Shown here: positions 1 to 64,000 of the stretch, in pieces
Position numbering within the stretch: position 1 is the first letter of the stretch
Layout: the number at the start of each line of letters is the position of its first letter
Assembly (NCBI GenBank): GCA_965248145.1
Contig: OZ252091.1
Span: 3,047,222-3,111,221 of the forward strand
Source: Gammaproteobacteria bacterium
Lineage (GTDB): Bacteria; Pseudomonadota; Gammaproteobacteria; Eutrophobiales; Eutrophobiaceae
DNA: 64,000 bases
Direction: 5' to 3'
Made by a program: the position numbers and the translations under genes
Notes under the pieces: generated by a model
What the model saw: the letters and a program-made list of their open reading frames with translations, nothing else
Databases searched by the model: none
What the model was told of the DNA's origin: nothing

Positions 1-1192
1 TGCAAATACCAGCTAACCTGGCAAACACTTCCTGCTTGAGTTCAAGATTTTCATAGACTGCCTCTATGACTAAATCAACGTCACCCAGGTGATCATAATC
101 AGAGCTACCGGTAATTAATGATAAACACTGCTCCATTTGACCTTCACTGAGCTTGCCTTTACTAACGGTGATACTGTAATTCTTGCGCACAAGCTCCAAA
201 CCGCGCGCTAACTGCGCATCACTGACATCCACTATAGCGACCGGAATACCGACATTGGCAAAGTTCATTGCTATACCGCCACCCATTGTGCCACTACCCA
301 CGACACCTACTTTTTTGATGGGTCTATCGACTGTGTCTTTCGCCAGGCCTTTCACTTTGGCGGCCGCTCGCTCGGCAAAAAACATATGGCGCATAGCTGA
401 TGACTGGGAGGATTGCACACGTTCCAGGAACAGTTCACGTGATTTGATCATGCCCTCTTTAAACGGGGTAGTCGCCGCAATTTGAACCGCATCGATTATT
501 TTTTGCGGAGCGAGTTGCCCTCTTGCTTTCCTGGCCATCTTTTGACGCCAGCTGTTGAACAACTCATCGTTTGCAGTTGCCGGGTCTATATCAATATCAC
601 TGACGCGCTTGCAAGGCGCATTTCGGGCTATCAATTGCTGAGCGTAGGCCATTACACCCTCGCGAAAGTCTCCCTCGATAATATGATCAATCAAGTTCAT
701 CGACTTGGCTTTTGGCGCTTCGATTGGGTTACCGCCGGTAATCACATCCAATGCTGTATCGACTCCCGTGAGTCGAGGAAGACGCTGAGTGCCGCCTGAA
801 CCCGGTATAACACCCAATTTCACTTCAGGTAACCCGACTTTCACCGAAGCCGTGGCACAGCGGTAATGGGCAGCCAGCGCCAGTTCAAATCCACCACCCA
901 AAGCGGTCCCGTGCAGCGCTGCAATCACCGGCTTGGATGAATTCTCAATACTATCCAGAACAACAGGCAGAAACGGCTCCGTAGGCGGCTTACCTAATTC
1001 AGTGATATCTGTACCTGCTATAAAGGTGCGACCTTCACAGACAAATAACAAAATTTTTGATTCATCACTCTGGGCGGAATCAACAGCCTCTTGAATGCCC
1101 GCACGCAACGCCTGTGACAAAGCGTTGACCGGCGGGTTATTTATGCTGATTACACCAACGTCATTTTCTATTTCATAACTGACAACTGACAT
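1..1192 (-). CDS. Fatty-acid oxidation multifunctional enzyme, N-terminal part (enoyl-CoA hydratase domain followed by 3-hydroxyacyl-CoA dehydrogenase NAD-binding domain); 3' end lies off-window
   Basis: Absent from the ORF track because it is open at the window edge. My translation of the minus strand from the ATG at complement 1190-1192 gives MSVVSYEIENDVGVISINNPPVNALSQALRAGIQEAVDSAQSDESKILLFVCEGRTF, a crotonase-type N-terminus. Further 3' (plus coords ~240-310) reads VGVVGSGTMGGGIAMNFANVGIPV, a GxGxxG Rossmann motif. Confidence 0.75.
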   Translation of the reverse strand, partial: MSVVSYEIENDVGVISINNPPVNALSQALRAGIQEAVDSAQSDESKILLFVCEGRTFIAGTDITELGKPPTEPFLPVVLDSIENSSKPVIAALHGTALGGGFELALAAHYRCATASVKVGLPEVKLGVIPGSGGTQRLPRLTGVDTALDVITGGNPIEAPKAKSMNLIDHIIEGDFREGVMAYAQQLIARNAPCKRVSDIDIDPATANDELFNSWRQKMARKARGQLAPQKIIDAVQIAATTPFKEGMIKSRELFLERVQSSQSSAMRHMFFAERAAAKVKGLAKDTVDRPIKKVGVVGSGTMGGGIAMNFANVGIPVAIVDVSDAQLARGLELVRKNYSITVSKGKLSEGQMEQCLSLITGSSDYDHLGDVDLVIEAVYENLELKQEVFARLAGIC

Positions 1193-1220
1193 TAATTCTC
1201 TTCCCCAAATTAAGAAAACT

Positions 1221-1416
1221 CTAAACAAGTCCATCCCGGACTTGTCAGAGTACGGAAAATAAAAAATGTAATCCCGTATCAAAGCCTGCCCCGTACTTGA
1301 TACGGGGTACGGGACAGGTTTTTATTTTCCTTCAAAATCAATGCCTTATTGGCATTGATTTTGGCGATACCTCCCTGTATCGCATGAACCTCTGACTTAA
1401 TCAGAAGTTCCCTAAA
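1221..1416 (-). repeat. Structured ~200-bp intergenic element (family A) made of nested hairpins; inverted orientation relative to the copy at 54745-54980
   Basis: Reverse complement aligns by eye with 54745-54980. Shared blocks are ctctgattaagtcagag, caaaatcaatg..cattgatttt and cccgtatcaaagcctgccccgtacttgatacggggtacggg. A core-only fragment is at 32198-32221. Confidence 0.8.
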
Positions 1417-1454
1417 TTCTGACTTGCAAAAAATTATAGACGCTCAGTGAAACA

Positions 1455-1550
1455 AGAATACACCCCCATGATGCAGCAATACCTGAGCATTAAGGCTGAC
1501 TATCCCGGCGCCCTGTTGTTCTTTCGTAGTTTGGGGCTGACTGTATGGAA
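1455..1550 (+). pseudogene. Relic of a mutS 5' end (about 30 codons), ~200 bp upstream of the intact mutS start
   Basis: cacccccatgatgcagcaatacctgagcattaaggctgactatcccggcgccctgttgttctttcgtag parallels cacacccctgttatgcagcaatacctgggttttaaggctgactatccaggcatcctgttgttgtttcgtatg at 1683-1755. It translates to TPMMQQYLSIKADYPGALLFFR and then decays with an indel. Confidence 0.8.
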
Positions 1551-1661
1551 TTTCAAGAGAGAAGCGGTTTTAAACTGATACGGTTGCCCTGAAGCTACGG
1601 GTTAATCGTGTGTATAATGTCAGGTATCGGATGTCGTCACCATTTTTACCAGAATAAACGT

Positions 1662-4211
1662 ATGCTCGCAAAAACCCCCGCGCACACCCCTGTTATGCAG
1701 CAATACCTGGGTTTTAAGGCTGACTATCCAGGCATCCTGTTGTTGTTTCGTATGGGTGACTTCTATGAATTGTTTTACGAAGACGCGCGCAAGGCGGCCA
1801 GGTTGCTCGACATCACCCTGACCTCCCGGGGGAAATCCGACGGCAATGCCATACCCATGGCGGGTGTGCCTTACCATGCCGTTGACGCGTACCTGGCCAA
1901 ATTGATTCGATTGGGTGAATCAGTCGCTATTTGTGAACAAATCGGTGACCCGGCCCTGGCAAAAGGACCGGTTGAGAGAAAGGTGACTCGCATTGTCACG
2001 CCCGGCACCGTCACGGATGAAACCTTGCTGGAAGACAGGACGGATAATCTACTGGTCTGTATCCATATCGACGGCAATCAACAGGGCATCGCCTGCCTGA
2101 ACCTGTCTGACGGCCGCTTCACTCTCAGCCAGACCACGAGTTTACATTCACTGCATGACGAACTGGAACGGTTACGGCCCGCCGAACTGCTAATCCGTGA
2201 AGGTAACGGACTGGAAGGCAATTTCAGCGACTTCTGCAAAAACGTGGAATCCCGCGCCGCGTGGCACTTTGATCATGACACGGCCGCGAACGTCATCAAA
2301 CAACAATACCGGGTCAGCGAACTGGAAGGGCTGGGCTGTACCGCGCTACCCCTGGCAACCAGCGCCGCGGGGGCGCTGCTGCACTACGTTAATGAAACAC
2401 AGAGCGGGGCATTATTGCACCTGCAATCCATCAGGATTGAGTACCAGTCCGACAGTATCATTCTTGACGCTACAAGTCGTCGCAACCTGGAACTGGAACA
2501 GGACCTTGCCGGAAGAAAGTCAAACAGTCTGCTGGGGGTGCTTGATACCACTGCAACGACAATGGGCAGCCGGCTGCTGAAGCGTTGGTTGAATCGGCCT
2601 CTGCGCGCCCGGCAAGTGCTTCGACTGCGCCATGATGCAGTCAAAAACCTGTTAGTCAGGAAAACTTACGCGGCGGTCCACGAAGCGCTGAAACACGTAA
2701 ACGACGTGGAACGTATCCTGGCAAGAGTGGCCTTGAAATCCGCACGCCCCAGGGACCTGGTACAGCTGCACAAATCGCTCCTCCGGTTACCGGACCTGAA
2801 ATCAACACTGGAAACCGTGAACAGCCCCCGTATTAATGAGTTGAATCACCAGATTCATGATTTTCCCGAGTTAAAGGCATACCTGGGAAGCGCATTACTT
2901 GAAACGCCGGCTGCAAGTATTCGGGACGGCGACGTGATCGCCGACGGTTTCGACGATGAATTGGACAAACTGCGTAAGCTGGACAAGGACGCCGGTACAT
3001 TCCTGAACTCACTTGAAGAACGCGAGAGAGAACGCACCGGCATTACCACGTTAAAAGTGGGGTTTAACCGCGTACATGGATACTATATTGAAGTGTCCAG
3101 GCTCCAGAGCGAGACGGTCCCGGTGGAGTATCACAGGAGACAAACCCTGAAATCAACGGAACGGTTTATCACCGAAGAATTAAAAGACTTCGAGGATAAG
3201 GTATTGAGCGCAAAGGAACGGGCACTGGCGCGGGAAAAAATATTATACGAGGAAATCCTGGAGCGGATCTGTGCCGACCTCACCCCCTTGCAGGCATCTG
3301 CCGCGGCGCTTTGTGAAGCAGACGTGCTGGCTTGCTTTGCCGAACGCGCGGACGTTCATGATTACCGCCAACCCGAATTTGTCGATACCCCCGGTTTTGC
3401 TATCCAGGCAGGACGTCACCCCGTGATCGAACGATTGCAGACAGCTCCTTTTATTGCCAATGACACCACGTTGGACGATGCCACCAGAATGCTGCTGATT
3501 ACCGGCCCGAATATGGGAGGCAAATCAACCTATATGCGCCAGACCGCACTCATCACGCTGCTCGCGCATATCGGCAGTTTCGTCCCCGCCGATCAGGCAA
3601 TACTTGGCCCCGTTGATCGCATCTTCACGCGTATCGGTGCGACCGATGATATTTCCGCGGGCAAATCAACCTTCATGGCCGAAATGGTGGAAACCGCAAA
3701 GATACTGAACAACGCCACGGACCTGAGTCTGGTATTGATAGACGAGATTGGACGCGGCACCAGCACCTACGACGGCATGGCCCTGGCCTGGGCCTGCGCT
3801 ACCTACCTGGCAAACAACGTCAAGGCTTTTACCTTGTTCGCCACCCACTATTTTGAACTGACCACCCTGGCCGACATCATGGACACCATAAAGAACGTAC
3901 ACCTTGACGCCATCAAACATAATGACGAGATAGTTTTTCTGCATACGGTTAAACCCGGCGCTACGAATCGAAGCTATGGGATTCAAGTGGCGCAACTTGC
4001 CGGCATTCCCCGCGCCGTCATCAACCAGGCAAACCACCAGCTTGACGTCATGGAAAAAAACACCATAGACCTGCTCCCGGACGTTCCGCAGCAGGACTTG
4101 TTTCAACGGCCTGATGAATTACGGGAGTTGCTGGATAAAATCGACCCGGATACGGTCACGCCAAAGCAGGCACTGGAAATATTGTACCGACTGCACGAAC
4201 TGAGTCGTTGA
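1662..4211 (+). CDS. mutS: DNA mismatch repair protein MutS
   Basis: ORF 1608..4211. The ATG at 1662 gives ~849 aa. It has the N-terminal mismatch-binding motif [34 protein letters not shown], the Walker [10 protein letters not shown] and the Walker [17 protein letters not shown]. Confidence 0.97.
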
Positions 4212-4213
4212 TT

Positions 4214-4264
4214 GAAAAATAAATCTGTCCCCTTTTCCTAAAATAAATCTGTCCCCTTTTCTCC
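4214..4264. repeat. REP family B, two direct units (aaaataaatctgtcccctttt)
   Basis: The same ~22-nt unit recurs at 58218-58241 (inverted) and as an inverted pair at 58328-58384. Confidence 0.8.
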
Positions 4265-4324
4265 TTAAACTGGATATAATTGTAGGATACAATACCTCAA
4301 TACAACCTGTGGAAGGATGGATTT

Positions 4325-4648
4325 ATGCCCTTTATCGTTATAGATAGCTGCATCAAATGTAAATACACCGATTGCGTCGAAGTATGCCCGGTTGATTGTT
4401 TTCATGAAGGCCCGAACATGCTGGTCATTGACCCGGACGAATGTATAGACTGCACCCTGTGTGAGCCGGAATGCCCGGTCGAAGCCATTATGTCTGAAGA
4501 TGATGTCGATGAGAGTCAGCAGGAGTTTATTGCCTTGAATGCAGAACTCTCCAGGGAATGGCCCGTCATCAGCGAAATGAAGGACGCGCCCGCTGACGCG
4601 GACGATTGGAAAGAGGTCAAGGGTAAACTCAAGCACCTGGAGCGATAG
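4325..4648 (+). CDS. fdxA: 7Fe ferredoxin (FdxA type)
   Basis: 107 aa. Cluster motifs are [18 protein letters not shown] and [16 protein letters not shown]. Confidence 0.92.
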
Positions 4649-4687
4649 CACGCCTGAATCATGCGCCTGCACTTATGAACCGGCACA

Positions 4688-5437
4688 TTGAGTATTACCG
4701 AAAAAATCGCTATCGCATCCCTTTCAGACACGGGTAAACGGCGCCCTCACAACGAAGACAGTATTTTAAGCGACAGCGATGCCGGGGTGGTGATCCTGGC
4801 TGATGGGCTGGGCGGCCATAACGCCGGAGAGGTCGCCAGCGCTATGGCGGTGGCTGTAACCCATGAGCAAATCCTGGAAGGTCTCAAGAACATCGAGTCC
4901 AACCATCCTGACGAAAACACCGGATTAACAGCCGTCTCCCAGGTCGTTAAACAGGCAGTCACTCAAGCAAACTCGGATATTTACGCCGAGGCCCAAAGGG
5001 AGATCGAGTGCCAGGGCATGGGTACTACCATCGTAGTTTGTGTATTCCATGATGACCTTGTTACGGTCGCCCACGTCGGCGACTCACGCTTATACCGAAA
5101 AAGAGGAAAGAACTTCACACAACTGACAAAAGATCATTTCACCTGGGGCTGGCTGGACCGGGCGGTCGGGGTCGAGAAGAATGTTATGGTTGACATCATG
5201 GAAGAAGCTGTCCGACCCGGGGATATCTACCTGCTGTGCTCCGATGGATTGACCGACATGGTAACCGATGATGACATTCACGCAGCCCTGGCTGAATACA
5301 ACACCGATCTGGCTGAAACAGTCCGTAAGTTGGTAAAAACAGCAAATGAAAACGGTGGGAAAGACAATATCTCAGTGATACTGGCTGCTGTTGATAGATT
5401 GACTATGGAAATTAAAGGGTTATCAGGAAGCCGGTAA
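4688..5437 (+). CDS. PP2C-family Ser/Thr protein phosphatase; last ~11 codons lie inside the 5404-5775 direct repeat
   Basis: Motifs DTGKRRPHNEDS, ADGLGGHNAGEVAS, GTTIVV, HVGDSRLY, LLCSDGLTD and GGKDNISVI. The segment between KDH and LDRAVG looks shorter than usual for the family. Confidence 0.85.
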   Translation: MSITEKIAIASLSDTGKRRPHNEDSILSDSDAGVVILADGLGGHNAGEVASAMAVAVTHEQILEGLKNIESNHPDENTGLTAVSQVVKQAVTQANSDIYAEAQREIECQGMGTTIVVCVFHDDLVTVAHVGDSRLYRKRGKNFTQLTKDHFTWGWLDRAVGVEKNVMVDIMEEAVRPGDIYLLCSDGLTDMVTDDDIHAALAEYNTDLAETVRKLVKTANENGGKDNISVILAAVDRLTMEIKGLSGSR

Positions 5438-5775
5438 CCGTTAAATTGATGGCGATAGAAGCTAAAATTAGCCCGACCATCCATTTGATTATCCTGTTTT
5501 CCATTTCTATCATCCTGTTTTCCATCCTGTTTTCCAATTGAACAAGGTCAGGTTTAGTTGCCAGCCGATCCGACAGTTCGTCATTCAATGCCCGGGCAAA
5601 AGCGTCGGCTTTTTCTGAATCAAATACCTTTTCTTGTTTCAAACGTTCAGAGAATCCGATTGATACAGTAGACATGATGTCACCTCCATTGACTCCATTA
5701 AAATATATACCAATGATTGTTTGCCGGATAGTATAGTATAACCTGATTCACATTTTCAAACAAAGCAATCGTTCA
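5404..5775. repeat. Left copy of a ~360-bp direct repeat that brackets the DUF433/PIN-like module
   Basis: The stretch from atggaaattaaagggtta...ccggtaaccgttaaattgatggc... to ...cattttcaaacaaagcaatcgttca aligns with 6594-6947. The two copies differ by substitutions and small indels. Confidence 0.85.
5412..5675 (-). CDS. Small coiled-coil protein with C-terminal transmembrane helix (DUF1640-like)
   Basis: 87 aa: MSTVSIGFSERLKQEKVFDSEKADAFARALNDELSDRLATKPDLVQLENRM...IIKWMVGLILASIAINLTVTGFLITL. A paralog lies at 6600..6851. Confidence 0.6.
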   Translation of the reverse strand: MSTVSIGFSERLKQEKVFDSEKADAFARALNDELSDRLATKPDLVQLENRMENRMIEMENRIIKWMVGLILASIAINLTVTGFLITL

Positions 5776-5805
5776 GATAGATAATTCTTCATATCTGGAG
5801 TATAC

Positions 5806-6048
5806 TTGCCTCTGGAGATGCGTATGAATAATTCTGTCATTACCAGAGACCCTGGAATCCTCGGTGGGGTTCCTGTTTTCAGCGGGACCAGAGTTCCGGT
5901 ACGCATTCTGATGGAACACTTGGAAGCTGGAGACCGACTTGATGATTTTCTTGATGACTACCCCACCGTCAGTCGTGAGCAGGCCATTCAATTGATCGAA
6001 CTGGCCATTGAGCAACTCACGAACGCTGGTAATGAAGCTGCTGCTTGA
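5806..6048 (+). CDS. DUF433-type antitoxin-like protein
   Basis: ITRDPGILGGVPVFSGTRVPVRILMEHLEAGDRLDDFLDDYPTVSREQAIQLIELA is the typical DUF433 signature. Its end overlaps the start of the next gene. Confidence 0.75.
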   Translation: MPLEMRMNNSVITRDPGILGGVPVFSGTRVPVRILMEHLEAGDRLDDFLDDYPTVSREQAIQLIELAIEQLTNAGNEAAA

Positions 6049-6409
6049 CGAATCCATACCGAGGCGCTTGGCCGCCCATTTTCCCGATACTTTCGAAATC
6101 AAGACCGTTCCCGCTATGGGGTGGGCAGGTGCCAAGAACGGTGCATTGTTCAGGCTTGCGGCAGATAAGGGATTCAGAGCACTCATCACCGCAGATCAAA
6201 ATATCGAGCATCAACAGAATCTGGATACGCTTCCTATCACTATTGTCGTACTCATCGCGCACCGCACCCGAATTCAAGATTTTCAACCATTGATTCCAGA
6301 GGTCGTTCTAACTCTTGAAGATAACCCCGGGAAGAGCTTTTATCGTATCACCGCCAGAGAGAATGACGAAGATTTAGCTCAGGATAGTCAATCTTCGTTA
6401 CTGCCATGA
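6032..6409 (+). CDS. DUF5615 / PIN-like (Mut7-C type) putative toxin partner of DUF433
   Basis: The ATG at 6032 gives MKLLLDESIPRRLAAHFP.... It overlaps the DUF433 stop by 17 nt, the usual two-gene arrangement. Confidence 0.65.
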   Translation: MKLLLDESIPRRLAAHFPDTFEIKTVPAMGWAGAKNGALFRLAADKGFRALITADQNIEHQQNLDTLPITIVVLIAHRTRIQDFQPLIPEVVLTLEDNPGKSFYRITARENDEDLAQDSQSSLLP

Positions 6410-6510
6410 CAGTTTAATCACCTGATCAAGCAAGGCTTCGGATGCTTCTTCTCCCCTTGCCTTCTCATCTTTGAGAGCGAAATAACACTGTACAGGCTGA
6501 CCCTGCCCCT
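6398..6510 (-). pseudogene. Relic of the 3' end of a paralog of the AbiEi-like gene at 8252..9325
   Basis: The minus-strand translation QPVQCYFALKDEKARGEEASEALLDQVIKLSWQ* matches the C-terminus SLIQCYLDLKDEKARGAEAAEVLLEQIIKPSWQ* of the 357-aa protein. Confidence 0.8.
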
Positions 6511-6548
6511 GTTTACGACATACCGGGGCAGGCTTCTGCGACACGTTA
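6503..6548. repeat. REP family G hairpin unit
   Basis: ctgcccctgtttacgacataccggggcaggcttctgcgacacgtta resembles cgccccctgcttacgacatgctggggcaggcttcggcgacacgtta at 22132-22177. Confidence 0.75.
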
Positions 6549-6593
6549 CGGGCATGAAGCCAATTCAACCAACTGCTGCTGGTAGGTTGGCGA

Positions 6594-6947
6594 TGGAAAT
6601 TAAAGGGTTACCAGGAAGCCGGTAACCGTTAAATTGATGGCAGTAGCTGCCAGAACAAGACCGATCATCCATTTGATTATCCTGTTTTCCATTTCAATCA
6701 TTTTGTTTTTCATTTGGATAAGATCAATTTTAGTCGCTAACTGATCCGACAGTTCGTCATTCAACGCCCTGGCAAAGGCGTCGGCTTTTTCTGAATCAAA
6801 TATCTTTTCTTGTTTCAAACGTTCTGAGAACCCGAATGAGACAGTAGACATGATGTCACCTCCATTGACTCCATTAAAATATATACCAGTGATTGTTTGC
6901 TGGATAGTATAACCCGCTTCACATTTTCAAACAAAGCAATCGTTCAC
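6594..6947. repeat. Right copy of the ~360-bp direct repeat (see 5404-5775)
   Basis: Alignment by eye with 5404-5775. Confidence 0.85.
6600..6851 (-). CDS. Small coiled-coil protein with C-terminal transmembrane helix (DUF1640-like), paralog of 5412..5675
   Basis: 83 aa: MSTVSFGFSERLKQEKIFDSEKADAFARALNDELSDQLATKIDLIQMKNKM...WMIGLVLAATAINLTVTGFLVTL. Confidence 0.6.
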   Translation of the reverse strand: MSTVSFGFSERLKQEKIFDSEKADAFARALNDELSDQLATKIDLIQMKNKMIEMENRIIKWMIGLVLAATAINLTVTGFLVTL

Positions 6948-7031
6948 TTGACTAATTCAATGGAAGAGTCTATATGTACCGAACAACAGGAGCTTTTTCT
7001 ACCTCTCAGGGAACATCAGCGAGTATCATAT

Positions 7032-7604
7032 ATGGCATATAGTGAAAAGCGGGCGGCACAGACTGCAGCATTCTTTATCTCTCGCGCCGGCGGCACAATC
7101 GAATTATTAAAACTCATGAAGTTAATGTATCTGGCCGAGCGCGAATCTCTTACCAGGTATGGTGAGCCTATCACGGGCGATGTCCTGGTTTCCATGAAAC
7201 ATGGTCCGGTATTATCTATAACACTGGATCATATTAACGGTTTCATTGATTCAGAAGAGGGAGGATGGGAAAGCTGGATCAGCGCCAGAGCGGGTCACCA
7301 GTTAGGATTACAACCAGCGCACGACCCCGCCGATAAGTTGACGCAATTAAGTGACGCAGATATGGAGATTCTTGATTTCATATGGGACAAGTTCGGTCAA
7401 TACAGCAAGTACAAACTCCGCGACATTACCCATGAAATTTGCTCGGAGTGGGAAGACCCCGGAGATACATCGCAACTCATTCCATATAGCAGGGTACTGA
7501 ATTGTGTAGGTCATAAACCTGAGGTTGTCCGAGAACTCGAACAGAGAATACGCGATGAAGAGGAGTTGGACAAAATGTTCAGTTCAACCACAACGAACCA
7601 TTAA
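7032..7604 (+). CDS. Panacea-domain (DUF4065, SocA-like) antitoxin-type protein
   Basis: From the ATG at 7032: MAYSEKRAAQTAAFFISRAGGTIELLKLMKLMYLAERESLTRYGEPITGDVLVSMKHGPVLSITLDHING, the typical Panacea-domain core. Confidence 0.7.
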   Translation: MAYSEKRAAQTAAFFISRAGGTIELLKLMKLMYLAERESLTRYGEPITGDVLVSMKHGPVLSITLDHINGFIDSEEGGWESWISARAGHQLGLQPAHDPADKLTQLSDADMEILDFIWDKFGQYSKYKLRDITHEICSEWEDPGDTSQLIPYSRVLNCVGHKPEVVRELEQRIRDEEELDKMFSSTTTNH

Positions 7605-7630
7605 TCAGATTAAGTTAGTTCTAGTAGGAT

Positions 7631-8017
7631 ATGGGCGAATGGACCTGCAGGCCAGGAGGCACATTAATCATCCCCTCCGGACCAAGAGGAGAACACCTTT
7701 TTATCATCCTCAACATGCCAAAAGACTTTGCCGGCTATTTAAATTCATCAGTTCTTGTTAATGTATGCAGTGTAAGAAATGCGCCGCATGACGGAACGTG
7801 CATACTGGAACCTGGAAGCCACCCGTTCATTAAACAAAGGAGTTATATAGCGTACAGGCACGCCAGGATAGACAGGGAAGAAAGTTTAATTCAACAAGTC
7901 AGTGCCTCATTATTCACTCCACATGATCCATTGGATGATACGTTGTTAAAACGCGTTCAGAATGGATTACACAAGTCTCCACAAACTCGAAGATTTCTGA
8001 AGGAAGTCGATATATAG
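7631..8017 (+). CDS. Hypothetical 128-aa protein, candidate toxin partner of the Panacea-domain protein
   Basis: It starts 27 nt downstream of the Panacea gene on the same strand. I recognise no family. The segments PGGTLIIPSGPRGEHLFIIL and SYIAYRHARIDREESL are loosely reminiscent of MazF/CcdB-fold toxins. Confidence 0.5.
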   Translation: MGEWTCRPGGTLIIPSGPRGEHLFIILNMPKDFAGYLNSSVLVNVCSVRNAPHDGTCILEPGSHPFIKQRSYIAYRHARIDREESLIQQVSASLFTPHDPLDDTLLKRVQNGLHKSPQTRRFLKEVDI

Positions 8018-8021
8018 CTTG

Positions 8022-8095
8022 CTTGATGACTTCCTCAATCACAAACCAAGCGTCAGCCGCGAGCAGGGGGTCCAGTTACTCAACTCAACAACAGA
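8022..8095 (+). pseudogene. Relic of a DUF433 gene 3' part
   Basis: It translates to LDDFLNHKPSVSREQGVQLLNSTTELL. Compare LDDFLDDYPTVSREQAIQLIELAIEQL in the intact DUF433 protein (5806..6048). Confidence 0.7.
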
Positions 8096-8102
8096 ATTAC
8101 TC

Positions 8103-8172
8103 ACAAAAAACAGCCGCGTTAGTGGCGGCTGTCGGGCCGTGGATCCTGTTAAGGATACCTACAGTGTGGTTG
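8103..8172. repeat. 70-bp direct repeat, copy 1 (contains the terminator hairpin); copy 2 at 13696-13766
   Basis: acaaaaaacagccgcgttagtggcggctgtcgggccgtggatcctgttaaggatacctacagtgtggttg compares with acaaaaaaacagccgcgttagtggcggctgtcgggccgtgggtcctgttaaggataccaacggtgtagttg. Confidence 0.85.
8105..8131 (-). terminator. Rho-independent terminator downstream of the 8252..9325 gene
   Basis: The minus strand reads cagccgccactaacgcggctg followed by tttttt, a 7-bp GC-rich stem with a T-run. Confidence 0.7.
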
Positions 8173-8251
8173 GCTGAAATATAGCACAAAATTATTTCTT
8201 GAAAATAAGAAATATCCAATTGATCACATTTGGTGGAATAGTCAACCTTCG

Positions 8252-9325
8252 TTACTGCCATGATGGTTTAATTATCTGTTCAAGCAAGACCTCAGCCGCT
8301 TCTGCACCCCTCGCTTTTTCATCCTTGAGATCAAGGTAACACTGAATTAGTGATACCACGGATTGTCCCTGTATATTGCGAGTTCCGTAATATACCCCGT
8401 CATCATAGGGCGAAATAATCCTGACATTGCCGCCTGATGTCATCGGTTTAAATGGCAGTTCCTTTATATTTCTCTCTAAAATATCCATATAAACAGCAAC
8501 TGTCCTGTAGGTTGTAAACGGAGCATATCGTGACGCACCGGAAAAACTGGTGAAGGCATACCGGGTCTGTGCCCGGCTACAGAAATCACCGATCTTTGAC
8601 TCAATGTCTCCTACCGATCCCATATCATAAAACTGGTACGCAGTATTCCGATCCGACTGATACTCGGACAACCAGTTAGCAAGTAGTTGAGAGGGTTCAG
8701 TCAATTTGATCCCTCGTTTCTGATCCTGTATCCATTCTCGTTCAAGCAGCAACTTACGAACATTGGAAACCTGACCAACACTGACATCGGCAGCTTCAGC
8801 AAGTTCCATTGCCAGCCACTGACGATCAGGTTCGCATAACAAAGTTCGCAATATCCGCTCGGCTTTGGGTTTGAACAAGGATTTCAATTCACTTTTCCTG
8901 GGAAAGCGATTCGGATTTCCCTTTATCTCTATAAATATCGAGTCGAAATGTAACCAGCAATTGCCGGAGAAATCGATGTAGCCGATCCTGTTACTTTTGC
9001 AAATCTCGGCTGAAGCCTCAGAAATATACGGCGCAACAAATACACCATAATCACCGGGTCGTTTGTGTTGGAGTACAATCAACTGGTTAACAGCAGAGCG
9101 CGCTGAACGGGGTTGACCGGATGCATTGATTTCAACCAGCAAGGTTTTCCTGTCATTCTGTTTCCGGAAAGAGACAAGGAGGTCGGCGCGATAATTCTCA
9201 ACCCAGCTTTCCGGTTCAACGCGGAGTTCCATCAACTCCGGGATTCGTTGTAAGGTAGACAAAATTACTTTCCTGGCTTCTTCAATTTGGATTTCTTCTT
9301 TTATCATTAAAATGAATATAATCAA
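8252..9325 (-). CDS. AbiEi-like winged-helix regulator with an N-terminal nuclease-fold-like domain
   Basis: 357 aa. The N-terminus has ADLLVSF...LLVEINASGQP, a D...ExN/K-like pattern. The middle has FKPKAERILRTLLCEPDRQWLAMELAEAADVSVGQVSNVRKLLLEREWI (wHTH). I recall the C-terminal region from proteins annotated as type IV TA AbiEi-family antitoxins. The family assignment is from memory only. Confidence 0.55.
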   Translation of the reverse strand: MIIFILMIKEEIQIEEARKVILSTLQRIPELMELRVEPESWVENYRADLLVSFRKQNDRKTLLVEINASGQPRSARSAVNQLIVLQHKRPGDYGVFVAPYISEASAEICKSNRIGYIDFSGNCWLHFDSIFIEIKGNPNRFPRKSELKSLFKPKAERILRTLLCEPDRQWLAMELAEAADVSVGQVSNVRKLLLEREWIQDQKRGIKLTEPSQLLANWLSEYQSDRNTAYQFYDMGSVGDIESKIGDFCSRAQTRYAFTSFSGASRYAPFTTYRTVAVYMDILERNIKELPFKPMTSGGNVRIISPYDDGVYYGTRNIQGQSVVSLIQCYLDLKDEKARGAEAAEVLLEQIIKPSWQ

Positions 9326-9569
9326 TAAATGTTGAAAATATCATAAATAGTGAAAATATGATATAAAATCAGATAATTCATACAATCATCTATAAGTGAA
9401 TAAAATATAACTGATTGTTAGTATAGATATAATTAAGGTAATAACAAAGCAATTCCTTCATTTATCTCTAATTGATGGAATTATCCATATAATGGTGCAT
9501 ATTTTATATATTAATTGATATAATTAAATTGACGTCAAACTTATTACTATCGTCCGACAATAATCAAAT
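9326..9569. promoter_or_regulatory. AT-rich divergent control region between the AbiEi-like gene and the STAND gene
   Basis: 244 bp, strongly AT-rich. It contains the dyad tgaaaatatcataaatagtgaaaatatgatat (atatcat / atgatat arms) and several TATAAT-like hexamers. No promoter was mapped. Confidence 0.35.
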
Positions 9570-12500
9570 ATGACAAAAACTGTAAATAAGGAACACACTG
9601 CGATAACCAGGTACGATTCGTCCACTGATATACAGGGACGCATAAAACTTATGACAGCCTTGCAGCAACATCTGCAATACCATCTCGGCGGAACACAGGC
9701 CCAAAAGGCTGAAACACTCGGTATAACCCAACCTCGCTTGAACGAATTGATCAAAGGCCGCTCTGATAAATTCAGCCTTGATGCTCTTGTATCACTAGCT
9801 AATAAAGCTGGACTACGAGTAAACGTGAGCGTACAGAATGTACAAATCCATACAGGTCCGGTCTTAAGTAGTCAAAATATTACTCCCATACATACGACAT
9901 TTGCCCCTGCTCCAAGTGAATTAGGCAAATTGGATTCAAGACAGGGTACAGACTTGTTTCTCAGACTATTGCGATGTGAAGCCATCGCCAACGGGCTTGG
10001 GCCAAAAGATGTCGTATTGTCTTCAAACATCAATGCACCGGATGGAGGGATTGACGCAAAGGTAGAGAATTCTCCGATCTCCGGTTCTCTATTGGAAAAA
10101 GGCAGCACGTATTATCAAATCAAGACAGGTGATGATTTTAAACCCTGGCAACTCAGCATCTTGAAGAAAGAATTATTTAGAAAATCGAATGCTACACCGT
10201 CAAAACAGCGCCTAGGCAGCGAGGTAAAAAACTGCCTCGAACAGAACGGGACTTACGCCCTAATCACCTTCGGATATGACCTGCTGCCAAATCAGCACAC
10301 GGAAATAGTCAAGCACCTGACGAGTTTGTTTAACGAATGTGGTTACACCAATCCAAAAGTACATGTGTACGGACAAGGGCAGATAGTTGGTGAATTGGAT
10401 AAATACCCTTCAATCTGTCTTGATTTAATCGGTCTTGACGACGCTAGATTTATGTCTATTGAAGGTTGGAGAAATAACGCCCAAATGCAGGGTAGGCCCG
10501 AACTTGGAGGTGAACAGGAGACCTTAATCAAGGACATAAGAGCGGCACTGCAGGAAAATGCCGTTCAACATATCCGTATCACTGGTGAACCAGGTATCGG
10601 TAAAACCCGGTTAGTGCTTGAAACGCTGGATGTTGATGAAATCAGACCATCGGTCATCTATGTGCTAACAGGTGAGGATTTTCAAAAGAGCAAATTATTT
10701 AATGAACTGTTGAAGCCTGACAGAACCTATTCCGTCGCATTGGTGATTGATGATTGTGATAATCGTGACAGGGTGCAGATCTGGTCGGCGCTGAAGGGTC
10801 GTGGAGGCATTAAATTAATTACGATAGATCATGAGCCTGACGAAACCCACGACAGCGCCATGCGGATATATCACTGTCCCCAACTTCCCGAAGAGCAAAT
10901 CAAAAATATCCTGTTCAGTTATCTCAAACAACAGGCAGATTTAAGTAATTGGTCAGAGTGGTGTGGTGGGTCTCCTCGTGTCGCTCACCTGGTCGGTGAA
11001 AATCTAAAAAGTAATCCAGATGACTTACTGAAATCACCTGCTGATGTCTCTATATGGGAACGATTTATCATTGGGCATAAGGAGATGGCGAGCCATGAAG
11101 CGAGGCAGTATCGGACTGTACTGCGCCATATTGCGTTGTTTCATCGCTTCGGATTTGAACCACCGGTAAGTGATGAGGCGAAATTTATTTCAGGTCTGGT
11201 TGAACAAGTGGACCCGAATATCACCTGGGGCCGATTCCAGCAAATTGTGCAGCACTACCGGGACAAACGCATTTTACAGGGGAGGTACACCTTGTTCATC
11301 GTTCCAAAAATGTTACATGTGTATTTATGGGTACAATTTTGGAAGCATCATGATCACGGAATTCAATTTCAGTCATTCCTGGAACAGGTACCCGAGAGTA
11401 TGAGACGATGGTTATTAGAGTTATTTATTTATGCTGAAGAAGCACAGGAAGCTCAATCTGTCGTCAAGCGAATTTTATCGCCATCTGGACCATTCTCCAA
11501 GACGGATTTTTTTAAATCCGAAGTTGGAATGCGATTTCTGAACTACCTATCTGAAGCAGATCCTTCAGGTACGCTGGCCCTATTGGAAAGAACAATTAAA
11601 ACATGGTCACCGGAAGAATTATATTCCTGGCGTATTGACCGCCAGGATATTGTATGGGCATTGGAAAAGATTGCAGTCTGGGATGAATTGTTTGTCCGCG
11701 CGGTATATGTATTAATCCCCATGGCAATGGCAGAAAATTCGAGTCATTCAAATAACTCTAAGGGACTGTTACTCAGTTTATTCCAAATTGGGCCAGGGTG
11801 GGCTCCAACGCAGGCTCCTCCATCCAAGCGTTTTCCAATCTTACAGGAACTGGTCATGAGTGATGATGCCAGTCGGCGTTCCCTGGGGCTGGAAACGTGT
11901 GAGAAGTGGCTATCAGAGCACAGTGACTCTCGGATAGTTGGCGCGGAGTACCAAGGGGCAAAACCTTCTATCGAATTCTGGCGCCCCGAGACATACGGTG
12001 AAATGTTCGACTGTTGGCGCCAGGTATTACAATTCTTGCGTACAGAGATGAAGGGATTTGAGATAGATGATCGTAATGAAGCAGTAAAAATACTGGTCAA
12101 TGCCGCCTATGGTTTTGTGCATATAGAAGCAGTAGCCAATGAAGTAATGGACATCTTGTTTGAGCTTGTCGAAGACAAGGATATAGATCGTAGGCCACTG
12201 ATTCAATTTGCTATACAACATCTGAACCAATCAGATGAAGAAATTGATAAAACAACTCTTAACAGAATCCGGCAATTGGACAGAGTTATAGCCGGTACGT
12301 CACTTTGGGAAAGAACCATCCGCTATATCCTGTCAAGTAGTGATCTAGAAGACTATAGATTTAGCGGAGGAAAAGTTAAAGAATCTGATCTACCAGGTAA
12401 ACGGGTAAAAAACTTGACGGAAGAATACACAAAGGACCTTGATGTATTCTCCGAATACATACCAAAACTGGTCACGGCGTCTGGCTATCGACTATCTGAT

Positions 12501-13640
12501 CTGGGGAAAGAATGTGGAAAGCTGGCTGTGACGGAATTTGATGGACCAATAATTAACTATATAGAAATCAGCGGCGATACATGTAATGGCCAATTCTTTG
12601 GAGGCTATCTTGCAGGTATTCGCACTCATGACGTAGCCCGTTACGAAAACCTGTTACGCCGTTTATTAAATAACGAGGCAACTCAAAAGATCGCCATAAA
12701 CTGCATAAGGTACTCTGGCTTTACCGAGCTAATTATGCAGGATATGTTGGCACTGCTGAAGAGCCGGCAATTAAGAGCAGGGGACTTTGAGGGATTCGCT
12801 TTTATGAAGGATACCAAGGGTATATCAGACAATCTGTTTCAACAGGTTATTTACACTCTTCTGGCTCTTGGAGATGATACTTCTATTAAGATCTGTACAG
12901 AAGCTATCCACAGTTATTACTTTGGCGAAACAGCCACAGGCGAAATTCCCGAAGAACTGATCTTCGACATATTGAGTAAAGTGCCTTCTAGTAATAGACG
13001 TGATCAAATGCATGGATATTATTGGGAAAAAATAGCCAAGGAATTTCTCAAAGAACATCTACACCGAAAATTGGAACTATTTAATATAATTTTGCGTGAT
13101 GCAGGAAGAATTTCCCGTTATGGGAATATGGCTGAACTAGCCGATGAAATCGTGAAGGACCATCCTGATGATTCATGGAAAATTATTTCAGAACTTCTTG
13201 AAACCGAACCAATAAAGCGGCATCAACTTATTTCCTGGTTGGGCGATAGTAGCACGGGAGATACTCGGAAATATGGTGCTATTCGCAATATGCCAGCAAG
13301 CGCTATTATCGACTGGGTCAAAGCCGACCTAGGTAATCGATGCTGGTTAATTCAAGGATTTTTACCAAAAACTTTGGATAAAACAGAAGGCCTATTGACT
13401 CGTTTATTTATCGAAGAATTCTGCGATGATACTCAAATATCTGACAGCCTTTTTGTATTTTTTCTCTCGGGCGGTAGAAGGGGACCAGAAAGTGAGTACC
13501 TATCTGGAATACGGGACGCCGCAAGGCAATGGATGGCAGATATTTCGTCTCCCAAGATACAAGCATGGTTAGGAAAATTTATTGATTTTCTAAACGACCG
13601 AATTGAAGCATCACAAATCCGAGAGGAACGCGAATTCTAG
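9570..13640 (+). CDS. 1356-aa multidomain protein: HigA2/XRE-type HTH, Mrr-like PD-(D/E)xK nuclease, STAND-type P-loop NTPase, long helical repeat region (Avs-like architecture)
   Basis: HTH at aa ~45-85: QKAETLGITQPRLNELIKGRSDKFSLDALVSLANKAGLRV. Nuclease-like region at aa ~129-186: FLRLLRCEAIANGLGPKDVVLSSNINAPDGGIDAKV...YYQIKTG. Walker A at aa 339-346: GEPGIGKT. Walker B: VALVIDDCDN. About 950 aa of helical sequence follows. Confidence 0.65.
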   Translation: MTKTVNKEHTAITRYDSSTDIQGRIKLMTALQQHLQYHLGGTQAQKAETLGITQPRLNELIKGRSDKFSLDALVSLANKAGLRVNVSVQNVQIHTGPVLSSQNITPIHTTFAPAPSELGKLDSRQGTDLFLRLLRCEAIANGLGPKDVVLSSNINAPDGGIDAKVENSPISGSLLEKGSTYYQIKTGDDFKPWQLSILKKELFRKSNATPSKQRLGSEVKNCLEQNGTYALITFGYDLLPNQHTEIVKHLTSLFNECGYTNPKVHVYGQGQIVGELDKYPSICLDLIGLDDARFMSIEGWRNNAQMQGRPELGGEQETLIKDIRAALQENAVQHIRITGEPGIGKTRLVLETLDVDEIRPSVIYVLTGEDFQKSKLFNELLKPDRTYSVALVIDDCDNRDRVQIWSALKGRGGIKLITIDHEPDETHDSAMRIYHCPQLPEEQIKNILFSYLKQQADLSNWSEWCGGSPRVAHLVGENLKSNPDDLLKSPADVSIWERFIIGHKEMASHEARQYRTVLRHIALFHRFGFEPPVSDEAKFISGLVEQVDPNITWGRFQQIVQHYRDKRILQGRYTLFIVPKMLHVYLWVQFWKHHDHGIQFQSFLEQVPESMRRWLLELFIYAEEAQEAQSVVKRILSPSGPFSKTDFFKSEVGMRFLNYLSEADPSGTLALLERTIKTWSPEELYSWRIDRQDIVWALEKIAVWDELFVRAVYVLIPMAMAENSSHSNNSKGLLLSLFQIGPGWAPTQAPPSKRFPILQELVMSDDASRRSLGLETCEKWLSEHSDSRIVGAEYQGAKPSIEFWRPETYGEMFDCWRQVLQFLRTEMKGFEIDDRNEAVKILVNAAYGFVHIEAVANEVMDILFELVEDKDIDRRPLIQFAIQHLNQSDEEIDKTTLNRIRQLDRVIAGTSLWERTIRYILSSSDLEDYRFSGGKVKESDLPGKRVKNLTEEYTKDLDVFSEYIPKLVTASGYRLSDLGKECGKLAVTEFDGPIINYIEISGDTCNGQFFGGYLAGIRTHDVARYENLLRRLLNNEATQKIAINCIRYSGFTELIMQDMLALLKSRQLRAGDFEGFAFMKDTKGISDNLFQQVIYTLLALGDDTSIKICTEAIHSYYFGETATGEIPEELIFDILSKVPSSNRRDQMHGYYWEKIAKEFLKEHLHRKLELFNIILRDAGRISRYGNMAELADEIVKDHPDDSWKIISELLETEPIKRHQLISWLGDSSTGDTRKYGAIRNMPASAIIDWVKADLGNRCWLIQGFLPKTLDKTEGLLTRLFIEEFCDDTQISDSLFVFFLSGGRRGPESEYLSGIRDAARQWMADISSPKIQAWLGKFIDFLNDRIEASQIREEREF

Positions 13641-13695
13641 TTCAGTATCTCCCAGCTCAAGCAAGGAGTAAACATAAGGAATAAAATTATTCGCT

Positions 13696-13766
13696 ACAAA
13701 AAAACAGCCGCGTTAGTGGCGGCTGTCGGGCCGTGGGTCCTGTTAAGGATACCAACGGTGTAGTTG
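13696..13766. repeat. 70-bp direct repeat, copy 2 (terminator-type hairpin with no minus-strand gene to terminate)
   Basis: See 8103-8172. Confidence 0.85.
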
Positions 13767-13890
13767 ACCAAATTATATGAAAAAATAAAATTTTGTCAAA
13801 CAAGTTTTTTACTTCAACTTAATTTAATAACCGAAAATCCTGGCATCAAACGTGTCTGGTGTCGAAACAAGGATTAGAATCTACTAAAAA

Positions 13891-14508
13891 ATGAAAAAAG
13901 CAATGGTATATATTGATGGGTTTAACCTGTACTACGGTATTCGGAGTCTGAATAAGCCCAATCTCAAGTGGCTAAACGTGCAAAAATTGGCTGAAAGTTT
14001 CCTGCATAAGGGTACTCAATTGGTACAGGTTAAATACTTTACAGCCATGCTCAACGGAAATGTCGAAAAATCTAATCGCCAAAAGCACTATCTCAAGGCA
14101 TTAAAGGAACATACTACTCATTTAACCATAGTCAAAGGGCACTTTTTGATAAAGGGTTTTAACTGCCGAAAATGCAATTATCACAATGAAACTTTTGAAG
14201 AAAAGCAATCGGACGTTAATCTTTCTTGCGAATTATTAGCGGATACTTATGAAGATTGCTTCGATATTGCTTTTGTTGTTAGCGGCGATAGTGATTTGGC
14301 AACGCCAGTATCGAAAGCAGTTACTAAAGGTAAATCTGTTATAGTTGCCAACCCGCCGAACAGGAAAAGCCAGGCCCTCTTAAGAGCAGCAAGTAACGGA
14401 TTCAGCATTAATCTAAGACGCTTAAGGTCCTGTACACTTCCTCAACAATTCACGACCGAAAATGGTAGCTTCACAATGCCGGAAGAATGGCAGGTAAAAG
14501 TGAAATAG
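13891..14508 (+). CDS. NYN-domain (LabA/PIN-like) putative ribonuclease with an inserted CxxC pair
   Basis: MVYIDGFNLYYG at the N-terminus, EKQSDVNL and VVSGDSDLATPV are the conserved acidic motifs of NYN domains. CRKCNYHNETFEE lies between them. Confidence 0.75.
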   Translation: MKKAMVYIDGFNLYYGIRSLNKPNLKWLNVQKLAESFLHKGTQLVQVKYFTAMLNGNVEKSNRQKHYLKALKEHTTHLTIVKGHFLIKGFNCRKCNYHNETFEEKQSDVNLSCELLADTYEDCFDIAFVVSGDSDLATPVSKAVTKGKSVIVANPPNRKSQALLRAASNGFSINLRRLRSCTLPQQFTTENGSFTMPEEWQVKVK

Positions 14509-14577
14509 CAATTCAAAAACACGGCATACCCATCGCATACACTAATGCGATAGGTATTTAAACTATCTTCGGCTCCT

Positions 14578-15305
14578 TTACGTCATCACCATCGTTTCCG
14601 TATCACCAGCCGCCAGTGCGTTCATGTATGCCAGGATAAGGTCTTTAGTGCGATAACGACCAAACTTGGCTTCATCTTCCTTGCGGACGATAGGAAAAGT
14701 ATCAAGTACGTAACTCGCATCTTCCCTGGTCAAGCCGTAAAGGTGGAAATACAATGCATCAAGTCGGGCGCGTAGGTGACGGCGCTCCTCTTCGTCCCAA
14801 GTAAACGGTGGGTTGTCGTATCCGAGATCGCGGGCGAAGGGTTCCATGTCATGGGAGGTATAGGTAAGACGTAACACATGATCGCAAATAAGTTTACTGG
14901 CACTCTTGTCACCGAAGGTCCTATCATAATCGCCGGGTTTGATGACAGGAAGTTGCTCAAGCAAGTACAAAGTAAAATTATTACCAGGCACCTTTTGTCG
15001 AGCAACAAAATCGAACAAGAAAGTGTTTAAGTTCGCTACTATTAAACAGCCAGTTCGTGGTGTGTTGCCTAAGTCCTCTGATATTGTTAGGAGGTTTAAA
15101 GAATGCCCGGCACCGACTTTCGGTAATATGGCGGCTATCATCGTTCTTATGTTGGTTGTAGCCGTAACATTTTTGAAAGCAATAATCCAATCGTAATTTG
15201 AAACCCATTTTGTATCATTGAGTTGCACAAAATATCTTGATAGTGGTAAACGATTAAAATTCTGTTTTTCCGTTGTTGGAATAGTTTCTTGTTGACCACC
15301 CCCTC
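14578..15305 (-). pseudogene. C-terminal fragment of the type IIG restriction-modification gene cut by the IS3-family element
   Basis: The reading frame of ORF 14578..15228 stays open upstream to the IS boundary (GGGQQETIPTTEKQNFNRLPLSRYFVQLNDTKW...). It continues the theme of the N-terminal fragment, which ends ...FDHRAADTTINQENLFRPG. Confidence 0.75.
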
Positions 15306-15372
15306 TGTCAGGATAGTTGTCGCCTCACTTGAGTTATTATAAACAAAGTTAGAGGGCGATAGAGAGAACAAG

Positions 15373-15870
15373 ATGTCACATTATTCAGCAGAACGAAAAG
15401 AGGCCGTAATGCAGCAGATGATGCCGCCGCATAATATGCCGATACCGCGGTTAGCAGAGGAGACGGGCATCTCAGATGTCACGTTGTACAGTTGGCGCAA
15501 ACAAGCCAGGGTCGAGGGGATTGCCGTGCCAGCCGCTGGAAAGAATCCGGAGGAGTGGTCATCACAAGACAAGTTTGCCATTGTTCTGGAAGCGGCCTCG
15601 TTGAATGAGGCTGAACTGGCCGAGTACTGTCGCAAGAAGGGCCTGTACGTTGAGCAGGTCGCGTCCTGGCGGAAAGCCTGTCTACAGGCCAATGCCAGTA
15701 GCGCCGCCCAGGCCAAAATCCAACGAGAACAAACAAAGCAAGATCGTCAACAGATCAAGCAACTGGCAGGTGAACTGCGGCGTAAGGAAAAAGCGCTGGC
15801 CGAAGCGGCTGCCCTACTGCTTCTCCAAAAAAAAGCCCAGGCGACCTGGGGGGGAGGAGGGGACGAATGA
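15373..15870 (+). CDS. IS3-family transposase OrfA (HTH)
   Basis: PRLAEETGISDVTLYSWRKQ is the HTH, followed by a leucine-zipper-like C-terminus. Confidence 0.9.
   Translation: MSHYSAERKEAVMQQMMPPHNMPIPRLAEETGISDVTLYSWRKQARVEGIAVPAAGKNPEEWSSQDKFAIVLEAASLNEAELAEYCRKKGLYVEQVASWRKACLQANASSAAQAKIQREQTKQDRQQIKQLAGELRRKEKALAEAAALLLLQKKAQATWGGGGDE
15827..15835 (+). promoter_or_regulatory. Programmed -1 ribosomal frameshift slippery run (CAA AAA AAA G) for the OrfAB fusion
   Basis: An A8 run lies in the orfA frame. The -1 frame is open from here into orfB (PKKSPGDLGGRRGRMISHF...). Confidence 0.7.
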
Positions 15871-16919
15871 TCAGTCATTTCGATCGTCGTCATGCGGTCG
15901 AATTGATAGACGAAGCCGTGACAGCCGGCGCCCGACAACACCAGGCCTGCGCCATCCTGGAGCTCAGTGCTCGCACCTACCAACGTTGGACACAGGATGT
16001 GGCGGTACTAAGTGATGCTCGTCCCAGTGCTGAACGACCGGTACCGTCCAACAAACTCAGTGTCGAGGAACGACAGGTCATCCTTGCGCTGAGTAACAGC
16101 CCGACATTCCGTAGTCTGCCACCGAGTCAGATTGTGCCCATCCTGGCCGATGAGGGACGTTATCTGGCTTCGGAGTCGACCTTCTACCGGGTCTTGCGGG
16201 AGGCAGAGCAGCAACACCACAGAGGTCGCAGTAAAGCACCACAACACAAGCCCTTGAGTACCCACTGTGCCAGCGGCCCCAATCAGGTGTGGTGTTGGGA
16301 TATCACCTGGCTGCCGGGACCGGTCCGTGGTCTGTTTTATTACCTCTACCTGGTCTTGGATCTCTACAGTCGCAAGATTGTGGCCTGGGAGGTTCATGAG
16401 AGTGAGGCCAGTGAGTTGGCCGCGCAACTGATTCACAAAGCGTGTCTGACGGAAGGTATTGTGGCACAACCGCTGGTATTGCACTCGGACAATGGTAGTC
16501 CCATGAAAGGAACCAGCATGCTGGAGACCCTGCGCTGGCTGGGTGTGACACCATCGTTCTCCCGACCGCGAGTCAGCAACGACAATGCCTATGCTGAATC
16601 AGTGTTCCGAACTTGCAAGTACCGACCGAACTATCCGGTGAACGGGTTTGCCAGCATCGATGAGGCCAGAGCATGGGTGTTGTCCTTTAGTCGTTGGTAT
16701 AACACGGAGCATAAACACAGCGGGTTGAAGTTCACAACACCAGAGCAGCGTCATACTGGTGTAGCGACAGCCATACTTGCGCATCGTAAACACCTATATA
16801 GAGAAGCAAGAGAGCATCACCCGAATCGATGGCGTGGTGATATCAGGAACTGGGAGTTACCAGAGAAAGTCTGGTTGAACCCGGAGAAAGAACAGCCCGA
16901 ATTAAATAAGGCTGCGTAG
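15867..16919 (+). CDS. IS3-family transposase OrfB (DDE/rve integrase core)
   Basis: WCWDITWLP, LVLHSDNGSPMKG and NAYAESVFRTCKYR. Confidence 0.9.
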   Translation: MISHFDRRHAVELIDEAVTAGARQHQACAILELSARTYQRWTQDVAVLSDARPSAERPVPSNKLSVEERQVILALSNSPTFRSLPPSQIVPILADEGRYLASESTFYRVLREAEQQHHRGRSKAPQHKPLSTHCASGPNQVWCWDITWLPGPVRGLFYYLYLVLDLYSRKIVAWEVHESEASELAAQLIHKACLTEGIVAQPLVLHSDNGSPMKGTSMLETLRWLGVTPSFSRPRVSNDNAYAESVFRTCKYRPNYPVNGFASIDEARAWVLSFSRWYNTEHKHSGLKFTTPEQRHTGVATAILAHRKHLYREAREHHPNRWRGDIRNWELPEKVWLNPEKEQPELNKAA

Positions 16920-16943
16920 GCTCGGGCGACAACTATGTTGACA

Positions 16944-19900
16944 AACACCGACCAGGCCGAAACAGATTCTCCTGATTTATTGTTGTATCAGCAGCGCGGT
17001 GATCAAATGCCTGTACCATCTTACCTTCGTAGAGCGGCACCCATTTCTCCGTTGGACTATTGAAACAATTACCGCCGATAGGATACGCACCTTCATCTTC
17101 TTCAAGTACCTCGCGTGTGCGAAACAGATGTGAGTCATTGGCCATGTGAAACATATTCATGTACTTCACTGGCCACGCCTTCTTTTCCTGACCTGATGAC
17201 TTGTCAACCAGAACAGGATGTCCTTCATAAATGCGGCGGGTTATGTCGGCATCACGACGAGAACGAAAGACCGGAGCAGTGCCGGTATTAGGGTTCACAC
17301 GAACGAAATCTACAGGCGACAGGGGGAAACAGCGATCCGGGTCATTGATTGTGCTTGTGCCGTCAAGAAAAAAACCACACCGGGTCTCTACGAAAGTTCG
17401 CTCTTCACCGCCGAATATCAGGGCACAGAATTTGAAACTCCGATGCACATCCGGGAAAAATGGTGGCAGGTCGGTCCCAACACGGCCGTTCTCGAAGTCG
17501 AACAAACCTGCAATTTGCCCACTCGTTGAAACTGATTTGAAAAACTGGGCCGCAGTCTTATCTGCATAAATTCCTGACGGTGTAAGCAGTCCAACCAAAC
17601 CGTCGGGTTTGAGCAGATTCATCGCCTTCTCTACAAACAACGAGTAGAGGTTGATGTCGCCTCCGCCCAACAGAGGATAATGATCGGATTTGCGAATCAT
17701 TTCACTCAGTTCATCTGCTCGCGTTTTGGCCGTACCGAATTCGTCGGCCAACGGATTGCCCTGTTCGCTTAACCTCTTTATTGCATTTTTTCGCTGTGCG
17801 GCGGTCGGGAGGCGAGCAATATCGGGAGCGCGAGTTGCAAACCACTCTACTTCTTGCAGCTTGATTCGGTCCCAGGGCGGATTACCGATTATGGCGTCGA
17901 ATCCACCTTCAGATTGTTGATCCTGCCACCGTTTCCAAACGCCTGGGAAAGCAACTTGCCAATGCAGGAAGCCTTCTCGCCTTGCTATGGAAACAGCTTT
18001 ATTCCATAGCATACCAAAAGGGGTAGTTTTTTCCTGCGCACTGCCGGGACCGCGAGAAAGTAACTGGTAAGCGTTATCGGGATCGGCTTCCAATACCTGA
18101 TTAAGAGGAAGCTCAATTTTCGTTCGCTCAGACTTACTCAAACCGGCCGTCAACCAACGTAAACCGCATACAAAATCAAGAAATCCGCGTAGTACGGACG
18201 TAGTCTCTTCAACGCCGCAGAACAGATCAATCGACTGCTGCACCTCTGATATGTCGGTATCCGACATCTCCTCAATAAGTTGCATACCGGTGGCCGCGTT
18301 TTCAGCACCCTGGATCGCACTGGATACAAACAGAGCGCCAAGTCGATACAGTTCTTCGTTGGAGTCTTTTATTCGGAGACCGAGTAATGAGTCGCCACAA
18401 CGCAGGTGGTGGTCCAGGAATGACAGTGGGGCGCCGACAGTAAAACTGTGTAGCCATAAAGATACTTTTGCCAGTTCCACCGTCAGGGGATTCTTGTCCA
18501 CGCCGTAGATACAACGTTTGAGTACCATACGCCGGATAATGGCCTGGTCGGTAAACTGCGCTTCGTCAACCACCCAGCCAGACTCGGTGGCCCGGTTCAG
18601 AATATCTGTCCGGATCGCGTCTATTCGTTCAACGAGGGGCGATACATACTCACCGTTAAGCCATTCCGGCACAACTGGTACATACTCGATCAGGTTAACA
18701 ATATTGTCAGACAGAAAATCCACCGCAGTGACGAGAAAATGACCGCTGCCCATAGCCGGGTCCAGAACTTTCAGATTCAATACCGCTACTGCCGGATCCA
18801 GTTTGGAGAGTTCGATATGTCGTTCAGCTTTAGGACGACGGTCGCTTTTGAGGGCTTCCGACTTCTTCTCAAACTCCCGCAGGCGATCCTCTGCAAGCGG
18901 CTTAAGTGTCTGCTCCACAATCAGGTCAACCAGTTCCTGCGGTGTGTAGAAGCTGCCGCTGTCCTTGCGCGCATACGGATTGGGACGCACAGACACGCTG
19001 CCGTCTTCTGCGCGTACCGGTTCGCGTTCCAGCAACCTTTCATAGAGCGAGCCCAATTGTTGTACTGACATATCCCGATAATTGACGAAGTGGTGTTCAC
19101 CTGCGCTTTCAGAATGGCTCAGATCATGGATAATATCGGCGATTACCGCATCCGACAGACGTACATTCTCAAGGAGTGGAGCGGCTGTGGACGCGAACAG
19201 ACCGCCGTTGTAGGGAGGTAAGCCGATCGACGCGTCACCCTTATCTATAAGCCTGAAAAGTTCCAACAGGCGATTGTAGTAGTTGGCCGCCGTCACGGAA
19301 AAAACATCATCCTGCGCCTTCCGTTGCGCAATGTCGTCCCGTACACGCTTACGCAGGCCGTAATCATCATAGCGAAGGTCATTAACGGGTAGCAGGCCAC
19401 GGTCCTCGGCATACAGGATGAATAACAACCTGTAAAGGAAGATCAACGCGGCAGCGCGAACCTCTGGCAGGCTCGCTCCGGCAGTGTTTGCAAGCGCTTC
19501 AACGACCTTGGGAAACACATGGTCAAAGACTACGCTAGAAAGGTCCTGGGTAACCTTTTCTTCGTAGCGCCGGCCTTCCGCGAGGGCAGCTTCCAGGAAA
19601 GTAGTTGTTGCTCCCTGTTGGAGTACAAACGCATCCCGACGAAATAAGAGGAAAAACGTTCTCAGCCCGTCTTTATCTCCCTCATTCAGGAGTGTCTGAA
19701 GACCAATTTCGAAAAAGCCGTTGGCGCGCGGTCGGGCACGCTGGTCGTAGAGTCGCCACACACTACCGTTGGTAAGGATACCCCACCGAATATTGCCCTC
19801 CGAAACAATTTCAGCGGTTGACAGGTAGCGCAATATCTGCCCATGGGGCGTACCCTCTTGTACCTTGTCGCCCTCTTCCCGGCTGTCGAGAGATCGGTCG

Positions 19901-20265
19901 AACCGCTTGCTTTCCTGTACCAACAGCGCGTCCTTGTAACGATCTTTTGAATTACTGCGGGCAATAGCCCGCTTCTTCGAGTCGGCGTCCATAAATAGCA
20001 GGTGGTCGGGAATGTCTTCGTTGCGCGCCGCGCCCTGTTGCGGCAGGTATTCGCTCCATCCCAGCAACTCCAGAACCGGACGAATAAGATCTTGCTCCGT
20101 CACCGCCTCATTAGGGGCGCTGAACTGACTGAACTTGTTGAAGCGGGCGCGGATGGCATTGACAAAGACAGCAAACGTCTCCGGTCGTCTCACCGACTCC
20201 CGCCACTCATCGGTTGCCCGAATCCCGTCGGTCAGGAAGTATTGTTTGAACAACTGAGCAGACAT
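16944..20265 (-). pseudogene. N-terminal ~1100 codons of a type IIG restriction enzyme/N6-adenine methyltransferase (PD-ExK nuclease plus gamma-class MTase), truncated by IS insertion
   Basis: Nuclease-like motifs are IPDHLLF ... ALLVQESKRF. MTase motif I is VLDPAMGSGHFLV and motif IV is IIGNPPWDR. The ORF runs into the IS end (the last residues CLST are IS-encoded). Confidence 0.8.
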
Positions 20266-20282
20266 ATCAACCTCTTTCCAAC

Positions 20283-20368
20283 CCTAAATTGTTAAAATTG
20301 GTTCAATACGGGCTACGCAAATCTCCAAAAACTCGAAGATTTCTAAGAGAACTCGCTCACTATTGACA
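20283..20368 (+). pseudogene. Relic of the 3' end of a paralog of the 128-aa candidate toxin (7631..8017)
   Basis: It translates to LLKLVQYGLRKSPKTRRFLRELAHY*. Compare LLKRVQNGLHKSPQTRRFLKEVDI* at the end of 7631..8017. Confidence 0.75.
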
Positions 20369-20471
20369 AAGGATCACTACTACTGGCTTTTATCAGCTAC
20401 TGATAGTCTATCAGTTTGATATTGCCGGGTGAACTCACTTAATGAAACAACCATATAATACCGACCAACTG

Positions 20472-20606
20472 CCTGCGGAAGCAGGAATCCAGTCAAACCA
20501 ACTTTCCTTATTATTTATAAGGAATAAGTTGTCCACTGGATTCCCGCTTGCGCGGGAATAGCAGGGAAAGTTTGTCCACTGGATTCGGGCTTGCGCGGGA
20601 ATAGCG
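20472..20606. repeat. REP family E cluster (GC hairpin followed by aatccagt), three units
   Basis: Units are cctgcggaagcaggaatccagt, gtccactggattcccgcttgcgcgggaatagc and gtccactggattcgggcttgcgcgggaatagc. Related units lie at 22181-22205 and 58265-58293. Confidence 0.8.
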
Positions 20607-20654
20607 GGTTGTTTACCCGTCAAAATAATATTGACATACTACCAGGGCAGGAGT

Positions 20655-20731
20655 TGGCGCGGCTGACAAGATTCGAACTTGTGACCTCGACCTTCGCAGG
20701 GTCGCGCTCTGCTCCGCTGAGCTACAGCCGC
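20655..20731 (-). tRNA. tRNA-Arg (anticodon GCG)
   Basis: Manual cloverleaf: gcggctg ta gctc agcggagca gagc g cgacc ctGCGaa ggtcg aggtc acaag ttcgaat cttgt cagccgc g cca. Confidence 0.75.
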
Positions 20732-20734
20732 AAA

Positions 20735-20808
20735 TGGTCCGCCCTGAGAGATTCGAACTCCCGTCTTCCGGTTAAAAGCCGGATGCACGGCCACTATGCC
20801 AAGGACGG
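20735..20808 (-). tRNA. tRNA-Lys (anticodon TTT)
   Basis: ccgtcct tg gcat agtggcc gtgc a tccgg ctTTTaa ccgga agac gggag ttcgaat ctctc agggcgg a cca. It has a short variable loop and G-U pairs. Confidence 0.7.
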
Positions 20809-20812
20809 AGTA

Positions 20813-20889
20813 TGGCCTGCCCGGAGAGATTCGAACTCCCGACCTGCTGGTTAGAAGCCAGCTGCTCTGCTCCGCTGAGCTACGGGCAG
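20813..20889 (-). tRNA. tRNA-Arg (anticodon TCT)
   Basis: ctgcccg ta gctc agcggagca gagc a gctgg ctTCTaa ccagc aggtc gggag ttcgaat ctctc cgggcag g cca. Confidence 0.85.
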
Positions 20890-20893
20890 TCAT

Positions 20894-20981
20894 TGGCGGA
20901 GAAGCCGGGATTCGAACCCGGGTGGGCGCGTTGCCCTCTCGTTTAGCAAACGAGCGCCTTAAGCCACTCGGCCACTTCTCC
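20894..20981 (-). tRNA. tRNA-Ser (anticodon GCT), long variable arm
   Basis: ggagaag tg gcc gagtggcttaa ggc g ctcgt ttGCTaa acgag agggcaacgcgcccac ccggg ttcgaat cccgg cttctcc g cca. Confidence 0.85.
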
Positions 20982-20990
20982 ATCGAAATA

Positions 20991-21066
20991 TGGGGTGACC
21001 CACCGGATTCGAACCGGCATCTCCCAGGATCACAACCTGGTGCTTTACCGTTAAGCTAGGGTCAAC
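20991..21066 (-). tRNA. tRNA-His (anticodon GTG) with encoded G-1
   Basis: g ttgaccc ... ccagg ttGTGat cctgg ... ccgg ttcgaat ccgg t gggtcac c cca. An extra 5' G pairs with C73, as expected for bacterial tRNA-His. Confidence 0.8.
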
Positions 21067-21077
21067 ATATCTGTGTT

Positions 21078-21165
21078 TGGCGGAGACTGAGAGGATCGAA
21101 CTCCCACGTCCGTCAGGACATCACCGGGTTCAAGCCGGATAAGCACGCCAGCCTTGCGAGTCTCC
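21078..21165 (-). tRNA. tRNA-Ser-like (anticodon TGA), long variable arm, irregular D arm and anticodon stem
   Basis: ggagact cg caaggctggcgtgctta tccgg ctTGAac ccggt gatgtcctgacggacgt gggag ttcgatc ctctc agtctcc g cca. Position 8 is C, there is a 27-43 mismatch and the D stem is weak. Confidence 0.55.
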
Positions 21166-21211
21166 ATATTCGGCAGCAGACAACAGGTCCCTGTCCGCAC
21201 ACCACATATTT

Positions 21212-21289
21212 TGGTCTGGGAGGCCGGATTCGAACCGGCGACCTCTCGGGTCCAAGCCGAGGGCTCTGGCCAGGCTGAGCTACTCCCAG
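21212..21289 (-). tRNA. tRNA-Pro (anticodon TGG)
   Basis: ctgggag ta gctc agcctggcca gagc c ctcgg ctTGGac ccgag aggtc gccgg ttcgaat ccggc ctcccag a cca. The C1-G72 pair is typical of bacterial tRNA-Pro. Confidence 0.85.
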
Positions 21290-21297
21290 ACAACGTC

Positions 21298-21376
21298 TGG
21301 TAGACCGGGGCCGATTCGAACGGCCGTCCTCGCGATTATGAGCCGCGCGCTCTGTACCTGACTGAGCTACCGGTCT
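21298..21376 (-). tRNA. tRNA with CAT anticodon (elongator Met or lysidine-modified Ile2)
   Basis: agaccgg ta gctc agtcaggtaca gagc g cgcgg ctCATaa tcgcg aggac ggccg ttcgaat cggcc ccggtct a cca. It is not initiator-like. C4 and C5 in the acceptor resemble Ile2 determinants, but this is undecidable by eye. Confidence 0.8.
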
Positions 21377-21385
21377 GGTTTAAAC

Positions 21386-21461
21386 TGGTGATCCGGACAG
21401 GATTCGAACCTGCAATTACGAGATTGAAAGTCTCGTGGCTTCACCATTCGCCCACCGGATC
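21386..21461 (-). tRNA. tRNA-Glu (anticodon TTC)
   Basis: gatccgg tg ggcgaatggtgaagcc a cgaga ctTTCaa tctcg taatt gcagg ttcgaat cctgt ccggatc a cca. Confidence 0.75.
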
Positions 21462-21489
21462 AAACGAAATTGAATGTCCCTCCATCATC

Positions 21490-21565
21490 TGGAGCTGGCG
21501 GTGAGTCTCGAACTCACAATCTGCTGTTTACAAGACAGCTGCCCTGCCGATTGAGCTACGCCAGC
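21490..21565 (-). tRNA. tRNA-Thr (anticodon TGT)
   Basis: gctggcg ta gctc aatcggca gggc a gctgt ctTGTaa acagc agatt gtgag ttcgaga ctcac cgccagc t cca. Confidence 0.85.
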
Positions 21566-22025
21566 GAAATAAACGGCAGCGGCCGCCTGCGCCAGGCGCG
21601 CCGTTGCCCACAATTTGTTAAAGAGCGTCGCCGGGGCAAAAAAAAGCCCCGGTCGATTTAAACCAACCAGGGCTGTTGTCAGAGGTGTCGTCTGGAAGGT
21701 TTGTTGTCGCGCCTTCCAGCAGGATTGTCTCAGGAAGGCTTAACGCATCGGCTCGTGTTTATCGTTACTAAAGCGGGATGAAGCCGTGCGTCTGTCGGCC
21801 GTATGTATGGCGTTGGCGCGCGTCGACGCGGCGCCGGCAACGGCCGGTTCCGAATAACTGTGGCGTGTCATGATGATGATTACGTTCATAGTGCGGCGGA
21901 GTATATATACCCCGATGCGATTGTCAAGAGGTTTGTTCAAATTCAATATATTACAGGGCGAACGTATGCTTTTGAAGCTGCCCCCTGTCATTCCCACGTC
22001 TCATGCAGCTATTCCTGCGCAAGCA

Positions 22026-22109
22026 GAGTAGTGGCACAGGGATGTGCCGTTTACGGACCAAAGGACGGAGTAGTGGCACAGGGATGTGCCGTTTACGGAC
22101 CAAAGGACG
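22026..22109. repeat. Perfect tandem duplication of a 42-bp unit
   Basis: gagtagtggcacagggatgtgccgtttacggaccaaaggacg occurs twice. Each unit contains the hairpin ggcaca-ggga-tgtgcc. Confidence 0.9.
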
Positions 22110-22131
22110 GAAATCCAGTGAAACAAAGAGT

Positions 22132-22205
22132 CGCCCCCTGCTTACGACATGCTGGGGCAGGCTTCGGCGACACGTTATTAACTGGATTCCCGCTTGCGCG
22201 GGTAT
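22132..22205. repeat. REP family G unit followed by a REP family E unit
   Basis: See 6503-6548 and 20472-20606. Confidence 0.75.
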
Positions 22206-22222
22206 GGTAGTGAATCTGAAAT

Positions 22223-22861
22223 CTATCTGAACCTGCCCCTCTCTTTCCACTCGCACAGGTCATGGATCAGGCAGGCGCCGCATTTTGGTTTGCGCGCCAT
22301 GCAGGTATAGCGTCCGTGCAGTATTAACCAGTGGTGCGCGTCCTGTTTGTATTCATCAGGGACGAACTTCAGCAGGCGTTGCTCTACTTCCAGGACGTTT
22401 TTTCCCGGCGCCAGGCCGGTTCGGTTGGATACCCGAAAGATATGGGTATCCACGGCAATAGTGGGTTGGCCGAATGCCGTATTCAGGATGACGTTTGCCG
22501 TCTTTCTTCCTACTCCCGGCAATTCTTCCAGTGCCTCCCGGTCATCCGGGACTTTACCGGCATGTTCATTGACCAGGATATTGCAGGTCTTGATGATATT
22601 TTCGGCTTTTGAGTTATACAGGCCGATTGATTTTATATATTGCTTCAGCCCTGGCTCACTCAGTTTTATAAACTGCTCCGGCGTGTCAGCCACCATGAAC
22701 AGTTTTTCAGTGGCCTTATTGACGCTGACATCCGTTGCCTGCGCCGACAGGACAACGGATACGAGTAGCTCGAATGGGCTGTTATATTGAAGTTCCGTCG
22801 TGGGCGCAGGGTTCTGCTGCCTTAATATGGAAAAGATCTGGTCGCGCTTGTTGTTGTTCAA
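22223..22861 (-). CDS. nth: Endonuclease III
   Basis: FELLVSVVLSAQATD, the HhH segment LPGVGRKTANVILN, and the Fe-S loop CMARKPKCGACLIHDLC. A TTG start at 22861 gives ~212 aa. The longer ORF in the track overlaps the upstream gene. Confidence 0.92.
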   Translation of the reverse strand: MNNNKRDQIFSILRQQNPAPTTELQYNSPFELLVSVVLSAQATDVSVNKATEKLFMVADTPEQFIKLSEPGLKQYIKSIGLYNSKAENIIKTCNILVNEHAGKVPDDREALEELPGVGRKTANVILNTAFGQPTIAVDTHIFRVSNRTGLAPGKNVLEVEQRLLKFVPDEYKQDAHHWLILHGRYTCMARKPKCGACLIHDLCEWKERGRFR

Positions 22862-22892
22862 TGGCGCCTCACTATCCGGGAAGAGCGGAATC

Positions 22893-23504
22893 CTATTGAA
22901 GGTGAAAGCGGTAACGGCCCAGCACGGAAAGTAATAACCCGAAAATGATAAACGCGCCGGCGGTGGTATTGAACAGATGTAAACCCGTATTGAACACGTA
23001 TACGGATTGTACCGAACCAAACAGGTCGATATGAGACAACAGACTGATATCCGTCAGGATACCGCCCTTGGCCGTTATTTCGCGCAGCAAACCGATAACG
23101 GTGAGTAGCGCGACCGCCGTCAGGCCCGTTTTCAGACTGGCCAGACCGCCTTCTTTAAATCGACTCTTCGAAGGGGCCTCCTCAAGATGACAGAGAAGCG
23201 CCGTATTCATGGCCAGTATAAACAGGTAAATACCTAAATGGTTCCTGACAGGGTAAAGCCAGGCCTGCAACAGCAAATCAATGAGTGTTATCCAGGCCGA
23301 CGTGATTAGCAGCAAATAAACCGGCTTCAACACAGGTGGGATAAAACGCCTGGAAAAAAAGACGGTCAGACTGGTGAGCATTAAGACGACAAGGTAAATA
23401 ACCCCTATCGACAGCCCGCTTATCAGCGTGGTACACACCGCCAGCATGGGCGTCAAGCCTAGCAGGCCAAGCATAGCGGGTTTAAATAAATCGGGATACT
23501 GCAT
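22893..23504 (-). CDS. RnfE/RsxE-like (NqrD/E family) integral membrane protein, solitary
   Basis: 203 aa and polytopic. LGLTPMLAVCTT and GLLREI resemble RsxE. Its position immediately upstream of nth matches E. coli rsxE-nth, but no other rnf genes are adjacent. Confidence 0.65.
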   Translation of the reverse strand: MQYPDLFKPAMLGLLGLTPMLAVCTTLISGLSIGVIYLVVLMLTSLTVFFSRRFIPPVLKPVYLLLITSAWITLIDLLLQAWLYPVRNHLGIYLFILAMNTALLCHLEEAPSKSRFKEGGLASLKTGLTAVALLTVIGLLREITAKGGILTDISLLSHIDLFGSVQSVYVFNTGLHLFNTTAGAFIIFGLLLSVLGRYRFHLQ

Positions 23505-23515
23505 TGCCGAAACCC

Positions 23516-24130
23516 TTACTGCAGCCTGATATCCGATTTGCTGGCATCAAACTCTATCTCCATACTGATCAGGTTTGATTTGATTAATTCCATCCGCTGT
23601 GCCGCGCTATCCATTTCCAGTATTTCCTGTTTGACTTTTTTATCAAAGGGCAAGAATTCCGCAAGACGATAACTGAGTGTCTTTGCACTGATGGAAGCAT
23701 GGTCTTCATTCGAGTACAAAGTCTCATAATTCTCTACGATATGCAGGTAAATATCCTGGAGCAGTTGGTGTTCCTTCACGCTTTCGATTTCGTCCGTCTC
23801 AGTTACCCAGTCAATATCCCCCTCAAGTAAATTATTGCTCCGAACCGACGTTTGTAAAACGCGGAATCTTCTTCTCCCCTGAACGGTAATGGTCAACAAT
23901 CCATCTGCCTGGTGTGAAAAATCAATAACATCCGCGTAAGTCCCCATATTGAAACACGTTGCCGCCACCCCTGTTTCATTTCCCTGTTTTATAAGGCTAA
24001 CTCCAAACCCGGCATCTGTCTTCAGCCGTTCACTCACCATATCCACGTAACGGGGTTCGAATATCCGCAACGGCAGGATCCCTTGCGGGTACAAAACTGT
24101 GTGCAGTGGAAACAAGGGGATATTTTGCAT
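23516..24130 (-). CDS. LON substrate-binding (Lon N-terminal) domain protein
   Basis: IPLFPLHTVLYPQGILPLRIFEPRYVDMV is the typical LON-N start. Confidence 0.8.
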   Translation of the reverse strand: MQNIPLFPLHTVLYPQGILPLRIFEPRYVDMVSERLKTDAGFGVSLIKQGNETGVAATCFNMGTYADVIDFSHQADGLLTITVQGRRRFRVLQTSVRSNNLLEGDIDWVTETDEIESVKEHQLLQDIYLHIVENYETLYSNEDHASISAKTLSYRLAEFLPFDKKVKQEILEMDSAAQRMELIKSNLISMEIEFDASKSDIRLQ

Positions 24131-25485
24131 CAGTCAGACAACCTCTCAATTAACCGTTGGTGAATTTTTTCAAACCCGCCATTACTCATAATCACGATAT
24201 GATCATACCGCATTCTGGTGCTGTCCAGTTGAGTCACAATATCTTCCACGCTATCAAACATATGCAACTTATTGCCCAGCCCGCTGAGAGCGGCGCGCAG
24301 GTCCCAGTCAAGTCCCGGGGGTTCATATACACAAACCAGGTCCGCCGCGGTCAGGGACTCGGCAAGGGCTTCTTTGTGTATTCCTGATTTCATTGTATTC
24401 GAGCGTAACTCCAGCACGGCAATGATGCGCCGCTCGCCGGTCCGACTTCTTAACGCCTGCAGTGAACGGGTAATAGCCGTAGGATGATGGGCAAAATCAT
24501 CATAAATCGACACATTATCAACTGTCGCCAGTAATTGTAAACGCCGCTTCACATTTTTAAAACCGGATAAACTCTCACAGGCCCGGTGCGGTGAAATACC
24601 AACCCGGTATGCCGCAATTATCGCCGCCAGGGCATTTTCGGCGTTATGCTCGCCAAATAATGACCACTGCACACTTCCCACGTCCCTGCCCTCTTTAATG
24701 ACCTGAAATCCCGAATAGTCCCGGCTTGACGCCATGGTTTGCCAGGTGGAAGATGCCTCACCAAACCGGATTACCGGTGACCAGTTTCCCATCTCCAAAA
24801 CCGTATCGATATGCGGATTTCCTGCTCTGGCAATAATTTGACCGTTGGCGGGAACGGTTCTTACGAGATGATGGAACTGCCTGTGAATCGCCTGTATGTC
24901 ATCGAAAATATCGGCATGATCATATTCGATATTATTGATGATTAATACATCGGGGTGATAGTGGATGAACTTTGCCCGTTTATCGAAAAAAGCCGTGTCA
25001 TATTCATCGGCTTCTACCACAAATAAACCTGAATTGCCGAGTTCCGCGGAGTGCCCGAAATTTTCCGGAACGCCGCCGATCAAAAACCCGGGGTCTTTTC
25101 CCGCGGCGTGCAATATCCAGGCAAGTATGCTTGAGGTGGTGGTTTTGCCATGAGTGCCGGAAACTGCCAGTACCTCGCGCCCCGGCAGAATATTCTCAGC
25201 CAGCCATTGCGGCCCGGAGATACAGGGTATTTTCTCCGACAGTACGTACTCTACGCTCTTGTTGCCCCGGGACAGGACATTACCCACGATGACCAGGTCC
25301 GGCCTGGGGTCAAGCCATGCCGGTTCATAACCCTTATTGACCTCAACACCCAACCCGGCCAGTTCATCACTCATGGGCGGATAAATATGTTGGTCGCTCC
25401 CGGCAACCTGGTGCCCAAGTTGTTGCGCCAGCCGGGCGATGCCTCCCATGAAAGTGCCGCAGATTCCCAATATGTGCAGCTTCAC
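24130..25485 (-). CDS. mpl: UDP-N-acetylmuramate:L-alanyl-gamma-D-glutamyl-meso-diaminopimelate ligase
   Basis: A GTG start at 25485 gives (M)KLHILGICGTFMGGIARLAQQLGHQVAGSD. The P-loop is VSGTHGKTTTSS. Length is ~451 aa. The 543-aa ORF in the track is an upstream read-through. Confidence 0.9.
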   Translation of the reverse strand: MKLHILGICGTFMGGIARLAQQLGHQVAGSDQHIYPPMSDELAGLGVEVNKGYEPAWLDPRPDLVIVGNVLSRGNKSVEYVLSEKIPCISGPQWLAENILPGREVLAVSGTHGKTTTSSILAWILHAAGKDPGFLIGGVPENFGHSAELGNSGLFVVEADEYDTAFFDKRAKFIHYHPDVLIINNIEYDHADIFDDIQAIHRQFHHLVRTVPANGQIIARAGNPHIDTVLEMGNWSPVIRFGEASSTWQTMASSRDYSGFQVIKEGRDVGSVQWSLFGEHNAENALAAIIAAYRVGISPHRACESLSGFKNVKRRLQLLATVDNVSIYDDFAHHPTAITRSLQALRSRTGERRIIAVLELRSNTMKSGIHKEALAESLTAADLVCVYEPPGLDWDLRAALSGLGNKLHMFDSVEDIVTQLDSTRMRYDHIVIMSNGGFEKIHQRLIERLSD

Positions 25486-26047
25486 TGAACCGGATAAAGA
25501 AAGGTGAATTCGATTAATACCCCCATCAACATATATGTTATCGAGACGAATACCCCGACAACAAACGAGGACGAAATGGCATGTCTGAAAATATGTGCCA
25601 TCACGACTACGTACCAGATAATTATGACGTAAAGGAGTAAGTAGAAGATTTGTTCCATGGATGTCATCGGGTTGGAATCGGGCAGGGTAAGGACAAGGGG
25701 AATGAGCAATACACCGAATAATATCCCGGTTCCTGCCAACGCCGTTACAGTCTGGCTCCACCGGTTCGCTTTACGGCACAGCAATAGCAGTAAATAAACA
25801 AATACCAGTAAAAACGCAGTATCAACCAATCCTGCCAATAACGTATTCGTTACCGTCTTATCCAATGCGGCCAACAGCAAATTAAGCAGGAGATAAATGC
25901 CGACGGTGAGCGTCAACAATTCCCGGGAAGCAGGAATGTCCTGGGGCTGGCGCTTCAATAGACACATATAAGAAAACATCTTGGTGAGTACTATTGCATC
26001 AGCATACATGCTAACAGTTTATATGAAAACAGCAGGGGTTGTATCGG
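25319..26047. repeat. 729-bp direct duplication, copy 1 (mpl 5' end plus the membrane-protein gene)
   Basis: Aligns with 28741-29469 at a constant offset of 3422 nt. I found only 3 substitutions. Confidence 0.9.
25482..26009 (-). CDS. Polytopic membrane protein, unknown function (copy 1)
   Basis: 175 aa with about 5 hydrophobic helices. A near-identical second copy lies at 28904..29431. Confidence 0.6.
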   Translation of the reverse strand: MYADAIVLTKMFSYMCLLKRQPQDIPASRELLTLTVGIYLLLNLLLAALDKTVTNTLLAGLVDTAFLLVFVYLLLLLCRKANRWSQTVTALAGTGILFGVLLIPLVLTLPDSNPMTSMEQIFYLLLYVIIIWYVVVMAHIFRHAISSSFVVGVFVSITYMLMGVLIEFTFLYPVQ

Positions 26048-26076
26048 GATAACCGATATTCAACCAGGATAAGCTC

Positions 26077-26157
26077 TTGACATTATACGGACATAACCTA
26101 TTATGTTACTTGTCCAGTCAGACATATAATCCTCTTATATACTGTATATGGATATAG
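26077..26157 (+). promoter_or_regulatory. Putative sigma-70 promoter(s) and a LexA-box-like dyad upstream of the 65-aa ORF
   Basis: TTGACA (26077-82), 16 nt, then TATTAT (26099-104). A perfect TATAAT lies at 26125-30. ctgtatatggatatag (26142-57) matches CTGT-N8-ACAG except for one base. AAGGAG lies 7 nt before the ATG. Confidence 0.35.
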
Positions 26158-26234
26158 TTAATCACAGTGACATAATAAGCAGGAGGGCTTTATTTTTGGT
26201 CCCACCTGGCTCAACTACAAAAGGAGATAATTGA

Positions 26235-26432
26235 ATGAGCAGCACTGCATTATACAAAGCATTGACTGAAGCAGGCGCATCCGAAGGCAGCGCTACCGCC
26301 GCCGCGGACGGCGTGATTACTCACCTGCAGCGGATTGAAATAAATATCGCCGAACTGAAGATTACAAACCGAGTAATATTGAGCTTGGTCTTCGCGATGT
26401 TTCTGGTGGTCTTGAAACCCTTCATCTGGTAA
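26235..26432 (+). CDS. Small protein with a DUF1640-like N-terminus and a C-terminal transmembrane helix
   Basis: 65 aa: ALYKALTEAGASEGSATAAADGV...ELKITNRVILSLVFAMFLVVLKPFIW. It has a strong Shine-Dalgarno sequence. Confidence 0.5.
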   Translation: MSSTALYKALTEAGASEGSATAAADGVITHLQRIEINIAELKITNRVILSLVFAMFLVVLKPFIW

Positions 26433-26561
26433 CCATAGCCAACTCGACAAGTTGTCCCCCACCCCTTGGTAAGTGGTTTCCCGACAAGGGTGCAGCGGCT
26501 GTTTTGGTGTATAGACGCAGGCTAGTGTCTATACAAACGCCGGGAACCGGCACAAGATGGC

Positions 26562-28642
26562 CTAGCCCAAGTTTAACACCCATATTTATAAGTTCTTATT
26601 ATTCAATCAGTTAGAATTGATAAATTCGGCGTCTGGCACTACAAAGTGCCTTTTATCCGTCGTTTAACCTATTACACGACCGTCTTCTGCGTGCCGCCGG
26701 GGTTCTCGTCCAGGCCTAACGCCGCATAGAGGGCCTGCTGTTGCGCCTCCGGGCGCGTGGCTTTACGGATATGCAGGGTACGTTGGTCGGCACAACGGAA
26801 GGTAGCGGTCACCCGCTGCTGTCCCCCCAGGATACGGCGCAACGTCGTCCAGCTGGCCGTCTCCCCGTGCGCCCGCAGACGGCGACGGATGAACTGCACG
26901 GCCTGATAGGCCAGTACGGTGATGAACAGGTGCCCCTCGGCGCGCGTCGGTGTCTGGTGAAACACCGGACGCAGCCCCAACTCCGATTTGAGTGCGCGGA
27001 ACACGGCCTCCAGATCGGTCAGCAGGGTATAGGTGCGCCAGAGCTTTTCCGCATCCCAGTCGGTGAGATTACTGCGCAGGCAATACACGCCCGGATGCGT
27101 CAGCAGGGAGCCGCTATGGGGCCGGCATTGCCAGCTGAGGGACGCGGCCTGCTTGCCGCTGGCATCCGCGGTGACGTCAACAACATAATGTTGGGCAATA
27201 CCGCGGCTTTGTTCGCGCAGCCGACCGATGCGTTGGTGGATACTGTTCAAACTCTTGCGCGTGCGGGGCCGCGACAAGCCGTCGGCCAGGCGTTGCAGCC
27301 CGGTCTCGAAACGCTGTTGCAGGCGTGCCGCGATGCCTTTCTCTTTCTCGGCCCGGGCCGCCGAATAACAGTACAGGCGGGCCTCGCCCTCGTTCTGTTC
27401 CAGGGACAGTTGCACCGGCTGCCCGGAGGCGGTGTCTATCGTTATGGCCTGCTCCAGGTCGAACTGTCGGTGGCGGGCACGGCTCACCACCAGGTAACGG
27501 TAGCCCTGTTCACGCAGCCAGGCGATGTTGGCCTCGGTCGCTATCCCCCGGTCCAGCACCACCAGCGCCGCCGCCGGCGCGCCCAGCGCCGTCAGCATGT
27601 CTGCCAATGTGCTGTCTTCCCGCACATTGCCGGCAAACACCTGCGAACGGCGCACAAAGCCGCTGCCGTCCAGTACCAGACCCAACGTCAGCAACGGACA
27701 GTCACTGCGTTTCTCCTTCGAGTGTCCCCGGCGCGCCTTCGGTTGTACCCCGGCCTCACCCTCAAAATAGGTGTTGGTCAGGTCGTACAGCGTCACGGGG
27801 GGGGACAGGTCGAATAAATCACTCACCTGCCGGAACAGGTGGTGTTCGAGGTCGTCCCGGTGCGCCAGCAAGACATCCGAGGCGCGATACAGTTGCATGG
27901 CGCTCATCGCTTCAAAGTCCACCCCCAGCAACTCGCCCAGGGCGCTGCGTTGACCCAGCCAGGCATGGGTGGCGCGTTCCGACCCCGGCGCCGCCAGGCG
28001 CCCGATAATCGATCCCAGCGCCGCCGCCTGTTGCGGTCCGGTCAACCCCAGCCGTGCCAGTAACACCGGCACGCCCAGTTGTTGCAGTGCCCACAGGCCC
28101 ACCGCTTCCACCCCCACCGCGCGCGGCCGCAGCAGCGCCAGCGAAGCGGCGACCACACTGTGTACGTCCTCGGCCGGGGAGGCCGCCGCGGCCGGCGCCG
28201 GGGCGCGGGCCAGCAGTTGCGCGGCGATGCGTTGCGCTTCGGTTTCCAGCGCCGCCGGACAATCCGGATCCAGCAGCTCGGTCTGGCCGGACAGCAAGTG
28301 TTCGATGCGGGCACATAACGTCGGCCACTGCGTCCGCTCGATGGCGTAGTGGCTGCCGAGGTTGAGCAGGGTGCGTTGGCGGACTTTCTCCCCCACGCGT
28401 TCGGCGCGCACCAGGCGGTAGGTGAAATAATCCTGACCGGTGTCGGTGCGACGGGTACGGGTGCGACGGATAAACATGGGGGACAGGATAGCGTGTCGGA
28501 AGGGGGCTGTCAAGAAGAAATATCACTTTATGGCACTACATTCATAAAATCCCTCATCCAACTATGAAAAATCAATTACTTAGAGGTGACTACAAGCGAA
28601 AATCAGCCAAAATTCGGGGTTCGAGTGTTAAACTTGGGCTAG
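26562..28642 (-). mobile_element. IS1634-family (IS4 superfamily) insertion sequence, 2081 bp, GC-rich relative to its surroundings
   Basis: 18-bp perfect terminal inverted repeats: ctagcccaagtttaacac (26562-79) and gtgttaaacttgggctag (28625-42). There is a single long transposase ORF. Confidence 0.85.
26672..28513 (-). CDS. IS1634-family DDE transposase
   Basis: The likely start is MFIRRTRTRRTDTGQDYFTYRLVRAERVGEKVRQRTLLNLG at 28477, the N-terminal pattern I associate with IS1634-type transposases. About 600 aa. Confidence 0.8.
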   Translation of the reverse strand: MTAPFRHAILSPMFIRRTRTRRTDTGQDYFTYRLVRAERVGEKVRQRTLLNLGSHYAIERTQWPTLCARIEHLLSGQTELLDPDCPAALETEAQRIAAQLLARAPAPAAAASPAEDVHSVVAASLALLRPRAVGVEAVGLWALQQLGVPVLLARLGLTGPQQAAALGSIIGRLAAPGSERATHAWLGQRSALGELLGVDFEAMSAMQLYRASDVLLAHRDDLEHHLFRQVSDLFDLSPPVTLYDLTNTYFEGEAGVQPKARRGHSKEKRSDCPLLTLGLVLDGSGFVRRSQVFAGNVREDSTLADMLTALGAPAAALVVLDRGIATEANIAWLREQGYRYLVVSRARHRQFDLEQAITIDTASGQPVQLSLEQNEGEARLYCYSAARAEKEKGIAARLQQRFETGLQRLADGLSRPRTRKSLNSIHQRIGRLREQSRGIAQHYVVDVTADASGKQAASLSWQCRPHSGSLLTHPGVYCLRSNLTDWDAEKLWRTYTLLTDLEAVFRALKSELGLRPVFHQTPTRAEGHLFITVLAYQAVQFIRRRLRAHGETASWTTLRRILGGQQRVTATFRCADQRTLHIRKATRPEAQQQALYAALGLDENPGGTQKTVV

Positions 28643-28740
28643 CTCATGGAGCAAAAAACAGCCTCGAGACTCTTCCTATGAGGGCCTTACTGTAAAGGCA
28701 GCGCTGCTTTACTATTTTCGACTCGAGCGAGAATCGTCTC

Positions 28741-28907
28741 GCCGGTTCATAACCCTTATTGACCTCAACACCCAACCCGGCCAGTTCATCACTCATGGGC
28801 GGATAAATATGTTGGTCGCTCCCGGCAACCTGGTGCCCAAGTTGTTGCGCCAGCCGGGCGATGCCTCCCATGAAAGTGCCGCAGATTCCCAATATGTGCA
28901 GCTTCAC
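28741..28907 (-). pseudogene. Truncated duplicate of the mpl 5' end (first ~55 codons)
   Basis: Identical to mpl codons 1-55. It then reads into unrelated sequence (…EPARRFSLESKIV…). Confidence 0.85.
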
Positions 28908-29431
28908 TGAACCGGATAAAGAAAGGTGAATTCGATTAATACCCCTATCAACATATATGTTATCGAGACGAATACCCCGACAACAAACGAGGACGAAATG
29001 GCATGTCTGAAAATATGTGCCATCACGACTACGTACCAGATAATTATGACGTAAAGGAGTAAGTAGAAGATTTGTTCCATGGATGTCATCGGGTTGGAAT
29101 CGGGCAGGGTAAGGACAAGGGGAATGAGCAATACACCGAATAATATCCCGGTTCCTGCCAACGCCGTTACAGTCTGGCTCCACCGGTTCGCTTTACGGCA
29201 CAGCAATAGCAGTAAATAAACAAATACCAGTAAAAACGCAGTATCAACCAATCCTGCCAATAACGTATTCGTTACCGTCTTATCCAATGCGGCCAACAGC
29301 AAATTAAGCAGGAGATAAATGCCGACGGTGAGCGTCAACAATTCCCGGGAAGCAGGAATGTCCTGGGGCTGGCGCTTCAATAGACACATATAAGAAAACA
29401 TCTTGGTGAGTACTATTGCATCAGCATACAT
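28904..29431 (-). CDS. Polytopic membrane protein, unknown function (copy 2)
   Basis: 175 aa with one substitution (M to I) relative to 25482..26009. Confidence 0.6.
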   Translation of the reverse strand: MYADAIVLTKMFSYMCLLKRQPQDIPASRELLTLTVGIYLLLNLLLAALDKTVTNTLLAGLVDTAFLLVFVYLLLLLCRKANRWSQTVTALAGTGILFGVLLIPLVLTLPDSNPMTSMEQIFYLLLYVIIIWYVVVMAHIFRHAISSSFVVGVFVSITYMLIGVLIEFTFLYPVQ

Positions 29432-29606
29432 GCCAACAGTTTATATGAAAACAGCAGGGTTTGTATCGGACAAGTGGCTATGTGATACCATAAATTTTTC
29501 CTATTACAGTTATTAAATATTAAAATTATCACCATCCTCAATATTGCGCTATGCTGTGTTTTGACCTGATGAGTTAATCAAACACGTTACTGAACAGGAG
29601 GAAAAA

Positions 29607-30083
29607 ATGCAGATAGATATTGGTATTTCCGAAGAGCACAGGCAACAGATTGCGGAGGGGTTGGCACGACTGCTTGCCGACAGTTATACGCTGTACCTCA
29701 AGACACATAATTTCCATTGGAACGTGACCGGCCCGATGTTCAGCACGTTGCACATCTTGTTTGAGCAACACTATACCGAACTGGCAACGGCGGTGGATGA
29801 AATTGCAGAACGCATCAGGGCATTGGGTGTAGCGGCCCCGGGGTCCTATCAACAATTCAGTCAACTGTCCTCAATTGAGGAGGAAACCGGCGTGCCAAGT
29901 GCGGAAGAGATGATAAAGCAACTCGTCCAGGGCCAGGAGGCGGTTGTCAAAACGGCCAGGAGTATCTTCCCGGTCGTGGATAGCGCCAATGATGAGCCCT
30001 CGGCGGATTTACTGACGCAACGAATGCAGATTCATGAGAAGAATGCGTGGATGCTGCGCAGTTTGCTGGAAGCCGGTGGTTAG
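29607..30083 (+). CDS. dps: Dps-family DNA-binding ferritin-like protein
   Basis: [53 protein letters not shown]. Confidence 0.92.
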
Positions 30084-30089
30084 AATAAT

Positions 30090-30473
30090 ATGACATTGCA
30101 AGGTCTGACAACGGGGTTCCATGGGAGAACGGCGTTAATAGTGCTCCTGTATCTTGCCGGCGTTACGTCATTTGCGGAAACGCCGTTAAGAAATTCATTC
30201 GACAGTGAGGATATGAAATTAGTGGGCGAGGCGAACCTGGCGTATACAACCTGCCTGCAACAACATGCACGGGAGCACGTGGCATCCAGTCCCGATATTC
30301 GCGTCATCGCAGGAAATGCGGCTGAAGCCTGCAATTCGATCCTGGCCGAACTGGAAAACACCCTGACGGACAGGGGGATCAACTCAGCTTTCTTTATGGG
30401 AGCAGTTGCACGAATAAAGAATCGGGCCATCCGGCGCGTATTGCCGTTGTTGATGATGGAGAAATCCGGCTAA
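30090..30473 (+). CDS. Hypothetical secreted protein
   Basis: 127 aa with a signal-peptide-like N-terminus (ALIVLLYLAGVTSFAE). No family recognised. Confidence 0.4.
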   Translation: MTLQGLTTGFHGRTALIVLLYLAGVTSFAETPLRNSFDSEDMKLVGEANLAYTTCLQQHAREHVASSPDIRVIAGNAAEACNSILAELENTLTDRGINSAFFMGAVARIKNRAIRRVLPLLMMEKSG

Positions 30474-30982
30474 GAAACCTTCATGAGCGGTTCCAATTCC
30501 GCCAGGGCCTGTTTATAGACGTTTCTTTTAAAAAACACGACACTTTCGACAGGCTCATGGGAATCGACCCAGCGCCAGTGATCGAATTCCGGACGCCGGC
30601 TTGAGGTCAGGTTGACGTTGCTTTCATCACCTACCAGCTTAAGTAAATACCAGCGTTGTTTCTGACCGATACAGAGGGGTCTGGCGTTACGCCTGATGTA
30701 TTTTTTCGGCAGTCTGTATTGTAACCAGTTCCGGGTCGCGCCAACTACTTCCACGTGTTCAGGCAGTAGACCGACTTCCTCATGCAATTCCCTGAACATG
30801 GCGGCCTCGGCTGACTCGTGCGGCTTGAGCCCTCCCTGCGGGAACTGCCAGGCATCCATCCCGGTCCGTTTTGCCCAGAACAGCCGACGTTCATGGTTAA
30901 ACAGGACGATGGCCACATTTGCGCGGAACCCGTCTGCATCGATAATTTGTGAATTCGATCCTGTCATTCCGTTATTGTACAA
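30470..30982 (-). CDS. rppH: RNA pyrophosphohydrolase (Nudix)
   Basis: GFRANVAIVLFN, WQFPQGG and the Nudix box GGLKPHESAEAAMFRELHEEVGL. Confidence 0.9.
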   Translation of the reverse strand: MYNNGMTGSNSQIIDADGFRANVAIVLFNHERRLFWAKRTGMDAWQFPQGGLKPHESAEAAMFRELHEEVGLLPEHVEVVGATRNWLQYRLPKKYIRRNARPLCIGQKQRWYLLKLVGDESNVNLTSSRRPEFDHWRWVDSHEPVESVVFFKRNVYKQALAELEPLMKVS

Positions 30983-30991
30983 TATCGCGTA

Positions 30992-31100
30992 TTTGGGGTC
31001 AGAGTAAAAACTATTTGCGATGCTTGGGATATTTGAGTTGTTAAAATAGTTTTTACTCTGACCCCAAATATTTCCGTGTTTTTACTCTGACCCCAAATAT
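30992..31100. repeat. REP family C (ttggggtcagagtaaaaa): an inverted pair plus a third unit
   Basis: tttggggtcagagtaaaaacta ... tagtttttactctgaccccaaa ... tttttactctgaccccaaat. The same unit forms an inverted pair at 40042-40118. Confidence 0.85.
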
Positions 31101-31105
31101 CGCAT

Positions 31106-32083
31106 TTAAAACAAATGTTTGATTGCATCTCTCTCTTGCTCCAGCTCCGCCTGTGTCTCCGCCATTTTTATCCGGCTGAATTCATCGATATCCAGCCCTT
31201 TCACTATCTCATAGCCGCCACCGGAGCAGGTAACGGGGAAGGAATAAACAATGCCTTCCGGGATGCCATAAGAACCATCGGCGGCGACAGCCATACTCGT
31301 CCAACTGTTTTCAGTGGTGCCTGATACCCAATCACGTGTATGGTCCAGGATAGCGTTTGCCGCGGATGCGGCGCTGGACGCGCCCCGGGCCTTGATTATT
31401 TCGGCGCCGCGCCTGGCAACGCCGGGGATATATTCGTTTTCATACCAGTCCTGTTCGATCATGCCCATCACCGGTTTTCCATTTGCAAGAGCATGGTGAA
31501 GGTCCGGGTACTGTGTGGTTGAATGGTTCCCCCAGACGGTCAGTTTCCGGATAGCGTTAACCGGGCAATCGATTTTATCGGCCAGTTTCGCCAATGCCCT
31601 GTTATGATCGAGACGCATCATCGCCATCACCTGACGAGGGTCGATATCAGGCGCATTTTTCATGGTAATCAAGGCATTCGTATTGGCCGGGTTCCCAATG
31701 ACCAGGATTTTAACATCACGACTCGCGTGCTCATTCAACGCCCTGCCCTGCACGTTAAAGATTTCGGCGTTACTCAATAACAGGTCGGCCCGCTCCATGC
31801 CGGCGCCGCGTGGTCTTGCACCGACCAGAAAAGCAAAATCCGCATCCCTGAATGCCACATCGACGGCATCGGTTGTGACTACGCCGGCCAGCGTTGAAAA
31901 AGCACAGTCATCCAATTCCATCACCACACCGTCCAAAGCCGGTAATGCAGGTGCAATTTCCAGTAGTTGTAAAATCACCGGCTGGTCCTTGCCTAATAAC
32001 TCTCCGGCGGCAATCCGGAACAATAAGGCATAGCCGATTTGACCTGCAGCGCCGCTGACGACGACACGTACGGGGTGGTTCAT
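31106..32083 (-). CDS. mdh: Malate dehydrogenase
   Basis: [38 protein letters not shown] and MRLDHNRA. Confidence 0.93.
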
Positions 32084-32130
32084 GGTTTATTTTCTCCTGT
32101 TCAACATCGGGTAGAAACGCAATCGTACCT

Positions 32131-32174
32131 CTAGCCCGTATTTCTCACCAGGTGGTGCGATGATCGCGCCGGAT
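32131..32174 (-). promoter_or_regulatory. Conserved 44-bp motif (family F) 48 nt upstream of the mdh start; second copy upstream of leuB
   Basis: ctagcccgtatttctcaccaggtggtgcgatgatcgcgccggat compares with ctagcccgtatatctcaccaatggatgcgatgatggcgccggat at 57218-57261. Confidence 0.5.
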
Positions 32175-32509
32175 TTTTTGCGCCAACGGGTGCCGGAGCC
32201 TGCCCCGTACTTGATACGGGGACCGAAAGCATAACCGTAGCTCTGGTTGAGGGACAAATCGTCAGGACAGACGATTTGCACGGCGCCAGCCGCCCGAAGG
32301 GTTGCGCCCAGGGATGGGCGCAATGAACACGTGCCCGTTGGCGCAAAAAAGACAAGCGAGGGCGCATCAAGCGCAGTCTGTAATGATGACATAGTCAACA
32401 GATTACCATAACTTATTGACAGCAAACATGTATTCGACAGCAACAAGCGACCTGGTGAGAAATGCGGGCTAGACTCGTCTCTCTATCAGGTGAAGACGCG
32501 TGTGCATCT

Positions 32510-33805
32510 CTACGGGGTTCTTTCTTCTATGGGGACGTAATCACGGGATTTTCGACCGATATACAACTGCCGCGGGCGGCCGATGCGAAAATCTTCATCC
32601 TCCATGAATTCCATCCACTGGGCGACCCAGCCGGCGCTGCGCGCCAGGGCGAACATCACCGTGAACATGGACGAAGGGATGCGCAGGGCCTGATAAATAA
32701 GGCCGGAGTAAAAATCAACGTTGGGATACAGCTTCCGCTCGATAAAGTAATCGTCTTCCAGCGCTATTCGTTCCAGCTCCATGGCTATTTCAAACAGGGG
32801 CTGATTCAGGTTCATTTCCTCCAATAAATCATGACACGCTCCTCGAATAATCTTTGCCCTGGGATCATAATTCTTGTAGACCCGGTGCCCGAAACCCATC
32901 AGCCGAAAGGAATCGCTCTTGTCTTTTGCCTGATCAACATATTTTCTGACATTGTCCGGCTTCCCGATTTCCTCCAGCATACGGATCACCGCCTCGTTGG
33001 CCCCCCCATGGGATTTACCCCACAAGGTCGTAATACCCGCGGCAATACAGGCAAAAGGATTGGCTTCGGAGCTGCCGGCCAGGCGTACCGTCGAGGTACT
33101 GGCATTCTGTTCGTGATCGGCATGCAGAATGAACAGGAGGTCCAGGGCGCGCACGGCAACGGGTGACGGTTGATAGTCTTCAGAAGGCCATGAAAACGTC
33201 ATGTACATGAAATTCTCAATATAATTGAGTGAATTATCAGGATACACAAAGGGCAAGCCGGAAGCGTACCGATAACATTTGGATGCTACGTTGGGAATCT
33301 TGGCTATGACGCGCTTGGCGGTCAGCAGTCGGTTTTCAGGGTCCCAGATATCCGTGCGATCATGGTAATAAGAGGCAATGGCGCTGGTAACACCCGCCAT
33401 AATTGACATCGGATGGGCGTCGTATCGATAAGCGGAATAAAACCGGGAGATATGCTCGTGGGTCATCATGTGCATCTTGATGGAATGATCCCACGCGTCC
33501 ATCTGCTGCCGGTTTGGCAGTTCACCGTGGATTAATAAATAAACGACTTCCAGGAATGTACTATTTTCAGCCAGTTGCTCTATCGGGTAGCCACGATGCA
33601 ACAGGATCCCCTTCTCTCCGTCCAGGTAGGTGATCGCGCTGCGGCAACTGGCCGTAGTAGCGAAGCCCGGATCCAGGGTAAACATACCCAGTTCATCATA
33701 TAAGGCTCTGGTATTTATGACAGGCGCGCCGTAAGTGCCGAGAGACACCGGACATTCAATCTGTTTGCCTGTTTCATTATCGGTAATCGTAACTGTGCGT
33801 GCCAT
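32510..33805 (-). CDS. gltA: Citrate synthase (type II)
   Basis: LLHRGYPIEQLAE, HADHEQNASTSTVR and GFGHRVYKNYDPRA. Confidence 0.95.
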   Translation of the reverse strand: MARTVTITDNETGKQIECPVSLGTYGAPVINTRALYDELGMFTLDPGFATTASCRSAITYLDGEKGILLHRGYPIEQLAENSTFLEVVYLLIHGELPNRQQMDAWDHSIKMHMMTHEHISRFYSAYRYDAHPMSIMAGVTSAIASYYHDRTDIWDPENRLLTAKRVIAKIPNVASKCYRYASGLPFVYPDNSLNYIENFMYMTFSWPSEDYQPSPVAVRALDLLFILHADHEQNASTSTVRLAGSSEANPFACIAAGITTLWGKSHGGANEAVIRMLEEIGKPDNVRKYVDQAKDKSDSFRLMGFGHRVYKNYDPRAKIIRGACHDLLEEMNLNQPLFEIAMELERIALEDDYFIERKLYPNVDFYSGLIYQALRIPSSMFTVMFALARSAGWVAQWMEFMEDEDFRIGRPRQLYIGRKSRDYVPIEERTP

Positions 33806-34087
33806 GAAACCGTCTCCATTTCAGGGGGAAGCCTGTAACTTTATAATTGTATTTTTTCCAGCATACATCTATGAGAAGATACCGCAAGTCAATATGTTGG
33901 AGGCTGATTTAGACGAAATTCAGCCATAAAATAAAAACAGCTTATGGTTTAAAGTGTTACGGAAGTATTCAGAGAAAATTTCAAGAATCTGTCATATAAT
34001 ATTGCCTGAAATCGGATATCAGGTTAAAAAATAGCGCATTGACCCGAGAAATAAAAGTCGAAGTCTCCATAGAAACGCAGAAGAACA

Positions 34088-36979
34088 ATGAACTCACCCG
34101 AACCATCCCATCTTTACAGCGGTAACACCGCGTTTATCGAAGAAATATATGAACGATACCTGGATAATCCTGCCGGCGTGGCCACCGAGTGGCGACATTA
34201 CTTTGATGCCCTGAAACAGGAAGTCCCGGAAGCTGCTCCCGCACAAACCCCGAAAGTGGATATTGCCCGTAGCCCGATACGACAGGCGCCACTACCGACG
34301 GTAAAAGACGATGTTATTCCGGCGCCGGTACGAACCGAGGCGGTTAATACGGATAATAAAAAGCAGGCCTCGGTACTGCAGTTAATCAATGCCCACCGCT
34401 TCCGCGGCCACCAGCAAGCTGATTTGGATCCCCTGAAACAGTACGAACGACCGAAGGTCCAGGAACTGGACCCCGCCTATTACAATTTCACGGAGGAAGA
34501 CCTTGTGCGAGTTTTCAATACGGGTTCCCTGTTTGCGCCGGATGAACTGACGCTGGCTGAAATCATCTACATCGTCAAAAGCACTTATTGCCGGACGGTC
34601 GGCGCTGAGTACATGCACATCAACGAAACGGAACAAAAACGCTGGATCCAGCGCTGGCTGGAAGAATCCGAAGGACATCACCGGTTCTCGCCTGAAAAGA
34701 GGAAACGCATACTGGAACGCGTTATTGCCGCCAATGCCCTGGAAGAATACCTGCACAGGAAATACGTGGGACAAAAACGGTTTTCACTGGAAGGCGGCGA
34801 AGCCTTAATTCCGCTGCTTGACGAAATCGTCCAGTCTGGTGGAGAAGCCGGGGTCCGCGAAGCAGTTATCGGCATGGCCCACCGGGGCAGGATAAACGTA
34901 TTGATCAATATTATCGGCAAATTGCCCGGGGAGCTGTTCGATGAATTTGAAGGCGCCGGCAACCGGGAAGTCAATGATCTAAACGCCAATTCCGGAGACG
35001 TAAAATATCATCTGGGCTATTCCTCGGATATACAGACCTCGCGAGGCGTTATTCATTTGACCCTGGCGTTCAATCCATCCCACCTTGAAATTATCGACCC
35101 CGTGGTGGAAGGTTCCGTGCGGGCGCGCCAGGACCGGCGCCACGATAAATCCCGCTCCCAGGTATTGCCCATAATCCTGCATGGCGATGCCGCTTTCGCC
35201 GGCCAGGGCGTGGTGATGGAGACCTTCAACCTGTCTCAAACCCGTGGTTACAGCACCGGCGGCACCGTCCATATTATCATCAATAACCAGATCGGTTTCA
35301 CCACCAGTGACCCGCTGGATTCGCGCTCGACCCTGTATTGCACGGACGTCGCCAAGATGGTGCAGGCGCCGATCTTTCACGTCAATGGCGATGATCCCGA
35401 CGCCGTTGTGTACGTTGCGAAACTGGCTTTGGAATATCGCATGGAATTCAAAAAAGACGTGGTCATCGACATGGTGTGCTACCGCAGGCACGGCCATAGC
35501 GAAGCGGACGAGCCGGCCGCCACGCAGCCCATCATGTACCGGAAGATCCGGCAACACAAAAACGTCAGAGAGCTCTATTCCGAACGCCTGAAAAAAGAAA
35601 AAGTCGTTAGCGAGGATGAAATTCAAGCAAACTTTGAGTCTTACGTCACGTCACTGGAATCCAACCGGAGCGTAGCGGGCGCCAAGGCAAGCAATGCCGA
35701 TTTCAGGTTTTTGATCAACTATGAGCCGTTCAAAAACACTGCCTGGGATATGTGGGTCGATACGACCATCAGTCCGGCATCAGTCACCAGGCTGACGGAA
35801 CGCATCACCGATATACCGGCACATTTCAATTTACATCCGACGGTCAGGAAGATCATCGATAACCGTAAAAAAATGGGCGCCGGCGAGTTGGAAATGGACT
35901 GGGGTTACGCGGAAACCCTGGCCTACGCGGCCTTGCTTGATGCCGGTTTTCCGGTACGGATATCCGGCCAGGACAGTGCACGCGGGACTTTTTTCCACCG
36001 TCATGCAGTCATCCACAACCAGGATGACGGCGATAAGTATTTACCTTTGCAGCATATCGATGAGGGGCAACCTTCGTTCCTGGTCATCAATTCAATCCTC
36101 TCCGAAGAGGCCGTATTGGCCTTTGACTACGGCTACAGCAGCTCCGAACCCAACGCGCTGGTGCTCTGGGAAGCCCAGTTTGGTGATTTCGCCAACGGCG
36201 CACAAGTTGTGTTTGACCAGTTCATCAGTTCATGTGAGGTGAAATGGGGACGGTTTTGTGGACTTACGGTGTTTTTACCCCATGGCTACGATGGCCAGGG
36301 ACCCGAGCATTCTTCCGCCAGGCTGGAACGTTTTTTACAGTTGTGCGCCCGGGAGAACATGCAAGTCTGCCTGCCCAGCACGCCGGCGCAGATGTTCCAC
36401 CTGCTACGACGCCAGGTCATAAGACCGTATCGTAAACCCCTTATCGTCATGAGTCCGAAAAGCCTGCTCCGGCATAAATTATCGACGTCAACTCTGGATA
36501 AAATCACTGACGGCGAATTCCAACTGGTGATTGACGAAATAGACAGTAATGTAGAAAAACAAGCCGTAACCCGTTTATTAATATGCAGTGGTAAAGTATA
36601 TTATGACCTGCTGGAGGCAAGGCGCGGCAATGAAGTCGGGAACATCGCCATTGTCCGCCTGGAACAACTGTTTCCGTTTCCGCTTGACGAATTGAAACGT
36701 GTGATTGACTCATACCCGAATGCGAGGGAAATCGTCTGGGTGCAGGAAGAACCCAAGAATCAAGGCGGCTGGTATTATATGCAATCCAGGGGAACCATGA
36801 TTGGGTGTCTGAGTAACCAACACGTGTTTGGTTATGCCGGACGTTTTTACTCTGCTTCCCCTGCGGCCGGTTCTATGAGCCTACACCTGGCCCAACAAAA
36901 ACAGTTGGTTGAAGACGCTTTACAACTGGAAAAACTGGAAGTCACTACGCATTTGAAGAAGGTGCATGGGATCAAATGA
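34088..36979 (+). CDS. sucA: 2-oxoglutarate dehydrogenase E1 component
   Basis: 963 aa. LINAHRFRGH, MAHRGRINVL, HGDAAFAGQGVV and IINNQIGFTTS. Confidence 0.96.
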   Translation: MNSPEPSHLYSGNTAFIEEIYERYLDNPAGVATEWRHYFDALKQEVPEAAPAQTPKVDIARSPIRQAPLPTVKDDVIPAPVRTEAVNTDNKKQASVLQLINAHRFRGHQQADLDPLKQYERPKVQELDPAYYNFTEEDLVRVFNTGSLFAPDELTLAEIIYIVKSTYCRTVGAEYMHINETEQKRWIQRWLEESEGHHRFSPEKRKRILERVIAANALEEYLHRKYVGQKRFSLEGGEALIPLLDEIVQSGGEAGVREAVIGMAHRGRINVLINIIGKLPGELFDEFEGAGNREVNDLNANSGDVKYHLGYSSDIQTSRGVIHLTLAFNPSHLEIIDPVVEGSVRARQDRRHDKSRSQVLPIILHGDAAFAGQGVVMETFNLSQTRGYSTGGTVHIIINNQIGFTTSDPLDSRSTLYCTDVAKMVQAPIFHVNGDDPDAVVYVAKLALEYRMEFKKDVVIDMVCYRRHGHSEADEPAATQPIMYRKIRQHKNVRELYSERLKKEKVVSEDEIQANFESYVTSLESNRSVAGAKASNADFRFLINYEPFKNTAWDMWVDTTISPASVTRLTERITDIPAHFNLHPTVRKIIDNRKKMGAGELEMDWGYAETLAYAALLDAGFPVRISGQDSARGTFFHRHAVIHNQDDGDKYLPLQHIDEGQPSFLVINSILSEEAVLAFDYGYSSSEPNALVLWEAQFGDFANGAQVVFDQFISSCEVKWGRFCGLTVFLPHGYDGQGPEHSSARLERFLQLCARENMQVCLPSTPAQMFHLLRRQVIRPYRKPLIVMSPKSLLRHKLSTSTLDKITDGEFQLVIDEIDSNVEKQAVTRLLICSGKVYYDLLEARRGNEVGNIAIVRLEQLFPFPLDELKRVIDSYPNAREIVWVQEEPKNQGGWYYMQSRGTMIGCLSNQHVFGYAGRFYSASPAAGSMSLHLAQQKQLVEDALQLEKLEVTTHLKKVHGIK

Positions 36980-37025
36980 GCGCGCTGATACAGTTCAATA
37001 ACCCAGGCAAGAACAGGAGAGCACT

Positions 37026-38510
37026 GTGTTAGTTGAAGTCAGAGTCCCGGTATTGGCCGAGTCTGTCGCGGAAGCTACGTTAATGGACTGGCATAAGCAG
37101 CCGGGTGACGCGGTCAGGTTTGGCGATGCCCTGGTCGACGTGGAAACGGACAAGGTTACCCTGGAAGTTGTTGCTCCGGAAGACGGTGTCCTTTCCAGCA
37201 TCTTGAAAAACAGCGGTGAGGACGTGGAAAGTAATGAACTGATCGCTCAAGTCGATACCAGCGAACAGGCCTCTTTCACAGTGACTGAGGTAGCGCCTGA
37301 GGCCGGCGCAGCAGCAGAACCAAAACCGATACCGGAACCAGTGACGGAACCCGCAGCAGAGCCGGAGCCTGTACCGGAGATGGGATCCGCGCCGGAACCG
37401 GAACATGCATCCCAGCAACAGTCCCTGCTTGAAGAACCGGATCAGCCCGACATCAAACTCGTGGAGACGCAATCTACAGGGTCTCGCGAGATATCTCCGC
37501 CGACAGAAGAGATTCAACCGGATACCAAATTAAGCCCCGCAGTCAGGAACCTGTTGGCGGAACATAACCTGGACGCTGCTGAGATCCCCACTTCGGGAGA
37601 CAGGTTGACGAAAGAAAACGTCCTGAATTACCTGGCAGGGGAAGAAGACAAGGGACAGGAAGCAGAAGATATGGAAGAGAATGACCCGGCGGATTTGACC
37701 CGGGTTGCCGCCGAACCGGCAACGGTTGCAGTGACGGCCAGCCCTACTGGTGAGGGCGAACGTAGAGCATCGCCCTCCAATGTAAAGACAGCGGCTCCCA
37801 TTGCCCCCGAGGGTGCGGAAAAACGCGTTGCCATGAGTCGCTTGCGTAAGCGGGCGGCGGAACGTTTATTGGTGGCGCAACGCGAAAATGCGATCCTGAC
37901 CACGTTCAATGAAGTAAACATGCAGCCCGTGCAGGAATTACGCAACCGCTACAAAGACAGCTTTGAAAAAACCCATGGGGTCAAGCTGGGCTTCATGTCG
38001 TTTTTCACCAAGGCAGCGGTTGAAGCCTTGAAAAAAATCCCCATCATCAATGCCTCCGTGGACGGCACGGATATCATCTACCATGACTATTTCGATATAG
38101 GTATTGCCGTCAGTTCCCCTCGCGGGCTGGTTGTCCCGATTATTCGGAACGCGGATACCCTCAGTTTTGCCGCAATAGAAAAGACTATCGGAGATTATGG
38201 GCAAAAAGCGCGTGATGCAAAACTGACCCTGGAAGAACTGATCGGGGGCACGTTCACCATTACCAATGGCGGCGTGTTCGGGTCCCTGCTGTCCACCCCT
38301 ATCATCAACCCGCCGCAAAGCGCTATCCTGGGAATGCACAAAATCGAGCAACGCCCGGTTGCAGAAAACGGCGAGGTTGTGATTCGACCGATGATGTACC
38401 TGGCGCTATCCTATGATCATCGTATTATCGATGGGCGGGAAGCCGTCTCTTTCCTGGTGACGGTGAAAGAATTGCTGGAAGACCCGTCACGCTTGCTGTT
38501 ACAGGTTTAA
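37026..38510 (+). CDS. sucB: Dihydrolipoyllysine-residue succinyltransferase (E2o)
   Basis: The lipoyl site is [12 protein letters not shown] and the catalytic motif is [15 protein letters not shown] long Ala/Pro/Glu linker separates the domains. Confidence 0.94.
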
Positions 38511-38541
38511 CCAGGATATTTCACGGAGGCGCTGAGCACCG

Positions 38542-39987
38542 ATGAACAATCCCCAGCCGTCAATACAACACTTTGATGTCGTAGTCATTGGCGCCGGGCC
38601 CGGTGGTTACGTCAGCGCAATCAGGTGTGCGCAACTGGGGTTTTCCACGGCTTGTGTGGACGCTGGGTTGAACAGCAAGGGCAAGCCGGTCCTGGGTGGA
38701 ACCTGCCTGAATACAGGCTGTATCCCTTCGAAGGCCCTGCTGGATTCATCCCACCATTACTCCTTCATCAAACACAACGCGGCCGAGCACGGTATCAACG
38801 TTTCCGGCGTGAAAATGGATATTCATAAAATGGTGACCCGTAAAAACAGGATCGTACAGAAATTGACTCAAGGGATCTCCGGGCTGTTCAAAAAGAACAA
38901 GATCGAATGGTTACAGGGTCAGGGAAAACTCTTGGAAAACAACCAGGTGCGGGTAATGCCGAGTAGCCGGGAACCTTCTGAAGAATACACGATATCAGCT
39001 GGAAACGTCATTATTGCGACCGGCTCCGTGCCGGCCAGGCTTTCGTTGGCGCCCGTTGATAAGAACAAAATAGTCGATTCCACCAGCGCGCTCTCATTTA
39101 CGGAAGTCCCACACAGACTGGGTATCGTAGGCGCGGGAGTCATCGGCCTGGAACTTGGCAGCGTCTGGAGCAGGATGGGCTCCGAGGTTGTCATACTGGA
39201 AGCGCTGGATGACTTTTTAGCGCCCGCGGACCGGCAGATTGCCGCCGCGGCCGAAAAGATACTGAGGAAACAGGGGTTGGATATACGCCTTGGCTCCAGG
39301 GTCACAGGTACGGGTTCAAACAGTCGGGAAGTCATCGTTACTTATGAAGACAGTGAAGGCAAACAACAGTTAACCCTGGATAAACTGATTGTGGCAGTCG
39401 GACGCTCCCCCAACACAGAAGGGCTTGGCGCCGAAGAAGTGGGGTTGCACCTGAACAAGGCCGGAAGAGTTGAAGTTGACGAGTATTGCGCGACCAATTT
39501 ACCGGGCGTCTACGCTATTGGCGACGTGGTGCGCGGCCCGATGCTCGCCCATAAGGCCGCAGAAGAAGGTGTGATGGTGGTAGAACGTCTTACCGGAAAA
39601 AAAAGCAGTGTCAACCTGGATATCGTACCCTGGGTCATCTATACCTGGCCGGAAATCGCCTGGGCGGGACAAACCGAGTTTGAATTGAAGGAGACCGGAG
39701 AACCCTACAAGGCAGGGGTGTTTCCATTCTCGGCAAGTGGTCGCGCACAGGCTCTGGGCGACACCTCCGGCATGATTAAAATACTCAGCGATGGTAACTC
39801 CGATCGGGTCCTCGGCATCCACATAATCGGCCCCAATGCTTCCGAACTCATCGCCGAAGCAGTGCTGGCCATGGAATTTGACGGCAGCTCCGAGGATATA
39901 GCACGTACCATCCACGCCCATCCGACCCTGGCCGAAGCCATGCACGAGGCTGCGCTTGCAGCCGACAAACGCGCCCTGCATATCTGA
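38542..39987 (+). CDS. lpdA: Dihydrolipoyl dehydrogenase (E3)
   Basis: VVVIGAGPGGY, the redox disulfide GGTCLNTGCIPSK, and the C-terminal HAHPTLAE. Confidence 0.95.
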   Translation: MNNPQPSIQHFDVVVIGAGPGGYVSAIRCAQLGFSTACVDAGLNSKGKPVLGGTCLNTGCIPSKALLDSSHHYSFIKHNAAEHGINVSGVKMDIHKMVTRKNRIVQKLTQGISGLFKKNKIEWLQGQGKLLENNQVRVMPSSREPSEEYTISAGNVIIATGSVPARLSLAPVDKNKIVDSTSALSFTEVPHRLGIVGAGVIGLELGSVWSRMGSEVVILEALDDFLAPADRQIAAAAEKILRKQGLDIRLGSRVTGTGSNSREVIVTYEDSEGKQQLTLDKLIVAVGRSPNTEGLGAEEVGLHLNKAGRVEVDEYCATNLPGVYAIGDVVRGPMLAHKAAEEGVMVVERLTGKKSSVNLDIVPWVIYTWPEIAWAGQTEFELKETGEPYKAGVFPFSASGRAQALGDTSGMIKILSDGNSDRVLGIHIIGPNASELIAEAVLAMEFDGSSEDIARTIHAHPTLAEAMHEAALAADKRALHI

Positions 39988-40041
39988 ATTTGGACCCCGG
40001 GAGGCAAATAACCGCCTCATTCATTTAGCCCGTGTGATATA

Positions 40042-40118
40042 TGGGGTCAGAGTAAAAATACGGCTAATCTGGTAGAGGACGCGGGCTTATTGCTGAGTAT
40101 TTTTACTCTGACCCCAAC
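40042..40118. repeat. REP family C inverted pair downstream of lpdA
   Basis: tggggtcagagtaaaaata ... gagtatttttactctgaccccaac. Confidence 0.85.
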
Positions 40119-40248
40119 TATGACAGAAGCCAAAAGTATGCGTTCGCCCTGTAATGCGCGAAACAGGGCTGTTATCGACAGTAAGTTTTTGTTAGGATGC
40201 GAGGAGTTTTGTGCAGCGCAGCGAAATTGATTCACTGGGCTTAACCAT

Positions 40249-40280
40249 GGCACTGACATATCAAGGCACTGACATATCAA
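40249..40280. repeat. Perfect 16-bp tandem duplication 26 nt upstream of phaA
   Basis: ggcactgacatatcaa occurs twice. Confidence 0.9.
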
Positions 40281-40305
40281 CTCACTATACAAAGGTAATT
40301 TCACG

Positions 40306-41487
40306 ATGACTAACGACGTAGTAATTGTTGCCGCCGCCCGTACACCTATCGGTTCTTTTGGCGGAAGTCTGGCAAATGTCCCGGCCCACTCCCTGGCGGC
40401 AACCGTTATTAAATCCCTGTTGGAAAAAACCAGTCTCGATCCCGAGCAGATCAACGAAGTCATACTGGGGCAGGTGTTAACCGCCGGCACCGGCCAGAAC
40501 CCGGCGCGCCAGGCGGCGATTGAGGCTGGTTTACCCCATTCGGTACCCGCCATGACGATTAACAAGGTCTGCGGAAGCGGACTGAAGGCCGTTCACCTGG
40601 CTGCACAGGCAATAAAATGCGGCGACGCGGAAATCGTCATTGCCGGCGGCCAGGAAAACATGAGCCTGGCGCCGCACCTGTTACCCAAATCCCGCAACGG
40701 TAACAAAATGGGGGACTGGAAGATGGTCGATTCCATGATTATCGATGGTTTATGGGATGCTTTTAACGATTATCACATGGGCATGACCGCAGAGAATATC
40801 GTAACCAGGTTTGATATCTCCCGCGAGCAACAGGATGGGTTTGCCGCACTGTCCCAGCAAAAAACGGAAAAGGCCCAGGCAGACGGGCTTTTCAGGGAGG
40901 AAATCGTTCCCGTAAGTATCCCGCAACGAAAAAAAGACCCCATTATCTTTGCCGAAGACGAATATCCGAAGCAGGGAGTTACGGCGGAGGGAATTGCGAA
41001 ACTGCGCCCCGCTTTTACCCGGGAGGGCACGGTCACCGCGGCCAATGCCTCCGGCCTTAATGATGGGGCCGCGGCCGTTATTGTGATGAATCGCAGTAAA
41101 GCCGACGAACTGGGGTTGCCGGTGATGGCCGATATAAGGGCTTACGCCAGCGCCGGCGTTGACCCGGCCATCATGGGTACGGGACCGATACCGGCAACGC
41201 AACGTTGTCTGACCAGGGCCGGCTGGACGGTTGATGAACTGGACCTGGTCGAAGCCAATGAGGCGTTTGCCGCACAGGCCATCTCAGTCAATAGCGAACT
41301 GGGCTGGGACCAGGAGAAAGTGAACGTCAACGGCGGCGCTATTTCATTGGGACACCCCATCGGAGCCTCTGGTTGCAGGGTTTTGGTCACCCTGCTCCAT
41401 ACAATGCAGCGCCGGGACGCTCACAAGGGTCTGGCCACCTTGTGCATCGGCGGCGGCCAGGGAGTCGCCCTGGCGGTCGAAAGATAG
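40306..41487 (+). CDS. phaA: Acetyl-CoA acetyltransferase (thiolase II)
   Basis: [11 protein letters not shown] is the active-site Cys region. [15 protein letters not shown] and CIGGGQG are also present. Confidence 0.93.
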
Positions 41488-41519
41488 ACTACAAATATAA
41501 ACCTTCTGCTATTAGTGAC

Positions 41520-41993
41520 ATGCGTATTATAAAAAAATATCCCAATCGCCGACTTTACGATACCGAGATCAGCAAATATATTACTCTGGAAGACATAAAG
41601 AAGCTGGTATTGGACGGAATCGAGTTTTGCGTAAAAGACGTCAAGTCTGAGGAAGACCTGACGAGAAGCATATTATTGCAGATAATTGCGGAACAGGAAC
41701 ACAATGGAAAGCCGATCTTCAATACACCCATGCTGACCCAGCTCATCCGCTTTTACGGCAACGCCTACCAGTCTGCTTTCAGTGAATATTTACAGAAAAG
41801 CCTGGAAATGTTCGCCTCACAACAACAGAACATCCAGAAAAATTTCCAGCAGGCAGTCAGCAACAATCCTCTTGCAGCTAAAATGACCGAAATGACTGAA
41901 CAGAACCTGGAAACGTGGAGACAACTACAGGACAACTTTTTCAAGGCAGCGAGTTTTACCGATTCAGGTAGCAAACGCAAAGATCAAGACTAG
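41520..41993 (+). CDS. phaR: Polyhydroxyalkanoate synthesis repressor PhaR
   Basis: The ATG at 41520 gives MRIIKKYPNRRLYDTEISKYITLEDIKKLV, the PhaR N-terminal signature. The longer ORF in the track overlaps phaA. Confidence 0.88.
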   Translation: MRIIKKYPNRRLYDTEISKYITLEDIKKLVLDGIEFCVKDVKSEEDLTRSILLQIIAEQEHNGKPIFNTPMLTQLIRFYGNAYQSAFSEYLQKSLEMFASQQQNIQKNFQQAVSNNPLAAKMTEMTEQNLETWRQLQDNFFKAASFTDSGSKRKDQD

Positions 41994-42045
41994 TATTCGG
42001 GCAAGAGCCTGCCCCTTGACACACATTTAAAATGAAGGAATCATC

Positions 42046-42648
42046 ATGGAAATCACACGCAATACTGTTGATACTTCCAAATTCAATTATGAATCAAAGC
42101 CTCCATACGAATTGCGCCAGCAGGATTTTCAAATGGCGATGCAGGATGTGTACGATTTCTTTTTTGACGTAAATTCTCATCTCCTTGCCAAAGGATTACA
42201 GCGCCTTGATGATATGCTCCGTCCCGCTATCATGTCAGGGTTGCTCTCAGATATGTTAACTGCAAGTCTAGCAAGGCACTCCCGCGTGTTAACAGAGAAT
42301 GAATATTTTAATGGTCATCCCGACCTGATCATGCAAGGCAAATATCCCGATAACGCGGTCAAAGCAGGTACGGAAGGAGTGGAAATAAAAACCACAAGAA
42401 AAGCCGGAGGGGCAGTTGATACTCATGGAGCACGAGATCAGTGGATGTGTGTTTTTGTTTATACGGTAGATACCACTTCAGAACCTGCAAATCACAGGGT
42501 ACCGATGACCTTCACTGAGGTCTATCTGGGAAAGGTAACAGTGGATGATTTCCGAAGAAATCCCAGAGGCGAATTGGGGACTCGTACGGCTACGTTACAT
42601 AAAGACGGTGTCAAGAAACTTCGGGATAGCTGGATATACATGTTTTAG
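42046..42648 (+). CDS. Putative type II restriction endonuclease (PD-(D/E)xK)
   Basis: HPDLIMQGKY...GTEGVEIKTTRK fits PD-X(n)-E-x-K. It is convergent with the adjacent DNA methyltransferase and overlaps it by 38 nt. Confidence 0.55.
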   Translation: MEITRNTVDTSKFNYESKPPYELRQQDFQMAMQDVYDFFFDVNSHLLAKGLQRLDDMLRPAIMSGLLSDMLTASLARHSRVLTENEYFNGHPDLIMQGKYPDNAVKAGTEGVEIKTTRKAGGAVDTHGARDQWMCVFVYTVDTTSEPANHRVPMTFTEVYLGKVTVDDFRRNPRGELGTRTATLHKDGVKKLRDSWIYMF

Positions 42649-43837
42649 AATTTCCATTCACTCTGAATGTCGCCAGTTTTGGTATTGAGCTACATGCCAA
42701 AGTGAAAAAATCAGTATCTTTTTCTACTCCGATGCAGGTATAGCCTACTGCATCCGCCGCTGCCAGCGTAGAACCAGCCCCCGCAAAAGGATCAAGAATC
42801 ACTCCTTCGCCTAGGGGCAATGAGGCGTAGACAACCTGCCGCATGAACGCCTGGGGCTTTAGACTCGGATGCGGAGCAAGCGTCCTTTCACTTTTTCTGG
42901 TAGGCGCTGATGTAATTACGTCACCAAACGGCTTATCTACCAGTGGCCGTCGAAACCCGCCTGTTTTCCACTTCCTTAAATTGTCCTGGACACGTCCCTC
43001 AAGCGGTTTTCTATACACAATCCAGGGCTCCCACATCGAACGAGGCATCACGCTAACCTCACTGAATTCCTCATGTGCAGCTTTTGGACGGTCACCGCCA
43101 CGCATGGTCATGGTAAGGCGTACTATCTCCCCCCTCCTTTCCAGACCGGAGTCAGCCAGAGCAGTCGAAACAATGTAAGAGACAAGGGGATTGGAGGCGA
43201 CGACAACATGGGCGCCGGGAACGAGTTTCGGAAGTAGCAACTTCGCCCATACAAAGAAAAATGAACCCAACTGTTCCAGTTGTTCTTGCGTGAGCGTAGT
43301 AAATCGGGGGAGAGGAGATCGCTTGTTTCCATCAAAAGACGGAGGAATTCGCCAGACACCACCTTTTCCGCTACGTAATTTTCTTTGTTGCTCAGGGCTA
43401 TATTCATGTAGGCCATAGGGCGGGTCTGTTACGACGGCATGGATACTGTTTTGCTCCCGGCTTTCTATCCAATCAAAGCAGTCGGCATGGACCAGCGTCG
43501 ACTTGCCAAAATGAAAAGGAGTTTGCCACTGTTGTCTGGAGTCCAACTCACGTTGAATGCCTGAGATGTGTCTGGTGTGATGTCTACGAAGACTGTAAAC
43601 ACCACGTTCTTCCCGAATAAAAACAGCCGGTGTATTGAGCCTCAGGTAGGACCTGATTGAGGATTGAGGCGTCGGTCCGGCTATTTTTTGCACTCGACCC
43701 TCAATTTCCTTGACTGACAGTGGCTTGGACGTTAGCAACAGGGTTTGCAGGATGGCATCTCGTACTTGGCCGGGAGGTGTTCTTGAAGCTTGCAGTTTCA
43801 TGTCTGGTATCATAGACGTCCAGACGTCTCTAGTCAA
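42611..43837 (-). CDS. DNA methyltransferase, beta class (N6-adenine or N4-cytosine), with an N-terminal winged-helix-like extension
   Basis: Motif IV VVTDPPYGL precedes motif I ILDPFAGAGSTLAAA. The N-terminal ~80 aa (VRDAILQTLLLTSKPLSVKEIEGRVQKI...YLR) look like a HARE-HTH-type domain. Confidence 0.8.
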   Translation of the reverse strand: MTRDVWTSMIPDMKLQASRTPPGQVRDAILQTLLLTSKPLSVKEIEGRVQKIAGPTPQSSIRSYLRLNTPAVFIREERGVYSLRRHHTRHISGIQRELDSRQQWQTPFHFGKSTLVHADCFDWIESREQNSIHAVVTDPPYGLHEYSPEQQRKLRSGKGGVWRIPPSFDGNKRSPLPRFTTLTQEQLEQLGSFFFVWAKLLLPKLVPGAHVVVASNPLVSYIVSTALADSGLERRGEIVRLTMTMRGGDRPKAAHEEFSEVSVMPRSMWEPWIVYRKPLEGRVQDNLRKWKTGGFRRPLVDKPFGDVITSAPTRKSERTLAPHPSLKPQAFMRQVVYASLPLGEGVILDPFAGAGSTLAAADAVGYTCIGVEKDTDFFTLACSSIPKLATFRVNGNSKTCISSYPEVS

Positions 43838-44123
43838 TGGTTTTTATATTATTGATACAGTTGAAAATCTTTAGCAGTGGATTTCTCAAGGATAGTAGGT
43901 AGGTCTTGTTCCCTTGAAGTTTTTCATCAAATTTTATTTCCCCAGTGTCGGTTCGTAGGCAGATACGCAATGGGATCACAAAAACGAGGTCCAGCCTGAC
44001 GGAGCCACGAATCAAACCAGACGTACCATACGAATAGTGAATTAGTGCATAGATCATATACCTCCAAATACTCAGCTATTGTCATAATATTCTCTTGGGG
44101 TAACTGTTTTCATATACTCGGCA

Positions 44124-44453
44124 CTATGCAACTTTCACCCGGGCAGTGTGTTCCTCAAATGAAGTCGCGATTGTGTAGGGCTGCCTGGCTTTTTCCATCA
44201 TGTCAACCAGCGCGTCTATGGTGAATTTTTGAATTTTGCCGCGCATCAGGTCACTGACACGAGTTCGTTGAATTCCGAATATCCTGGCGGCATCATTCTG
44301 GGTCAGTCCGTTATCCTTAATCCATGCGGTAATCTTGAGCATCAATTCCGCCTTGATTTTCAGTTTGACAGCTTCACCAGAACCAAAACCCAGATCAGCG
44401 AACACATTACCGCCTTTCGGTGTAACGTGGCGGATTTCAGTGCAAATAGCCAT
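44124..44453 (-). CDS. HigA2-like XRE-family HTH protein, no intact toxin partner seen
   Basis: NVFADLGF...ELMLKITAWIKDNGLTQNDAARIFGIQRTRVSDLMRGKIQKFTIDALVDMMEKA. Only 63 nt separate its start from the purF stop. Confidence 0.7.
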   Translation of the reverse strand: MAICTEIRHVTPKGGNVFADLGFGSGEAVKLKIKAELMLKITAWIKDNGLTQNDAARIFGIQRTRVSDLMRGKIQKFTIDALVDMMEKARQPYTIATSFEEHTARVKVA

Positions 44454-44516
44454 GTTGTTTACCTCTTCAACATAAGATAATTGACGATAAAAAAGGAAAA
44501 TTGAATATACCGATGG

Positions 44517-46034
44517 CTACGTCATATTTGACAGGTCGTTGAAGACATCATCGGCCGTGTCGCGGGTGCGTTTGGCTGCATCGCTACGCTGGGTTGATAT
44601 ATGGTTCAAATAGTCTTCGCTGATGTCTCCGGTTACATACTCGCCGGTAAAACAGGACATTTCGAAGCGGGTAATTTCCGGATTCCCTTCCCTGGCCGCT
44701 TCCACTAAATCTTCCACCTCCTGGTAGATCAGCCAGTCAGCGCCGATCGCCTCACACACCTCTTCTTCTGTCCTGCCGAAGGCGATCAATTCATTGGGGT
44801 TCGGAATATCGATCCCATAAACGTTGGGATACAGGACCGGCGGGGCCGCAGAGGCAAAATATACTTTTGCAGCACCGGCGTCCCGGGCCATTTGTATGAT
44901 TTCCCGGGAAGTTGTCCCCCTTACGATGGAATCATCCACCAGGAGCACGTTTTTACCCTTGAACTCCAGTCCGATCGCATTCAATTTCTGTCTTACGGAC
45001 TTTTTCCTGATACTCTGCCCGGGCATGATAAATGTACGGGGTATATAGCGATTTTTAATAAATCCTTCGCGGTATTTAACACCCAGTTCATAAGCCAGGG
45101 GCAAGGCTGAGGTCCGGCCTGTGTCAGGGATCGGAATGACCACGTCGATGTCGTGTTCGGGTCGGATTCTTAATATTTTTGCCGCCAGCGCTTCGCCCAT
45201 TCGCAGACGGGTTTTATATACGGAAATATTATCGATGACGGAATCCGGTCTGGCCAGGTACACGTATTCAAAGATACAGGGTGAGTGCTGCGAGTCTTCA
45301 ACACATTGCTCCGAGAATAACTCACCCCGTTCACTGACGAACACGGCCTCTCCCGGCGCTATGTCACGAAGCAGGGTAAAATCCAGGGCATCTATGGCCA
45401 CGCTTTCCGAAGCGACGACAAATTCCTTTCCCAGGTCCGTGGTGCGCTCGCCGAAAGCAATCGGACGAATGCCGTATCGGTCCCGGAAGGCAATAACGCC
45501 GACACCGGAAATTAACGCGACGGCAGAGTATCCACCGCGACAGCGCTGGTGTAATTTACGTACTGCCGAAAAAATATCTGCCGGCGTCAGGTATTTTTTC
45601 TGTTTGCCAATGTGCTGCAATTCGTAAGCCAGTATGTTCAGTAAAACCTCAGAATCCGACTCCGTGTTGATGTGCCTTAATTCATCCATTATGAGATCCT
45701 GCTTGAGTTCTTCACTGTTAGTGAGGTTCCCGTTATGGGCCAGGGCAATACCGTAGGGGGAATTGACGTAAAAAGGCTGGGCCTCGGCAGATGAGGAGCA
45801 TCCGGCAGTGGGATACCTGATATGCCCGATGCCCATGTTTCCTTTAAGGTTAAGCATGTGTCGGGAATGAAAAACATCCCTCACCAGGCCGTTGTTCTTG
45901 CACAAATAAAGCCGGGCATCATCAGAGGTGACTATGCCGGCTGCATCCTGGCCCCTGTGCTGCAGGATTGTCAGGCCGTCGAACAGGGCCTGGTTAACGT
46001 TTGACTTGGCAACAATTCCGATGATTCCGCACAT
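44517..46034 (-). CDS. purF: Amidophosphoribosyltransferase
   Basis: MCGIIGIV is the N-terminal nucleophile Cys. The PRPP loop is VLLVDDSIVRGTTS. Confidence 0.96.
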   Translation of the reverse strand: MCGIIGIVAKSNVNQALFDGLTILQHRGQDAAGIVTSDDARLYLCKNNGLVRDVFHSRHMLNLKGNMGIGHIRYPTAGCSSSAEAQPFYVNSPYGIALAHNGNLTNSEELKQDLIMDELRHINTESDSEVLLNILAYELQHIGKQKKYLTPADIFSAVRKLHQRCRGGYSAVALISGVGVIAFRDRYGIRPIAFGERTTDLGKEFVVASESVAIDALDFTLLRDIAPGEAVFVSERGELFSEQCVEDSQHSPCIFEYVYLARPDSVIDNISVYKTRLRMGEALAAKILRIRPEHDIDVVIPIPDTGRTSALPLAYELGVKYREGFIKNRYIPRTFIMPGQSIRKKSVRQKLNAIGLEFKGKNVLLVDDSIVRGTTSREIIQMARDAGAAKVYFASAAPPVLYPNVYGIDIPNPNELIAFGRTEEEVCEAIGADWLIYQEVEDLVEAAREGNPEITRFEMSCFTGEYVTGDISEDYLNHISTQRSDAAKRTRDTADDVFNDLSNMT

Positions 46035-46039
46035 TTTCT

Positions 46040-46555
46040 CTACCTGTCTGCCGGTAGCCGGTCATTTGGCTCGTAGCGATGATAAGCGGCGATGTCTTCC
46101 GACAGGAAACGTTGCCCCCACACGCATACACGCTGGAACGGTTCGATCAAAACCGCGTTCTGCCACCAGTTCTGCTTCGTGATAGCTGTGAATCCGGCCA
46201 GGAAAACGACGATAATAATAATAGCGCCTCCCAGTCCAATTCCAAAGAAAAACCCGAGAAACCTGTCGGCGGCAGTCAAACCCGTCCTGCCGAGCAACTT
46301 GACGATAAAGTACCCCAGTGCAGTAAATATTACCAGACTGATGATAAATATACCGGCAAAGGCAAAAATATCCCTGAATATCGAATCGAAGTAATCAGCC
46401 AGTAAGTGGGAAAAATAACCACTGAATTTAACTGCTATCACTGCTGCCAATACCCAGGCCGCGATGGAAAACAGGATGTTCAAAAAGCCGTACGCCAGGC
46501 CCATGACCGCGGGCAGGAATAAAATCACCAAAATACCTATATCGACGCTTCCCAC
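46040..46555 (-). CDS. cvpA: CvpA-family membrane protein
   Basis: 171 aa with 4 TM helices, in the conserved position upstream of purF. Confidence 0.85.
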   Translation of the reverse strand: MGSVDIGILVILFLPAVMGLAYGFLNILFSIAAWVLAAVIAVKFSGYFSHLLADYFDSIFRDIFAFAGIFIISLVIFTALGYFIVKLLGRTGLTAADRFLGFFFGIGLGGAIIIIVVFLAGFTAITKQNWWQNAVLIEPFQRVCVWGQRFLSEDIAAYHRYEPNDRLPADR

Positions 46556-46626
46556 TGAGTAGTCCCGGTTCGTTTGTCTGATATTTTCAGGTTATCGGTA
46601 TATCTGATGTTATGAGTTTCGCTATT

Positions 46627-47307
46627 TTACGGATAATTCAACACTATGCCTTCGAGTTTCATTTCCTTTTTCAACTTCTCTTTCAGTTTCAAAGCTTCCG
46701 AGCGCAGGATTTCAGGCCCTACCCTGACACGGTAGAGCAAGGAAGCGTCTTTACCTTTTACCGCCTCATCGATAACGTAGGACCGATACCCGGCAGTCCG
46801 TAATTTGTCATTAAGTTTATCGGCGTTTTCCCTGGAAAAACTACCCACTTGAACAACCCAGCCGGTTAACCCCTTGTTATCAGTTTCAACATCTTCCCCG
46901 GGTTTGCCGCCATCACCGGCAGTGGCAGCGACTGTTTCCGATGTTGTTGGTTCGGCCTCAACCCTGGTTGCAGCGTCCTCTTGAGGTTCATCATCGGCGC
47001 CGGAGGAAGCTGTGGCTGCTTCCGGTGTCACTTGGCCGGTGTCAGTTCGGGTTGCATCCCCGCCGTCATCCGCATCAGTCGGGGCGGCGCTCTCTTCCTG
47101 TGATGCTTCAATCGGGAGAATTTCTCCCTGTTCAGGCATGGGTATTAATTTCGAACCGAACTCCATGTCCGGTTTTTCCGGGATATTCGTCGTCGTGATC
47201 TTCGTCTCTGCTTCTTGCGAGTCATCCAGTAGCAGAGGAAGAAAAATGACGGCCAATAGAACCAGTACCCCTGCCCCGGTGAGTCTTTCTTTCAGTTGTC
47301 GTTCCAT
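46627..47307 (-). CDS. dedD: SPOR-domain cell-division protein (DedD-like)
   Basis: An N-terminal TM helix, an acidic low-complexity linker and a C-terminal SPOR-like WVVQVGSFSRENADKLNDKLRTAGY. Synteny is folC-dedD-cvpA. Confidence 0.8.
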   Translation of the reverse strand: MERQLKERLTGAGVLVLLAVIFLPLLLDDSQEAETKITTTNIPEKPDMEFGSKLIPMPEQGEILPIEASQEESAAPTDADDGGDATRTDTGQVTPEAATASSGADDEPQEDAATRVEAEPTTSETVAATAGDGGKPGEDVETDNKGLTGWVVQVGSFSRENADKLNDKLRTAGYRSYVIDEAVKGKDASLLYRVRVGPEILRSEALKLKEKLKKEMKLEGIVLNYP

Positions 47308-47311
47308 ATTT

Positions 47312-48625
47312 CTATCGGTTGTTCAGGTAATCGATTGCAGCGCCGACGCTTATAAATGAGCCGGTAACAATAATCCTGTCGCCAACGCACGCAGATGCTT
47401 CGGCATCTGCCAGGGCTGCATGGATGGTTTGAAACTGTTTAATGTTCCCCACGTCTTCATATTTTAGCAACGCGCCGGTTAATTCTGCCAGGCTAGCCGC
47501 CCGCTCCGCGTGCAGGTCAGCCACGTACCAGTGATCGGCAATCTCTGACAACCGCTCGAAAACGGCAGTATGATTTTTATCCCTGAGCATGCCAATCACT
47601 ATATGCGTTTCTCCTACACATGGAATTTTTTTTACATTTTCAACCAGGGCCGAGATGGCCTGTTGATTATGCGCTACGTCCAGGATACAGGGGGTTTCTC
47701 CGGGTATGACCTGGAACCTGCCGGCAAGCCGAAAATCCCGCAGACAAGCCTTGATTGTTTCCATACTGACCGGAAATTCATCGGCCAGGGTCTCCAGCGC
47801 CATCAGCACACCGGCGGCATTTTGTACCTGTCTGTTATTATTGATACTGGGCTTTGGCAGGTTCTCATAAACCTTGTCGGCCTGCCTCCAGGTCCAGGTG
47901 TCCGCATAGATCTCACAGGTAAAATCCAGGCCAGCATGGTAAAGCGGAGCGCCTGCTTCTCTCGCACAGTCGGCTATGGTAGCCGGCGCTGAGAAATCGG
48001 AACAGACTGCCGGACGATTTTTCCTGAATATTCCCGCTTTCTCCCTGCCTATGCTTTCCCTGGTGTAACCCAGCCATTTCTCGTGGTCCAGGTCGATGGT
48101 CGCTACCAGGGCAACGTCGGCATCCAGTATATTAACGGCATCCAGACGACCACCCAGCCCGACTTCAAGAATAGTGATATCAAGGTCCGAGCGTTGGAAT
48201 ATATCCAGGGCAGCCAGGGTGCCGAATTCAAAATAAGTCAGGGAAATATCTCCCCGCGCCTGATCGATCCGGTTAAACGACTGACAAAGCTCCAGATCCG
48301 TTACCTGTTTGCCGTCAATACAAATCCGCTCGTTGTACCGGGTCAAATGGGGTGATGTGTACGCTCCCACCATATAACCGGAGCGTCTTAACATCGCATC
48401 AAGCATTGCCGCGCTGGAACCTTTTCCATTGGTGCCGGATATACTGATTACCTTGCTCCCGGGTTTGAGAAGGCCCATCCTTGCAGCCACCTTGTTACAG
48501 CGGTCAAGACCCAATTCTATAGCAGTAAAATGCAAGCTCTCCTGCCATGCCAGCCAATCTGCCAGGCTGGAAAACCTGAGTGGGAATTGTTCGGATAAGG
48601 TTGTCGGAACGGAACTCATTGGCAA
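47312..48625 (-). CDS. folC: Bifunctional folylpolyglutamate synthase / dihydrofolate synthase
   Basis: ISGTNGKGSSAAML is the P-loop, on a Mur-ligase fold. About 437 aa. Confidence 0.92.
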   Translation of the reverse strand: MPMSSVPTTLSEQFPLRFSSLADWLAWQESLHFTAIELGLDRCNKVAARMGLLKPGSKVISISGTNGKGSSAAMLDAMLRRSGYMVGAYTSPHLTRYNERICIDGKQVTDLELCQSFNRIDQARGDISLTYFEFGTLAALDIFQRSDLDITILEVGLGGRLDAVNILDADVALVATIDLDHEKWLGYTRESIGREKAGIFRKNRPAVCSDFSAPATIADCAREAGAPLYHAGLDFTCEIYADTWTWRQADKVYENLPKPSINNNRQVQNAAGVLMALETLADEFPVSMETIKACLRDFRLAGRFQVIPGETPCILDVAHNQQAISALVENVKKIPCVGETHIVIGMLRDKNHTAVFERLSEIADHWYVADLHAERAASLAELTGALLKYEDVGNIKQFQTIHAALADAEASACVGDRIIVTGSFISVGAAIDYLNNR

Positions 48626-48632
48626 TGGGTAT

Positions 48633-49496
48633 TCAAACAGCCATTGGGTTATGGCAAAGCATGGATAACAATGACGCTATTTTATCCCGCATATTACGCC
48701 TGTCCAGGATCATATCGATATTCCCGTGTTCCAATAAAAACTCGCTTGTTTGAAATCCTTCCGGCAAGGTCTCGCGCACGGTTTGCTCAATAACCCTTGG
48801 GCCGGCAAACCCGATCAGGGCATTCGGCTCTGCAATATTGATATCCCCGAGACTGGCGATGCTGGCCGACACGCCACCCATTGTGGGATTTGTTAAAACC
48901 GATATATAAGGCAACCCCGCCTTTTGCAGTTTGGCCAGGGCCGAGCTTGTTTTTGCCATTTGGAAAAGCGAAATCAGGGCTTCCTGCATACGCGCGCCGC
49001 CACTTGCAGAGAAACATACCAGCGGTAGATTATTATCTATACAGGCATCAACGGCGAGCACAAACCTCTCCCCTACGACCGAACCCATGGACCCCCCCAT
49101 AAAATCGAATTCAAAGGCAGCGGCAACGACGGAAATCTTTTTAACACTGCCCATAATAACCACCAGGGCATCATTTTCTCCGGTTTCCTTATGGGCGCTT
49201 GTCAGCCTGTCCTTGTATTTCCTGCTATCGCGAAACCTGAATTTATCAATCGGCCTGATATCAGGGCCAATTTCAACCCTGGACTCCGTATCCAAAAAAC
49301 CATCCAGTCTTGAACGCGCGCTGATTCGCATGTGGTGAGCGCATTTCGGACAAACTTCCTGGTTGCGCGCCAACTCCGCGCGGTAAAGTGTGGCGCTACA
49401 CTTACCACATTTCGTCCATACCCCCTCAGGCACGGTCCGGCGATTGGCGCCATTGGTCTTGATTCTCGAGGGAAGTAATTTATCCAGCCAACTCAT
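48633..49496 (-). CDS. accD: Acetyl-CoA carboxylase carboxyltransferase beta subunit
   Basis: The zinc ribbon is [38 protein letters not shown] is also present. Confidence 0.95.
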
Positions 49497-49507
49497 ATCG
49501 CACGTCG

Positions 49508-50317
49508 CTATGCCACCTTATCCAGGACACGTCGAACAGGCTCGACAAATGAACCAATATGGGCTGAAATATCTCCGCTCCCGGTCTCAGCGGCATGGAT
49601 CTTTTCAACCAGGGCGCTGCCGATGACAACCGCGTCACAATAATTCGCGACGCGCGCGGCCGTTTCAGCATCTTTAATCCCGAAGCCAACGGCCACGGGT
49701 AAATCTGATTTCCGCCTTACAAGGTTCATCTTTTCATTCACCTCATCCGGATTGGCTCCTTTGCCACCGGTAGTGCCTTTCACAGATACATAATAAAGAA
49801 AACCGGAAGCAATCCCAGCGATGATTTCAATCCGTTGCTCGGTGGTGGTCGGGGTAATGAGAAAAATCTGGTCGATTTGCCCGGCGCGTAAATGCCGGTT
49901 GAGCAACGTCGACTCCTCAGGCGGCATATCAACGATGATAATCCCGTCAACGCCTGCCGCAGCGGCATCCCCGGCAAATTCTTCGTAGCCAAATACTTCA
50001 ACAGGATTCAAATAACCCATCAATATTACCGGAGTGCGGGTATCGGTTTGACGAAACCGCTTAACCATTTCCAACACGTTCGACAGCGAAACACCCTGCG
50101 CCAGCGCGCGTTCATTGGCTCGTTGAATCACCGGGCCATCCGCCATCGGATCCGAAAACGGGACACCCAACTCAATCGAATCAGCTCCGTGCCGAACCAG
50201 GGCCTGCATAATTGTGAGCGTCATTTGCGGGGAAGGGTCTCCTGCGGTTATAAACGGAATCAGGGCCTTTTTGTTCTGCTGCTTCAGCGCCTGGAATGTG
50301 GATGAGATTCGACTCAT
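49508..50317 (-). CDS. trpA: Tryptophan synthase alpha chain
   Basis: [26 protein letters not shown] and GFGI. Confidence 0.95.
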
Positions 50318-50394
50318 GGGTTGACGGAGTTCAGATTTTTGAAATATTGTAGACTACCAGAAACGGGGGCAGATTTAAATCTACCTGTTTTCTG

Positions 50395-51642
50395 CTAGAG
50401 GGTAATGCCTTCCAGTGTCGCAACCGTTTGTATATCCTTATCCCCGCGGCCTGAGAGATTGATGACGATCGTTTCATCCTTGCCCATATCGGCGGCAATT
50501 TTACTTGCATGGGCCAGGGCATGGCTGGATTCCAGCGCCGGCATGATGCCTTCCGTGCGGGTCAGGTCATGAAATGCAGCGATGGCTTCGGTGTCGTTTG
50601 CCGTTACGTATTCCACCCGGCCCCGGTCTTTTAACCAGGCATGTTCCGGACCTACGCCCGGGTAATCCAGTCCGGCGGAAATCGAATGTGTCGGCATGAT
50701 TTGTCCGTGTTCATCTTCCATAAGGTAAGTCCGGTTGCCATGCAGAACGCCGGCTTTCCCGGCACTCAGCGGGGCGGCATGCCGACCGGTCTCCAGGCCC
50801 AGCCCACCGGCCTCCACACCGATTAACCTGACTGATTCGTCATTGATAAACGGATAAAATAATCCAATCGCATTGGATCCGCCACCGACACAGGCGATGA
50901 GAGTATCGGGTAGTTTTCCCACAGTCTCCAGACACTGTTGCCTGGTTTCCCTCCCGATGATCGACTGTAAATCCCTCACCAATACCGGATACGGATGGGG
51001 CCCCGCTACGGTACCGATAATATAAAACGTATTATCGACGTTACTCACCCAGTCCCGCATGGCCTCATTCATGGCGTCTTTCAGGGTCTTTGAACCGGAG
51101 GTGACTTCAACCACCTGCGCCCCCAGCAGCTTCATACGGAACACGTTGACGGCCTGACGTTGTATATCTTCGGCGCCCATGTATACGACGCACTCCATGC
51201 CCATGCGCGCGGCAACGGTAGCAGTGGCCACCCCGTGCTGGCCTGCGCCTGTTTCCGCAATGATGCGTGTTTTTCCCATTCTCTCGGCCAGCAGGATCTG
51301 GCCCACCGTATTATTGACCTTATGGGCGCCGGTATGATTTAAATCTTCCCGCTTGAGATGGATTTGTGCGCCGCCCAGCTTCCTGCTCCACCTCCGGGCG
51401 TGATACAAGGGTGATGGACGGCCGACGAATGTTTTCAAATCACGGTCGAATTCCGCCAGAAATTTATCATCATGGATGTACTTCTTATAGGCTCGGGTCA
51501 ACTCATTTAGTGGCTCGATCAATGTCTCTGCGACGAATCGACCGCCATAAACGTCAAAATGACCGTACTCATCCGGCATCCGAACCTCGTCCATACAAGG
51601 TGTTTCAATACCCTGCGGAGTAGAAACTACAGTCTTAACCAT
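50395..51642 (-). CDS. trpB: Tryptophan synthase beta chain
   Basis: [16 protein letters not shown] carries the PLP lysine. GGGSNAIG is present. The start is uncertain within the first ~20 codons, and the ORF overlaps the trpF stop. Confidence 0.94.
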
Positions 51643-52255
51643 TTGCTACCTCACGTATAAATGCGGTCATTTTATCTTTATCCTTGATTCCCTCGTCAAG
51701 TTCGACTCCACTACTCACGTCAACCGCATACGGCCTGGTCTTCGCAATTGCCCGGCGCACGTTTTCAACCGTCAGCCCTCCCGCAAGGATGATGGGCATG
51801 GATAAGTCCCCGGGGATTTTACTCCAGTCAAAACTGACACCGGTCCCACCATGGGCAGTTTCAGAATAACTGTCCAGCAACAGGGCCGCGGCATCGGCAT
51901 ACCGCTCACAAGTCATATTTAAATCAATATCATCCTTCATCCTCAGGGCCTTGATGTAGGGTTTGTCGAAACTGCCGCAAAAGCCGGGAGACTCATCCCC
52001 GTGAAACTGGATGATATCCAGGAAAACAGTTTCCAGAACGGCAGAGACGAATTCTCTGTCAGGGTTTACGAACAGGCCCACTTTTGCCGGAAAAGGCGGC
52101 AATTGACCGATAATTTCCTGTGCCTGAAGGGGTGCAATAAATCGGGGGCTGCCCTGGTAAAATACAAACCCTATGGCATCAGCCCCTCCGGATATGGCGT
52201 CACGGGCATCCTCAACGCGGGTAATACCACAAATCTTTGTTCTTACACGCTGCAT
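51635..52255 (-). CDS. trpF: Phosphoribosylanthranilate isomerase
   Basis: [20 protein letters not shown] and LAGGL. Confidence 0.92.
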
Positions 52256-53037
52256 ATATTCGGTAACTCAGGTAAAGACTTTACTTCGGGAACCTGATAT
52301 TTATCGGGATAATTCACTCCCACCAGGTACAGGCCGCCGGCTGCCCCGGTAATGCCTCCACAAGCCCTGTTTTTAGCGTTAAGCACGTCGAGCTCCCAAC
52401 CAACCTCTTGTTTACTCATGCCTATTTCCATTAACACGCCGGCTATATTCCGCACCATGTGGTGAAGAAACGCATTAGCTTCAATGACAATGGTAATAAA
52501 TTCATTGTCCCGGGTCACGCCCAGGTTCAACACGTTCCTGACGGGCGATTTCGCCTGACAGGATTTTGCCCTGTATGAAGTAAAATCGTGTTTGCCAACC
52601 AACGACAGGGCTGCCCGGGACATCCTGTCAGCATCAAGACGCCGACATTCCCAGGTGACGCGGCTATAGCTTATTCCCGGACGCGCCGGGCGATTCAGGA
52701 TGATATATTTGTAAATGCGACTCGTTGCCGAGTAACGCGCATGAAAATCCGGTTCAACGGATTTTGCCCAAACCAGACTGATGTCTTCAGGCAAATGGGT
52801 ATTCGCTCCCAATACCCATGAATGGGTATCCCGGACTGCGTCCGATTCGAAATGAATAACCTGGTTCAGCGCATGGACCCCGGCATCCGTCCTGCCGGCG
52901 CAGGTCACTTCAACCGGATGGTCGGCGACTGCCGACAGCGCGGCTTCTACCCGCTCCTGCACGGAGGCTGAGTGTTTTTGTTTTTGCCACCCGGAATATT
53001 GCGAACCTTGGTACTCAACTCCAGCGGCAATCTTCAT
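52243..53037 (-). CDS. truA: tRNA pseudouridine(38-40) synthase
   Basis: AGRTDAGVHA carries the catalytic Asp. FLHHMVRNI is also present. Confidence 0.93.
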   Translation of the reverse strand: MKIAAGVEYQGSQYSGWQKQKHSASVQERVEAALSAVADHPVEVTCAGRTDAGVHALNQVIHFESDAVRDTHSWVLGANTHLPEDISLVWAKSVEPDFHARYSATSRIYKYIILNRPARPGISYSRVTWECRRLDADRMSRAALSLVGKHDFTSYRAKSCQAKSPVRNVLNLGVTRDNEFITIVIEANAFLHHMVRNIAGVLMEIGMSKQEVGWELDVLNAKNRACGGITGAAGGLYLVGVNYPDKYQVPEVKSLPELPNICSV

Positions 53038-53065
53038 GATAACGGGTCACCCCAATAACCCCGGG

Positions 53066-54634
53066 TTACAACTTCTCGAGTAATTGTCTGGCCTTTTCTA
53101 TTTGTCTGGTATCTCCCTCGGACAAGACCTCATTCAGGATGCTACGGACCTGGTCCTTATCATCAAGCTCAAGATAGGCTTCGGCAAGTTCAAGTTTATT
53201 GTCCACCTTGTCATCCTCTTCGGGGTCTTCATCTTCCGGCAGGCCGGGAGCCAATGCTTCAGGACTATCGGCGCCGTCATCCATATCTATTTCCAGGTCC
53301 GGCATCTCTTCCGTCATTTCAGTATCGACTTGATCAAAATCAACCTCATCCAAAAAGTCCGACTCATCAGCGACGGCTTCATCCGAAAAATCCGGATCCT
53401 CAGCATCATCGGGTTTTTTCCGGACAAGCAGCAGGACGCCGACAATCACCAGCGCGAGGATACCCGCAAGCACCCCGGCAGCAATCTTCAGATTATCCCT
53501 GACCGCGGCAACCGCCCGGTTAAAGACTTCAGCCGCCTGGTCAAAGATTAATTTTCCCCGCGCAATCAGGTCGGGGCCAGGCTTGGCCGGCGTCGTTATC
53601 GATTCTGACTGCAGCGCAGCCAATTCATCGTCCTTCAGTTCAACCAACCGTCTGAGATCCTCGATGATGGCTTCCGCTTCGGATAACTTGTTCTCAAGTT
53701 CCGTATTTTCCTGCGACAACATTTCAACCTGTTCAGTTGCCAACACCAGGGCTTCCTCATCAACGGAGTCTTCCGGTTCGGCGCCCGGCGTCCCGCCACC
53801 GTCTTCTCCATCTTCAACGGCTGCGACCAACCGGAGTTCAGCATCCGCCCCAGTCGTGGTTGAACCGGGTTGCACCGGCACATCGCCGATAAAACGGCCG
53901 CCGGCCTCCAACCAGAGTTCGTTATGGATCAGCACCTCGGCAAATGCCTCCGGCACCGCAAGCGCCTGTAATTCGACGCTATCCGGCATCCGCAGGATTT
54001 CATCTTTTTTCAGGTGGTTTATATTATTGTCGATAAAAGCATCCGGGTTTGCTCTCAGCAAGGCCAACATCATTTGTTGCACTGACACGGAAGAATCAGG
54101 GCGATACCGGCCGGCAATAGACCATAAGGTCTCCGCTTCGGCAACGGGACCATAATCGCCTCTCGCGACGAGTGCCGATCCAACCTCCTGCACATCATTA
54201 TCAACGGCAGGAACGAATTCCGGAGTGCTGCGAACAGGTTTTTCGACAGTACCTGAAGGGTCCAGTTGCACGGTGTATTCCCTGAACAATCGACCTTTGG
54301 ACCACGCCGCCTCCAATAGAAAGCGTACATGAGATGCCTGGAGCGCCTCATTGCTATAGATGCGGATATGACCCGCATCGCCAGCGTCGCGCACAAGTTC
54401 GATTTGCAGGTTTTCCAGGGCCGGCGACCAATCTATGCCGGCCCAGCGATAACTGTCAATCTCCGCCAGACCGACCTGCAGTTCATCAAGTTCGTCAGTC
54501 GATGCGGCAAGTAATTGAATTTCCGCTTCCAACGGCTGACCTGAATCTGACTTGAGGTTTATATTGCCGAGACCCAGGGCATACACCGAGGCAGGTATTA
54601 CCAGGAATATCAGGCTGATGAACATTGTTCGCAT
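53066..54634 (-). CDS. fimV: FimV-like peptidoglycan-binding (LysM) protein with an acidic linker, a TM helix and a C-terminal FimV motif
   Basis: ALGLGNINLKSDSGQPLEAEIQL is the N-terminus, YGPVAEAETLWSIAGRY is the LysM region, and LELAEAYLELDDKDQVRSILNEVL is the C-terminal motif. Confidence 0.85.
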   Translation of the reverse strand: MRTMFISLIFLVIPASVYALGLGNINLKSDSGQPLEAEIQLLAASTDELDELQVGLAEIDSYRWAGIDWSPALENLQIELVRDAGDAGHIRIYSNEALQASHVRFLLEAAWSKGRLFREYTVQLDPSGTVEKPVRSTPEFVPAVDNDVQEVGSALVARGDYGPVAEAETLWSIAGRYRPDSSVSVQQMMLALLRANPDAFIDNNINHLKKDEILRMPDSVELQALAVPEAFAEVLIHNELWLEAGGRFIGDVPVQPGSTTTGADAELRLVAAVEDGEDGGGTPGAEPEDSVDEEALVLATEQVEMLSQENTELENKLSEAEAIIEDLRRLVELKDDELAALQSESITTPAKPGPDLIARGKLIFDQAAEVFNRAVAAVRDNLKIAAGVLAGILALVIVGVLLLVRKKPDDAEDPDFSDEAVADESDFLDEVDFDQVDTEMTEEMPDLEIDMDDGADSPEALAPGLPEDEDPEEDDKVDNKLELAEAYLELDDKDQVRSILNEVLSEGDTRQIEKARQLLEKL

Positions 54635-54725
54635 GGTTAGTTTCCAGTTTCAGGTTTTTGGTTTCCAGCGGTCATTTATACTACTCCCATCTTTTTCTAA
54701 CAACTAAAATCTGACCACTAAAAAC
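54635..54725 (-). promoter_or_regulatory. Conserved leader/promoter element (family D) abutting the fimV start; second copy abuts the asd start
   Basis: The minus strand reads agtttttagtggtcagattttag...aaaagatgggagt..tataaatga..ctggaaaccaaaaacctgaaactggaaactaaccATG. Compare tagtttttagtagtcagtttttagaaaagatggaagt..tatataaaca ctggaaaccaaaaaccagaaaccagataATG at 56001-56076. Confidence 0.5.
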
Positions 54726-54744
54726 TATTACATATACTGTTTTA

Positions 54745-54980
54745 AGGAACCTCTGATTAAGTCAGAGGTTCCAACGATACAGTGATGTATCGTCAAAATC
54801 AATGACAGTAGGTCATTGATTTTGTGAGGATAATAAAAACGTGTCCCGTACCCCGTATCAAAGCCTGCCCCGTACTTGATACGGGGTACGGGGCAGGCTT
54901 TGATACGGGATCGCATTTTTGTTTTCCGTACTCCGACAAGTCCTGAGCCTGTCCCGTACTAGATACGGGAATGGACTTGT
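54745..54980 (+). repeat. Structured intergenic element, family A, long copy with an extended perfect palindrome
   Basis: cccgtatcaaagcctgccccgtacttgatacggggtacggggcaggctttgatacggg, with flanking hairpins shared with 1221-1416. Confidence 0.8.
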
Positions 54981-56000
54981 TCAGAGTTTCCTTAACAGGA
55001 TTTCCGCAATTTGGACACTGTTTAATGCGGCGCCTTTCCTTATGTTGTCGGATACCACCCAAAAATTAATGCCTCTTGGATGAGACATATCTTCCCGAAT
55101 CCGGCCGACAAAGACCGGATCCCGTCCTGATGCCTCCGTCACCGCAGTAGGATACCCGCCGTCTTCGCGCTCATCCATAACAACAATGCCGGGGAAATTA
55201 CCCAGTAACTCTCTCACCTGAGTAGCGGATATCTTCTCTTTCGTTTCAACGTGTACGGCCTCGGAATGCCCATAAAAAACCGGCACGCGAGCACAGGTCG
55301 GATTCACCAGGATCGATGGATCGCCCAGGATCTTTTGCGTCTCCCAGACCATTTTCATCTCTTCCCTGGTATAACCATTCTCCTGAAAAACATCGACCTG
55401 GGGCAGGACGTTAAATGCTATCTGCCTGGGGTGAACCGTCGGTGAAGCGGGTTTGCCGTTGAACAGGGCGATGGTTTGCTGCTCCAGCTCTTCTATTGCC
55501 GTTTTCCCTTTCCCGGATACCGCCTGATAAGTGGCAACATTGACGCGTTCAATGCCGGCGGCATCGTAAATGGGTTTCAGCGCCATCACCATCTGTATGG
55601 TAGAACAATTCGGGTTCGCTATAATGCCCCGCTTGGAATGCTGCTCCAGGGCAGCGGGATTCACCTCAGGCACCACCAGGGGAATGTCGTCTTCATAACG
55701 AAACTGTGAGGTATTATCGATGACAATCGCCCCTTTCGCCACGGCCTGCGGCGCGTAGACAGCAGAAACGGAAGCCCCCGGTGAAAATAAACCAATATCG
55801 ATGTTGGAAAAATCGAATGAAGCCAGATCTTCGACTACCAGTTCATCATCATCAAACTCGATTCGCTTCCCCGCCGAACGGTTGCTGGCGACGGCATGCA
55901 CCGTATTATACGGAAAATCCCGCTCCGCCAGGATCGACAATATGGTCCCGCCGACCTCTCCGGTCGCGCCGACAACTGCGATGTTGACTCTGTTGTTCAT
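54981..56000 (-). CDS. asd: Aspartate-semialdehyde dehydrogenase
   Basis: IAVVGATGEVG, and NPNCSTIQMVMAL with the active-site Cys. Confidence 0.94.
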   Translation of the reverse strand: MNNRVNIAVVGATGEVGGTILSILAERDFPYNTVHAVASNRSAGKRIEFDDDELVVEDLASFDFSNIDIGLFSPGASVSAVYAPQAVAKGAIVIDNTSQFRYEDDIPLVVPEVNPAALEQHSKRGIIANPNCSTIQMVMALKPIYDAAGIERVNVATYQAVSGKGKTAIEELEQQTIALFNGKPASPTVHPRQIAFNVLPQVDVFQENGYTREEMKMVWETQKILGDPSILVNPTCARVPVFYGHSEAVHVETKEKISATQVRELLGNFPGIVVMDEREDGGYPTAVTEASGRDPVFVGRIREDMSHPRGINFWVVSDNIRKGAALNSVQIAEILLRKL

Positions 56001-56076
56001 TATCTGGTTTCTGGTTTTTGGTTTCCAGTGTTTATATATAAGACTTCCATCTTTTCTAAAAACTGACTACTAAAAA
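56001..56076 (-). promoter_or_regulatory. Family D leader/promoter element upstream of asd
   Basis: See 54635-54725. Confidence 0.5.
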
Positions 56077-57159
56077 CTAACCACAAATTGCGCTGACTAC
56101 CGCGTCGCCCATCTCCGTCGTGGATACTTTTTTAGTGCCTTGTGTATATATATCCGCAGTCCTGAAGCCCTGGGCCAATACGGATTTCACCGCGTCTTCG
56201 ACCCTGTCCGCCTGTTCGGGCAGGGCCAGGGAGTAACGCAGCATCATCGCGGTGGACAATATCATTGCGAGGGGATTGGCTATCCCCCGGCCGGCGATAT
56301 CCGGCGCGGAGCCATGGATAGGCTCATACATCCCCTTGCCGTGCTCGTCCAGCGAGGCGGAAGGCAACATGCCGATCGAACCACTGAGCATGGAGGCAAG
56401 ATCAGACAAAATATCACCGAACATGTTGGTGGTGACGATAACGTCAAATTGTTTCGGCGCACGCACCAGTTGCATGGCGGCATTGTCCACGTACAAATGC
56501 TGGAGCTCGACTTCCGGGTATTCGCCAGCCACGTCGACCATGATTTCACGCCAGAGTTGGGTCGCTTCCAGCACGTTCTCCTTGTCAACGGAACAAAGAC
56601 GTTTATCGCGCCGCATGGCTACGGCAAAAGCCACGTGAGCAATACGGCGAATTTCGGACTCCGTGTAGCGCAGAGTATTGACGCCTTCCCGTTCCCCGGA
56701 TTGCGTGGTACCCACTCCCCTGGGCTCACCAAAATAGATACCACCGGTCAATTCGCGTACGATTAAGATATCCAGGCCACTGACCAGTTCCGCCTTCAGT
56801 GACGAGGCATCCACCAGTTGCGGGTAGGTAATCGCCGGTCTCAGGTTGGCAAACAGAGAGAGTTCCGACCGCAAGGGCAACAAGGCACCGCGCTCCGGCC
56901 GTAGTGCGCGTTCCAGTGAATCCCACTTCGGCCCGCCAACCGCTCCGAACAACACGGCATCACTCGCCAATGCCATCTGCAGCGTTTGCTCCGGCAGCGG
57001 GGCGCCGCATTCATCATAAGCCGCGCCACCCACCAGTGCCTGCTCGATAGTAATATCCAGACCATACTCCCGAACCAGTGCAGCCAGGACCTTCTCTGCC
57101 TCCGCCATAATTTCCGGGCCAATCCCGTCACCCGCCAATACCAGAACATTATTACTCAT
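56077..57159 (-). CDS. leuB: 3-isopropylmalate dehydrogenase
   Basis: [19 protein letters not shown] and [14 protein letters not shown]. Confidence 0.95.
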
Positions 57160-57217
57160 ACTGAAACCTTCCCATTATTACGAATTTCTCTGCCGTGTAA
57201 AACGTCGAATTATACCA

Positions 57218-57261
57218 CTAGCCCGTATATCTCACCAATGGATGCGATGATGGCGCCGGAT
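57218..57261 (-). promoter_or_regulatory. Family F motif 59 nt upstream of the leuB start, immediately followed on the minus strand by tggtataat (extended -10)
   Basis: The minus strand reads atccggcgccatcatcgcatccattggtgagatatacgggctag tggtataat tcgacg. Confidence 0.5.
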
Positions 57262-57389
57262 AATCAAGAGACGGTTTTATTTTCTTTCTTGGTAAATAAG
57301 CGGAATTTATCCGATAATTCCAGCCAAACGGGCTGGAAGAAGATTGGTAAACTACCGAAATTCATCGATAACACAGGAGTTATGAGCTA

Positions 57390-58211
57390 ATGAGTAATAT
57401 TGAAGACATTATTAATGAGGGATTCGAGCAACGTAATAACATCGCGACCTACGTCGCGGGTGAAGTACTCAGAAAAGCCGTAAATGAAGCAATAGCAGGG
57501 TTGGACCGCGGCGATTTGCGGGTTGCGGAAAAAAAAGACGGTGAATGGGTCGTCAATCAATGGTTGAAAAAAGCCGTACTCCTGTCTTTTGCATTAAACG
57601 ATAACCACGTCATTGAGGGTGGCTTCACTAATTATTACGACAAGGTGAAACCCAAGTTTGAAAGCTATAATAAAAACGATTTTACCGATACGGGCGCGCG
57701 GGTGGTGCCGCCCGCTATGGCTCGTTACGGCAGTTTCGTAGCGGACAACGTTGTCCTTATGCCCAGCTACGTCAATATCGGCGCTTACGTGGACTCAGGC
57801 ACAATGGTGGATACCTGGGCCACGGTGGGTTCTTGCGCCCAGGTAGGCAAAAACGTACATCTTTCCGGAGGCGTCGGCTTAGGGGGAGTGCTGGAACCGT
57901 TGCAGGCCAACCCGACCATCATAGAAGACCATTGTTTTATCGGGGCGCGTTCCGAGATCGTTGAGGGTGTTATAGTCGAAGAAGGATCCGTGATTTCAAT
58001 GGGTGTGTATATCGGTCAAAGCACCCGGATTTACAACCGGGAAACCGATGAAATCACTTACGGCAGGGTGCCGCCCGGCTCTGTCGTAGTATCCGGCAAC
58101 CTGCCCTCAAACGACGGTAAATACAGCCTGTACTGCGCGGTCATTGTTAAACAGGTTGATGAAAAAACCCGGAGCAAAGTCAGCCTGAACGAGTTGTTGA
58201 GAGACCTTTAA
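57390..58211 (+). CDS. dapD: 2,3,4,5-tetrahydropyridine-2,6-dicarboxylate N-succinyltransferase
   Basis: 273 aa with hexapeptide repeats ([40 protein letters not shown]). Confidence 0.92.
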
Positions 58212-58217
58212 GCCATA

Positions 58218-58384
58218 GAAAAGGGAACAGATTTATTTTTCATACTGCCAAAGCCCCCGCTGCCACTCCCACGAAAGTGGGAGTCCAGTAAACAAACCAT
58301 CGCGTTAGCGATACATTATTACGACCAGAAAAGGGGACAGATTTATTTTCCCGTTATCCTGAAAAATAAATCTGTCCCCTTTTC
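58218..58384. repeat. REP cluster downstream of dapD: family B units (58218-58241 and the inverted pair 58328-58384) and a family E-like hairpin (58265-58293)
   Basis: aaaagggaacagatttattttt; actcccacgaaagtgggagtccagtaaac; gaaaaggggacagatttattttc...gaaaaataaatctgtccccttttc. Confidence 0.8.
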
Positions 58385-58458
58385 TGCTTGTATTAAGTCT
58401 TAATCGTCATTATACTTGACGTCTTCTTACAGACCGTTATTCAGTCGTTTGAAGTTCT

Positions 58459-58815
58459 GGGGGCGTACCTGGTTTCGACGAGGGTACCAAATCCCAAGGG
58501 GCATGCCGAGGCGCAGATTACCTCGTAAATACAGCTGCAAACTTTTTAGTTGCCGAAGAAGACAACTACGCTCTAGCTGCATAAAGCCGGCTAGCCTTTG
58601 ACTGATATGTGCTTGTACTTTCAACTCAGAGGTCATATATACAAGCTCGCGATGAAATCTGTCCGGGGTGGATTCGCTAAAACTTAACGGACTCGTTATC
58701 TGCCTTCCCCCGCCGGTTTGGGTAGCAGGTGACTAAATTTAAAGAATCGGCTAAGCATGTAGAACCGAAGGCAGAGGGCTCGCGGACGCCGGTTCGACTC
58801 CGGCCGCCTCCACCA
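58459..58815 (+). ncRNA. ssrA: tmRNA (SsrA); predicted tag AEEDNYALAA
   Basis: The 5' end gggggcgtacctggtttcgacg pairs with the 3' end ...ggttcgactccggccgcctccacca, giving G3-U70 and a T-arm. The tag reading frame is gcc gaa gaa gac aac tac gct cta gct gca taa. Confidence 0.93.
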
Positions 58816-58910
58816 TTTACCCCTGTTTTACCTGACCTCCTCTAAGCTTTGGGTGGGCCAATTTACGCTGATGAGGTCACGGGTTAAACCTGGCCACCAC
58901 CCGACCTCAG

Positions 58911-59243
58911 TCAAACTGCTGCATTAGTCAGTGAATGGAGTTTTTTTAATGTATCGGGATACTGGCGAACCATCATGATCAATGCAGCCGCCTGCGTATT
59001 CGGTTTGGCGCGTCCCTGTTCCCAGTTTTCCAGTGTGCGTGTTGATACACGCAGATGACGGGCAAACACCGCCCGTGACACATGTAGTTGCTCACGTATA
59101 TCCCGGATGAGATCGGCATTTATTTCCAGAGGTGGTAAATCCTCTACGGTATGGGTTCGCAACGTGATCTTACCTTCGCGATGATCACGCATGGCTTCAA
59201 CACCTTGCAACAGTTCATCAATCAGTTTGCGCTTGTTACTCAT
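58911..59243 (-). CDS. higA: HTH antitoxin (HigA/XRE type)
   Basis: IRDIREQLHVSRAVFARHLRVSTRTLENWEQGRAKPNTQAAALIMMV. It overlaps the upstream toxin gene by 4 nt. Confidence 0.8.
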   Translation of the reverse strand: MSNKRKLIDELLQGVEAMRDHREGKITLRTHTVEDLPPLEINADLIRDIREQLHVSRAVFARHLRVSTRTLENWEQGRAKPNTQAAALIMMVRQYPDTLKKLHSLTNAAV

Positions 59244-59588
59244 TGCTCTAACCTCCTGGCGGCCAATTCTGTCTGTATCGCCCGTTTCAGTATGCGTTTT
59301 TCCTCAACCGTTAAATCGGTCGTTTCATCTTTACCGTAAATAGTGACAAACCAGATCTGGTGATCGGAAGTCAGATGGTAATAAATGATCCTTAAGTCCA
59401 CCACGCTTACCTTTACCTCGTACGGAATCCCGCCAGCGTAGTTTCCGAAATCCACCTGTACCAGGCATGAGTTTCCCTCGCGTTGGGTCCTCCATCAGAG
59501 CAAGCTGCAAATCCTGGTAACTCTGGTCATTCATATAATCGGGCAGTAGCCGGGTAAACGAAGGGGCTTCAAAGAACACCAGATTCAT
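59240..59588 (-). pseudogene. higB: RelE/HigB-family toxin gene with a +1 frameshift
   Basis: Two overlapping ORFs are present. One reads MNLVFFEAPSFTRLL...LRWRDSVRGKGKRGGL. The other reads RIIYYHLTSDHQIWFVTIYGKDETTDLTVEEKRILKRA. They join into one typical toxin if one A of cttaagg (about 59393-59399) is removed. Confidence 0.8.
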
Positions 59589-59833
59589 CAGACTAATTAT
59601 ACGCAAACTGCGTATATTGTCAAGTGTTACCTAAAGTCGTAATTTGCTCATCCGCCCGCCGGCAAGGCCGTGATTCCCCGTTCTCAAAAACGAACGTTTT
59701 CGAGAAGATTTCCACAAGGCGCTAAAAATCCCGGAAACAAGCCTTTTTTCATTCTCAAAACTTATTCTTGATTGCATTTTCTCGATTTGCTACTCTTTGA
59801 CGGGTTTCGATAACTTTCAGAATCCGGTAAAAA

Positions 59834-60090
59834 ATGCAAATCGGCTATGTCCGGGTATCCACCCAGGACCAGGACCTGCGCTTGCAGTATGAAGCGCTTC
59901 GCCAGGCCCAGTGCGACAAAATATATGAAGACAAGGCCAGCGGCGCCAATGCCTCACGGGACGGCCTGAAGCTCGCGCTGGATATCCTGCGAGAAAACGA
60001 TACCCTGGTCGTGTAGAAACTCGATCGCTTGGGGCGCAGTGTGAAAGACCTGGTGAACATCGTCTGTGACCTGGAGCTGCGCGGTGCACA
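59834..60090 (+). pseudogene. Serine recombinase (resolvase/invertase) 5' fragment with an in-frame TAG
   Basis: MQIGYVRVSTQDQDLRLQ...ENDTLVV*KLDRLGRSVKDLVNIVCDLELRG. The conserved W codon is TAG (60014-60016), and similarity ends near 60090. Confidence 0.85.
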
Positions 60091-60091
60091 G

Positions 60092-60213
60092 CCCCGGCTG
60101 ATATAGAGGGACTTTACATGCTTGAGAAACGCCCAGTCAGTAGTGCCCTCACCGACTAACAGGATGGTATGGCGGGCAGCGCGCTTTACTCGGGAAGGCA
60201 TACGCCAACCCAT
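60092..60213 (-). pseudogene. 5' fragment (~40 codons) of a Toprim/RloB/DUF4435-like gene, partner of the upstream ATPase
   Basis: MGWRMPSRVKRAARHTILLVGEGTTDWAFLKHVKSLYI. The LLVGEGxTD motif is typical of OLD-type Toprim starts. Its ATG overlaps the ATPase stop (TAATG). The rest of the ORF is antisense to the recombinase relic. Confidence 0.55.
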
Positions 60214-61409
60214 TAAAAGTTTGGAACAGCGCCGTAGGCGCCAGCACGGTACTTGGCATACAAATTGTCATCCCGCCGAATACCCTTCATATCACCCAGT
60301 TGCCATGCCTCGCTGAAACCATCGGGGGCTTTCTCGATGAGCAGGACCTGATCCTTCTGCAGATCATTGAGAACCTCATGCGCATGGCAAGTAAAGATAA
60401 TCTGTGCATTGTGAGGATTGCGTTCACTGTCCATGAACAGATTAAGCATCGCATTAATCATGTCCGGGTGTAGATTTGCTTCCATCTCATCGATGATGGC
60501 GATGCCGCCATGCTCCAGCGCCGGCAAAATCTTCTCCAGCAATATATATGTGGCCTGTGTACCATTGGATTCATCCAAGAACAATAGCTTTTTCTCCTCC
60601 CTGCCCTTGCGGTGGACACCAATGGCAAAATTGACCTCTTTGTTCTTGCTTGTTTCATTTTCTACAAACTTATGGGATTCAATGACGACTTTGACCAAAC
60701 CCAAATCCAGATGGCTCAGAATATCGGACATCTGCGCGCGTAGTGCTGGCCGGTCATGAAAGAAATTCGTGGCATCGAACACATTGCCGGTCTCGAAATG
60801 AACCCGACCGTTATAGTTCATATTGGAATGAAACCGCTTAAAATAACTGGCCAGTTCCAGTGCGTATGGCACGTTGTACTGGGCTGCTGTTGCGATCAAC
60901 GATGCGTTCGGTCGGACTTTTTCAGCTTCACGTGCTGCAAATCCAAAATTCTGCTGACGGATGTTATAAGCTGAAACCGACTCAGACCAGTCACGCCGGA
61001 AAATAAAGCTGAAGAACTTGCTGGTCTTGAGATGCAAGGATTCATGTACCACCCGCGCCTGGTTGATAATCAGCGAATAACGGTACTGTCGGCCCTTGTC
61101 CTCGAAATCAATCTCGAACTCGCTATCTGTCATGTCAGAGAAAATGTGGGGCTGAACCAGGATTTTGTCCTCCGGCGTGCTAGTAATAAACGAATGCGCA
61201 ACAAACCATTTCAGAAATGGCAATGGCTTCAATGCATTGGTTTTACCCGAGGCATTGTGACCGATGGCCACCAGTACTTTCGACAGACGTGTGCCGCCCG
61301 GACTCTCGAACACCAGATCCGAGGCAGGAACCTGGCGATTGAGCACAAAGGAAACTTCCGTTTCCTCAGCAAACGAAAAAAAGTTTTTGAACCGGTAATT
61401 ATGGATCAT
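60213..61409 (-). CDS. ABC/OLD-type AAA ATPase (AAA_15/21-like), ATPase half of a two-gene ATPase plus Toprim module
   Basis: IHNYRFKNFFSF is the N-terminus. The Walker A is GHNASGKTNALKPL and the Walker B/D-loop is IAIIDEMEANLHP. Confidence 0.75.
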   Translation of the reverse strand: MIHNYRFKNFFSFAEETEVSFVLNRQVPASDLVFESPGGTRLSKVLVAIGHNASGKTNALKPLPFLKWFVAHSFITSTPEDKILVQPHIFSDMTDSEFEIDFEDKGRQYRYSLIINQARVVHESLHLKTSKFFSFIFRRDWSESVSAYNIRQQNFGFAAREAEKVRPNASLIATAAQYNVPYALELASYFKRFHSNMNYNGRVHFETGNVFDATNFFHDRPALRAQMSDILSHLDLGLVKVVIESHKFVENETSKNKEVNFAIGVHRKGREEKKLLFLDESNGTQATYILLEKILPALEHGGIAIIDEMEANLHPDMINAMLNLFMDSERNPHNAQIIFTCHAHEVLNDLQKDQVLLIEKAPDGFSEAWQLGDMKGIRRDDNLYAKYRAGAYGAVPNF

Positions 61410-61594
61410 GATCGCACCTAATTTGGATACTATAAGACAAAAATAACAAAATTATGTTAATTATATCTTAATATCATATAATATCAAACCTTATTTTCGG
61501 TTTTTCACCAAATTATTGATAGGCTTGGCGGCTAAGAACGGGCCTGCCGAAGCAGGAGGCCTGAATGCCAACCGTGCTACGAGTTCTGGGAAAC

Positions 61595-61701
61595 GAGTTC
61601 TGGGGACAAAGTACTTAATTCTGGAATACTGTCAATTCTGAAAAAGAAAAAATCGGGGCCAAAACAACGGTAGGATAATTAAGTATTGTGTCCCCAGAAT
61701 T
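61595..61701. repeat. MITE-like element: ~24-bp imperfect inverted repeats 57 bp apart
   Basis: gagttctggggacaaagtacttaatt ... aattaagtattgtgtccccagaatt. Confidence 0.5.
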
Positions 61702-61814
61702 TCCGATAGAACTATCTAGTCCTAGGTTGTTGATTGGCATGTGGTTTTGGCGCCAATTCGCATCGTATACTATTGAATAGCTTGATTACAGGGTGGTCAA
61801 TTGCAATCGCCAAT

Positions 61815-63395
61815 TTACAGTAATAACCCTCTACGCTTGTCCGTCACCTGCAGGATCTTATCGACAAGCACTTCAGAATCGTTATCAATCGGTCGATCAA
61901 CGACTCTATACGTTGCAACAAGTTCGGTAGAGTTCAGTTCACAATGAAGGTAACCTCGCTGATCGCCGCCGAAATATTGTGTGTGCGGATTTTCAGGTAA
62001 CGCCTCAGCTACAGAAGAGGACCACAGGCACGGCGATGATATGGACGTTACGGCAAGCTCTGCTGCAACCGGTGTGGCTGATTCGGGTTGCGAGAAATCT
62101 TTGAGCACATCAAAGGCTGCTCCGCAATGCCAATCACCGCTGATTACTACAGGATTTTCAAGATTAGGATTGGCAATCTCGGTTATTATTCTAGATCGTT
62201 GTGCTGTATAACCATCCCATTGATCCATGTTGAATCGATTTTCGGGGTAGCGGAACTCACTAAACCACGTCTGCTGTGCAATCAGATTCCATCTCGCATC
62301 GCTTTGTCTCAATGTGTTGGCCAACCATCGTTCCTGGTCGAGACCAATCATCGTCTTACCAGGATTGTAACGATCACTACAGTCAACATCGCCCGGAAAC
62401 GCCTGCCCACAAGGCTGGTCGGAACGATACTGCCGGGTATCCAACATGACCAAATTTAATTGCCGCCCGAATTTGAACTGATCATGTATACGCAATGAGG
62501 AGTTCAGCCCATTTAGCGACGGCCGTTGTTCCAGTGGCATATGCTCGTAAAACGCCTTTAATGCGGCCCAGCGCCGAACACGAAATTCAAGATCCGTCTG
62601 TCGATCCGGGTCCTCCGGAATATATCCTGCCCAGTTATTGTCTATTTCGTGATCATCGAAAGATACTACCCATGGGGTCGCTGCATGAGCTGCCTGCAGG
62701 TCGGGATCGAGCCGATACTGAGCATACCGGTTGCGGTAGTCCCAAAGCGTGCGAATCTCCGGGCTCAGGTGTTGACGGACTACTGTAATATCCGGACCAG
62801 ACTCAATTAGTCCCGCTTCAACAAGGGGATGCGGGGCCGTACCTAAGGGGGTTGGGGCATATTCATAGATGTAATCTCCCAGGTGCACCACCAGATCAGG
62901 CCTGGTTGCGGCCATGTCTCGATAAGCACCATAGAAACCATATTCAAAGTGTTGGCAGGAAGCGAATGCCAAACGTAAAGGCAAGTCATCGCTTCTGGCA
63001 GGCGCTGTTAGCGTTCGGCCAATCGGGCTGGCGTCTTCGCCCAGGTAGAATTGATAAAAATACTCCGTATACGGTTTGAGTCCTGATGCTGTAAAGTGAA
63101 CACTGTGAGCGTCTTCGGCAGGTGCAGTAACAACCCTGTCAATGACCGAATGTCGAAGACCGGGGTCGAGGCACACCCTGCACCGGAGTTTCAAGTCCGT
63201 TTTTGTTGCACCACCACCTTCTAAAGGCGCAGGAGCAACTCTGGTCCAAAGTGTAACCCTGTCTTCCCTCGGACATCCTGAAGCGACACCAAGTGAAAAT
63301 GGGTGGGCGCCGGATTTAGACGCCCACGAACCAGCTAAAGGTGTGGTAGCAATCAATCCTGCAGTTGACAGCAAAAATCTACGCCGGCTGGGCAT
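61815..63395 (-). CDS. phoD: PhoD-family alkaline phosphatase / phosphodiesterase (Tat-exported)
   Basis: The twin-arginine signal is MPSRRRFLLSTAGLIATTPLAG. Metallophosphatase motifs are HLGDYIYEY and FDDHEIDNNW. Confidence 0.85.
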   Translation of the reverse strand: MPSRRRFLLSTAGLIATTPLAGSWASKSGAHPFSLGVASGCPREDRVTLWTRVAPAPLEGGGATKTDLKLRCRVCLDPGLRHSVIDRVVTAPAEDAHSVHFTASGLKPYTEYFYQFYLGEDASPIGRTLTAPARSDDLPLRLAFASCQHFEYGFYGAYRDMAATRPDLVVHLGDYIYEYAPTPLGTAPHPLVEAGLIESGPDITVVRQHLSPEIRTLWDYRNRYAQYRLDPDLQAAHAATPWVVSFDDHEIDNNWAGYIPEDPDRQTDLEFRVRRWAALKAFYEHMPLEQRPSLNGLNSSLRIHDQFKFGRQLNLVMLDTRQYRSDQPCGQAFPGDVDCSDRYNPGKTMIGLDQERWLANTLRQSDARWNLIAQQTWFSEFRYPENRFNMDQWDGYTAQRSRIITEIANPNLENPVVISGDWHCGAAFDVLKDFSQPESATPVAAELAVTSISSPCLWSSSVAEALPENPHTQYFGGDQRGYLHCELNSTELVATYRVVDRPIDNDSEVLVDKILQVTDKRRGLLL

Positions 63396-63513
63396 GTCTC
63401 CTCCTGCGCCAATTTTCTCCGTTTGATGTACCTTGAATGCTAGAATTTATACCGTAGACCGCCCCCCAAGAGCAAAGGGGACCCGTAATGGGCGCTATCC
63501 TGGCCCACAACAG

Positions 63514-64000
63514 TGTCAATTGTCAACAGGAAATTAAAATGTCCACTTTTCAGGATTCTAAAATGTCCCCTGGTGGATAAAGAAATGGCTGTGTCAACCA
63601 TCTTGTGTATCAGTCAGTCTCAGACAACTGTTCCGGTTTCATTACAGGCGCCCGTCCCAACAACCCTGCTTTACGCTTCTCTTTCAGCCGGTAACTCTCC
63701 CCCTTGATATTCAAGGTCGTGGCATGATGCAGTAAGCGGTCCAGGATCGCCGTGGCCAGCACCTGGTCACCGAAGATCTCGCCCCAGTCGATGAAGCTCT
63801 TGTTGGAGGTCAGGATGAGGCTGGCCTTCTCATAACGACGTTGAATGAGACGGAATAACAAGCTGGCATCTTCCCGGGACAAGGGCAGGTAGCCCATCTC
63901 ATCGAGAATGAGCACTTTGGGGTAGACCCATTGTTGCAGTTGTTTCTCCAGGCGGTTCTCATCCCGGGCCCGTTTCAGTTTGCTGAGCAGATTGTCCAGG
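63514..64000 (-). mobile_element. Terminal part of an IS21-family element (continues past the window end)
   Basis: An istB-type gene is followed by a terminus with the repeated motifs aaaatgtccac / aaaatgtcccc. The terminus ends at tgtcaattgtcaaca near 63514. Confidence 0.7.
63610..64000 (-). CDS. istB: IS21-family helper ATPase IstB, C-terminal part (5' end off-window)
   Basis: The frame is open to the window edge: ...LDNLLSKLKRARDENRLEKQLQQWVYPKVLILDEMGYLPLSREDASLLFRLIQRRYEKASLILTSNKSFIDWGEIFGD. Confidence 0.88.
   Translation of the reverse strand, partial: LDNLLSKLKRARDENRLEKQLQQWVYPKVLILDEMGYLPLSREDASLLFRLIQRRYEKASLILTSNKSFIDWGEIFGDQVLATAILDRLLHHATTLNIKGESYRLKEKRKAGLLGRAPVMKPEQLSETD

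Follow-up and report, generated by a model that had tools for sequence, protein, structure and literature searches.

Direct repeats around an AbiEi-like/STAND module as probable small RNA genes of a family linked to HEC-09 NYN nucleases

Why is a discrete two-gene module bracketed by a pair of nearly identical direct repeats? In the window analysed here, a 64,000-nucleotide stretch of DNA from a Gammaproteobacteria bacterium (GCA_965248145.1 OZ252091.1:3047222-3111221), a divergent AbiEi-like gene and STAND NTPase gene lie between two repeats of ~70 bp (Table 1). A preliminary description recognized the repeats, the two open reading frames between them and a minus-strand intrinsic terminator in each copy, and our analysis recovers all three. 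It read the repeats as ends of a mobile or recombining cassette or, alternatively, read the second copy as the leftover of a second AbiEi-like gene or as an insulator. We propose that each repeat is very probably a self-contained small RNA gene, encoded on the minus strand and belonging to a family that is linked to NYN-domain nuclease genes. Taken as a whole, the explanation developed below is the best that we can offer and a likely one, a judgement weighted most heavily to the identity of the repeat.

The repeats and their predicted transcripts

The transcript-sized cores of the two repeats are 91% identical and share one identical 38-mer (8105-8142 = 13699-13736); a longer alignment, 8105-8201 against 13699-13795, covers 97 nt at 85% identity. 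Searching the 64-kb window with three mismatches allowed returned exactly these two copies (none in 100 shuffles). The genome also holds two: in run X1 the unitig flanks are those of copy 1 and copy 2 only, and the shared core unitig has a depth of 282, about twice that of its flanks (128-180). Such counts do not describe a REP-like or terminator repeat with many dispersed copies, the genome-wide element that had been put forward as an alternative, and we read the repeat as a specific RNA gene instead.

Table 1. Features of the locus, in window coordinates.
Feature	Position	Strand	Remarks
Probable small RNA gene, copy 1	8103..8172	-	without an adjoining NYN gene; 80 nt downstream of the AbiEi-like stop codon
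Predicted promoter of copy 1	8178..8205	-	TTTTCA-16-TATATT, extended -10 TG
Two-gene module	8238..13646		5.4 kb; blastn homology block between the two RNA copies
AbiEi_2-like gene	8252..9325	-	Pfam AbiEi_2 2.7e-9; called gene and homologues 351 aa
HTH_37-STAND NTPase gene	9570..13640	+	1356 aa; Pfam HTH_37 9.6e-12; PADLOC PD-Lambda-4_A 9.5e-31
Probable small RNA gene, copy 2	13697..13766	-	partner of the NYN gene
Candidate NYN promoter	13764..13791	+	TTGACC-16-TAAAAT, 10/12 consensus matches
Predicted promoter of copy 2	13772..13799	-	TTGACA-16-TATAAT, 12/12 consensus matches
NYN-domain nuclease gene	13891..14508	+	205 aa, HEC-09 family; divergent from RNA copy 2

Both copies carry the minus-strand terminator GACAGCCGCC-ACTAAC-GCGGCTGTT followed by T6 or T7, and both are preceded by a predicted sigma-70 promoter, the weaker of the two in a consensus scan being that of copy 1. 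The -35 TTGACA of copy 2 is kept in relatives. We infer transcription of either copy because these consensus elements are present; promoter and terminator would together delimit a transcript of ~65 nt per copy, within the 65-85 nt of the unit across the family. In other organisms the conserved block stops exactly at the predicted transcript ends, 13697/8 and 13766. A search for expression found no RNA run containing the window region, and three metatranscriptomes yielded no contigs.

These elements alter the reading of the second copy, which had been held to terminate nothing on the minus strand. Since it has its own promoter there, its terminator would end its own short transcript. The suggestion that it is the remnant of a second AbiEi-like gene found no support. 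Insulation may occur as a side effect, but it leaves unexplained the conserved single-stranded sequence and the covarying structure described below. Copy 1 probably also terminates the AbiEi-like transcript.

Copy 2 is predicted to fold (-25.5 kcal/mol, z -4.4) into a single-stranded, C/A-rich 5' tail (CAACUACACC), hairpin 1 (CCGUUGG...CCACGG), a CCCGAC linker, and the terminator hairpin with its U7. The same two-hairpin shape is predicted for copy 1 (-25.8 kcal/mol, z -4.4), and the substitutions between the copies preserve pairs (e.g., U.G versus C-G). Covariance model R1 scores 97.7 bits on copy 2 and 92.4 bits on copy 1, and model R2 scores 63 bits on copy 2. A weak model match at 63294-63351, inside a coding sequence that includes a Tat-type signal peptide, was discounted. 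The base of hairpin 1 is always CC...GG; mimicry of a tRNA or anticodon loop by this hairpin was considered and dropped because its apex varies across the family.

At gathering score, neither the window nor any of 20 related loci matched an Rfam 15 family; the best matches by E-value (0.1-0.34) cover the terminator part only and are at chance level. A literature search found no paper that mentions the family. The RNA family is previously undescribed, and it would add a compact, phylogenetically broad member to the catalogue.

Linkage to NYN nuclease genes

The gene beside copy 2 encodes a protein that matches Pfam NYN (9e-14) and, over its full length, PADLOC HEC-09 (3.9e-64). Its AlphaFold model (pLDDT 92.7) finds its best PDB folds by Foldseek in the LabA-like protein 2qip and the NYN domains of MARF1 (5yaa, 6fdl), and the acidic residues D9, D108, D133, and D135 are invariant. 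By profile, predicted fold, and acidic residues, we assign it to the HEC-09/NYN (PIN-like) family. NCBIfam provides no name for this protein or for the proteins of the AbiEi-like/STAND module.

HEC-09 (Hma-embedded candidate 09) was described as a single gene, and the only published assay saw no defence against the phages used (Payne et al., bioRxiv 10.1101/2024.01.29.577857). The window protein resembles it in its full-length profile match and MARF1-like NYN fold, and relatives of the window protein are embedded in RM, DISARM, and CRISPR loci; we regard it as a candidate anti-phage nuclease with a putative defence role. An RNA partner does not figure in the description of HEC-09, and the linked RNA is the new part. 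If the partner is conserved, the annotation, cloning, and assay of this listed single-gene candidate would all change.

The RNA lies immediately upstream of the NYN gene in every close relative fetched, representing 11 distinct loci (L001, L002, L003, L004, L006, L007/8, L009/10, L011, L012, L093, and L094/95; L002 is cut by a contig end). The surroundings of these loci are unrelated to one another and include type I RM, DISARM, type I-F CRISPR-Cas, type IIG RM, and housekeeping genes, and the NYN genes sit inside other operons, often overlapping the next gene. Seen from the repeat, the neighbour in other genomes is almost always a NYN gene. Distant NYN genes (33-39% identity), including one on Thermus oshimai pTHEOS01, also have the RNA upstream, and its range takes in Gammaproteobacteria, Spirochaetota, Thermus (Deinococcota), and viral contigs. 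On viral contigs with 80 NYN loci, 19 of the 22 covariance-model matches lie no more than 130 nt upstream of a NYN start (P = 6e-29; 1e-11 by a conservative count). Many of the 80 loci have no match, and either the association is incomplete or the model may be insensitive. Exact-pattern scans returned one genome match (L001), one metagenome match (L005), and no viral match; blastn of the RNA against plasmids found nothing.

The arrangement of the pair differs between clades. Members of the window's clade have the two genes in divergent orientation, with the RNA transcript beginning 40-220 nt ahead of the NYN start codon; in the window itself, the candidate NYN promoter overlaps the start and promoter of copy 2, back to back. 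In distant relatives, the RNA is on the NYN strand just before the start codon, in the order promoter, RNA, terminator, 10-40 nt, NYN start. Copy 1 and the copy in L005, a locus that resembles L006 minus the NYN gene and a 546-aa gene, have no adjoining NYN gene, which indicates that the RNA can persist without the nuclease. L012 and L094 each carry a tandem pair, spaced by 214 and 128 nt, respectively, and the NYN gene of L093 is bracketed by two copies. The duplicates are complete genes that each have a promoter and a terminator, and two-copy arrangements are common in the family.

The RNA is more conserved than the NYN gene: between genomes, identity is 84-92% for the RNA versus 64-67% for the NYN genes and 38-50% for intergenic DNA. 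Sequence is preserved from phylum to phylum in the 5' tail, at the CC...GG base of hairpin 1, and in the CCCGAC linker; both helices covary. In alignment A9 (n = 28), pairing is kept in 95.4% of cells, and changes on both sides are seen at 11 of 14 pairs; its covariation score is 0.627 versus 0.200 for shuffles (0 of 500 reach the A9 score) and at most 0.12 with the partners slid, values to be read with the caveats that A9, like alignment A7, which agrees with it on compensatory changes, was fitted to the model and that terminator stems covary regardless of any further function of the RNA.

Origin of the bracket

The gene pair between the repeats is a discrete divergent module, as the preliminary description had it, and the pair recurs in two other genomic contexts, one in L101 and one in L102-L105. 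Compared with L101, L102, and L105, it retains 76-77% DNA identity over 5.44 kb (blastn) with sharp ends that lie 14 nt beyond one of the stop codons and 6-13 nt beyond the second, and loose contig ends in runs X1 and X2 coincide with both boundaries. The AbiEi_2-like protein has many homologues at 70-84% identity. It shares the AbiEi_2 domain with AbiE, a type IV toxin-antitoxin system, but the module has no AbiEii toxin gene (none within 8000-13700), whereas AbiEi homologues on plasmids usually adjoin AbiEii; here the AbiEi-like gene pairs divergently with an HTH_37-STAND gene instead, an arrangement kept in L101-L105. The STAND NTPase matches PD-Lambda-4_A of a defence system since named Avs8 (bioRxiv 10.64898/2026.01.04.697583). 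Its distant homologues on plasmids have no AbiEi neighbour, and closer homologues in metagenomes do.

We propose that copy 1 would be a second RNA copy and that the AbiEi-like/Avs8-like STAND module, an apparently unrelated and separately conserved defence module, would sit in the spacer of a tandem pair. Insertion between two pre-existing copies is the most likely history because tandem pairs occur in two relatives, and we lean modestly toward it. With the module removed, the two copies would start ~185 nt apart. An unrelated module in the spacer of an RNA pair would make the bracket an accident of the module's position, not one of its properties.

The repeats could instead be the ends at which a mobile AbiEi-STAND cassette recombines, or could have arisen when such a cassette integrated by a single crossover within a resident copy of the repeat. 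Direct repeats do flank a discrete, horizontally shared module here, two RNA copies likewise bracket the NYN gene of L093, and the segment that varies between L005 and L006 abuts the RNA gene; such cases suggest that recombination in defence islands may favour the RNA gene as its site. As an account of the bracket, however, this origin is improbable. The same module occurs in L101 and L102-L105 with no repeat at either end, and its homology block stops 37-66 nt (left) and 44-51 nt (right) short of the repeats. No recombinase was found in the module, nor any inverted repeat or target duplication at its boundaries. The repeat has a much wider distribution than the module and follows NYN genes instead, adjoining them in many genomes where the module is absent. 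The preliminary description had named the lack of a preferential association between repeat and cassette as the observation that would count against it, and that lack is what we found. More generally, a defence module flanked by direct repeats does not necessarily end in them; here, the repeats appear to be duplicated genes of a neighbouring system.

Possible function of the RNA

How the RNA might act is a more tentative matter. Our proposal is that it would act in trans on the NYN protein rather than on the NYN mRNA: an abundant, short-lived RNA would bind and restrain the putative NYN RNase in the manner of type III toxin-antitoxin systems, and a halt in RNA synthesis, for instance under phage takeover, would release the nuclease. 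We put the chance that the RNA is such an antitoxin or inhibitor at somewhat below even. It is conceivable, at much the same odds, that HEC-09-type NYN proteins and their RNA form a widespread two-component RNA-protein module with the RNA as antitoxin or essential regulator, which would constitute a new class of RNA antitoxin with type III-like logic and an unrelated toxin fold and RNA architecture, its duplicated RNA genes perhaps serving as landing sites for defence modules. A nuclease of PIN-like fold under RNA control would then join a short list of RNA-antitoxin systems.

The RNA element could alternatively be transcriptional plumbing that accompanies NYN genes: a strong divergent promoter and a terminator shielding an embedded gene from the surrounding operon, with a short transcript that has no function. 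The embedding of NYN genes in operons, the back-to-back promoters, and the position of copy 1 behind the AbiEi-like gene would suit such a device. We nevertheless consider it unlikely: the identity of the RNA between genomes is not expected of a bare terminator and exceeds that of the NYN gene, its tail, hairpin base, and linker show cross-phylum conservation while the helices covary, and the same RNA is found in both orientations relative to the NYN gene.

We give similarly little weight to a positive role, in which the RNA is a cofactor or specificity subunit of the nuclease, or its substrate, and is required for NYN activity. The close linkage of the RNA to NYN genes and its co-variation with their clade are equally consistent with this role, and one may speculate that the failure of HEC-09 in defence reflects a missing or mis-expressed RNA partner. 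Against it stand the copies that have no NYN partner, and the 5' tail is conserved rather than variable, which suggests that the RNA is not a programmable guide.

The pairs tisB/istR-1, shoB/ohsC, and zor/orz all place a divergent sRNA beside a toxin gene, and RalR is an example of a nuclease acting as a type I toxin. The RNA studied here shares with tisB/istR-1 and RalR/RalA its short length, a free 5' end that resembles a seed region, and divergence from a potentially toxic gene, but type I-like antisense regulation (as by IstR-1 or RalA) that blocks translation at the NYN mRNA leader or start was rejected as very improbable, as duplexes that the tail forms with the cognate leader or start are no better in energy than those of shuffled tails (z -0.9 to +1.1 across 11 loci) and perfect complementarity extends over 7-10 nt at the longest, at unrelated positions and mostly involving the U-run.

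Restraint of the NYN protein by the RNA finds its closest parallel in the type III systems ToxIN, CptIN, and TenpIN. There, as here, a small structured RNA with a strong promoter and a terminator (both predicted in our case) lies in tight linkage with a gene of endoribonuclease type (putatively so for the NYN gene) in a setting of phage defence, and the presence of more than one RNA copy, common in the NYN-linked family, adds to the likeness. There are also differences. Unlike ToxN, CptN, and TenpN, the protein has a NYN/PIN-like fold, and where the type III antitoxin is an array of 36-45-nt repeats processed by the toxin, the RNA is here a single unit with a promoter and terminator of its own. 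Type III RNAs lie upstream on the toxin strand with a terminator between, whereas in the window's clade the RNA is divergent and, in the window itself, is not co-transcribed with the NYN gene. The type III order of promoter, RNA, terminator, and nuclease with read-through is shared only by the distant same-strand clade; one metatranscriptome contig from a distant relative begins inside the RNA and extends as far as the end of the NYN gene.

The direct repeats as copies of a predicted small RNA gene

The near-identical direct repeats of the preliminary description are borne out by a repeat search, which aligned 8105-8201 with 13699-13795 (97 nt, 85% identity). The copies, the only two in this genome, flank the divergent AbiEi_2-like and HTH_37-STAND genes as described, and the terminator read on the minus strand is confirmed in both. 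A 38-mer identical between them is absent elsewhere in the window at ≤3 mismatches and never appeared in shuffles. Each copy has its own predicted sigma-70-type promoter (see table), that of copy 2 being the sole 12/12 consensus site within a 7-kb region. The predicted transcripts of copies 2 and 1 share one fold (-25.5 and -25.8 kcal/mol, respectively; z -4.4), which runs 5' to 3' from an unpaired C/A-rich tail through hairpin 1 and a CCCGAC linker to a terminator hairpin and U-run. In assemblies of other organisms, the conserved block is limited exactly to 13697/8 and 13766 and its flanks are unrelated. These coincide with the predicted limits of the transcript, so selection acts on the transcript rather than on a longer duplication. 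Rfam 15 contains no family for this RNA.

Coordinates of features at the RNA-NYN locus and in its surroundings (window positions)
Feature	Position	Strand	Remarks
Panacea (SocA-like) antitoxin-domain gene	6897-7604		Pfam 6e-26
128-aa ORF after Panacea gene	7631-8017		no family match
Predicted transcript, copy 1	~8172 to 8103	-	
Copy 1 promoter	8205..8178	-	TTTTCA-16-TATATT, extended -10 TG, sigma-70-type
AbiEi_2-like gene	8252..9325	-	
HTH_37-STAND gene	9570..13640	+	
Predicted transcript, copy 2	~13766 to 13697	-	
Copy 2 promoter	13799..13772	-	TTGACA-16-TATAAT, sigma-70-type, perfect match
NYN-domain protein gene	13891-14508	divergent from copy 2	205 aa; Pfam NYN 9e-14; PADLOC HEC-09 3.9e-64, full length
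Split type IIG gene, C-terminal fragment	14578..15228	-	
IS3-family element, terminal inverted repeats	15306-15324, 16925-16943		
IS3-family element, transposase ORFs	15373-15870, 15867-16919		
Split type IIG gene, N-terminal part	16933..20265	-	

Diverged RNAs of the same architecture, with compensatory changes, occur in a Bathymodiolus symbiont, the spirochaete Candidatus Haliotispira prima, the Thermus oshimai plasmid pTHEOS01, and several IMG/VR contigs. Examples of hairpin 1 are CCGUUGG/CCACGG, CCAAAC/GUUUGG, CCAGCGAU/AUCGCUGG, and CCAGAGAU/AUCUCUGG. In a 28-sequence alignment, pairing is kept in 95.4% of cells, and both sides have changed in 11 of the 14 pairs. The covariation score of 0.627, from alignments that were fitted to the model and include terminator stems expected to covary regardless, compares with 0.200 in shuffles (0/500 reach 0.627) and at most 0.118 when partners are slid; a 13-sequence alignment gives the same picture. 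The base of hairpin 1 covaries too, and sequence is conserved in both the unpaired tail and the linker. Within these alignments, covariation across the RNA family is strong.

Association of the RNA with NYN nuclease genes

Divergent from copy 2 lies a gene for an NYN-domain protein of the HEC-09 family. Its AlphaFold model is confident (pLDDT 92.7) and, among PDB folds, comes closest to the LabA-like protein 2qip and the NYN domains of MARF1; its acidic residues are invariant. In the one paper on HEC-09 that our search found, the system is a single NYN gene, with no RNA mentioned, that gave no defence against the phages tested (bioRxiv 10.1101/2024.01.29.577857). Our literature search for NYN proteins together with type III toxin-antitoxin systems or non-coding RNA found nothing relevant. 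A hairpin (AAUCCUGG...CAAGGAUU) at 13833-13881 falls in the predicted NYN 5' leader, directly before the start codon; its match to a CRISPR repeat model is weak and at chance level.

Scanning one genome per species for the exact pattern recovered one further RNA copy, in a 1.49-Mb gammaproteobacterial MAG (L001). Here, the RNA is likewise divergent from an NYN gene, which sits between hsdM and hsdS and encodes a protein 54% identical to that of the window. Next, we retrieved the neighbourhoods of NYN homologues. The RNA was directly upstream and divergent in every close homologue surveyed (L002, cut by a contig end, L003, L004, L006, L007/8, L009/10, L011, L012, L093, and L094/95), in unrelated contexts that include type I, type III-like and type IIG restriction-modification (RM), DISARM, housekeeping genes, and type I-F CRISPR-Cas. 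In the Bathymodiolus thermophilus sulfur-oxidising symbiont (L011, 4891-5624), for example, the RNA and NYN unit lies between cas3 and csy1 of a type I-F CRISPR-Cas operon; the csy1 start abuts the NYN stop codon. Within the unit, conservation is highest in the RNA: between genomes whose NYN genes share 64-67% identity and whose intergenic DNA shares 38-50%, it is 84-92% identical.

The association also reaches more distant relatives. At 80 viral-contig loci with NYN relatives of 29-39% identity, 19 of 22 model matches fall in the 130 nt that precede the NYN start (P = 6e-29; 1e-11 counting intergenic DNA only). Most are on the strand of the NYN gene, in the order promoter, RNA, terminator, and then 10-40 nt to the start codon. 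One contig of a metatranscriptomic RNA-seq library, from this distant same-strand clade, begins within the RNA element, extends slightly past the NYN stop codon, and hints weakly at read-through co-transcription. Small enterobacterial plasmids, such as E. coli plasmid NZ_CP091696.1 (L096, 3461 bp), carry a distant NYN gene (~35% identity) preceded on the same strand by two RNA-like hairpins that lack a U-run; these may represent a leader version of the element. Overall, the repeats expose an apparently undescribed small RNA family that is coupled to HEC-09-type NYN nuclease genes in several phyla, and this family is the interesting part of the locus.

Comparative sequence evidence is best fitted by an RNA that would act through the NYN protein, because its single-stranded motifs are conserved, linkage is tight in either orientation, the promoter is of consensus strength, extra copies are frequent, and the distant clade keeps a promoter-RNA-terminator-gene layout. 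We favour an inhibitory role in which the RNA would restrain the NYN protein like an antitoxin, by analogy with type III toxin-antitoxin systems. Alternatively, the RNA could be a cofactor or substrate of the protein, which is a live possibility. Antisense control of the NYN mRNA found no support, as duplexes of the tail with the cognate leader or start region were no better than those of shuffled tails; no conserved site complementary to the RNA was found.

The AbiEi-STAND module between the RNA copies

The STAND gene matches PADLOC model PD-Lambda-4_A (9.5e-31), a system now named Avs8 (bioRxiv 10.64898/2026.01.04.697583). By sequence comparison, it and the AbiEi_2-like gene are truly conserved as a pair. 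Homologues of the AbiEi-like protein are numerous at 70-84% identity, and in two other contexts (L101, and L102-L105) its gene is again divergent from that of an HTH_37 protein of 1331-1358 aa, in different surroundings. DNA homology to the window is continuous (76-77% over 5.44 kb). On the AbiEi side it stops at 8238, 14 nt past the stop codon, and on the STAND side at 13646-13653, 6-13 nt past the stop codon. Contigs of co-occurring strains diverge from the window at the same two points, and none of the other copies of the module has the RNA beside it. Given these sharp limits and the absence of the RNA, the module is a discrete, horizontally shared unit to which the repeats do not belong. 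The earlier suggestion of a cassette holds for the two genes and fails for the repeats. The module lacks an AbiEii gene and a recombinase, and its ends show neither inverted repeats nor a target duplication. In L102-L105, a 275-aa ORF (8047-8874) overlaps and follows the AbiEi-like gene; it is absent from the window and L101 and is matched by neither Pfam nor NCBIfam. It may be an AbiEii-type partner that has escaped recognition. In sequencing run X1, unitig depth is ~180-250 over the module (8302-13683) versus ~128 in the flanks, and contigs have loose ends at 8238 and at 13646; together, these point to another context of the module in that sample.

Why, then, do two RNA copies bracket the module? 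Paired copies are common in the RNA family. In L094, two copies stand in tandem at a distance of 128 nt; in L012, a tandem duplication of 214 nt takes in the first 47 nt of the NYN gene. In L093 (3699-4724), within a DISARM locus, two copies (80 nt, 83% identity) lie on either side of the NYN gene itself, the second being divergent from a DUF1156 methylase gene. Without 8238-13646, the RNA copies of the window would start ~185 nt apart, inside the range of tandem pairs elsewhere. In the simplest history, two tandem RNA copies would have preceded the NYN gene before the 5.4-kb module came to lie in their spacer. Integration by recombination inside a resident RNA copy is a less likely explanation. 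L005, which has the RNA and the neighbouring AAA_21/DUF3226 genes of L006 but neither the NYN gene nor a 546-aa gene, may point to the RNA gene as a frequent limit of gene gain and loss.

Other features of the window

Just left of copy 1, the Panacea gene and the following ORF (6897-8017) are probably a PanA-type toxin-antitoxin pair. Beyond the NYN gene, at 14578-20265, an IS3-family element interrupts a type IIG restriction-modification gene that is Eco57I/MmeI-like and also matched by DrmMI models. A cluster of ten minus-strand tRNA genes (20655-21565) sits at the edge of the defence island. Finally, a tmRNA gene with tag ANFLVAEEDNYALAA is located at 58459-58815.

Follow-up and report, generated by a model that had tools for sequence, protein, structure and literature searches.

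The 64-kb stretch of DNA analyzed here (hereafter the window) carries an intact open reading frame at 9570..13640 on the + strand, encoding a 1356-residue protein that we refer to as HTH-Avs8-like (its gene, HTH-Avs); an earlier note on this DNA had called a single open reading frame of exactly this length and position. The protein can be aligned with its homologs over the full length, up to a conserved C-terminal ...EEREF. One database entry places the start 27 residues downstream of the ATG at 9570; this ATG is invariant in a DNA alignment of eight orthologs and residues 15–27 are conserved in the homolog alignment, which together support the 9570 start codon. The gene lies in a low-GC patch, as had been claimed (GC 0.39–0.45 over 9–14 kb, versus ~0.50–0.55 in most other parts of the window), and Pfam and PADLOC annotation identifies the neighborhood as an island of defense and mobile-element genes, in agreement with the setting first proposed for it. 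The motifs quoted in the earlier note (an HTH sequence, DGGID, YQIK, GEPGIGKT and VALVIDDCDN) are all present, and the Avs-like order it had proposed is borne out, with the HTH followed by a PD-(D/E)xK-type nuclease motif, a STAND NTPase and a large C-terminal sensor.

The N-terminal domain (residues 20–88; 9627..9833, + strand) is an HTH_37 DNA-binding domain of the XRE superfamily (Pfam PF13744, E = 1e-11 on the whole protein and 2e-13 on the isolated HTH segment; its score of 50 bits is above the gathering cutoff of 27), which matches PDB 2a6c (E = 1e-10) and is modeled as four helices and a β-hairpin. It is thus a clear member of the HTH_37 proteins (HigA2-type antitoxins; Nitrosomonas NE1354, PDB 2a6c) but, unlike those antitoxins, forms one polypeptide with an immune receptor of 1,250 aa. 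The free-standing gene at 44124..44453, which had been assigned to the same family, indeed encodes an HTH_37 protein (Pfam E = 2e-19; 41% identical to the fused HTH over 41 aa). The term “antitoxin-type” used for the fused domain holds for the domain family only; a cognate toxin is absent, and no HigB-type toxin adjoins the HTH-Avs gene. A flexible linker (residues 89–107; 9834..9890, + strand; pLDDT <50 for residues 86–107) joins the HTH to the rest of the protein, and relatives without an HTH start at approximately residue 107 of the fused form.

Residues 108–312 (9891..10505, + strand) comprise the predicted PD-(D/E)xK-type nuclease effector domain. DGGID (residues 158–162) and YQIK (residues 182–185) supply the catalytic candidates D158, D162, Q183 and K185, which together with G160 are invariant in 51 homologs; the DGGxD and QxK equivalents likewise show no variation across 39 HTH-less relatives of 27–41% identity. 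The model of this region (pLDDT 83) has an α-β-β-β-α-β topology that places D158/D162 at β2 and QxK within β3, and sequence alignment matches the segment with the nuclease at the N-terminus of canonical Avs8A (INAPDGGVD...FQAK). The name “Mrr_cat” given to it earlier was not reproduced, the nuclease fold of residues 108–312 being unconfirmed by Pfam Mrr_cat, Foldseek and PDB profile searches. Of the nuclease-type families in Pfam, DUF4365 (PF14280) alone is matched repeatedly by relatives, weakly and in 5 of 30 (best E = 0.006); it does not match the window protein itself. Members of this PD-(D/E)xK family have QxK at the active site, and the DUF4365 effector nuclease of SPARDA is activated by assembly (PMC10810196); it has no other domain in common with the HTH-Avs8-like protein. 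Both the motif and the topology of the model remain consistent with a PD-(D/E)xK nuclease, and the protein would be expected to have nuclease activity.

The nuclease is followed by a STAND NTPase module (residues 313–660; 10506..11549, + strand) comprising a nucleotide-binding domain, a helical domain and a winged-helix region. Walker A (GEPGIGKT, residues 339–346 including K345; 10584–10607), Walker B (LVIDDC, residues 391–396 including D394/D395, within VALVIDDCDN at 389–398; 10740–10757) and a GxP motif (G467-S-P469; 10968–10976) all lie on the + strand; the GxP is invariant in the homolog alignment, as are G339, P341, G342, G344, K345, T346, D394 and D395 in the 51 homologs, and the Walker residue equivalents are likewise invariant in the 39 HTH-less relatives (27–41% identity). 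The predicted model, mostly helical over residues 441–660, shows a STAND fold by its top Foldseek matches in the PDB, which are NLR resistosomes, CED-4, NLRP9, Avs4 (8dgf; 541 aligned columns), the STAND-TPR protein 6mfv, Dark, SAMD9 and NOD2 (E from 2e-6 to 6e-4 for the whole top set); weak Pfam matches to AAA_16, NB-ARC and nSTAND fall in the same region. The remaining C-terminal sensor region (residues 661–1356; 11550..13637, + strand), putatively helical and repeat-like as the earlier note had it, shows conservation from end to end in the HTH-less relatives and is homologous to the PD-λ-4A/Avs8A sensor over most of its length.

PD-λ-4A is reportedly the E. coli ECOR07 protein WP_000963924.1 of Vassallo and colleagues (2022). 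The corresponding PADLOC model, PD-Lambda-4_A, is the sole defense model matched by the window protein (E = 1e-30, residues 116–1098) and likewise the sole PADLOC match for all 39 of the diverse relatives examined (best E = 2e-47), whereas the PADLOC models for Avs1–5 gave no significant sequence match to the window protein. The relationship is distant: the PD-Lambda-4_A score is 104 bits, versus 1,777 bits for canonical Avs8A (L084), and BLASTP to the latter finds 21% identity over 751 aa (E = 4e-20), fading past residue ~820, with the nuclease and Walker motifs in common. A family profile aligned to canonical Avs8A by hhalign (probability 100%, E = 4e-41) is colinear over 1096 columns and reaches position 1160 of 1270, leaving a C-terminal end of ~110 profile positions and ~120 residues of Avs8A unaligned. 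On sequence comparison, the window protein is thus a distant, colinear member of the PD-λ-4A/Avs8A lineage rather than a new kind of system, and the place outside the described Avs types implied at first is not upheld by PADLOC, BLASTP or hhalign.

PD-λ-4 has since been renamed Avs8, and Avs8A described as a sensor of the nuclease-STAND type that recognizes HK97 major capsid proteins, is sufficient for defense, has nanomolar affinity for its capsid ligand and, once bound, degrades dsDNA in a reaction that depends on ATP and Mg, with defense lost upon mutation of the nuclease active site (bioRxiv 10.1101/2025.07.02.662641; 10.64898/2026.01.04.697583); Avs8B is reported to be dispensable (bioRxiv 10.1101/2025.07.02.662641). 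Avs8A has the same order of PD-(D/E)xK (Mrr-family) nuclease, STAND NTPase and large helical sensor as the window protein, and the two have xDGGxD...QxK and Walker A in common, with an aligned Walker B region (VIDDC in the window protein, VLDNC in Avs8A). They differ in that the window protein has an additional N-terminal HTH_37 and linker (residues 1–107), lacks an Avs8B-like partner (PADLOC finds no PD-Lambda-4_B/Avs8B) and belongs to a clade with its own promoter dyad, described below. Since identity to Avs8A is low (~18–21%) and the C-terminal end is unaligned, the trigger may differ from that of Avs8A. Avs3 and Avs4, which have N-terminal nucleases (PDB 8dgf), are likewise tripartite nuclease-STAND-sensor receptors in a single protein, but have a different sensor and no HTH.

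The family numbers 2,786 representatives at 50% identity, the majority of which have no HTH and begin at the nuclease. Fusion to HTH_37 is an addition of one monophyletic clade (the HTH clade), which comprises over 120 protein clusters, and sister subclades carry other XRE-type HTHs fused at the same position; the HTH fusion is consequently not unique to this protein, as had been implied, but widespread. Where sources name HTH-clade proteins, the label is “XRE family transcriptional regulator”. That other subclades acquired XRE-type HTHs of other kinds at this position suggests selection for the HTH-fused arrangement.

Upstream of the gene lies a candidate operator, the 18-bp dyad TATATATTAATTGATATA (9505..9522, + strand), which overlaps the promoter spacer and the −10 element. 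The latter is a putative extended −10 element, TGATATAAT (9516..9524, + strand), that begins 54 bp and ends ~45 bp upstream of the ATG and would act as the promoter; TGATATAA, overlapped by the dyad, is invariant in the intergenic alignment of eight orthologs. The family consensus of the candidate operator is tT-TATATCAAT·ATTGATATA-Aa (18-bp form TATATC-N6-GATATA), with information content dropping in unconserved flanks. The window's own dyad is a single copy and less symmetric than the consensus (TATATA...GATATA), but is the one match to TATAT-N8-ATATA in 64 kb versus 0.03 expected. A scan of 84 loci (~1.6 Mb) found 23 sites of the strict dyad, each immediately upstream of an HTH-Avs gene. 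At four loci the dyad is present as two exact copies 28–29 bp apart, and at two of these loci (L020 and L026) the copies flank a −35 of the TTGAC(A) type and a −10 resembling TATAAT. Co-occurrence of the dyad with the HTH is a new finding: of 27 HTH-clade genes, 26 have the dyad at most 101 bp upstream, versus none of 52 HTH-less relatives, although these are not independent events, since dyad and HTH alike descend within a single monophyletic clade. This tracking lends support to the autoregulation suggested in the earlier note, in which the HTH would bind the dyad and binding would repress the gene's promoter.

A candidate operator next to an HTH also invites the reading that the protein serves chiefly as a transcription factor of the STAND type rather than as an immune effector, with ligand binding at the C-terminus controlling HTH–DNA binding and the “nuclease” degenerate or otherwise used. 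HTH-STAND-repeat transcription regulators are well known and listed among non-immune STANDs; MalT, AfsR and GutR likewise are single polypeptides in which a DNA-binding domain is combined with a STAND NTPase and a sensor made of repeats, and the existing protein name would agree. Those regulators, however, have no nuclease effector and control metabolic or biosynthetic regulons, whereas the catalytic residues here are invariant in HTH-fused and HTH-less members alike, the sole candidate operator found is in the gene's own promoter, the HTH is absent from most family members, the entire protein runs colinear with a defense nuclease validated by experiment, and the genomic context is a defense island. 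We consider a primary role in transcription very improbable.

The recurrent neighbor is an AbiEi_2-like gene (8252..9325, − strand; Pfam AbiEi_2 E = 3e-9; likely true start ATG 9307), found divergently oriented ~211 bp upstream in 18 of 29 HTH-clade loci and in at least three genomic contexts; its product is 65–84% identical, conservation at least equal to that of Avs, and 15 of the 18 loci also have a 275-aa AbiEii-like gene. Adjoining its start is a tandem 18-nt repeat, ATAAATGTTGAAAATATC / ATAAATAGTGAAAATATG (9325..9360), whose core bases are invariant in eight orthologous intergenic regions and which is a candidate AbiEi operator, separate from that of Avs. With conserved elements for both genes in one intergenic region, HTH-Avs and the AbiEi_2-like gene (with AbiEii) could form a single co-regulated defense cassette, the intergenic region integrating both regulators and the AbiEi-like protein taking the partner role of Avs8B. 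This is improbable: the two sets of elements are spatially separate, the dyad, present in 17 of 18 HTH-clade loci with the neighbor, is kept in all nine without it, HTH-less relatives all lack the AbiEi-like gene, and its protein gives no PADLOC match to PD-Lambda-4_B. In the 64-kb window the cognate AbiEii-like gene is lost and the Avs gene still intact, and AbiE is in itself a self-contained type IV toxin–antitoxin and abortive-infection system. The AbiEi_2-like gene often travels with HTH-Avs but is not required for the operator.

A closer competitor accepts an ordinary Avs8-like defense protein and gives the HTH a non-regulatory role, as a DNA tether or positioning device or in dimerization or autoinhibition that keeps the resting receptor inactive, the dyad being bound by another factor or merely a conserved part of the promoter. 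XRE-type HTH domains commonly dimerize, and this one directly adjoins the nuclease through a flexible linker; moreover, the right arm of the dyad partly coincides with the −10 element and would be conserved anyway for promoter function. The −10 element alone, however, cannot account for the left arm or the duplicated copies, and all 52 HTH-less relatives lack the dyad though they too need promoters. The AbiEi-like gene is the sole recurrent neighboring regulator, and the dyad is present with or without it. A non-regulatory HTH is, in our judgment, unlikely.

The best explanation, which we hold as probable, is that the fused HTH lets an Avs8-lineage abortive-infection nuclease repress the promoter from which it is transcribed. 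If it works as Avs8A does, the protein would defend against phage: its sensor would be triggered by binding a phage protein that is conserved, an HK97-fold major capsid protein being the most plausible candidate, leading to ATP-dependent oligomerization via the STAND module, which would activate the N-terminal PD-(D/E)xK nuclease to degrade DNA and abort infection. The HTH_37 on its flexible linker would meanwhile bind TATATC-N6-GATATA and, since this dyad overlaps the −10 and spacer of its own promoter, the receptor would repress its own transcription. Such self-repression would keep the amount of a nuclease that may be toxic to its own cell low and buffered, and the palindrome within the promoter points to a gene that stays switched off until needed.

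The HTH-Avs gene occupies 9570–13640 on the forward strand, where the earlier note had read a single large frame; that frame is present, encodes 1356 residues and contains every motif quoted from it, and the patch of low GC in which it was said to lie is also there (0.39–0.45 across 9–14 kb, relative to about 0.50–0.55 in most of the remaining window). We take the long reading frame to be the real one, as eight orthologous loci share the ATG at 9570 without exception and homologs conserve residues 15–27. Downstream of an N-terminal HTH, the protein has the tripartite effector–NTPase–sensor architecture.

The central module provides the firmest anchor for classification, being a solid STAND-family NTPase with an NBD–helical–winged-helix fold like that of NB-ARC and NACHT proteins. 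Across 51 close homologs, Gly339, Pro341, Gly342, Gly344, Lys345 and Thr346 of the Walker A motif (GEPGIGKT, residues 339–346) are invariant, as are Asp394 and Asp395 of Walker B (LVIDDC, residues 391–396); the Walker A G, G and K are also invariant in 39 distant relatives, and the homolog alignment reveals a conserved GxP motif (Gly467-Ser-Pro469). An AlphaFold2 model of residues 1–660 (mean pLDDT 78.8) places a four-helix HTH, a disordered linker (residues 86–107), an α/β domain, the NTPase and then helical domains in succession. Its best Foldseek matches in the PDB are the plant NLR resistosomes NRC2/3/4, CED-4, NLRP9, Avs4 (8dgf, 541 aligned columns), the bacterial STAND-TPR protein 6mfv, Dark, SAMD9 and NOD2, with E-values from 2e-6 to 6e-4. 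Pfam matches to NB-ARC, AAA_16 and nSTAND all fall under their gathering cutoffs.

The effector domain had been described as an Mrr-like nuclease; its motif and predicted topology fit a PD-(D/E)xK nuclease, but profile and fold searches did not reproduce the Mrr designation. Residues Asp158, Gly160, Asp162, Gln183 and Lys185 are invariant in the 51 close homologs, and the DGGxD/QxK residues remain so in relatives down to 27% identity. A model of the nuclease domain by itself (pLDDT 83) adopts an α-β-β-β-α-β core, with acidic residues at β2 and the Q-x-K in β3. Nevertheless, Pfam Mrr_cat (PF04471) matches neither whole HTH-Avs nor any of 39 full-length relatives or 30 isolated domains, and the isolated nuclease segment has no Pfam match at all at E ≤ 10. 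The nuclease-only model likewise finds no significant partner in the PDB (best Foldseek E 0.25, with Mus81 and RuvC appearing only at chance level), and a profile of 30 nuclease domains retrieves nothing significant from PDB sequences. Of the nuclease-type families in Pfam, DUF4365 alone turns up repeatedly in relatives (5 of 30); it is the PD-(D/E)xK effector of SPARDA and uses a Q-x-K active site (PMC10810196). Taken together with the alignment of the motif to that of the experimentally active Avs8A nuclease (INAPDGGID...YQIK relative to INAPDGGVD...FQAK, by BLASTP), the invariant residues, model core and DUF4365 recurrence make it likely that HTH-Avs carries an active PD-(D/E)xK nuclease.

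That comparison bears on the wider identity of the protein. PD-λ-4 was found in E. coli by functional selection (Vassallo et al, 2022; PMC9519451) and is now named Avs8; its Avs8A component combines an Mrr-family nuclease, a STAND NTPase and a TPR-like sensor. Nanomolar binding of HK97-fold major capsid proteins by Avs8A is followed by dsDNA degradation that depends on ATP and Mg, and Avs8A alone suffices for defence, Avs8B being dispensable (bioRxiv 10.1101/2025.07.02.662641; bioRxiv 10.64898/2026.01.04.697583). PD-Lambda-4_A (PDLC03991) is the only PADLOC defence-system profile matched by HTH-Avs (E 9.5e-31, residues 116–1098 against profile positions 9–1011 of 1283), and the match is weak, at 104 bits versus 1,777 for the canonical member L084, an Enterobacter plasmid locus from the plasmid collection that we used as reference Avs8A. 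Apart from L084, that collection yielded nothing closer than remote family members, which bear the names “hypothetical” or “ATP-binding” protein. Direct BLASTP comparison with L084 aligns both Walker motifs (21% identity over 751 residues, E 4e-20) and loses similarity at about residue 820. A profile of 39 diverse relatives aligned by hhalign to canonical Avs8A is colinear over 1,096 columns (positions 5–1160 against 2–1162 of 1283; probability 100%, E 4e-41), leaving unaligned only the C-terminal end, about 110 positions of the family profile and about 120 residues of Avs8A. Given the BLASTP motif alignment and the colinear hhalign match, we place HTH-Avs, from sequence comparison, within the Avs8A lineage as a true, if remote, member, with homology running through most of the sensor.

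This placement both supports and narrows the proposal that HTH-Avs is an Avs-like sensor: the STAND core and tripartite order bear it out, but the protein falls inside a named lineage and its HTH fusion is widespread. The Avs8 family is already named and mechanistically characterised, and what HTH-Avs adds is an HTH fusion accompanied by a candidate cognate operator. A second difference lies in operon structure. Whereas Avs8 is a two-gene operon of Avs8A and Avs8B, an Avs8B-like partner for HTH-Avs was sought but not found, PD-Lambda-4_B matching none of the five neighbouring proteins scanned and no conserved downstream partner emerging across 83 related loci. Because the profile match is weak and the PD-λ-4_B partner is missing, defence-system finders may overlook the HTH clade.

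The fused domain (residues 20–88) belongs to HTH_37 (PF13744; 45–50 bits relative to a gathering cutoff of 27), with modeled helices at 17–38, 43–50, 54–61 and 70–79 and PDB 2a6c as its closest solved structure (E 1e-10). Its kinship to the free-standing HTH gene at 44124–44453 (reverse strand) was correctly noted, both being HTH_37 members with 41% identity over the recognition-helix region. The free-standing gene lies between a purF-like amidophosphoribosyltransferase (44517–46034) and a DNA methylase (42611–43837), with no toxin-like ORF adjacent and no copy of the HTH-Avs dyad found upstream. The label “antitoxin-type” holds for the domain family; no HigB-type toxin gene flanks the HTH-Avs ORF, and, as the HTH_37 domain is here fused to a receptor, the label denotes domain-family resemblance only.

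An exhaustive HMMER search with residues 100–1299 of HTH-Avs recovered 2,786 family representatives at 50% identity, of which 823 reach E ≤ 1e-30; most of the 2,786 are 1,250–1,270 residues long and have their N-terminus at the nuclease. In reference genomes, HTH-less relatives (29–45% identity; Variovorax, Polaromonas, Poribacteria, Pseudanabaena and some archaea among them) align with HTH-Avs over everything C-terminal to about residue 107, and the start codons of their ORFs lie no more than a few codons away from this point. The HTH-fused form is nonetheless common, with over 120 clusters at 90% identity, of which a single one lacks PF13744, and its clade spans three phyla; in reference genomes it is found at 46–83% identity in Gammaproteobacteria, Nitrospirales and Desulfobulbaceae MAGs. 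MAGs of Candidatus Poribacteria, Nitrospirales and uncultured Gammaproteobacteria account for many of the related loci (L004–L083). Such lineages are known from sponges, a hint that members of the family may be passed around inside sponge-associated communities.

Sources that name HTH-fused proteins use “XRE family transcriptional regulator”, the NCBI name of the relatives P0054, P0063, P0068, P0096 and P0114 (1,340–1,365 residues). Taken literally, the name would make HTH-Avs a pure transcription factor; this explanation is less well supported, and the annotation hides a nuclease–STAND immune receptor.

HTH_37 is not the only domain to occupy this position. Other subclades carry 65–100-residue N-terminal extensions of different XRE-type families, HTH_3 or HTH_31 (P0131, P0142, P0146, P0149, P0161, P0179 and others), and the extensions of two further proteins, P0150 and P0208, match nothing in Pfam. 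A crude neighbour-joining tree groups the HTH_37 fusions as one monophyletic clade and puts the HTH_3-type fusions in other subclades, interleaved with HTH-less members, a distribution which suggests that the HTH was gained repeatedly, repeated loss being the less parsimonious alternative. The papers searched contained no description of HTH-fused Avs proteins or of such a fusion with a cognate operator, and the searched text of the STAND survey preprint supplements makes no mention of Avs8, XRE or HTH.

The presence of a DNA-binding domain led the earlier note to suggest autoregulation or DNA tethering of the effector, and the upstream DNA of eight orthologs (62–71% protein identity) offers a candidate operator. 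Within otherwise AT-rich, poorly alignable sequence, invariant blocks stand out; one is a perfect extended −10 box (TGATATAAT, 9516–9524) embedded in an 18-bp dyad (9505–9522, forward strand), a motif whose strict form is TATATC-N6-GATATA. The general pattern is TATAT-N8-ATATA, with consensus tT-TATATCAAT·ATTGATATA-Aa, and information content drops sharply beyond the dyad edges. Another palindrome pair, TAATTGAT(G/A)(G/T)AATTA at 9469 and 9512, was discarded as the operator, as only the portion inside the TATAT-N8-ATATA dyad is conserved.

The TATAT-N8-ATATA pattern lies within the 101 bp that precede the start codon in 26 of 27 HTH-clade loci (24 of 25 unique loci, two being duplicates of the same contigs), and upstream of none of 52 HTH-less relatives. 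The strict form yields 23 sites in 19 loci, every one directly upstream of an HTH-Avs gene, and occurs nowhere else in 84 loci (about 1.6 Mb); the relaxed pattern is found once in the window (9505–9522), where 0.03 occurrences would be expected. Four related loci (L010, L019, L020 and L026) contain two exact copies 28–29 bp apart, which in L020 and L026 bracket a TTGAC(A)-type −35 and a TATAAT-like −10.

A competing source considered for such a site is the divergent AbiEi_2-like gene (8252–9325, reverse strand; AbiEi_2 E 3e-9), whose start bears a conserved tandem 18-nt repeat (9325–9360) and is likely ATG 9307 rather than TTG 9325. An AbiEi_2-like gene (65–84% identity) sits about 211 bp upstream of the receptor in 18 of 29 HTH-clade loci, in at least three genomic contexts. 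The dyad is present in 17 of the 18 HTH-clade loci with this neighbour and is kept in all nine without it, and we therefore rejected the idea that the AbiEi-like protein accounts for the dyad. The dyad distribution follows the HTH domain and not the AbiEi-like regulator. On the simplest interpretation, the fused HTH would bind the promoter of its own gene at this candidate site. The autoregulation proposal thus gains a conserved operator-like element that tracks the HTH; however, the HTH clade is monophyletic, and the co-occurrences are consequently not independent events. A non-regulatory role of the HTH is less well supported than self-repression.

The same neighbour raises the question of whether AbiE and Avs form one combined cassette. 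In 15 of the 18 loci, the AbiEi-like gene is followed by a gene for a 275-residue AbiEii-like nucleotidyltransferase (Pfam AbiEii E 7e-4 in the 15 orthologous loci, just under cutoff), an association in keeping with a joint unit. No AbiEii-like gene was found in the window, where the AbiEi_2-like gene is an orphan and the AbiE type IV TA pair is incomplete, and the cassette explanation is less well supported; in our reading, the AbiE-type module is a frequent companion of HTH-Avs and not an obligate component.

The surroundings are, as had been recognized, a defence and mobile-element island, in the order mutS, a PP2C phosphatase, an overlapping DUF433/DUF5615 TA-like pair (5806–6409, forward), a SocA–Panacea pair, the AbiEi-like gene, HTH-Avs, an NYN-domain gene, an Eco57I-type IIG R-M gene interrupted by an IS3-family element, and ten tRNA genes. 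Next after the SocA/Panacea antitoxin gene comes an unannotated 128-residue ORF, a candidate toxin (6897–8017, forward); the pair recurs in the related locus L005 (14861–15933, 82–88% identity) on the opposite side of the Avs ortholog, and hence looks like a mobile TA pair travelling in the same islands. The NYN-domain gene (13891–14508, forward) matches PADLOC HEC-09 over its full length (E 4e-64), a candidate system whose tested representative gave no phage defence (bioRxiv 10.1101/2024.01.29.577857); as it is missing from all 83 related loci, we do not consider it a partner of HTH-Avs. The IIG gene and its insertion (14578–15228, reverse; 15373–16919, forward; 16933–20265, reverse) include an IS3-family orfA (HTH_Tnp_1) and orfB (rve), and the gene, being split in two by this element, is probably inactivated. 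The ten tRNA genes, closely spaced at 20655–21565 (reverse; Arg, Lys, Arg, Ser, His, Ser, Pro, Met, Glu, Thr), border the island, and a tmRNA gene lies at 58459–58815.

The best-supported model is of a single-protein, Avs8-like receptor in which the HTH confers self-repression through the candidate 18-bp dyad; we regard the whole as somewhat probable and hold its Avs8-like part more firmly. The sensor would capture a phage protein, for which an HK97 capsid protein is a possible candidate, the STAND module would oligomerise with ATP, and the predicted PD-(D/E)xK nuclease would then degrade DNA, with the fused HTH repressing its own promoter via the dyad. A more speculative extension, which we consider unlikely, adds positive feedback: the resting protein would sit on the dyad over the −10 until phage-protein capture and oligomerisation pulled the HTHs off, so that the nuclease fired as the gene was derepressed, giving a sense–kill–amplify circuit in a single polypeptide. 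Were this so, such wiring would have arisen on more than one occasion among Avs8-like proteins, as two or more HTH types that Pfam tells apart occupy this position, each in subclades of its own.

Avs and NLR-like receptors are potentially self-toxic and, to our knowledge, how their expression level is set in bacteria is poorly understood. HTH-Avs seems to combine a repressor domain of its own with a corresponding candidate operator, which would amount to built-in autoregulation of an innate immune sensor. The HTH-less family, with thousands of representatives in bacteria and some archaea, carries the Avs8 lineage far beyond Enterobacteria, and the putative autoregulatory wiring is a concrete, testable addition to this known Avs lineage.

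Follow-up and report, generated by a model that had tools for sequence, protein, structure and literature searches.

A probably accessory, rearranging array of ten tRNA genes behind a conserved leader and terminator at the nth-mutS hotspot of an uncultured gammaproteobacterium

We analyzed a 64-kb chromosomal window (64,000 nucleotides) from a lineage of uncultured, host-associated (sponge-type) Gammaproteobacteria and focused on a dense array of tRNA genes close to nth. The array is probably a dispensable, rearranging accessory cassette of supernumerary tRNAs, which is located at the nth-mutS hotspot and constitutes one unit with gated expression. A putative role of the array against tRNA-targeting toxins is plausible.

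The array (20655..21565, minus strand) was delimited by ARAGORN, Rfam, and locus comparison, and ARAGORN returned exactly ten tRNA genes for it, all on the minus strand. In transcription order, these are tRNA-Thr-TGT (21490-21565), tRNA-Glu-TTC (21386-21461), a tRNA with a CAT anticodon (21298-21376), tRNA-Pro-TGG (21212-21289), tRNA-Ser-TGA (21078-21165), tRNA-His-GTG (20991-21065, with an encoded G-1 at 21066), tRNA-Ser-GCT (20894-20981), tRNA-Arg-TCT (20813-20889), tRNA-Lys-TTT (20735-20808), and tRNA-Arg-GCG (20655-20731). A preliminary description had listed ten genes on one strand in 911 bp, ten distinct anticodons without duplicates, spacers of 3 to 46 nt, and a CCA end encoded by every gene. 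ARAGORN confirmed the first two points, the individual spacers measure 3, 4, 4, 9, 12, 46, 8, 9, and 28 nt, and the plus strand of each gene starts with TGG, so that CCA is indeed encoded in each. The array tRNAs are structurally sound. Nine of the ten score 56 to 70 bits against the Rfam tRNA model (gathering score, 29), and the class II tRNA-Ser-TGA, which lies below the Rfam cut-offs and gives 33 bits to tRNA-Sec, has a normal cloverleaf with a long arm and G73. The anticodon loop of the Lys tRNA is an ordinary CUUUUAA, the His tRNA has a U1.C72 mismatch, and the CAT tRNA, with C4-G69 and C5-G68 pairs, may be Ile2. Identity to the E. coli counterparts is only 64 to 74%. Ten genes in 0.911 kb (11 per kb) fit the tRNA gene cluster definition of Morgado and Vicente (at least 10 tRNA genes and at least 2 per kb; PMC6333295); the tRNA array unit, as defined by Tran et al. 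(PMC4758250), comprises at least 20 tRNA genes at at least 2 per kb, more than the 10 genes in the window or the 4 to 10 in relatives.

The distribution of the array among relatives is sporadic, a sign of horizontal spread or dispensability and also a criterion for the long arrays (L-arrays) of PMC8421152. Among the five closest genomes at species level (nth, 83 to 86% amino acid identity), four, L002 to L005, have neither a tRNA gene nor the leader described below in the nth-proximal 10 kb, and nth abuts the PP2C-mutS block in the closest genomes without the array, with 130 bp between the two in L003. The array is carried at the nth-mutS hotspot by L001, L159, L160, and L166, and array-bearing and array-free genomes are interleaved in mutS and nth divergence. 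Presence and position, whose conservation in related genomes marks a core housekeeping tRNA operon, both vary. Seven compositions were found including that of the window; the other six hold 4 to 10 genes, and all lie at the hotspot where the flanks are known. They include Met-Pro-Ser-Arg-Lys-Arg (L001), Phe-Asn-Asp-Glu-Met-Pro-Ser-Arg-Lys-Arg (L095/L110), Met-Pro-Arg-Lys-Arg (L159), Phe-Asn-Glu-Lys-Arg (L160/L161), and Phe-Glu-Met-Lys (L166-L170), and tRNA-Lys-TTT is the sole tRNA present in every one. Relatives share with the window the block that runs from Glu through Ser-TGA and the one that runs from Arg-TCT through Arg-GCG; no related locus has Thr or the pair formed by His and Ser-GCT, and co-occurring strains without the Thr block or without the His plus Ser-GCT block were found in the source samples. 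Array membership shifts as single tRNA genes are gained and lost. The cassette can also decay, because in L166-L170 the leader is reduced to 74 nt and Arg-GCG is lost. The single-isoacceptor tRNAs for His, Glu, Lys, Phe, Asn, and Asp are present in some arrays and missing from others, which means that every genome has to carry them at another site; these differing subsets suggest that the array copies are supernumerary and duplicate housekeeping isoacceptors. When a canonical Ser-TGA of a related locus was compared with the source runs, a complex microbiome, hundreds of contigs of unassigned origin matched. The tRNAs are under structural selection, as indicated by compensatory stem changes between loci in Glu (anticodon stem, G28-C42 to C28-G42) and Lys (a T-stem pair, G.U to G-C).

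The array is part of a variable insert of ~16.8 kb between the PP2C-mutS block and nth (5385..22222). This insert contains a duplicated 88-amino-acid gene, a DUF5615/PIN-like gene, a Panacea-domain gene with a 128-amino-acid partner, AbiEi, a 1,356-amino-acid PD-Lambda-4-like protein, a HEC-09 NYN nuclease, a type IIG restriction-modification (RM) gene split by IS3, and the tRNA module. The preliminary description had suggested that the array, flanked on both sides by REP clusters and separating a defense island from nth, may be accessory cargo rather than a core operon, and had named as its refutation synteny in all relatives combined with sole genomic copies of the ten isoacceptors. Synteny does not extend to all relatives, and the absence of the array from four of the five closest genomes together with its differing subsets and positions supports the accessory reading; its place in the island also varies, next to nth in the window and between Panacea and AbiE in L095. 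The term defense island is justified by the PD-Lambda-4-like protein, the HEC-09 NYN nuclease, AbiEi, the Panacea-domain antitoxin, and the type IIG RM system. As for the placement, the array does lie between the type IIG RM gene and nth, but it does not form the border of the island, being inside the variable insert. REP clusters were found on both sides: copies of ACTGGATTCCCGCTTGCGCGGG, of which there are only four in the 64 kb (20472-20493 on the minus strand; 20535, 20578, and 22181 on the plus strand), bracket the module. The downstream cluster (20472..20605) has one inverted and two direct copies, and the cluster upstream of the promoter (22026..22208, plus strand) combines a perfect 2 x 42-nt tandem repeat (22026-22109) with one direct REP copy (22166-22208). 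The REP stretches show a 5- to 100-fold excess of depth in the source samples, in which the upstream cluster is high-copy DNA. Excision by REP recombination was considered and set aside, the contig joints having anchors of only 20 to 30 nt and most likely reflecting the repeat structure of the assembly graph. The preliminary description had also pointed to isoacceptors of the kinds cleaved by anticodon nucleases. The island yielded no known anticodon nuclease: searches with PADLOC and Pfam found no PrrC, RloC, AriB, or Schlafen-type protein among its genes. The NYN nuclease is a candidate tRNA-cleaving protein, and candidates in relatives are an AbiEii-like nucleotidyltransferase and an OLD-like TOPRIM protein. 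The 128-amino-acid partner of the Panacea-domain gene has no family match, its homologues are restricted to this lineage, and its AlphaFold model (pLDDT, 37) is unusable.

The array is preceded by a control module. A scan and alignments identified a sigma-70 promoter, TTGACA-16 nt-TATACT (21900..21927, minus strand), which agrees with the consensus at 11 of 12 positions; the GC-rich discriminator CCGCCGC comes next. Neither hexamer varies in any full-length homologue, and by its sequence the promoter is a strong, near-consensus one of the rRNA/tRNA type. In the alignments, an A/T-rich tract upstream of the -35 hexamer (21930..21955, minus strand; GAAAAATAATT in relatives) resembles an UP element and, by analogy with rRNA/tRNA promoter architecture, may act as one. 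From the predicted start, an A at 21892, to the end of a T-run extends a conserved leader RNA of 255 nt (21638..21892, minus strand), with 84 to 87% identity by BLAST and a mean column identity of 93% across six aligned homologues. The leader was detected solely in front of arrays, directly upstream of those starting with Thr, Met, or Phe. Promoter, leader, and terminator precede the array in five of the six compositions outside the window, and the sixth retains no more of the leader than its final 74 nt; the leader travels with the cassette. It ends in an intrinsic terminator (21638..21674, minus strand; arms T1, 21674-21663, and T2, 21656-21645, around a 4-nt loop) with a 13-bp stem, a U8 run, and a folding energy of -20.8 kcal/mol. 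In relatives, at most 8 nt separate the T-run from the first tRNA, there is no space for a second promoter between the terminator and the tRNAs, and the tRNAs can therefore be made solely by transcription that passes the terminator. Promoter, leader, terminator, and tRNAs are one transcription unit, and expression of the array is probably gated at the terminator. No Rfam family matched the leader at the gathering score; weak matches to NsiR1 and His_leader (the latter sub-threshold, 27 bits, E value of 0.077) were driven by the terminator.

In the window, a 171-bp insert (21465-21635) carries a boxA, a hairpin, and tRNA-Thr. The boxA-like antitermination element GCTCTTTAACAA (21615..21626, minus strand) is the sole exact copy in the window, and the GC-rich hairpin followed by GTTTATTTC (21575..21608, minus strand), 9 nt upstream of tRNA-Thr and found at no related locus, looks like a terminator. 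The insert as a whole is present in none of the related loci, yet it is carried by the dominant population of the source samples, in which contigs jumping from 21464 to 21636 were also observed.

Gene callers (P0001/P0002) and alignments place an open reading frame (ORF) of 49 codons plus TAA in the leader (21740..21889, minus strand), which begins with MNVIIIMTRHSYSEPAVAGAA and ends with DKHEPMR. All six homologues keep this frame open, but with 13, 17, and 13 variable sites at the three codon positions the ORF shows no sign of coding-type constraint. Inspection of the ORF revealed neither a Shine-Dalgarno sequence (the ATG is ~3 nt from the predicted start and thus near-leaderless) nor a run of codons for a sensed amino acid; seven of the eight consecutive codons of TRHSYSEP are read by array tRNAs, a post hoc observation. 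A 35-nt block, ACAGTTATTCGGAACCGGCCGTTGCCGGCGCCGCG (21827..21861, minus strand), is identical in four of the six leaders that were aligned. The L160 leader differs solely in the hairpin loop (CGTT to CGAG), and the L159 leader by a single base at the bottom of the stem (GCCGG to GCCGA). Because these substitutions turn Val into Glu and Gly into Asp, the constraint on the block looks RNA-type. Downstream of the ORF lie three short segments on the minus strand: A, GCCUUCCUGA (21730..21739), which directly follows the stop codon and is complementary to B; B, CCUGCUGGAAGGCGC (21709..21723), which is able to pair with A or C; and C, AACCUUCCAGACG (21689..21701), which is able to pair with B or the terminator 5' arm T1. 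A and B are invariant, A despite being noncoding and unpaired in the consensus fold. The leader can thereby form four consecutive, mutually exclusive helices, with calculated energies of -13 kcal/mol for A:B, -12 to -21 for B:C, -8 to -14.5 for C:T1, and -21 to -23 for T1:T2; the C:T1 helix is present in a minimum-free-energy (MFE) fold, and B:C is stabler than A:B in all homologues but the window's own leader.

The most likely gate, possible if still doubtful, is control of read-through into the tRNAs by these four successive helices. With segment A free, A:B would form and leave C free to capture the terminator 5' arm, and RNA polymerase would read through; a ribosome completing the leader ORF would cover A, upon which B:C and then the terminator would form. 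Impaired translation would in this way turn on the spare tRNAs, tRNA-Lys(UUU) always included, and their output would buffer the cell against tRNA-damaging toxins or defense systems. That the leader is a ribosome-sensing attenuator, gating the accessory tRNA operon upon tRNA cleavage, antibiotics, or starvation, is a bolder proposal to which we give somewhat less credence. When ribosome masking was simulated by equilibrium folding, the terminator formed in every state, and antitermination would therefore have to be kinetic. Covariation was considered as proof of the antiterminator and rejected, since the few changes among six leaders (93% column identity) fit the competing helices; covarying positions suit B:C and T1:T2 as well as C:T1. 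The leader resembles an attenuator, unproven as that is. As to expression, metatranscriptome contigs assembled from related bacteria, in which DNA carry-over is possible, cover the leader and the 3' tRNAs, and one contig from a related organism, subject to the same DNA carry-over, crosses the terminator into the first tRNA.

The most conventional explanation, that this is an ordinary core tRNA operon bordering the island merely as tRNA genes are common integration sites, is very improbable. It would accommodate an array depth equal to that of the flanks, which makes the array single-copy and fixed in the dominant population, as well as the rRNA/tRNA-type promoter features and the boxA element; synteny, however, largely refutes it, given the empty locus in four of the five closest species, and it is also countered by the variable composition and position, by tRNA sequences far from the canonical gammaproteobacterial ones, and by Arg-GCG, which to our knowledge is not among the standard bacterial anticodons. 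Neither an integrase nor an att-like repeat of a tRNA 3' end was found, and the idea of a tRNA gene as the integration site was dropped. If the array instead supported the codon usage of AT-richer island genes by decoding A-ending and rare codons, one would expect the U34 seen in six of the ten anticodons and an Ile2 identity of the CAT tRNA, and island genes do have a lower GC3 (0.47 versus 0.585 in core genes) and more CCA (11.7 versus 3.5 per 1,000 codons), ACA (14.2 versus 8.2), AGT, ATA, and AGA codons. We nevertheless regard this as quite unlikely: the shifts in codon use are modest, the codons read by the most constant members, Lys-UUU (AAA, 30 versus 25.5 per 1,000) and Arg-GCG (CGY, unchanged), show no enrichment, core genes also use AGA, ATA, and AAA freely, and a strong terminator before the tRNAs is an odd design for constitutive supply.

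Two further readings concern the terminator. The array might be cryptic, the decaying remains of a long array acquired by horizontal transfer, silenced by the upstream terminator and functionless now, as the erosion from 10 to 4 genes, the truncated leader of L166-L170, the window's His-tRNA mismatch, a C33 in place of the near-universal U33 in the Pro tRNA of three relatives, and the reportedly poor transcription of long arrays (PMC8421152) would suggest; compensatory stem changes, shared tRNAs that are 95 to 100% identical while the flanking core genes are 74 to 83% identical, invariant promoter hexamers and leader segments among full-length homologues, the newly added Thr, His, and Ser-GCT genes, and the existence of RNA contigs for the leader and tRNAs make this unlikely. 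A better, if minor, chance belongs to the view that the 255-nt element is an independent gene for a small RNA or small protein with its own terminator, the tRNAs being expressed by constitutive leak-through and no switch. The terminator is predicted in all states, the consensus fold requires only B:C and the terminator, and leader RNA contigs are separate from tRNA contigs and deeper in one run. On the other hand, the leader is found solely before arrays and within 8 nt of the first tRNA in relatives, segment A is invariant though unused in the consensus fold and duplicates C as a partner of B, and the one RNA contig spans the terminator. We therefore retain the gated accessory cassette as the probable explanation.

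The Arg-GCG anticodon arm was found at ~100 metagenome loci, of which 81 carry 3 or more tRNAs, 32 carry 10 or more, and 9 carry 20 or more, and none of the 847 tRNAs at these loci is Arg-ACG; tRNA-Arg-GCG thus has this arm in common with horizontally spread long tRNA arrays. A derivation of all ten tRNAs from long arrays was rejected, since Arg-GCG alone is close and the others are 60 to 80% identical to same-anticodon tRNAs of such arrays, which equals background. The array may be a reduced derivative of a long array. A phage or plasmid origin was likewise rejected: phage and plasmid collections searched with blastn yielded nothing beyond generic tRNA similarity of ~70%, scans of viral sequences for the Arg-GCG arm and the leader gave no matches, and viral matches to the Lys and Thr anticodon arms were unrelated tRNAs (at most 70% and 83% identical; two matches to the Lys arm, 68 to 70% overall). 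There are neither phage genes around the array nor close phage or plasmid records.

Long arrays are reported to be horizontally acquired, supernumerary, silent by default, poorly transcribed, and induced by translational stress, and the one in Anabaena is controlled via direct repeats overlapping its promoter (PMC8421152). Like the array in the window, L-arrays are dense, one-stranded, and nonperiodic, with different isoacceptors, are sporadic among relatives, and consist of accessory genes, supernumerary in L-arrays and probably so in the window, and the Arg-GCG anticodon arm of the window occurs almost only there in metagenomes. They differ in size (20 to 43 genes versus 10 in the window and 4 to 10 in relatives), and where the Anabaena array has repeats at its promoter, the window array has a leader and an intrinsic terminator; the output measured for Anabaena matches that predicted by the gate model. 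Phage tRNA clusters replace tRNAs cut by host defenses, such as T5 tRNA-Lys versus PARIS (PMC11464382), and mycobacteriophage arrays have the same role according to an eLife 2023 paper as cited in PMC12803027. These clusters are also compact sets of extra tRNAs, including Lys-UUU, beside defense genes, and the idea of spares that survive tRNA-targeting nucleases applies to both; the window array differs in being chromosomal, with no surrounding phage genes.

Extra tRNA arrays on mobile DNA are already known, while their function and insulation from the host tRNA pool are largely open. The only control mechanism that we know to have been studied is a repressed promoter in one cyanobacterium. 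The present family is a small, tractable case (4 to 10 genes, natural variants, a defense hotspot) with a different and unusually explicit design, in which a switch-like leader and a terminator come after a strong stable-RNA promoter. Should this switch respond to translation, it would tie tRNA supply directly to tRNA-targeting immunity and toxin systems and provide a testable reason why tRNA-Lys(UUU), a favorite target of anticodon nucleases, is never lost.

With the leaders of rrn and tRNA operons, the window shares an exact GCTCTTTAACAA in leader position after a hairpin, the 16-bp promoter spacer, and the GC-rich discriminator. Its boxA, by contrast, is limited to the 171-bp insert and lies downstream of the intrinsic terminator, and therefore is no help to polymerase in passing it. 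A similar layout is seen in the leader-peptide attenuators of trp, his, and thr and the ribosome-mediated attenuators of antibiotic-resistance genes, in which a promoter and a short ORF likewise precede alternative hairpins that overlap and have similar energies, with a U-run terminator immediately ahead of the regulated genes. Those of trp, his, and thr regulate biosynthetic enzymes, whereas the window leader precedes tRNAs and has no regulatory codon run or Shine-Dalgarno sequence. It also has five pairing segments instead of four, and the ribosome-free default would therefore be read-through. If the ribosome-sensing proposal is true, the leader would be the first known attenuator of tRNA genes, and the cassette would serve defense islands as a self-contained "tRNA repair by replacement" module.

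ARAGORN places ten tRNA genes on the minus strand, from 20655 to 21565, in the transcriptional order Thr-TGT, Glu-TTC, CAT, Pro-TGG, Ser-TGA, His-GTG, Ser-GCT, Arg-TCT, Lys-TTT, and Arg-GCG; all 10 encode CCA, and the gaps between them are 3 to 46 nt. Nine score 56 to 70 bits with the Rfam tRNA model; class II Ser-TGA falls under the Rfam cutoffs, its long-arm cloverleaf being regular nonetheless. tRNA-His encodes G-1 (21066), which faces C73, and has a mismatched U1·C72. The module, comprising promoter, leader, terminator, and array, is bracketed by all four copies of the REP sequence ACTGGATTCCCGCTTGCGCGGG in the 64 kb. ARAGORN, Rfam, and the repeat search thus bear out in full the preliminary description of ten genes with distinct anticodons, encoded CCA, short spacers, and REP flanks. 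The array matches its flanks in depth in the source samples, so the dominant population carries it as a fixed, single-copy locus. At 22026-22109 a 42-nt unit (GAGTAGTGGCACAGGGATGTGCCGTTTACGGACCAAAGGACG) is duplicated perfectly in tandem; this is high-copy repeat DNA, because in these samples the excess depth of the adjacent stretch 22082-22215, which includes a REP copy, reaches up to ~100-fold. tRNA-Pro has the near-universal U33 in the window and C33 in the anticodon loop of the related array-bearing loci L001, L095, and L159. The window also holds a tmRNA gene (58459-58815) with the tag peptide ANFLVAEEDNYALAA.

The region between mutS (1608-4211, beside a PP2C phosphatase gene) on the left and nth, an rnfE-like gene, a Lon-N-domain gene, and mpl on the right is a genuine defence island, containing a duplicated small gene, a DUF5615/PIN-like gene, a Panacea-domain gene with a 128-aa partner, AbiEi, a PD-Lambda-4-like gene (1356 aa, E 1e-30), an HEC-09 NYN nuclease (E 4e-64), and an IS3-interrupted type IIG restriction-modification gene. 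Relatives were found by an nth protein scan, taking one genome per species; the closest are uncultured Gammaproteobacteria with 83 to 86% amino acid identity in nth. No tRNA lies within 10 kb of nth in four of the five closest genomes, and in one close genome (L003) the PP2C-mutS block begins 130 bp past nth; 5385-22222 is therefore a 16.8-kb variable insert that includes the array. This absence and the varying composition support the earlier proposal that the array is accessory cargo: among the relatives examined, both presence and absence occur, and positions differ. The sequencing runs that contain the window are host associated, and related sequence occurs in sponge and marine metagenomes.

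Several rearrangements are visible here. An IS3-family element (orfA 15373-15870, orfB 15867-16919) splits the type IIG gene: 1110 aa remain as the N-terminal part (16933-20265) and 216 aa as a C-terminal fragment (14578-15228), both encoded on the minus strand and aligning one after the other to the same PADLOC profiles; the gene is intact (1339 to 1343 aa) in three related loci (L160, L168, and L169). The duplicated small gene is a minus-strand ~380-bp repeat (5388-5764 and 6555-6935 in the window, 10672-10981 and 12647-13044 in L001), with GGAGG followed by ATG, ~88 codons, no family hit, and a variable ATGGAAAACAGGAT-type repeat near one end. Its copies flank the DUF5615/PIN-like cassette in the window and the tRNA module in L001, and it may be a recombination substrate for cassette exchange. 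Adjoining mpl, at 26000-28750, is a high-GC (64.7%) DDE_Tnp_1 transposase ORF (26672-28513, minus strand). The 5′ region of mpl is present twice around it over ~0.7 kb: 24130-26028 and 28742-29450 both align to one part of L001.

Further arrays were gathered by a metagenome scan, a leader-ORF search, and a 128-aa protein search. The window reads Thr-Glu-Met-Pro-Ser-His-Ser-Arg-Lys-Arg; L001 retains six of these genes in the same order, adjoining nth (Met-Pro-Ser-Arg-Lys-Arg), and other loci carry Phe-Asn-Asp-Glu-Met-Pro-Ser-Arg-Lys-Arg (L095/L110), Met-Pro-Arg-Lys-Arg (L159), Phe-Asn-Glu-Lys-Arg (L160/L161), and Phe-Glu-Met-Lys (L166-L170). tRNA-Lys(UUU) is the sole member common to all seven compositions. 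Array-bearing and array-free genomes interleave by mutS and nth divergence, and contigs of co-occurring strains lack precisely the Thr block (171 bp) or the block of His plus Ser-GCT (185 bp). The module site also shifts within the island: in L095 the Panacea gene is on one side of it and an AbiEi/AbiEii-like pair on the other, whereas in the window those Panacea and AbiE genes adjoin and the module is 13 kb off, beside nth. His, Glu, Lys, Phe, Asn, and Asp have one isoacceptor each; since all of these except Lys are missing from some of the arrays compared, every genome must encode such single isoacceptors elsewhere, and the array copies are probably supernumerary, judged by composition rather than by a genome-wide count. 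The AbiEi/AbiEii-like pair beside the module (L095, 6460-8354) has weak Pfam nucleotidyltransferase matches, and a 598-aa protein near the module of L160 (7071-8867) has a weak OLD-like TOPRIM match; both families include members acting on tRNA.

Shared tRNAs are 95 to 100% identical between genomes, whereas flanking genes are 74 to 83% identical. A compensatory change in tRNA-Glu (G28-C42 to C28-G42) and a G·U to G-C change in the tRNA-Lys T stem indicate selection on structure. Compared with E. coli counterparts, array tRNAs are 64 to 74% identical, and Arg-GCG is 81% identical to Arg-CCG. Arg-GCG is not standard, the usual bacterial CGY decoder being ACG edited to ICG. About 100 metagenome loci carry the exact Arg-GCG anticodon arm; 81 of them have 3 or more tRNAs, 32 have 10 or more, and 9 have 20 or more (maximum, 41), with no Arg-ACG among their 847 tRNAs. 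Among these loci (L059-L158), long arrays with this Arg-GCG show the recurrent order ...His-Trp-Thr-Arg-Arg-Arg-Arg(GCG)-Cys and encode Arg-GCG plus Arg-TCG, never Arg-ACG, a decoding set that needs no A-to-I editing by TadA. Arg-GCG thus ties the cassette to the long arrays described as horizontally spread (PMC4758250, PMC8421152); similarity of the remaining nine tRNAs to long-array tRNAs is at background level.

The preliminary description had passed over the module upstream of the array. A ~290-bp block (21638-21928) is 84 to 87% identical in L001, L095, and L110, aligns as conserved in L159 and L160 too, and always ends a few nucleotides before the first tRNA, whichever tRNA that is. It contains an A-rich tract, a promoter (TTGACA-16-TATACT, 11 of 12 consensus matches), a GC-rich discriminator, a 255-nt leader, and an intrinsic terminator (13-bp/U8, −20.8 kcal/mol); the first three elements form the architecture of rRNA and tRNA promoters. 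In relatives the gap from the U-run to the first tRNA is at most 8 nt, so the array lacks its own promoter and has to be transcribed through the terminator. Only the window has a 171-bp insert after the terminator, with an exact boxA (GCTCTTTAACAA), a second hairpin, and tRNA-Thr. In L166-L170 (10816-11285), the leader is reduced to its final 74 nt (segment C and the terminator), and a RelB-type antitoxin gene fills the place of promoter and ORF. Metatranscriptome contigs of related organisms span the leader and the Arg-TCT to Arg-GCG block, and one runs past the terminator into the first tRNA; as assembled contigs with possible DNA carry-over, they are weak evidence of expression.

The leader ORF (49 codons, starting ~3 nt past the predicted transcription start) is open in all six homologues, and its stop codon (21742-21740) is directly followed by segment A (GCCUUCC). 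Segment B (CUGGAAGG) is complementary to segment A and also to segment C, which is nearly identical to A and can pair with the terminator 5′ arm (T1) as well. Helix energies (A:B, −13; B:C, −12 to −21; C:T1, −8 to −14.5; T1 with the 3′ arm T2, −21 to −23 kcal/mol) are comparable to those of classical attenuators. These alternative pairings, and the invariance of segment A, which is noncoding and unpaired in the consensus fold, suggest a switch: free A would favor the A:B and C:T1 form, and polymerase would read through, whereas A covered by a terminating ribosome would give the B:C and terminator form. Equilibrium folding yields the terminator in every simulated state, covarying positions in the six aligned leaders do not discriminate between the competing helices, and the ORF lacks a Shine-Dalgarno sequence and varies at 13/17/13 sites by codon position. 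A 35-nt block within it is unchanged in four of six leaders, changing only in the hairpin loop in L160 (Val to Glu) and at one stem-foot base in L159 (Gly to Asp), which points to RNA-level constraint. That this switch gates array expression is therefore a hypothesis that we consider less likely than not.

The array tRNAs might conceivably supplement codon usage, as GC3 is lower in island genes and CCA, ACA, AGT, ATA, and AGA codons are more frequent there; the codons read by Lys and Arg-GCG, the most constant members, show no enrichment. A role as spare tRNAs against tRNA-damaging systems would fit where the array lies, the presence of Lys-UUU in every array, and published work on phage tRNAs and mycobacterial arrays (PMC11464382, PMC12803027); PADLOC and Pfam scans of the island genes found no known anticodon nuclease. 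The attenuator-like control region, previously unremarked, is the part most worth experiment. Overall, the array appears to be a reduced, fast-evolving variant of known mobile tRNA arrays. In the Anabaena array, translational stress induces expression through promoter repeats (PMC8421152), whereas the module described here would reach the same output by another route, through its leader and terminator.
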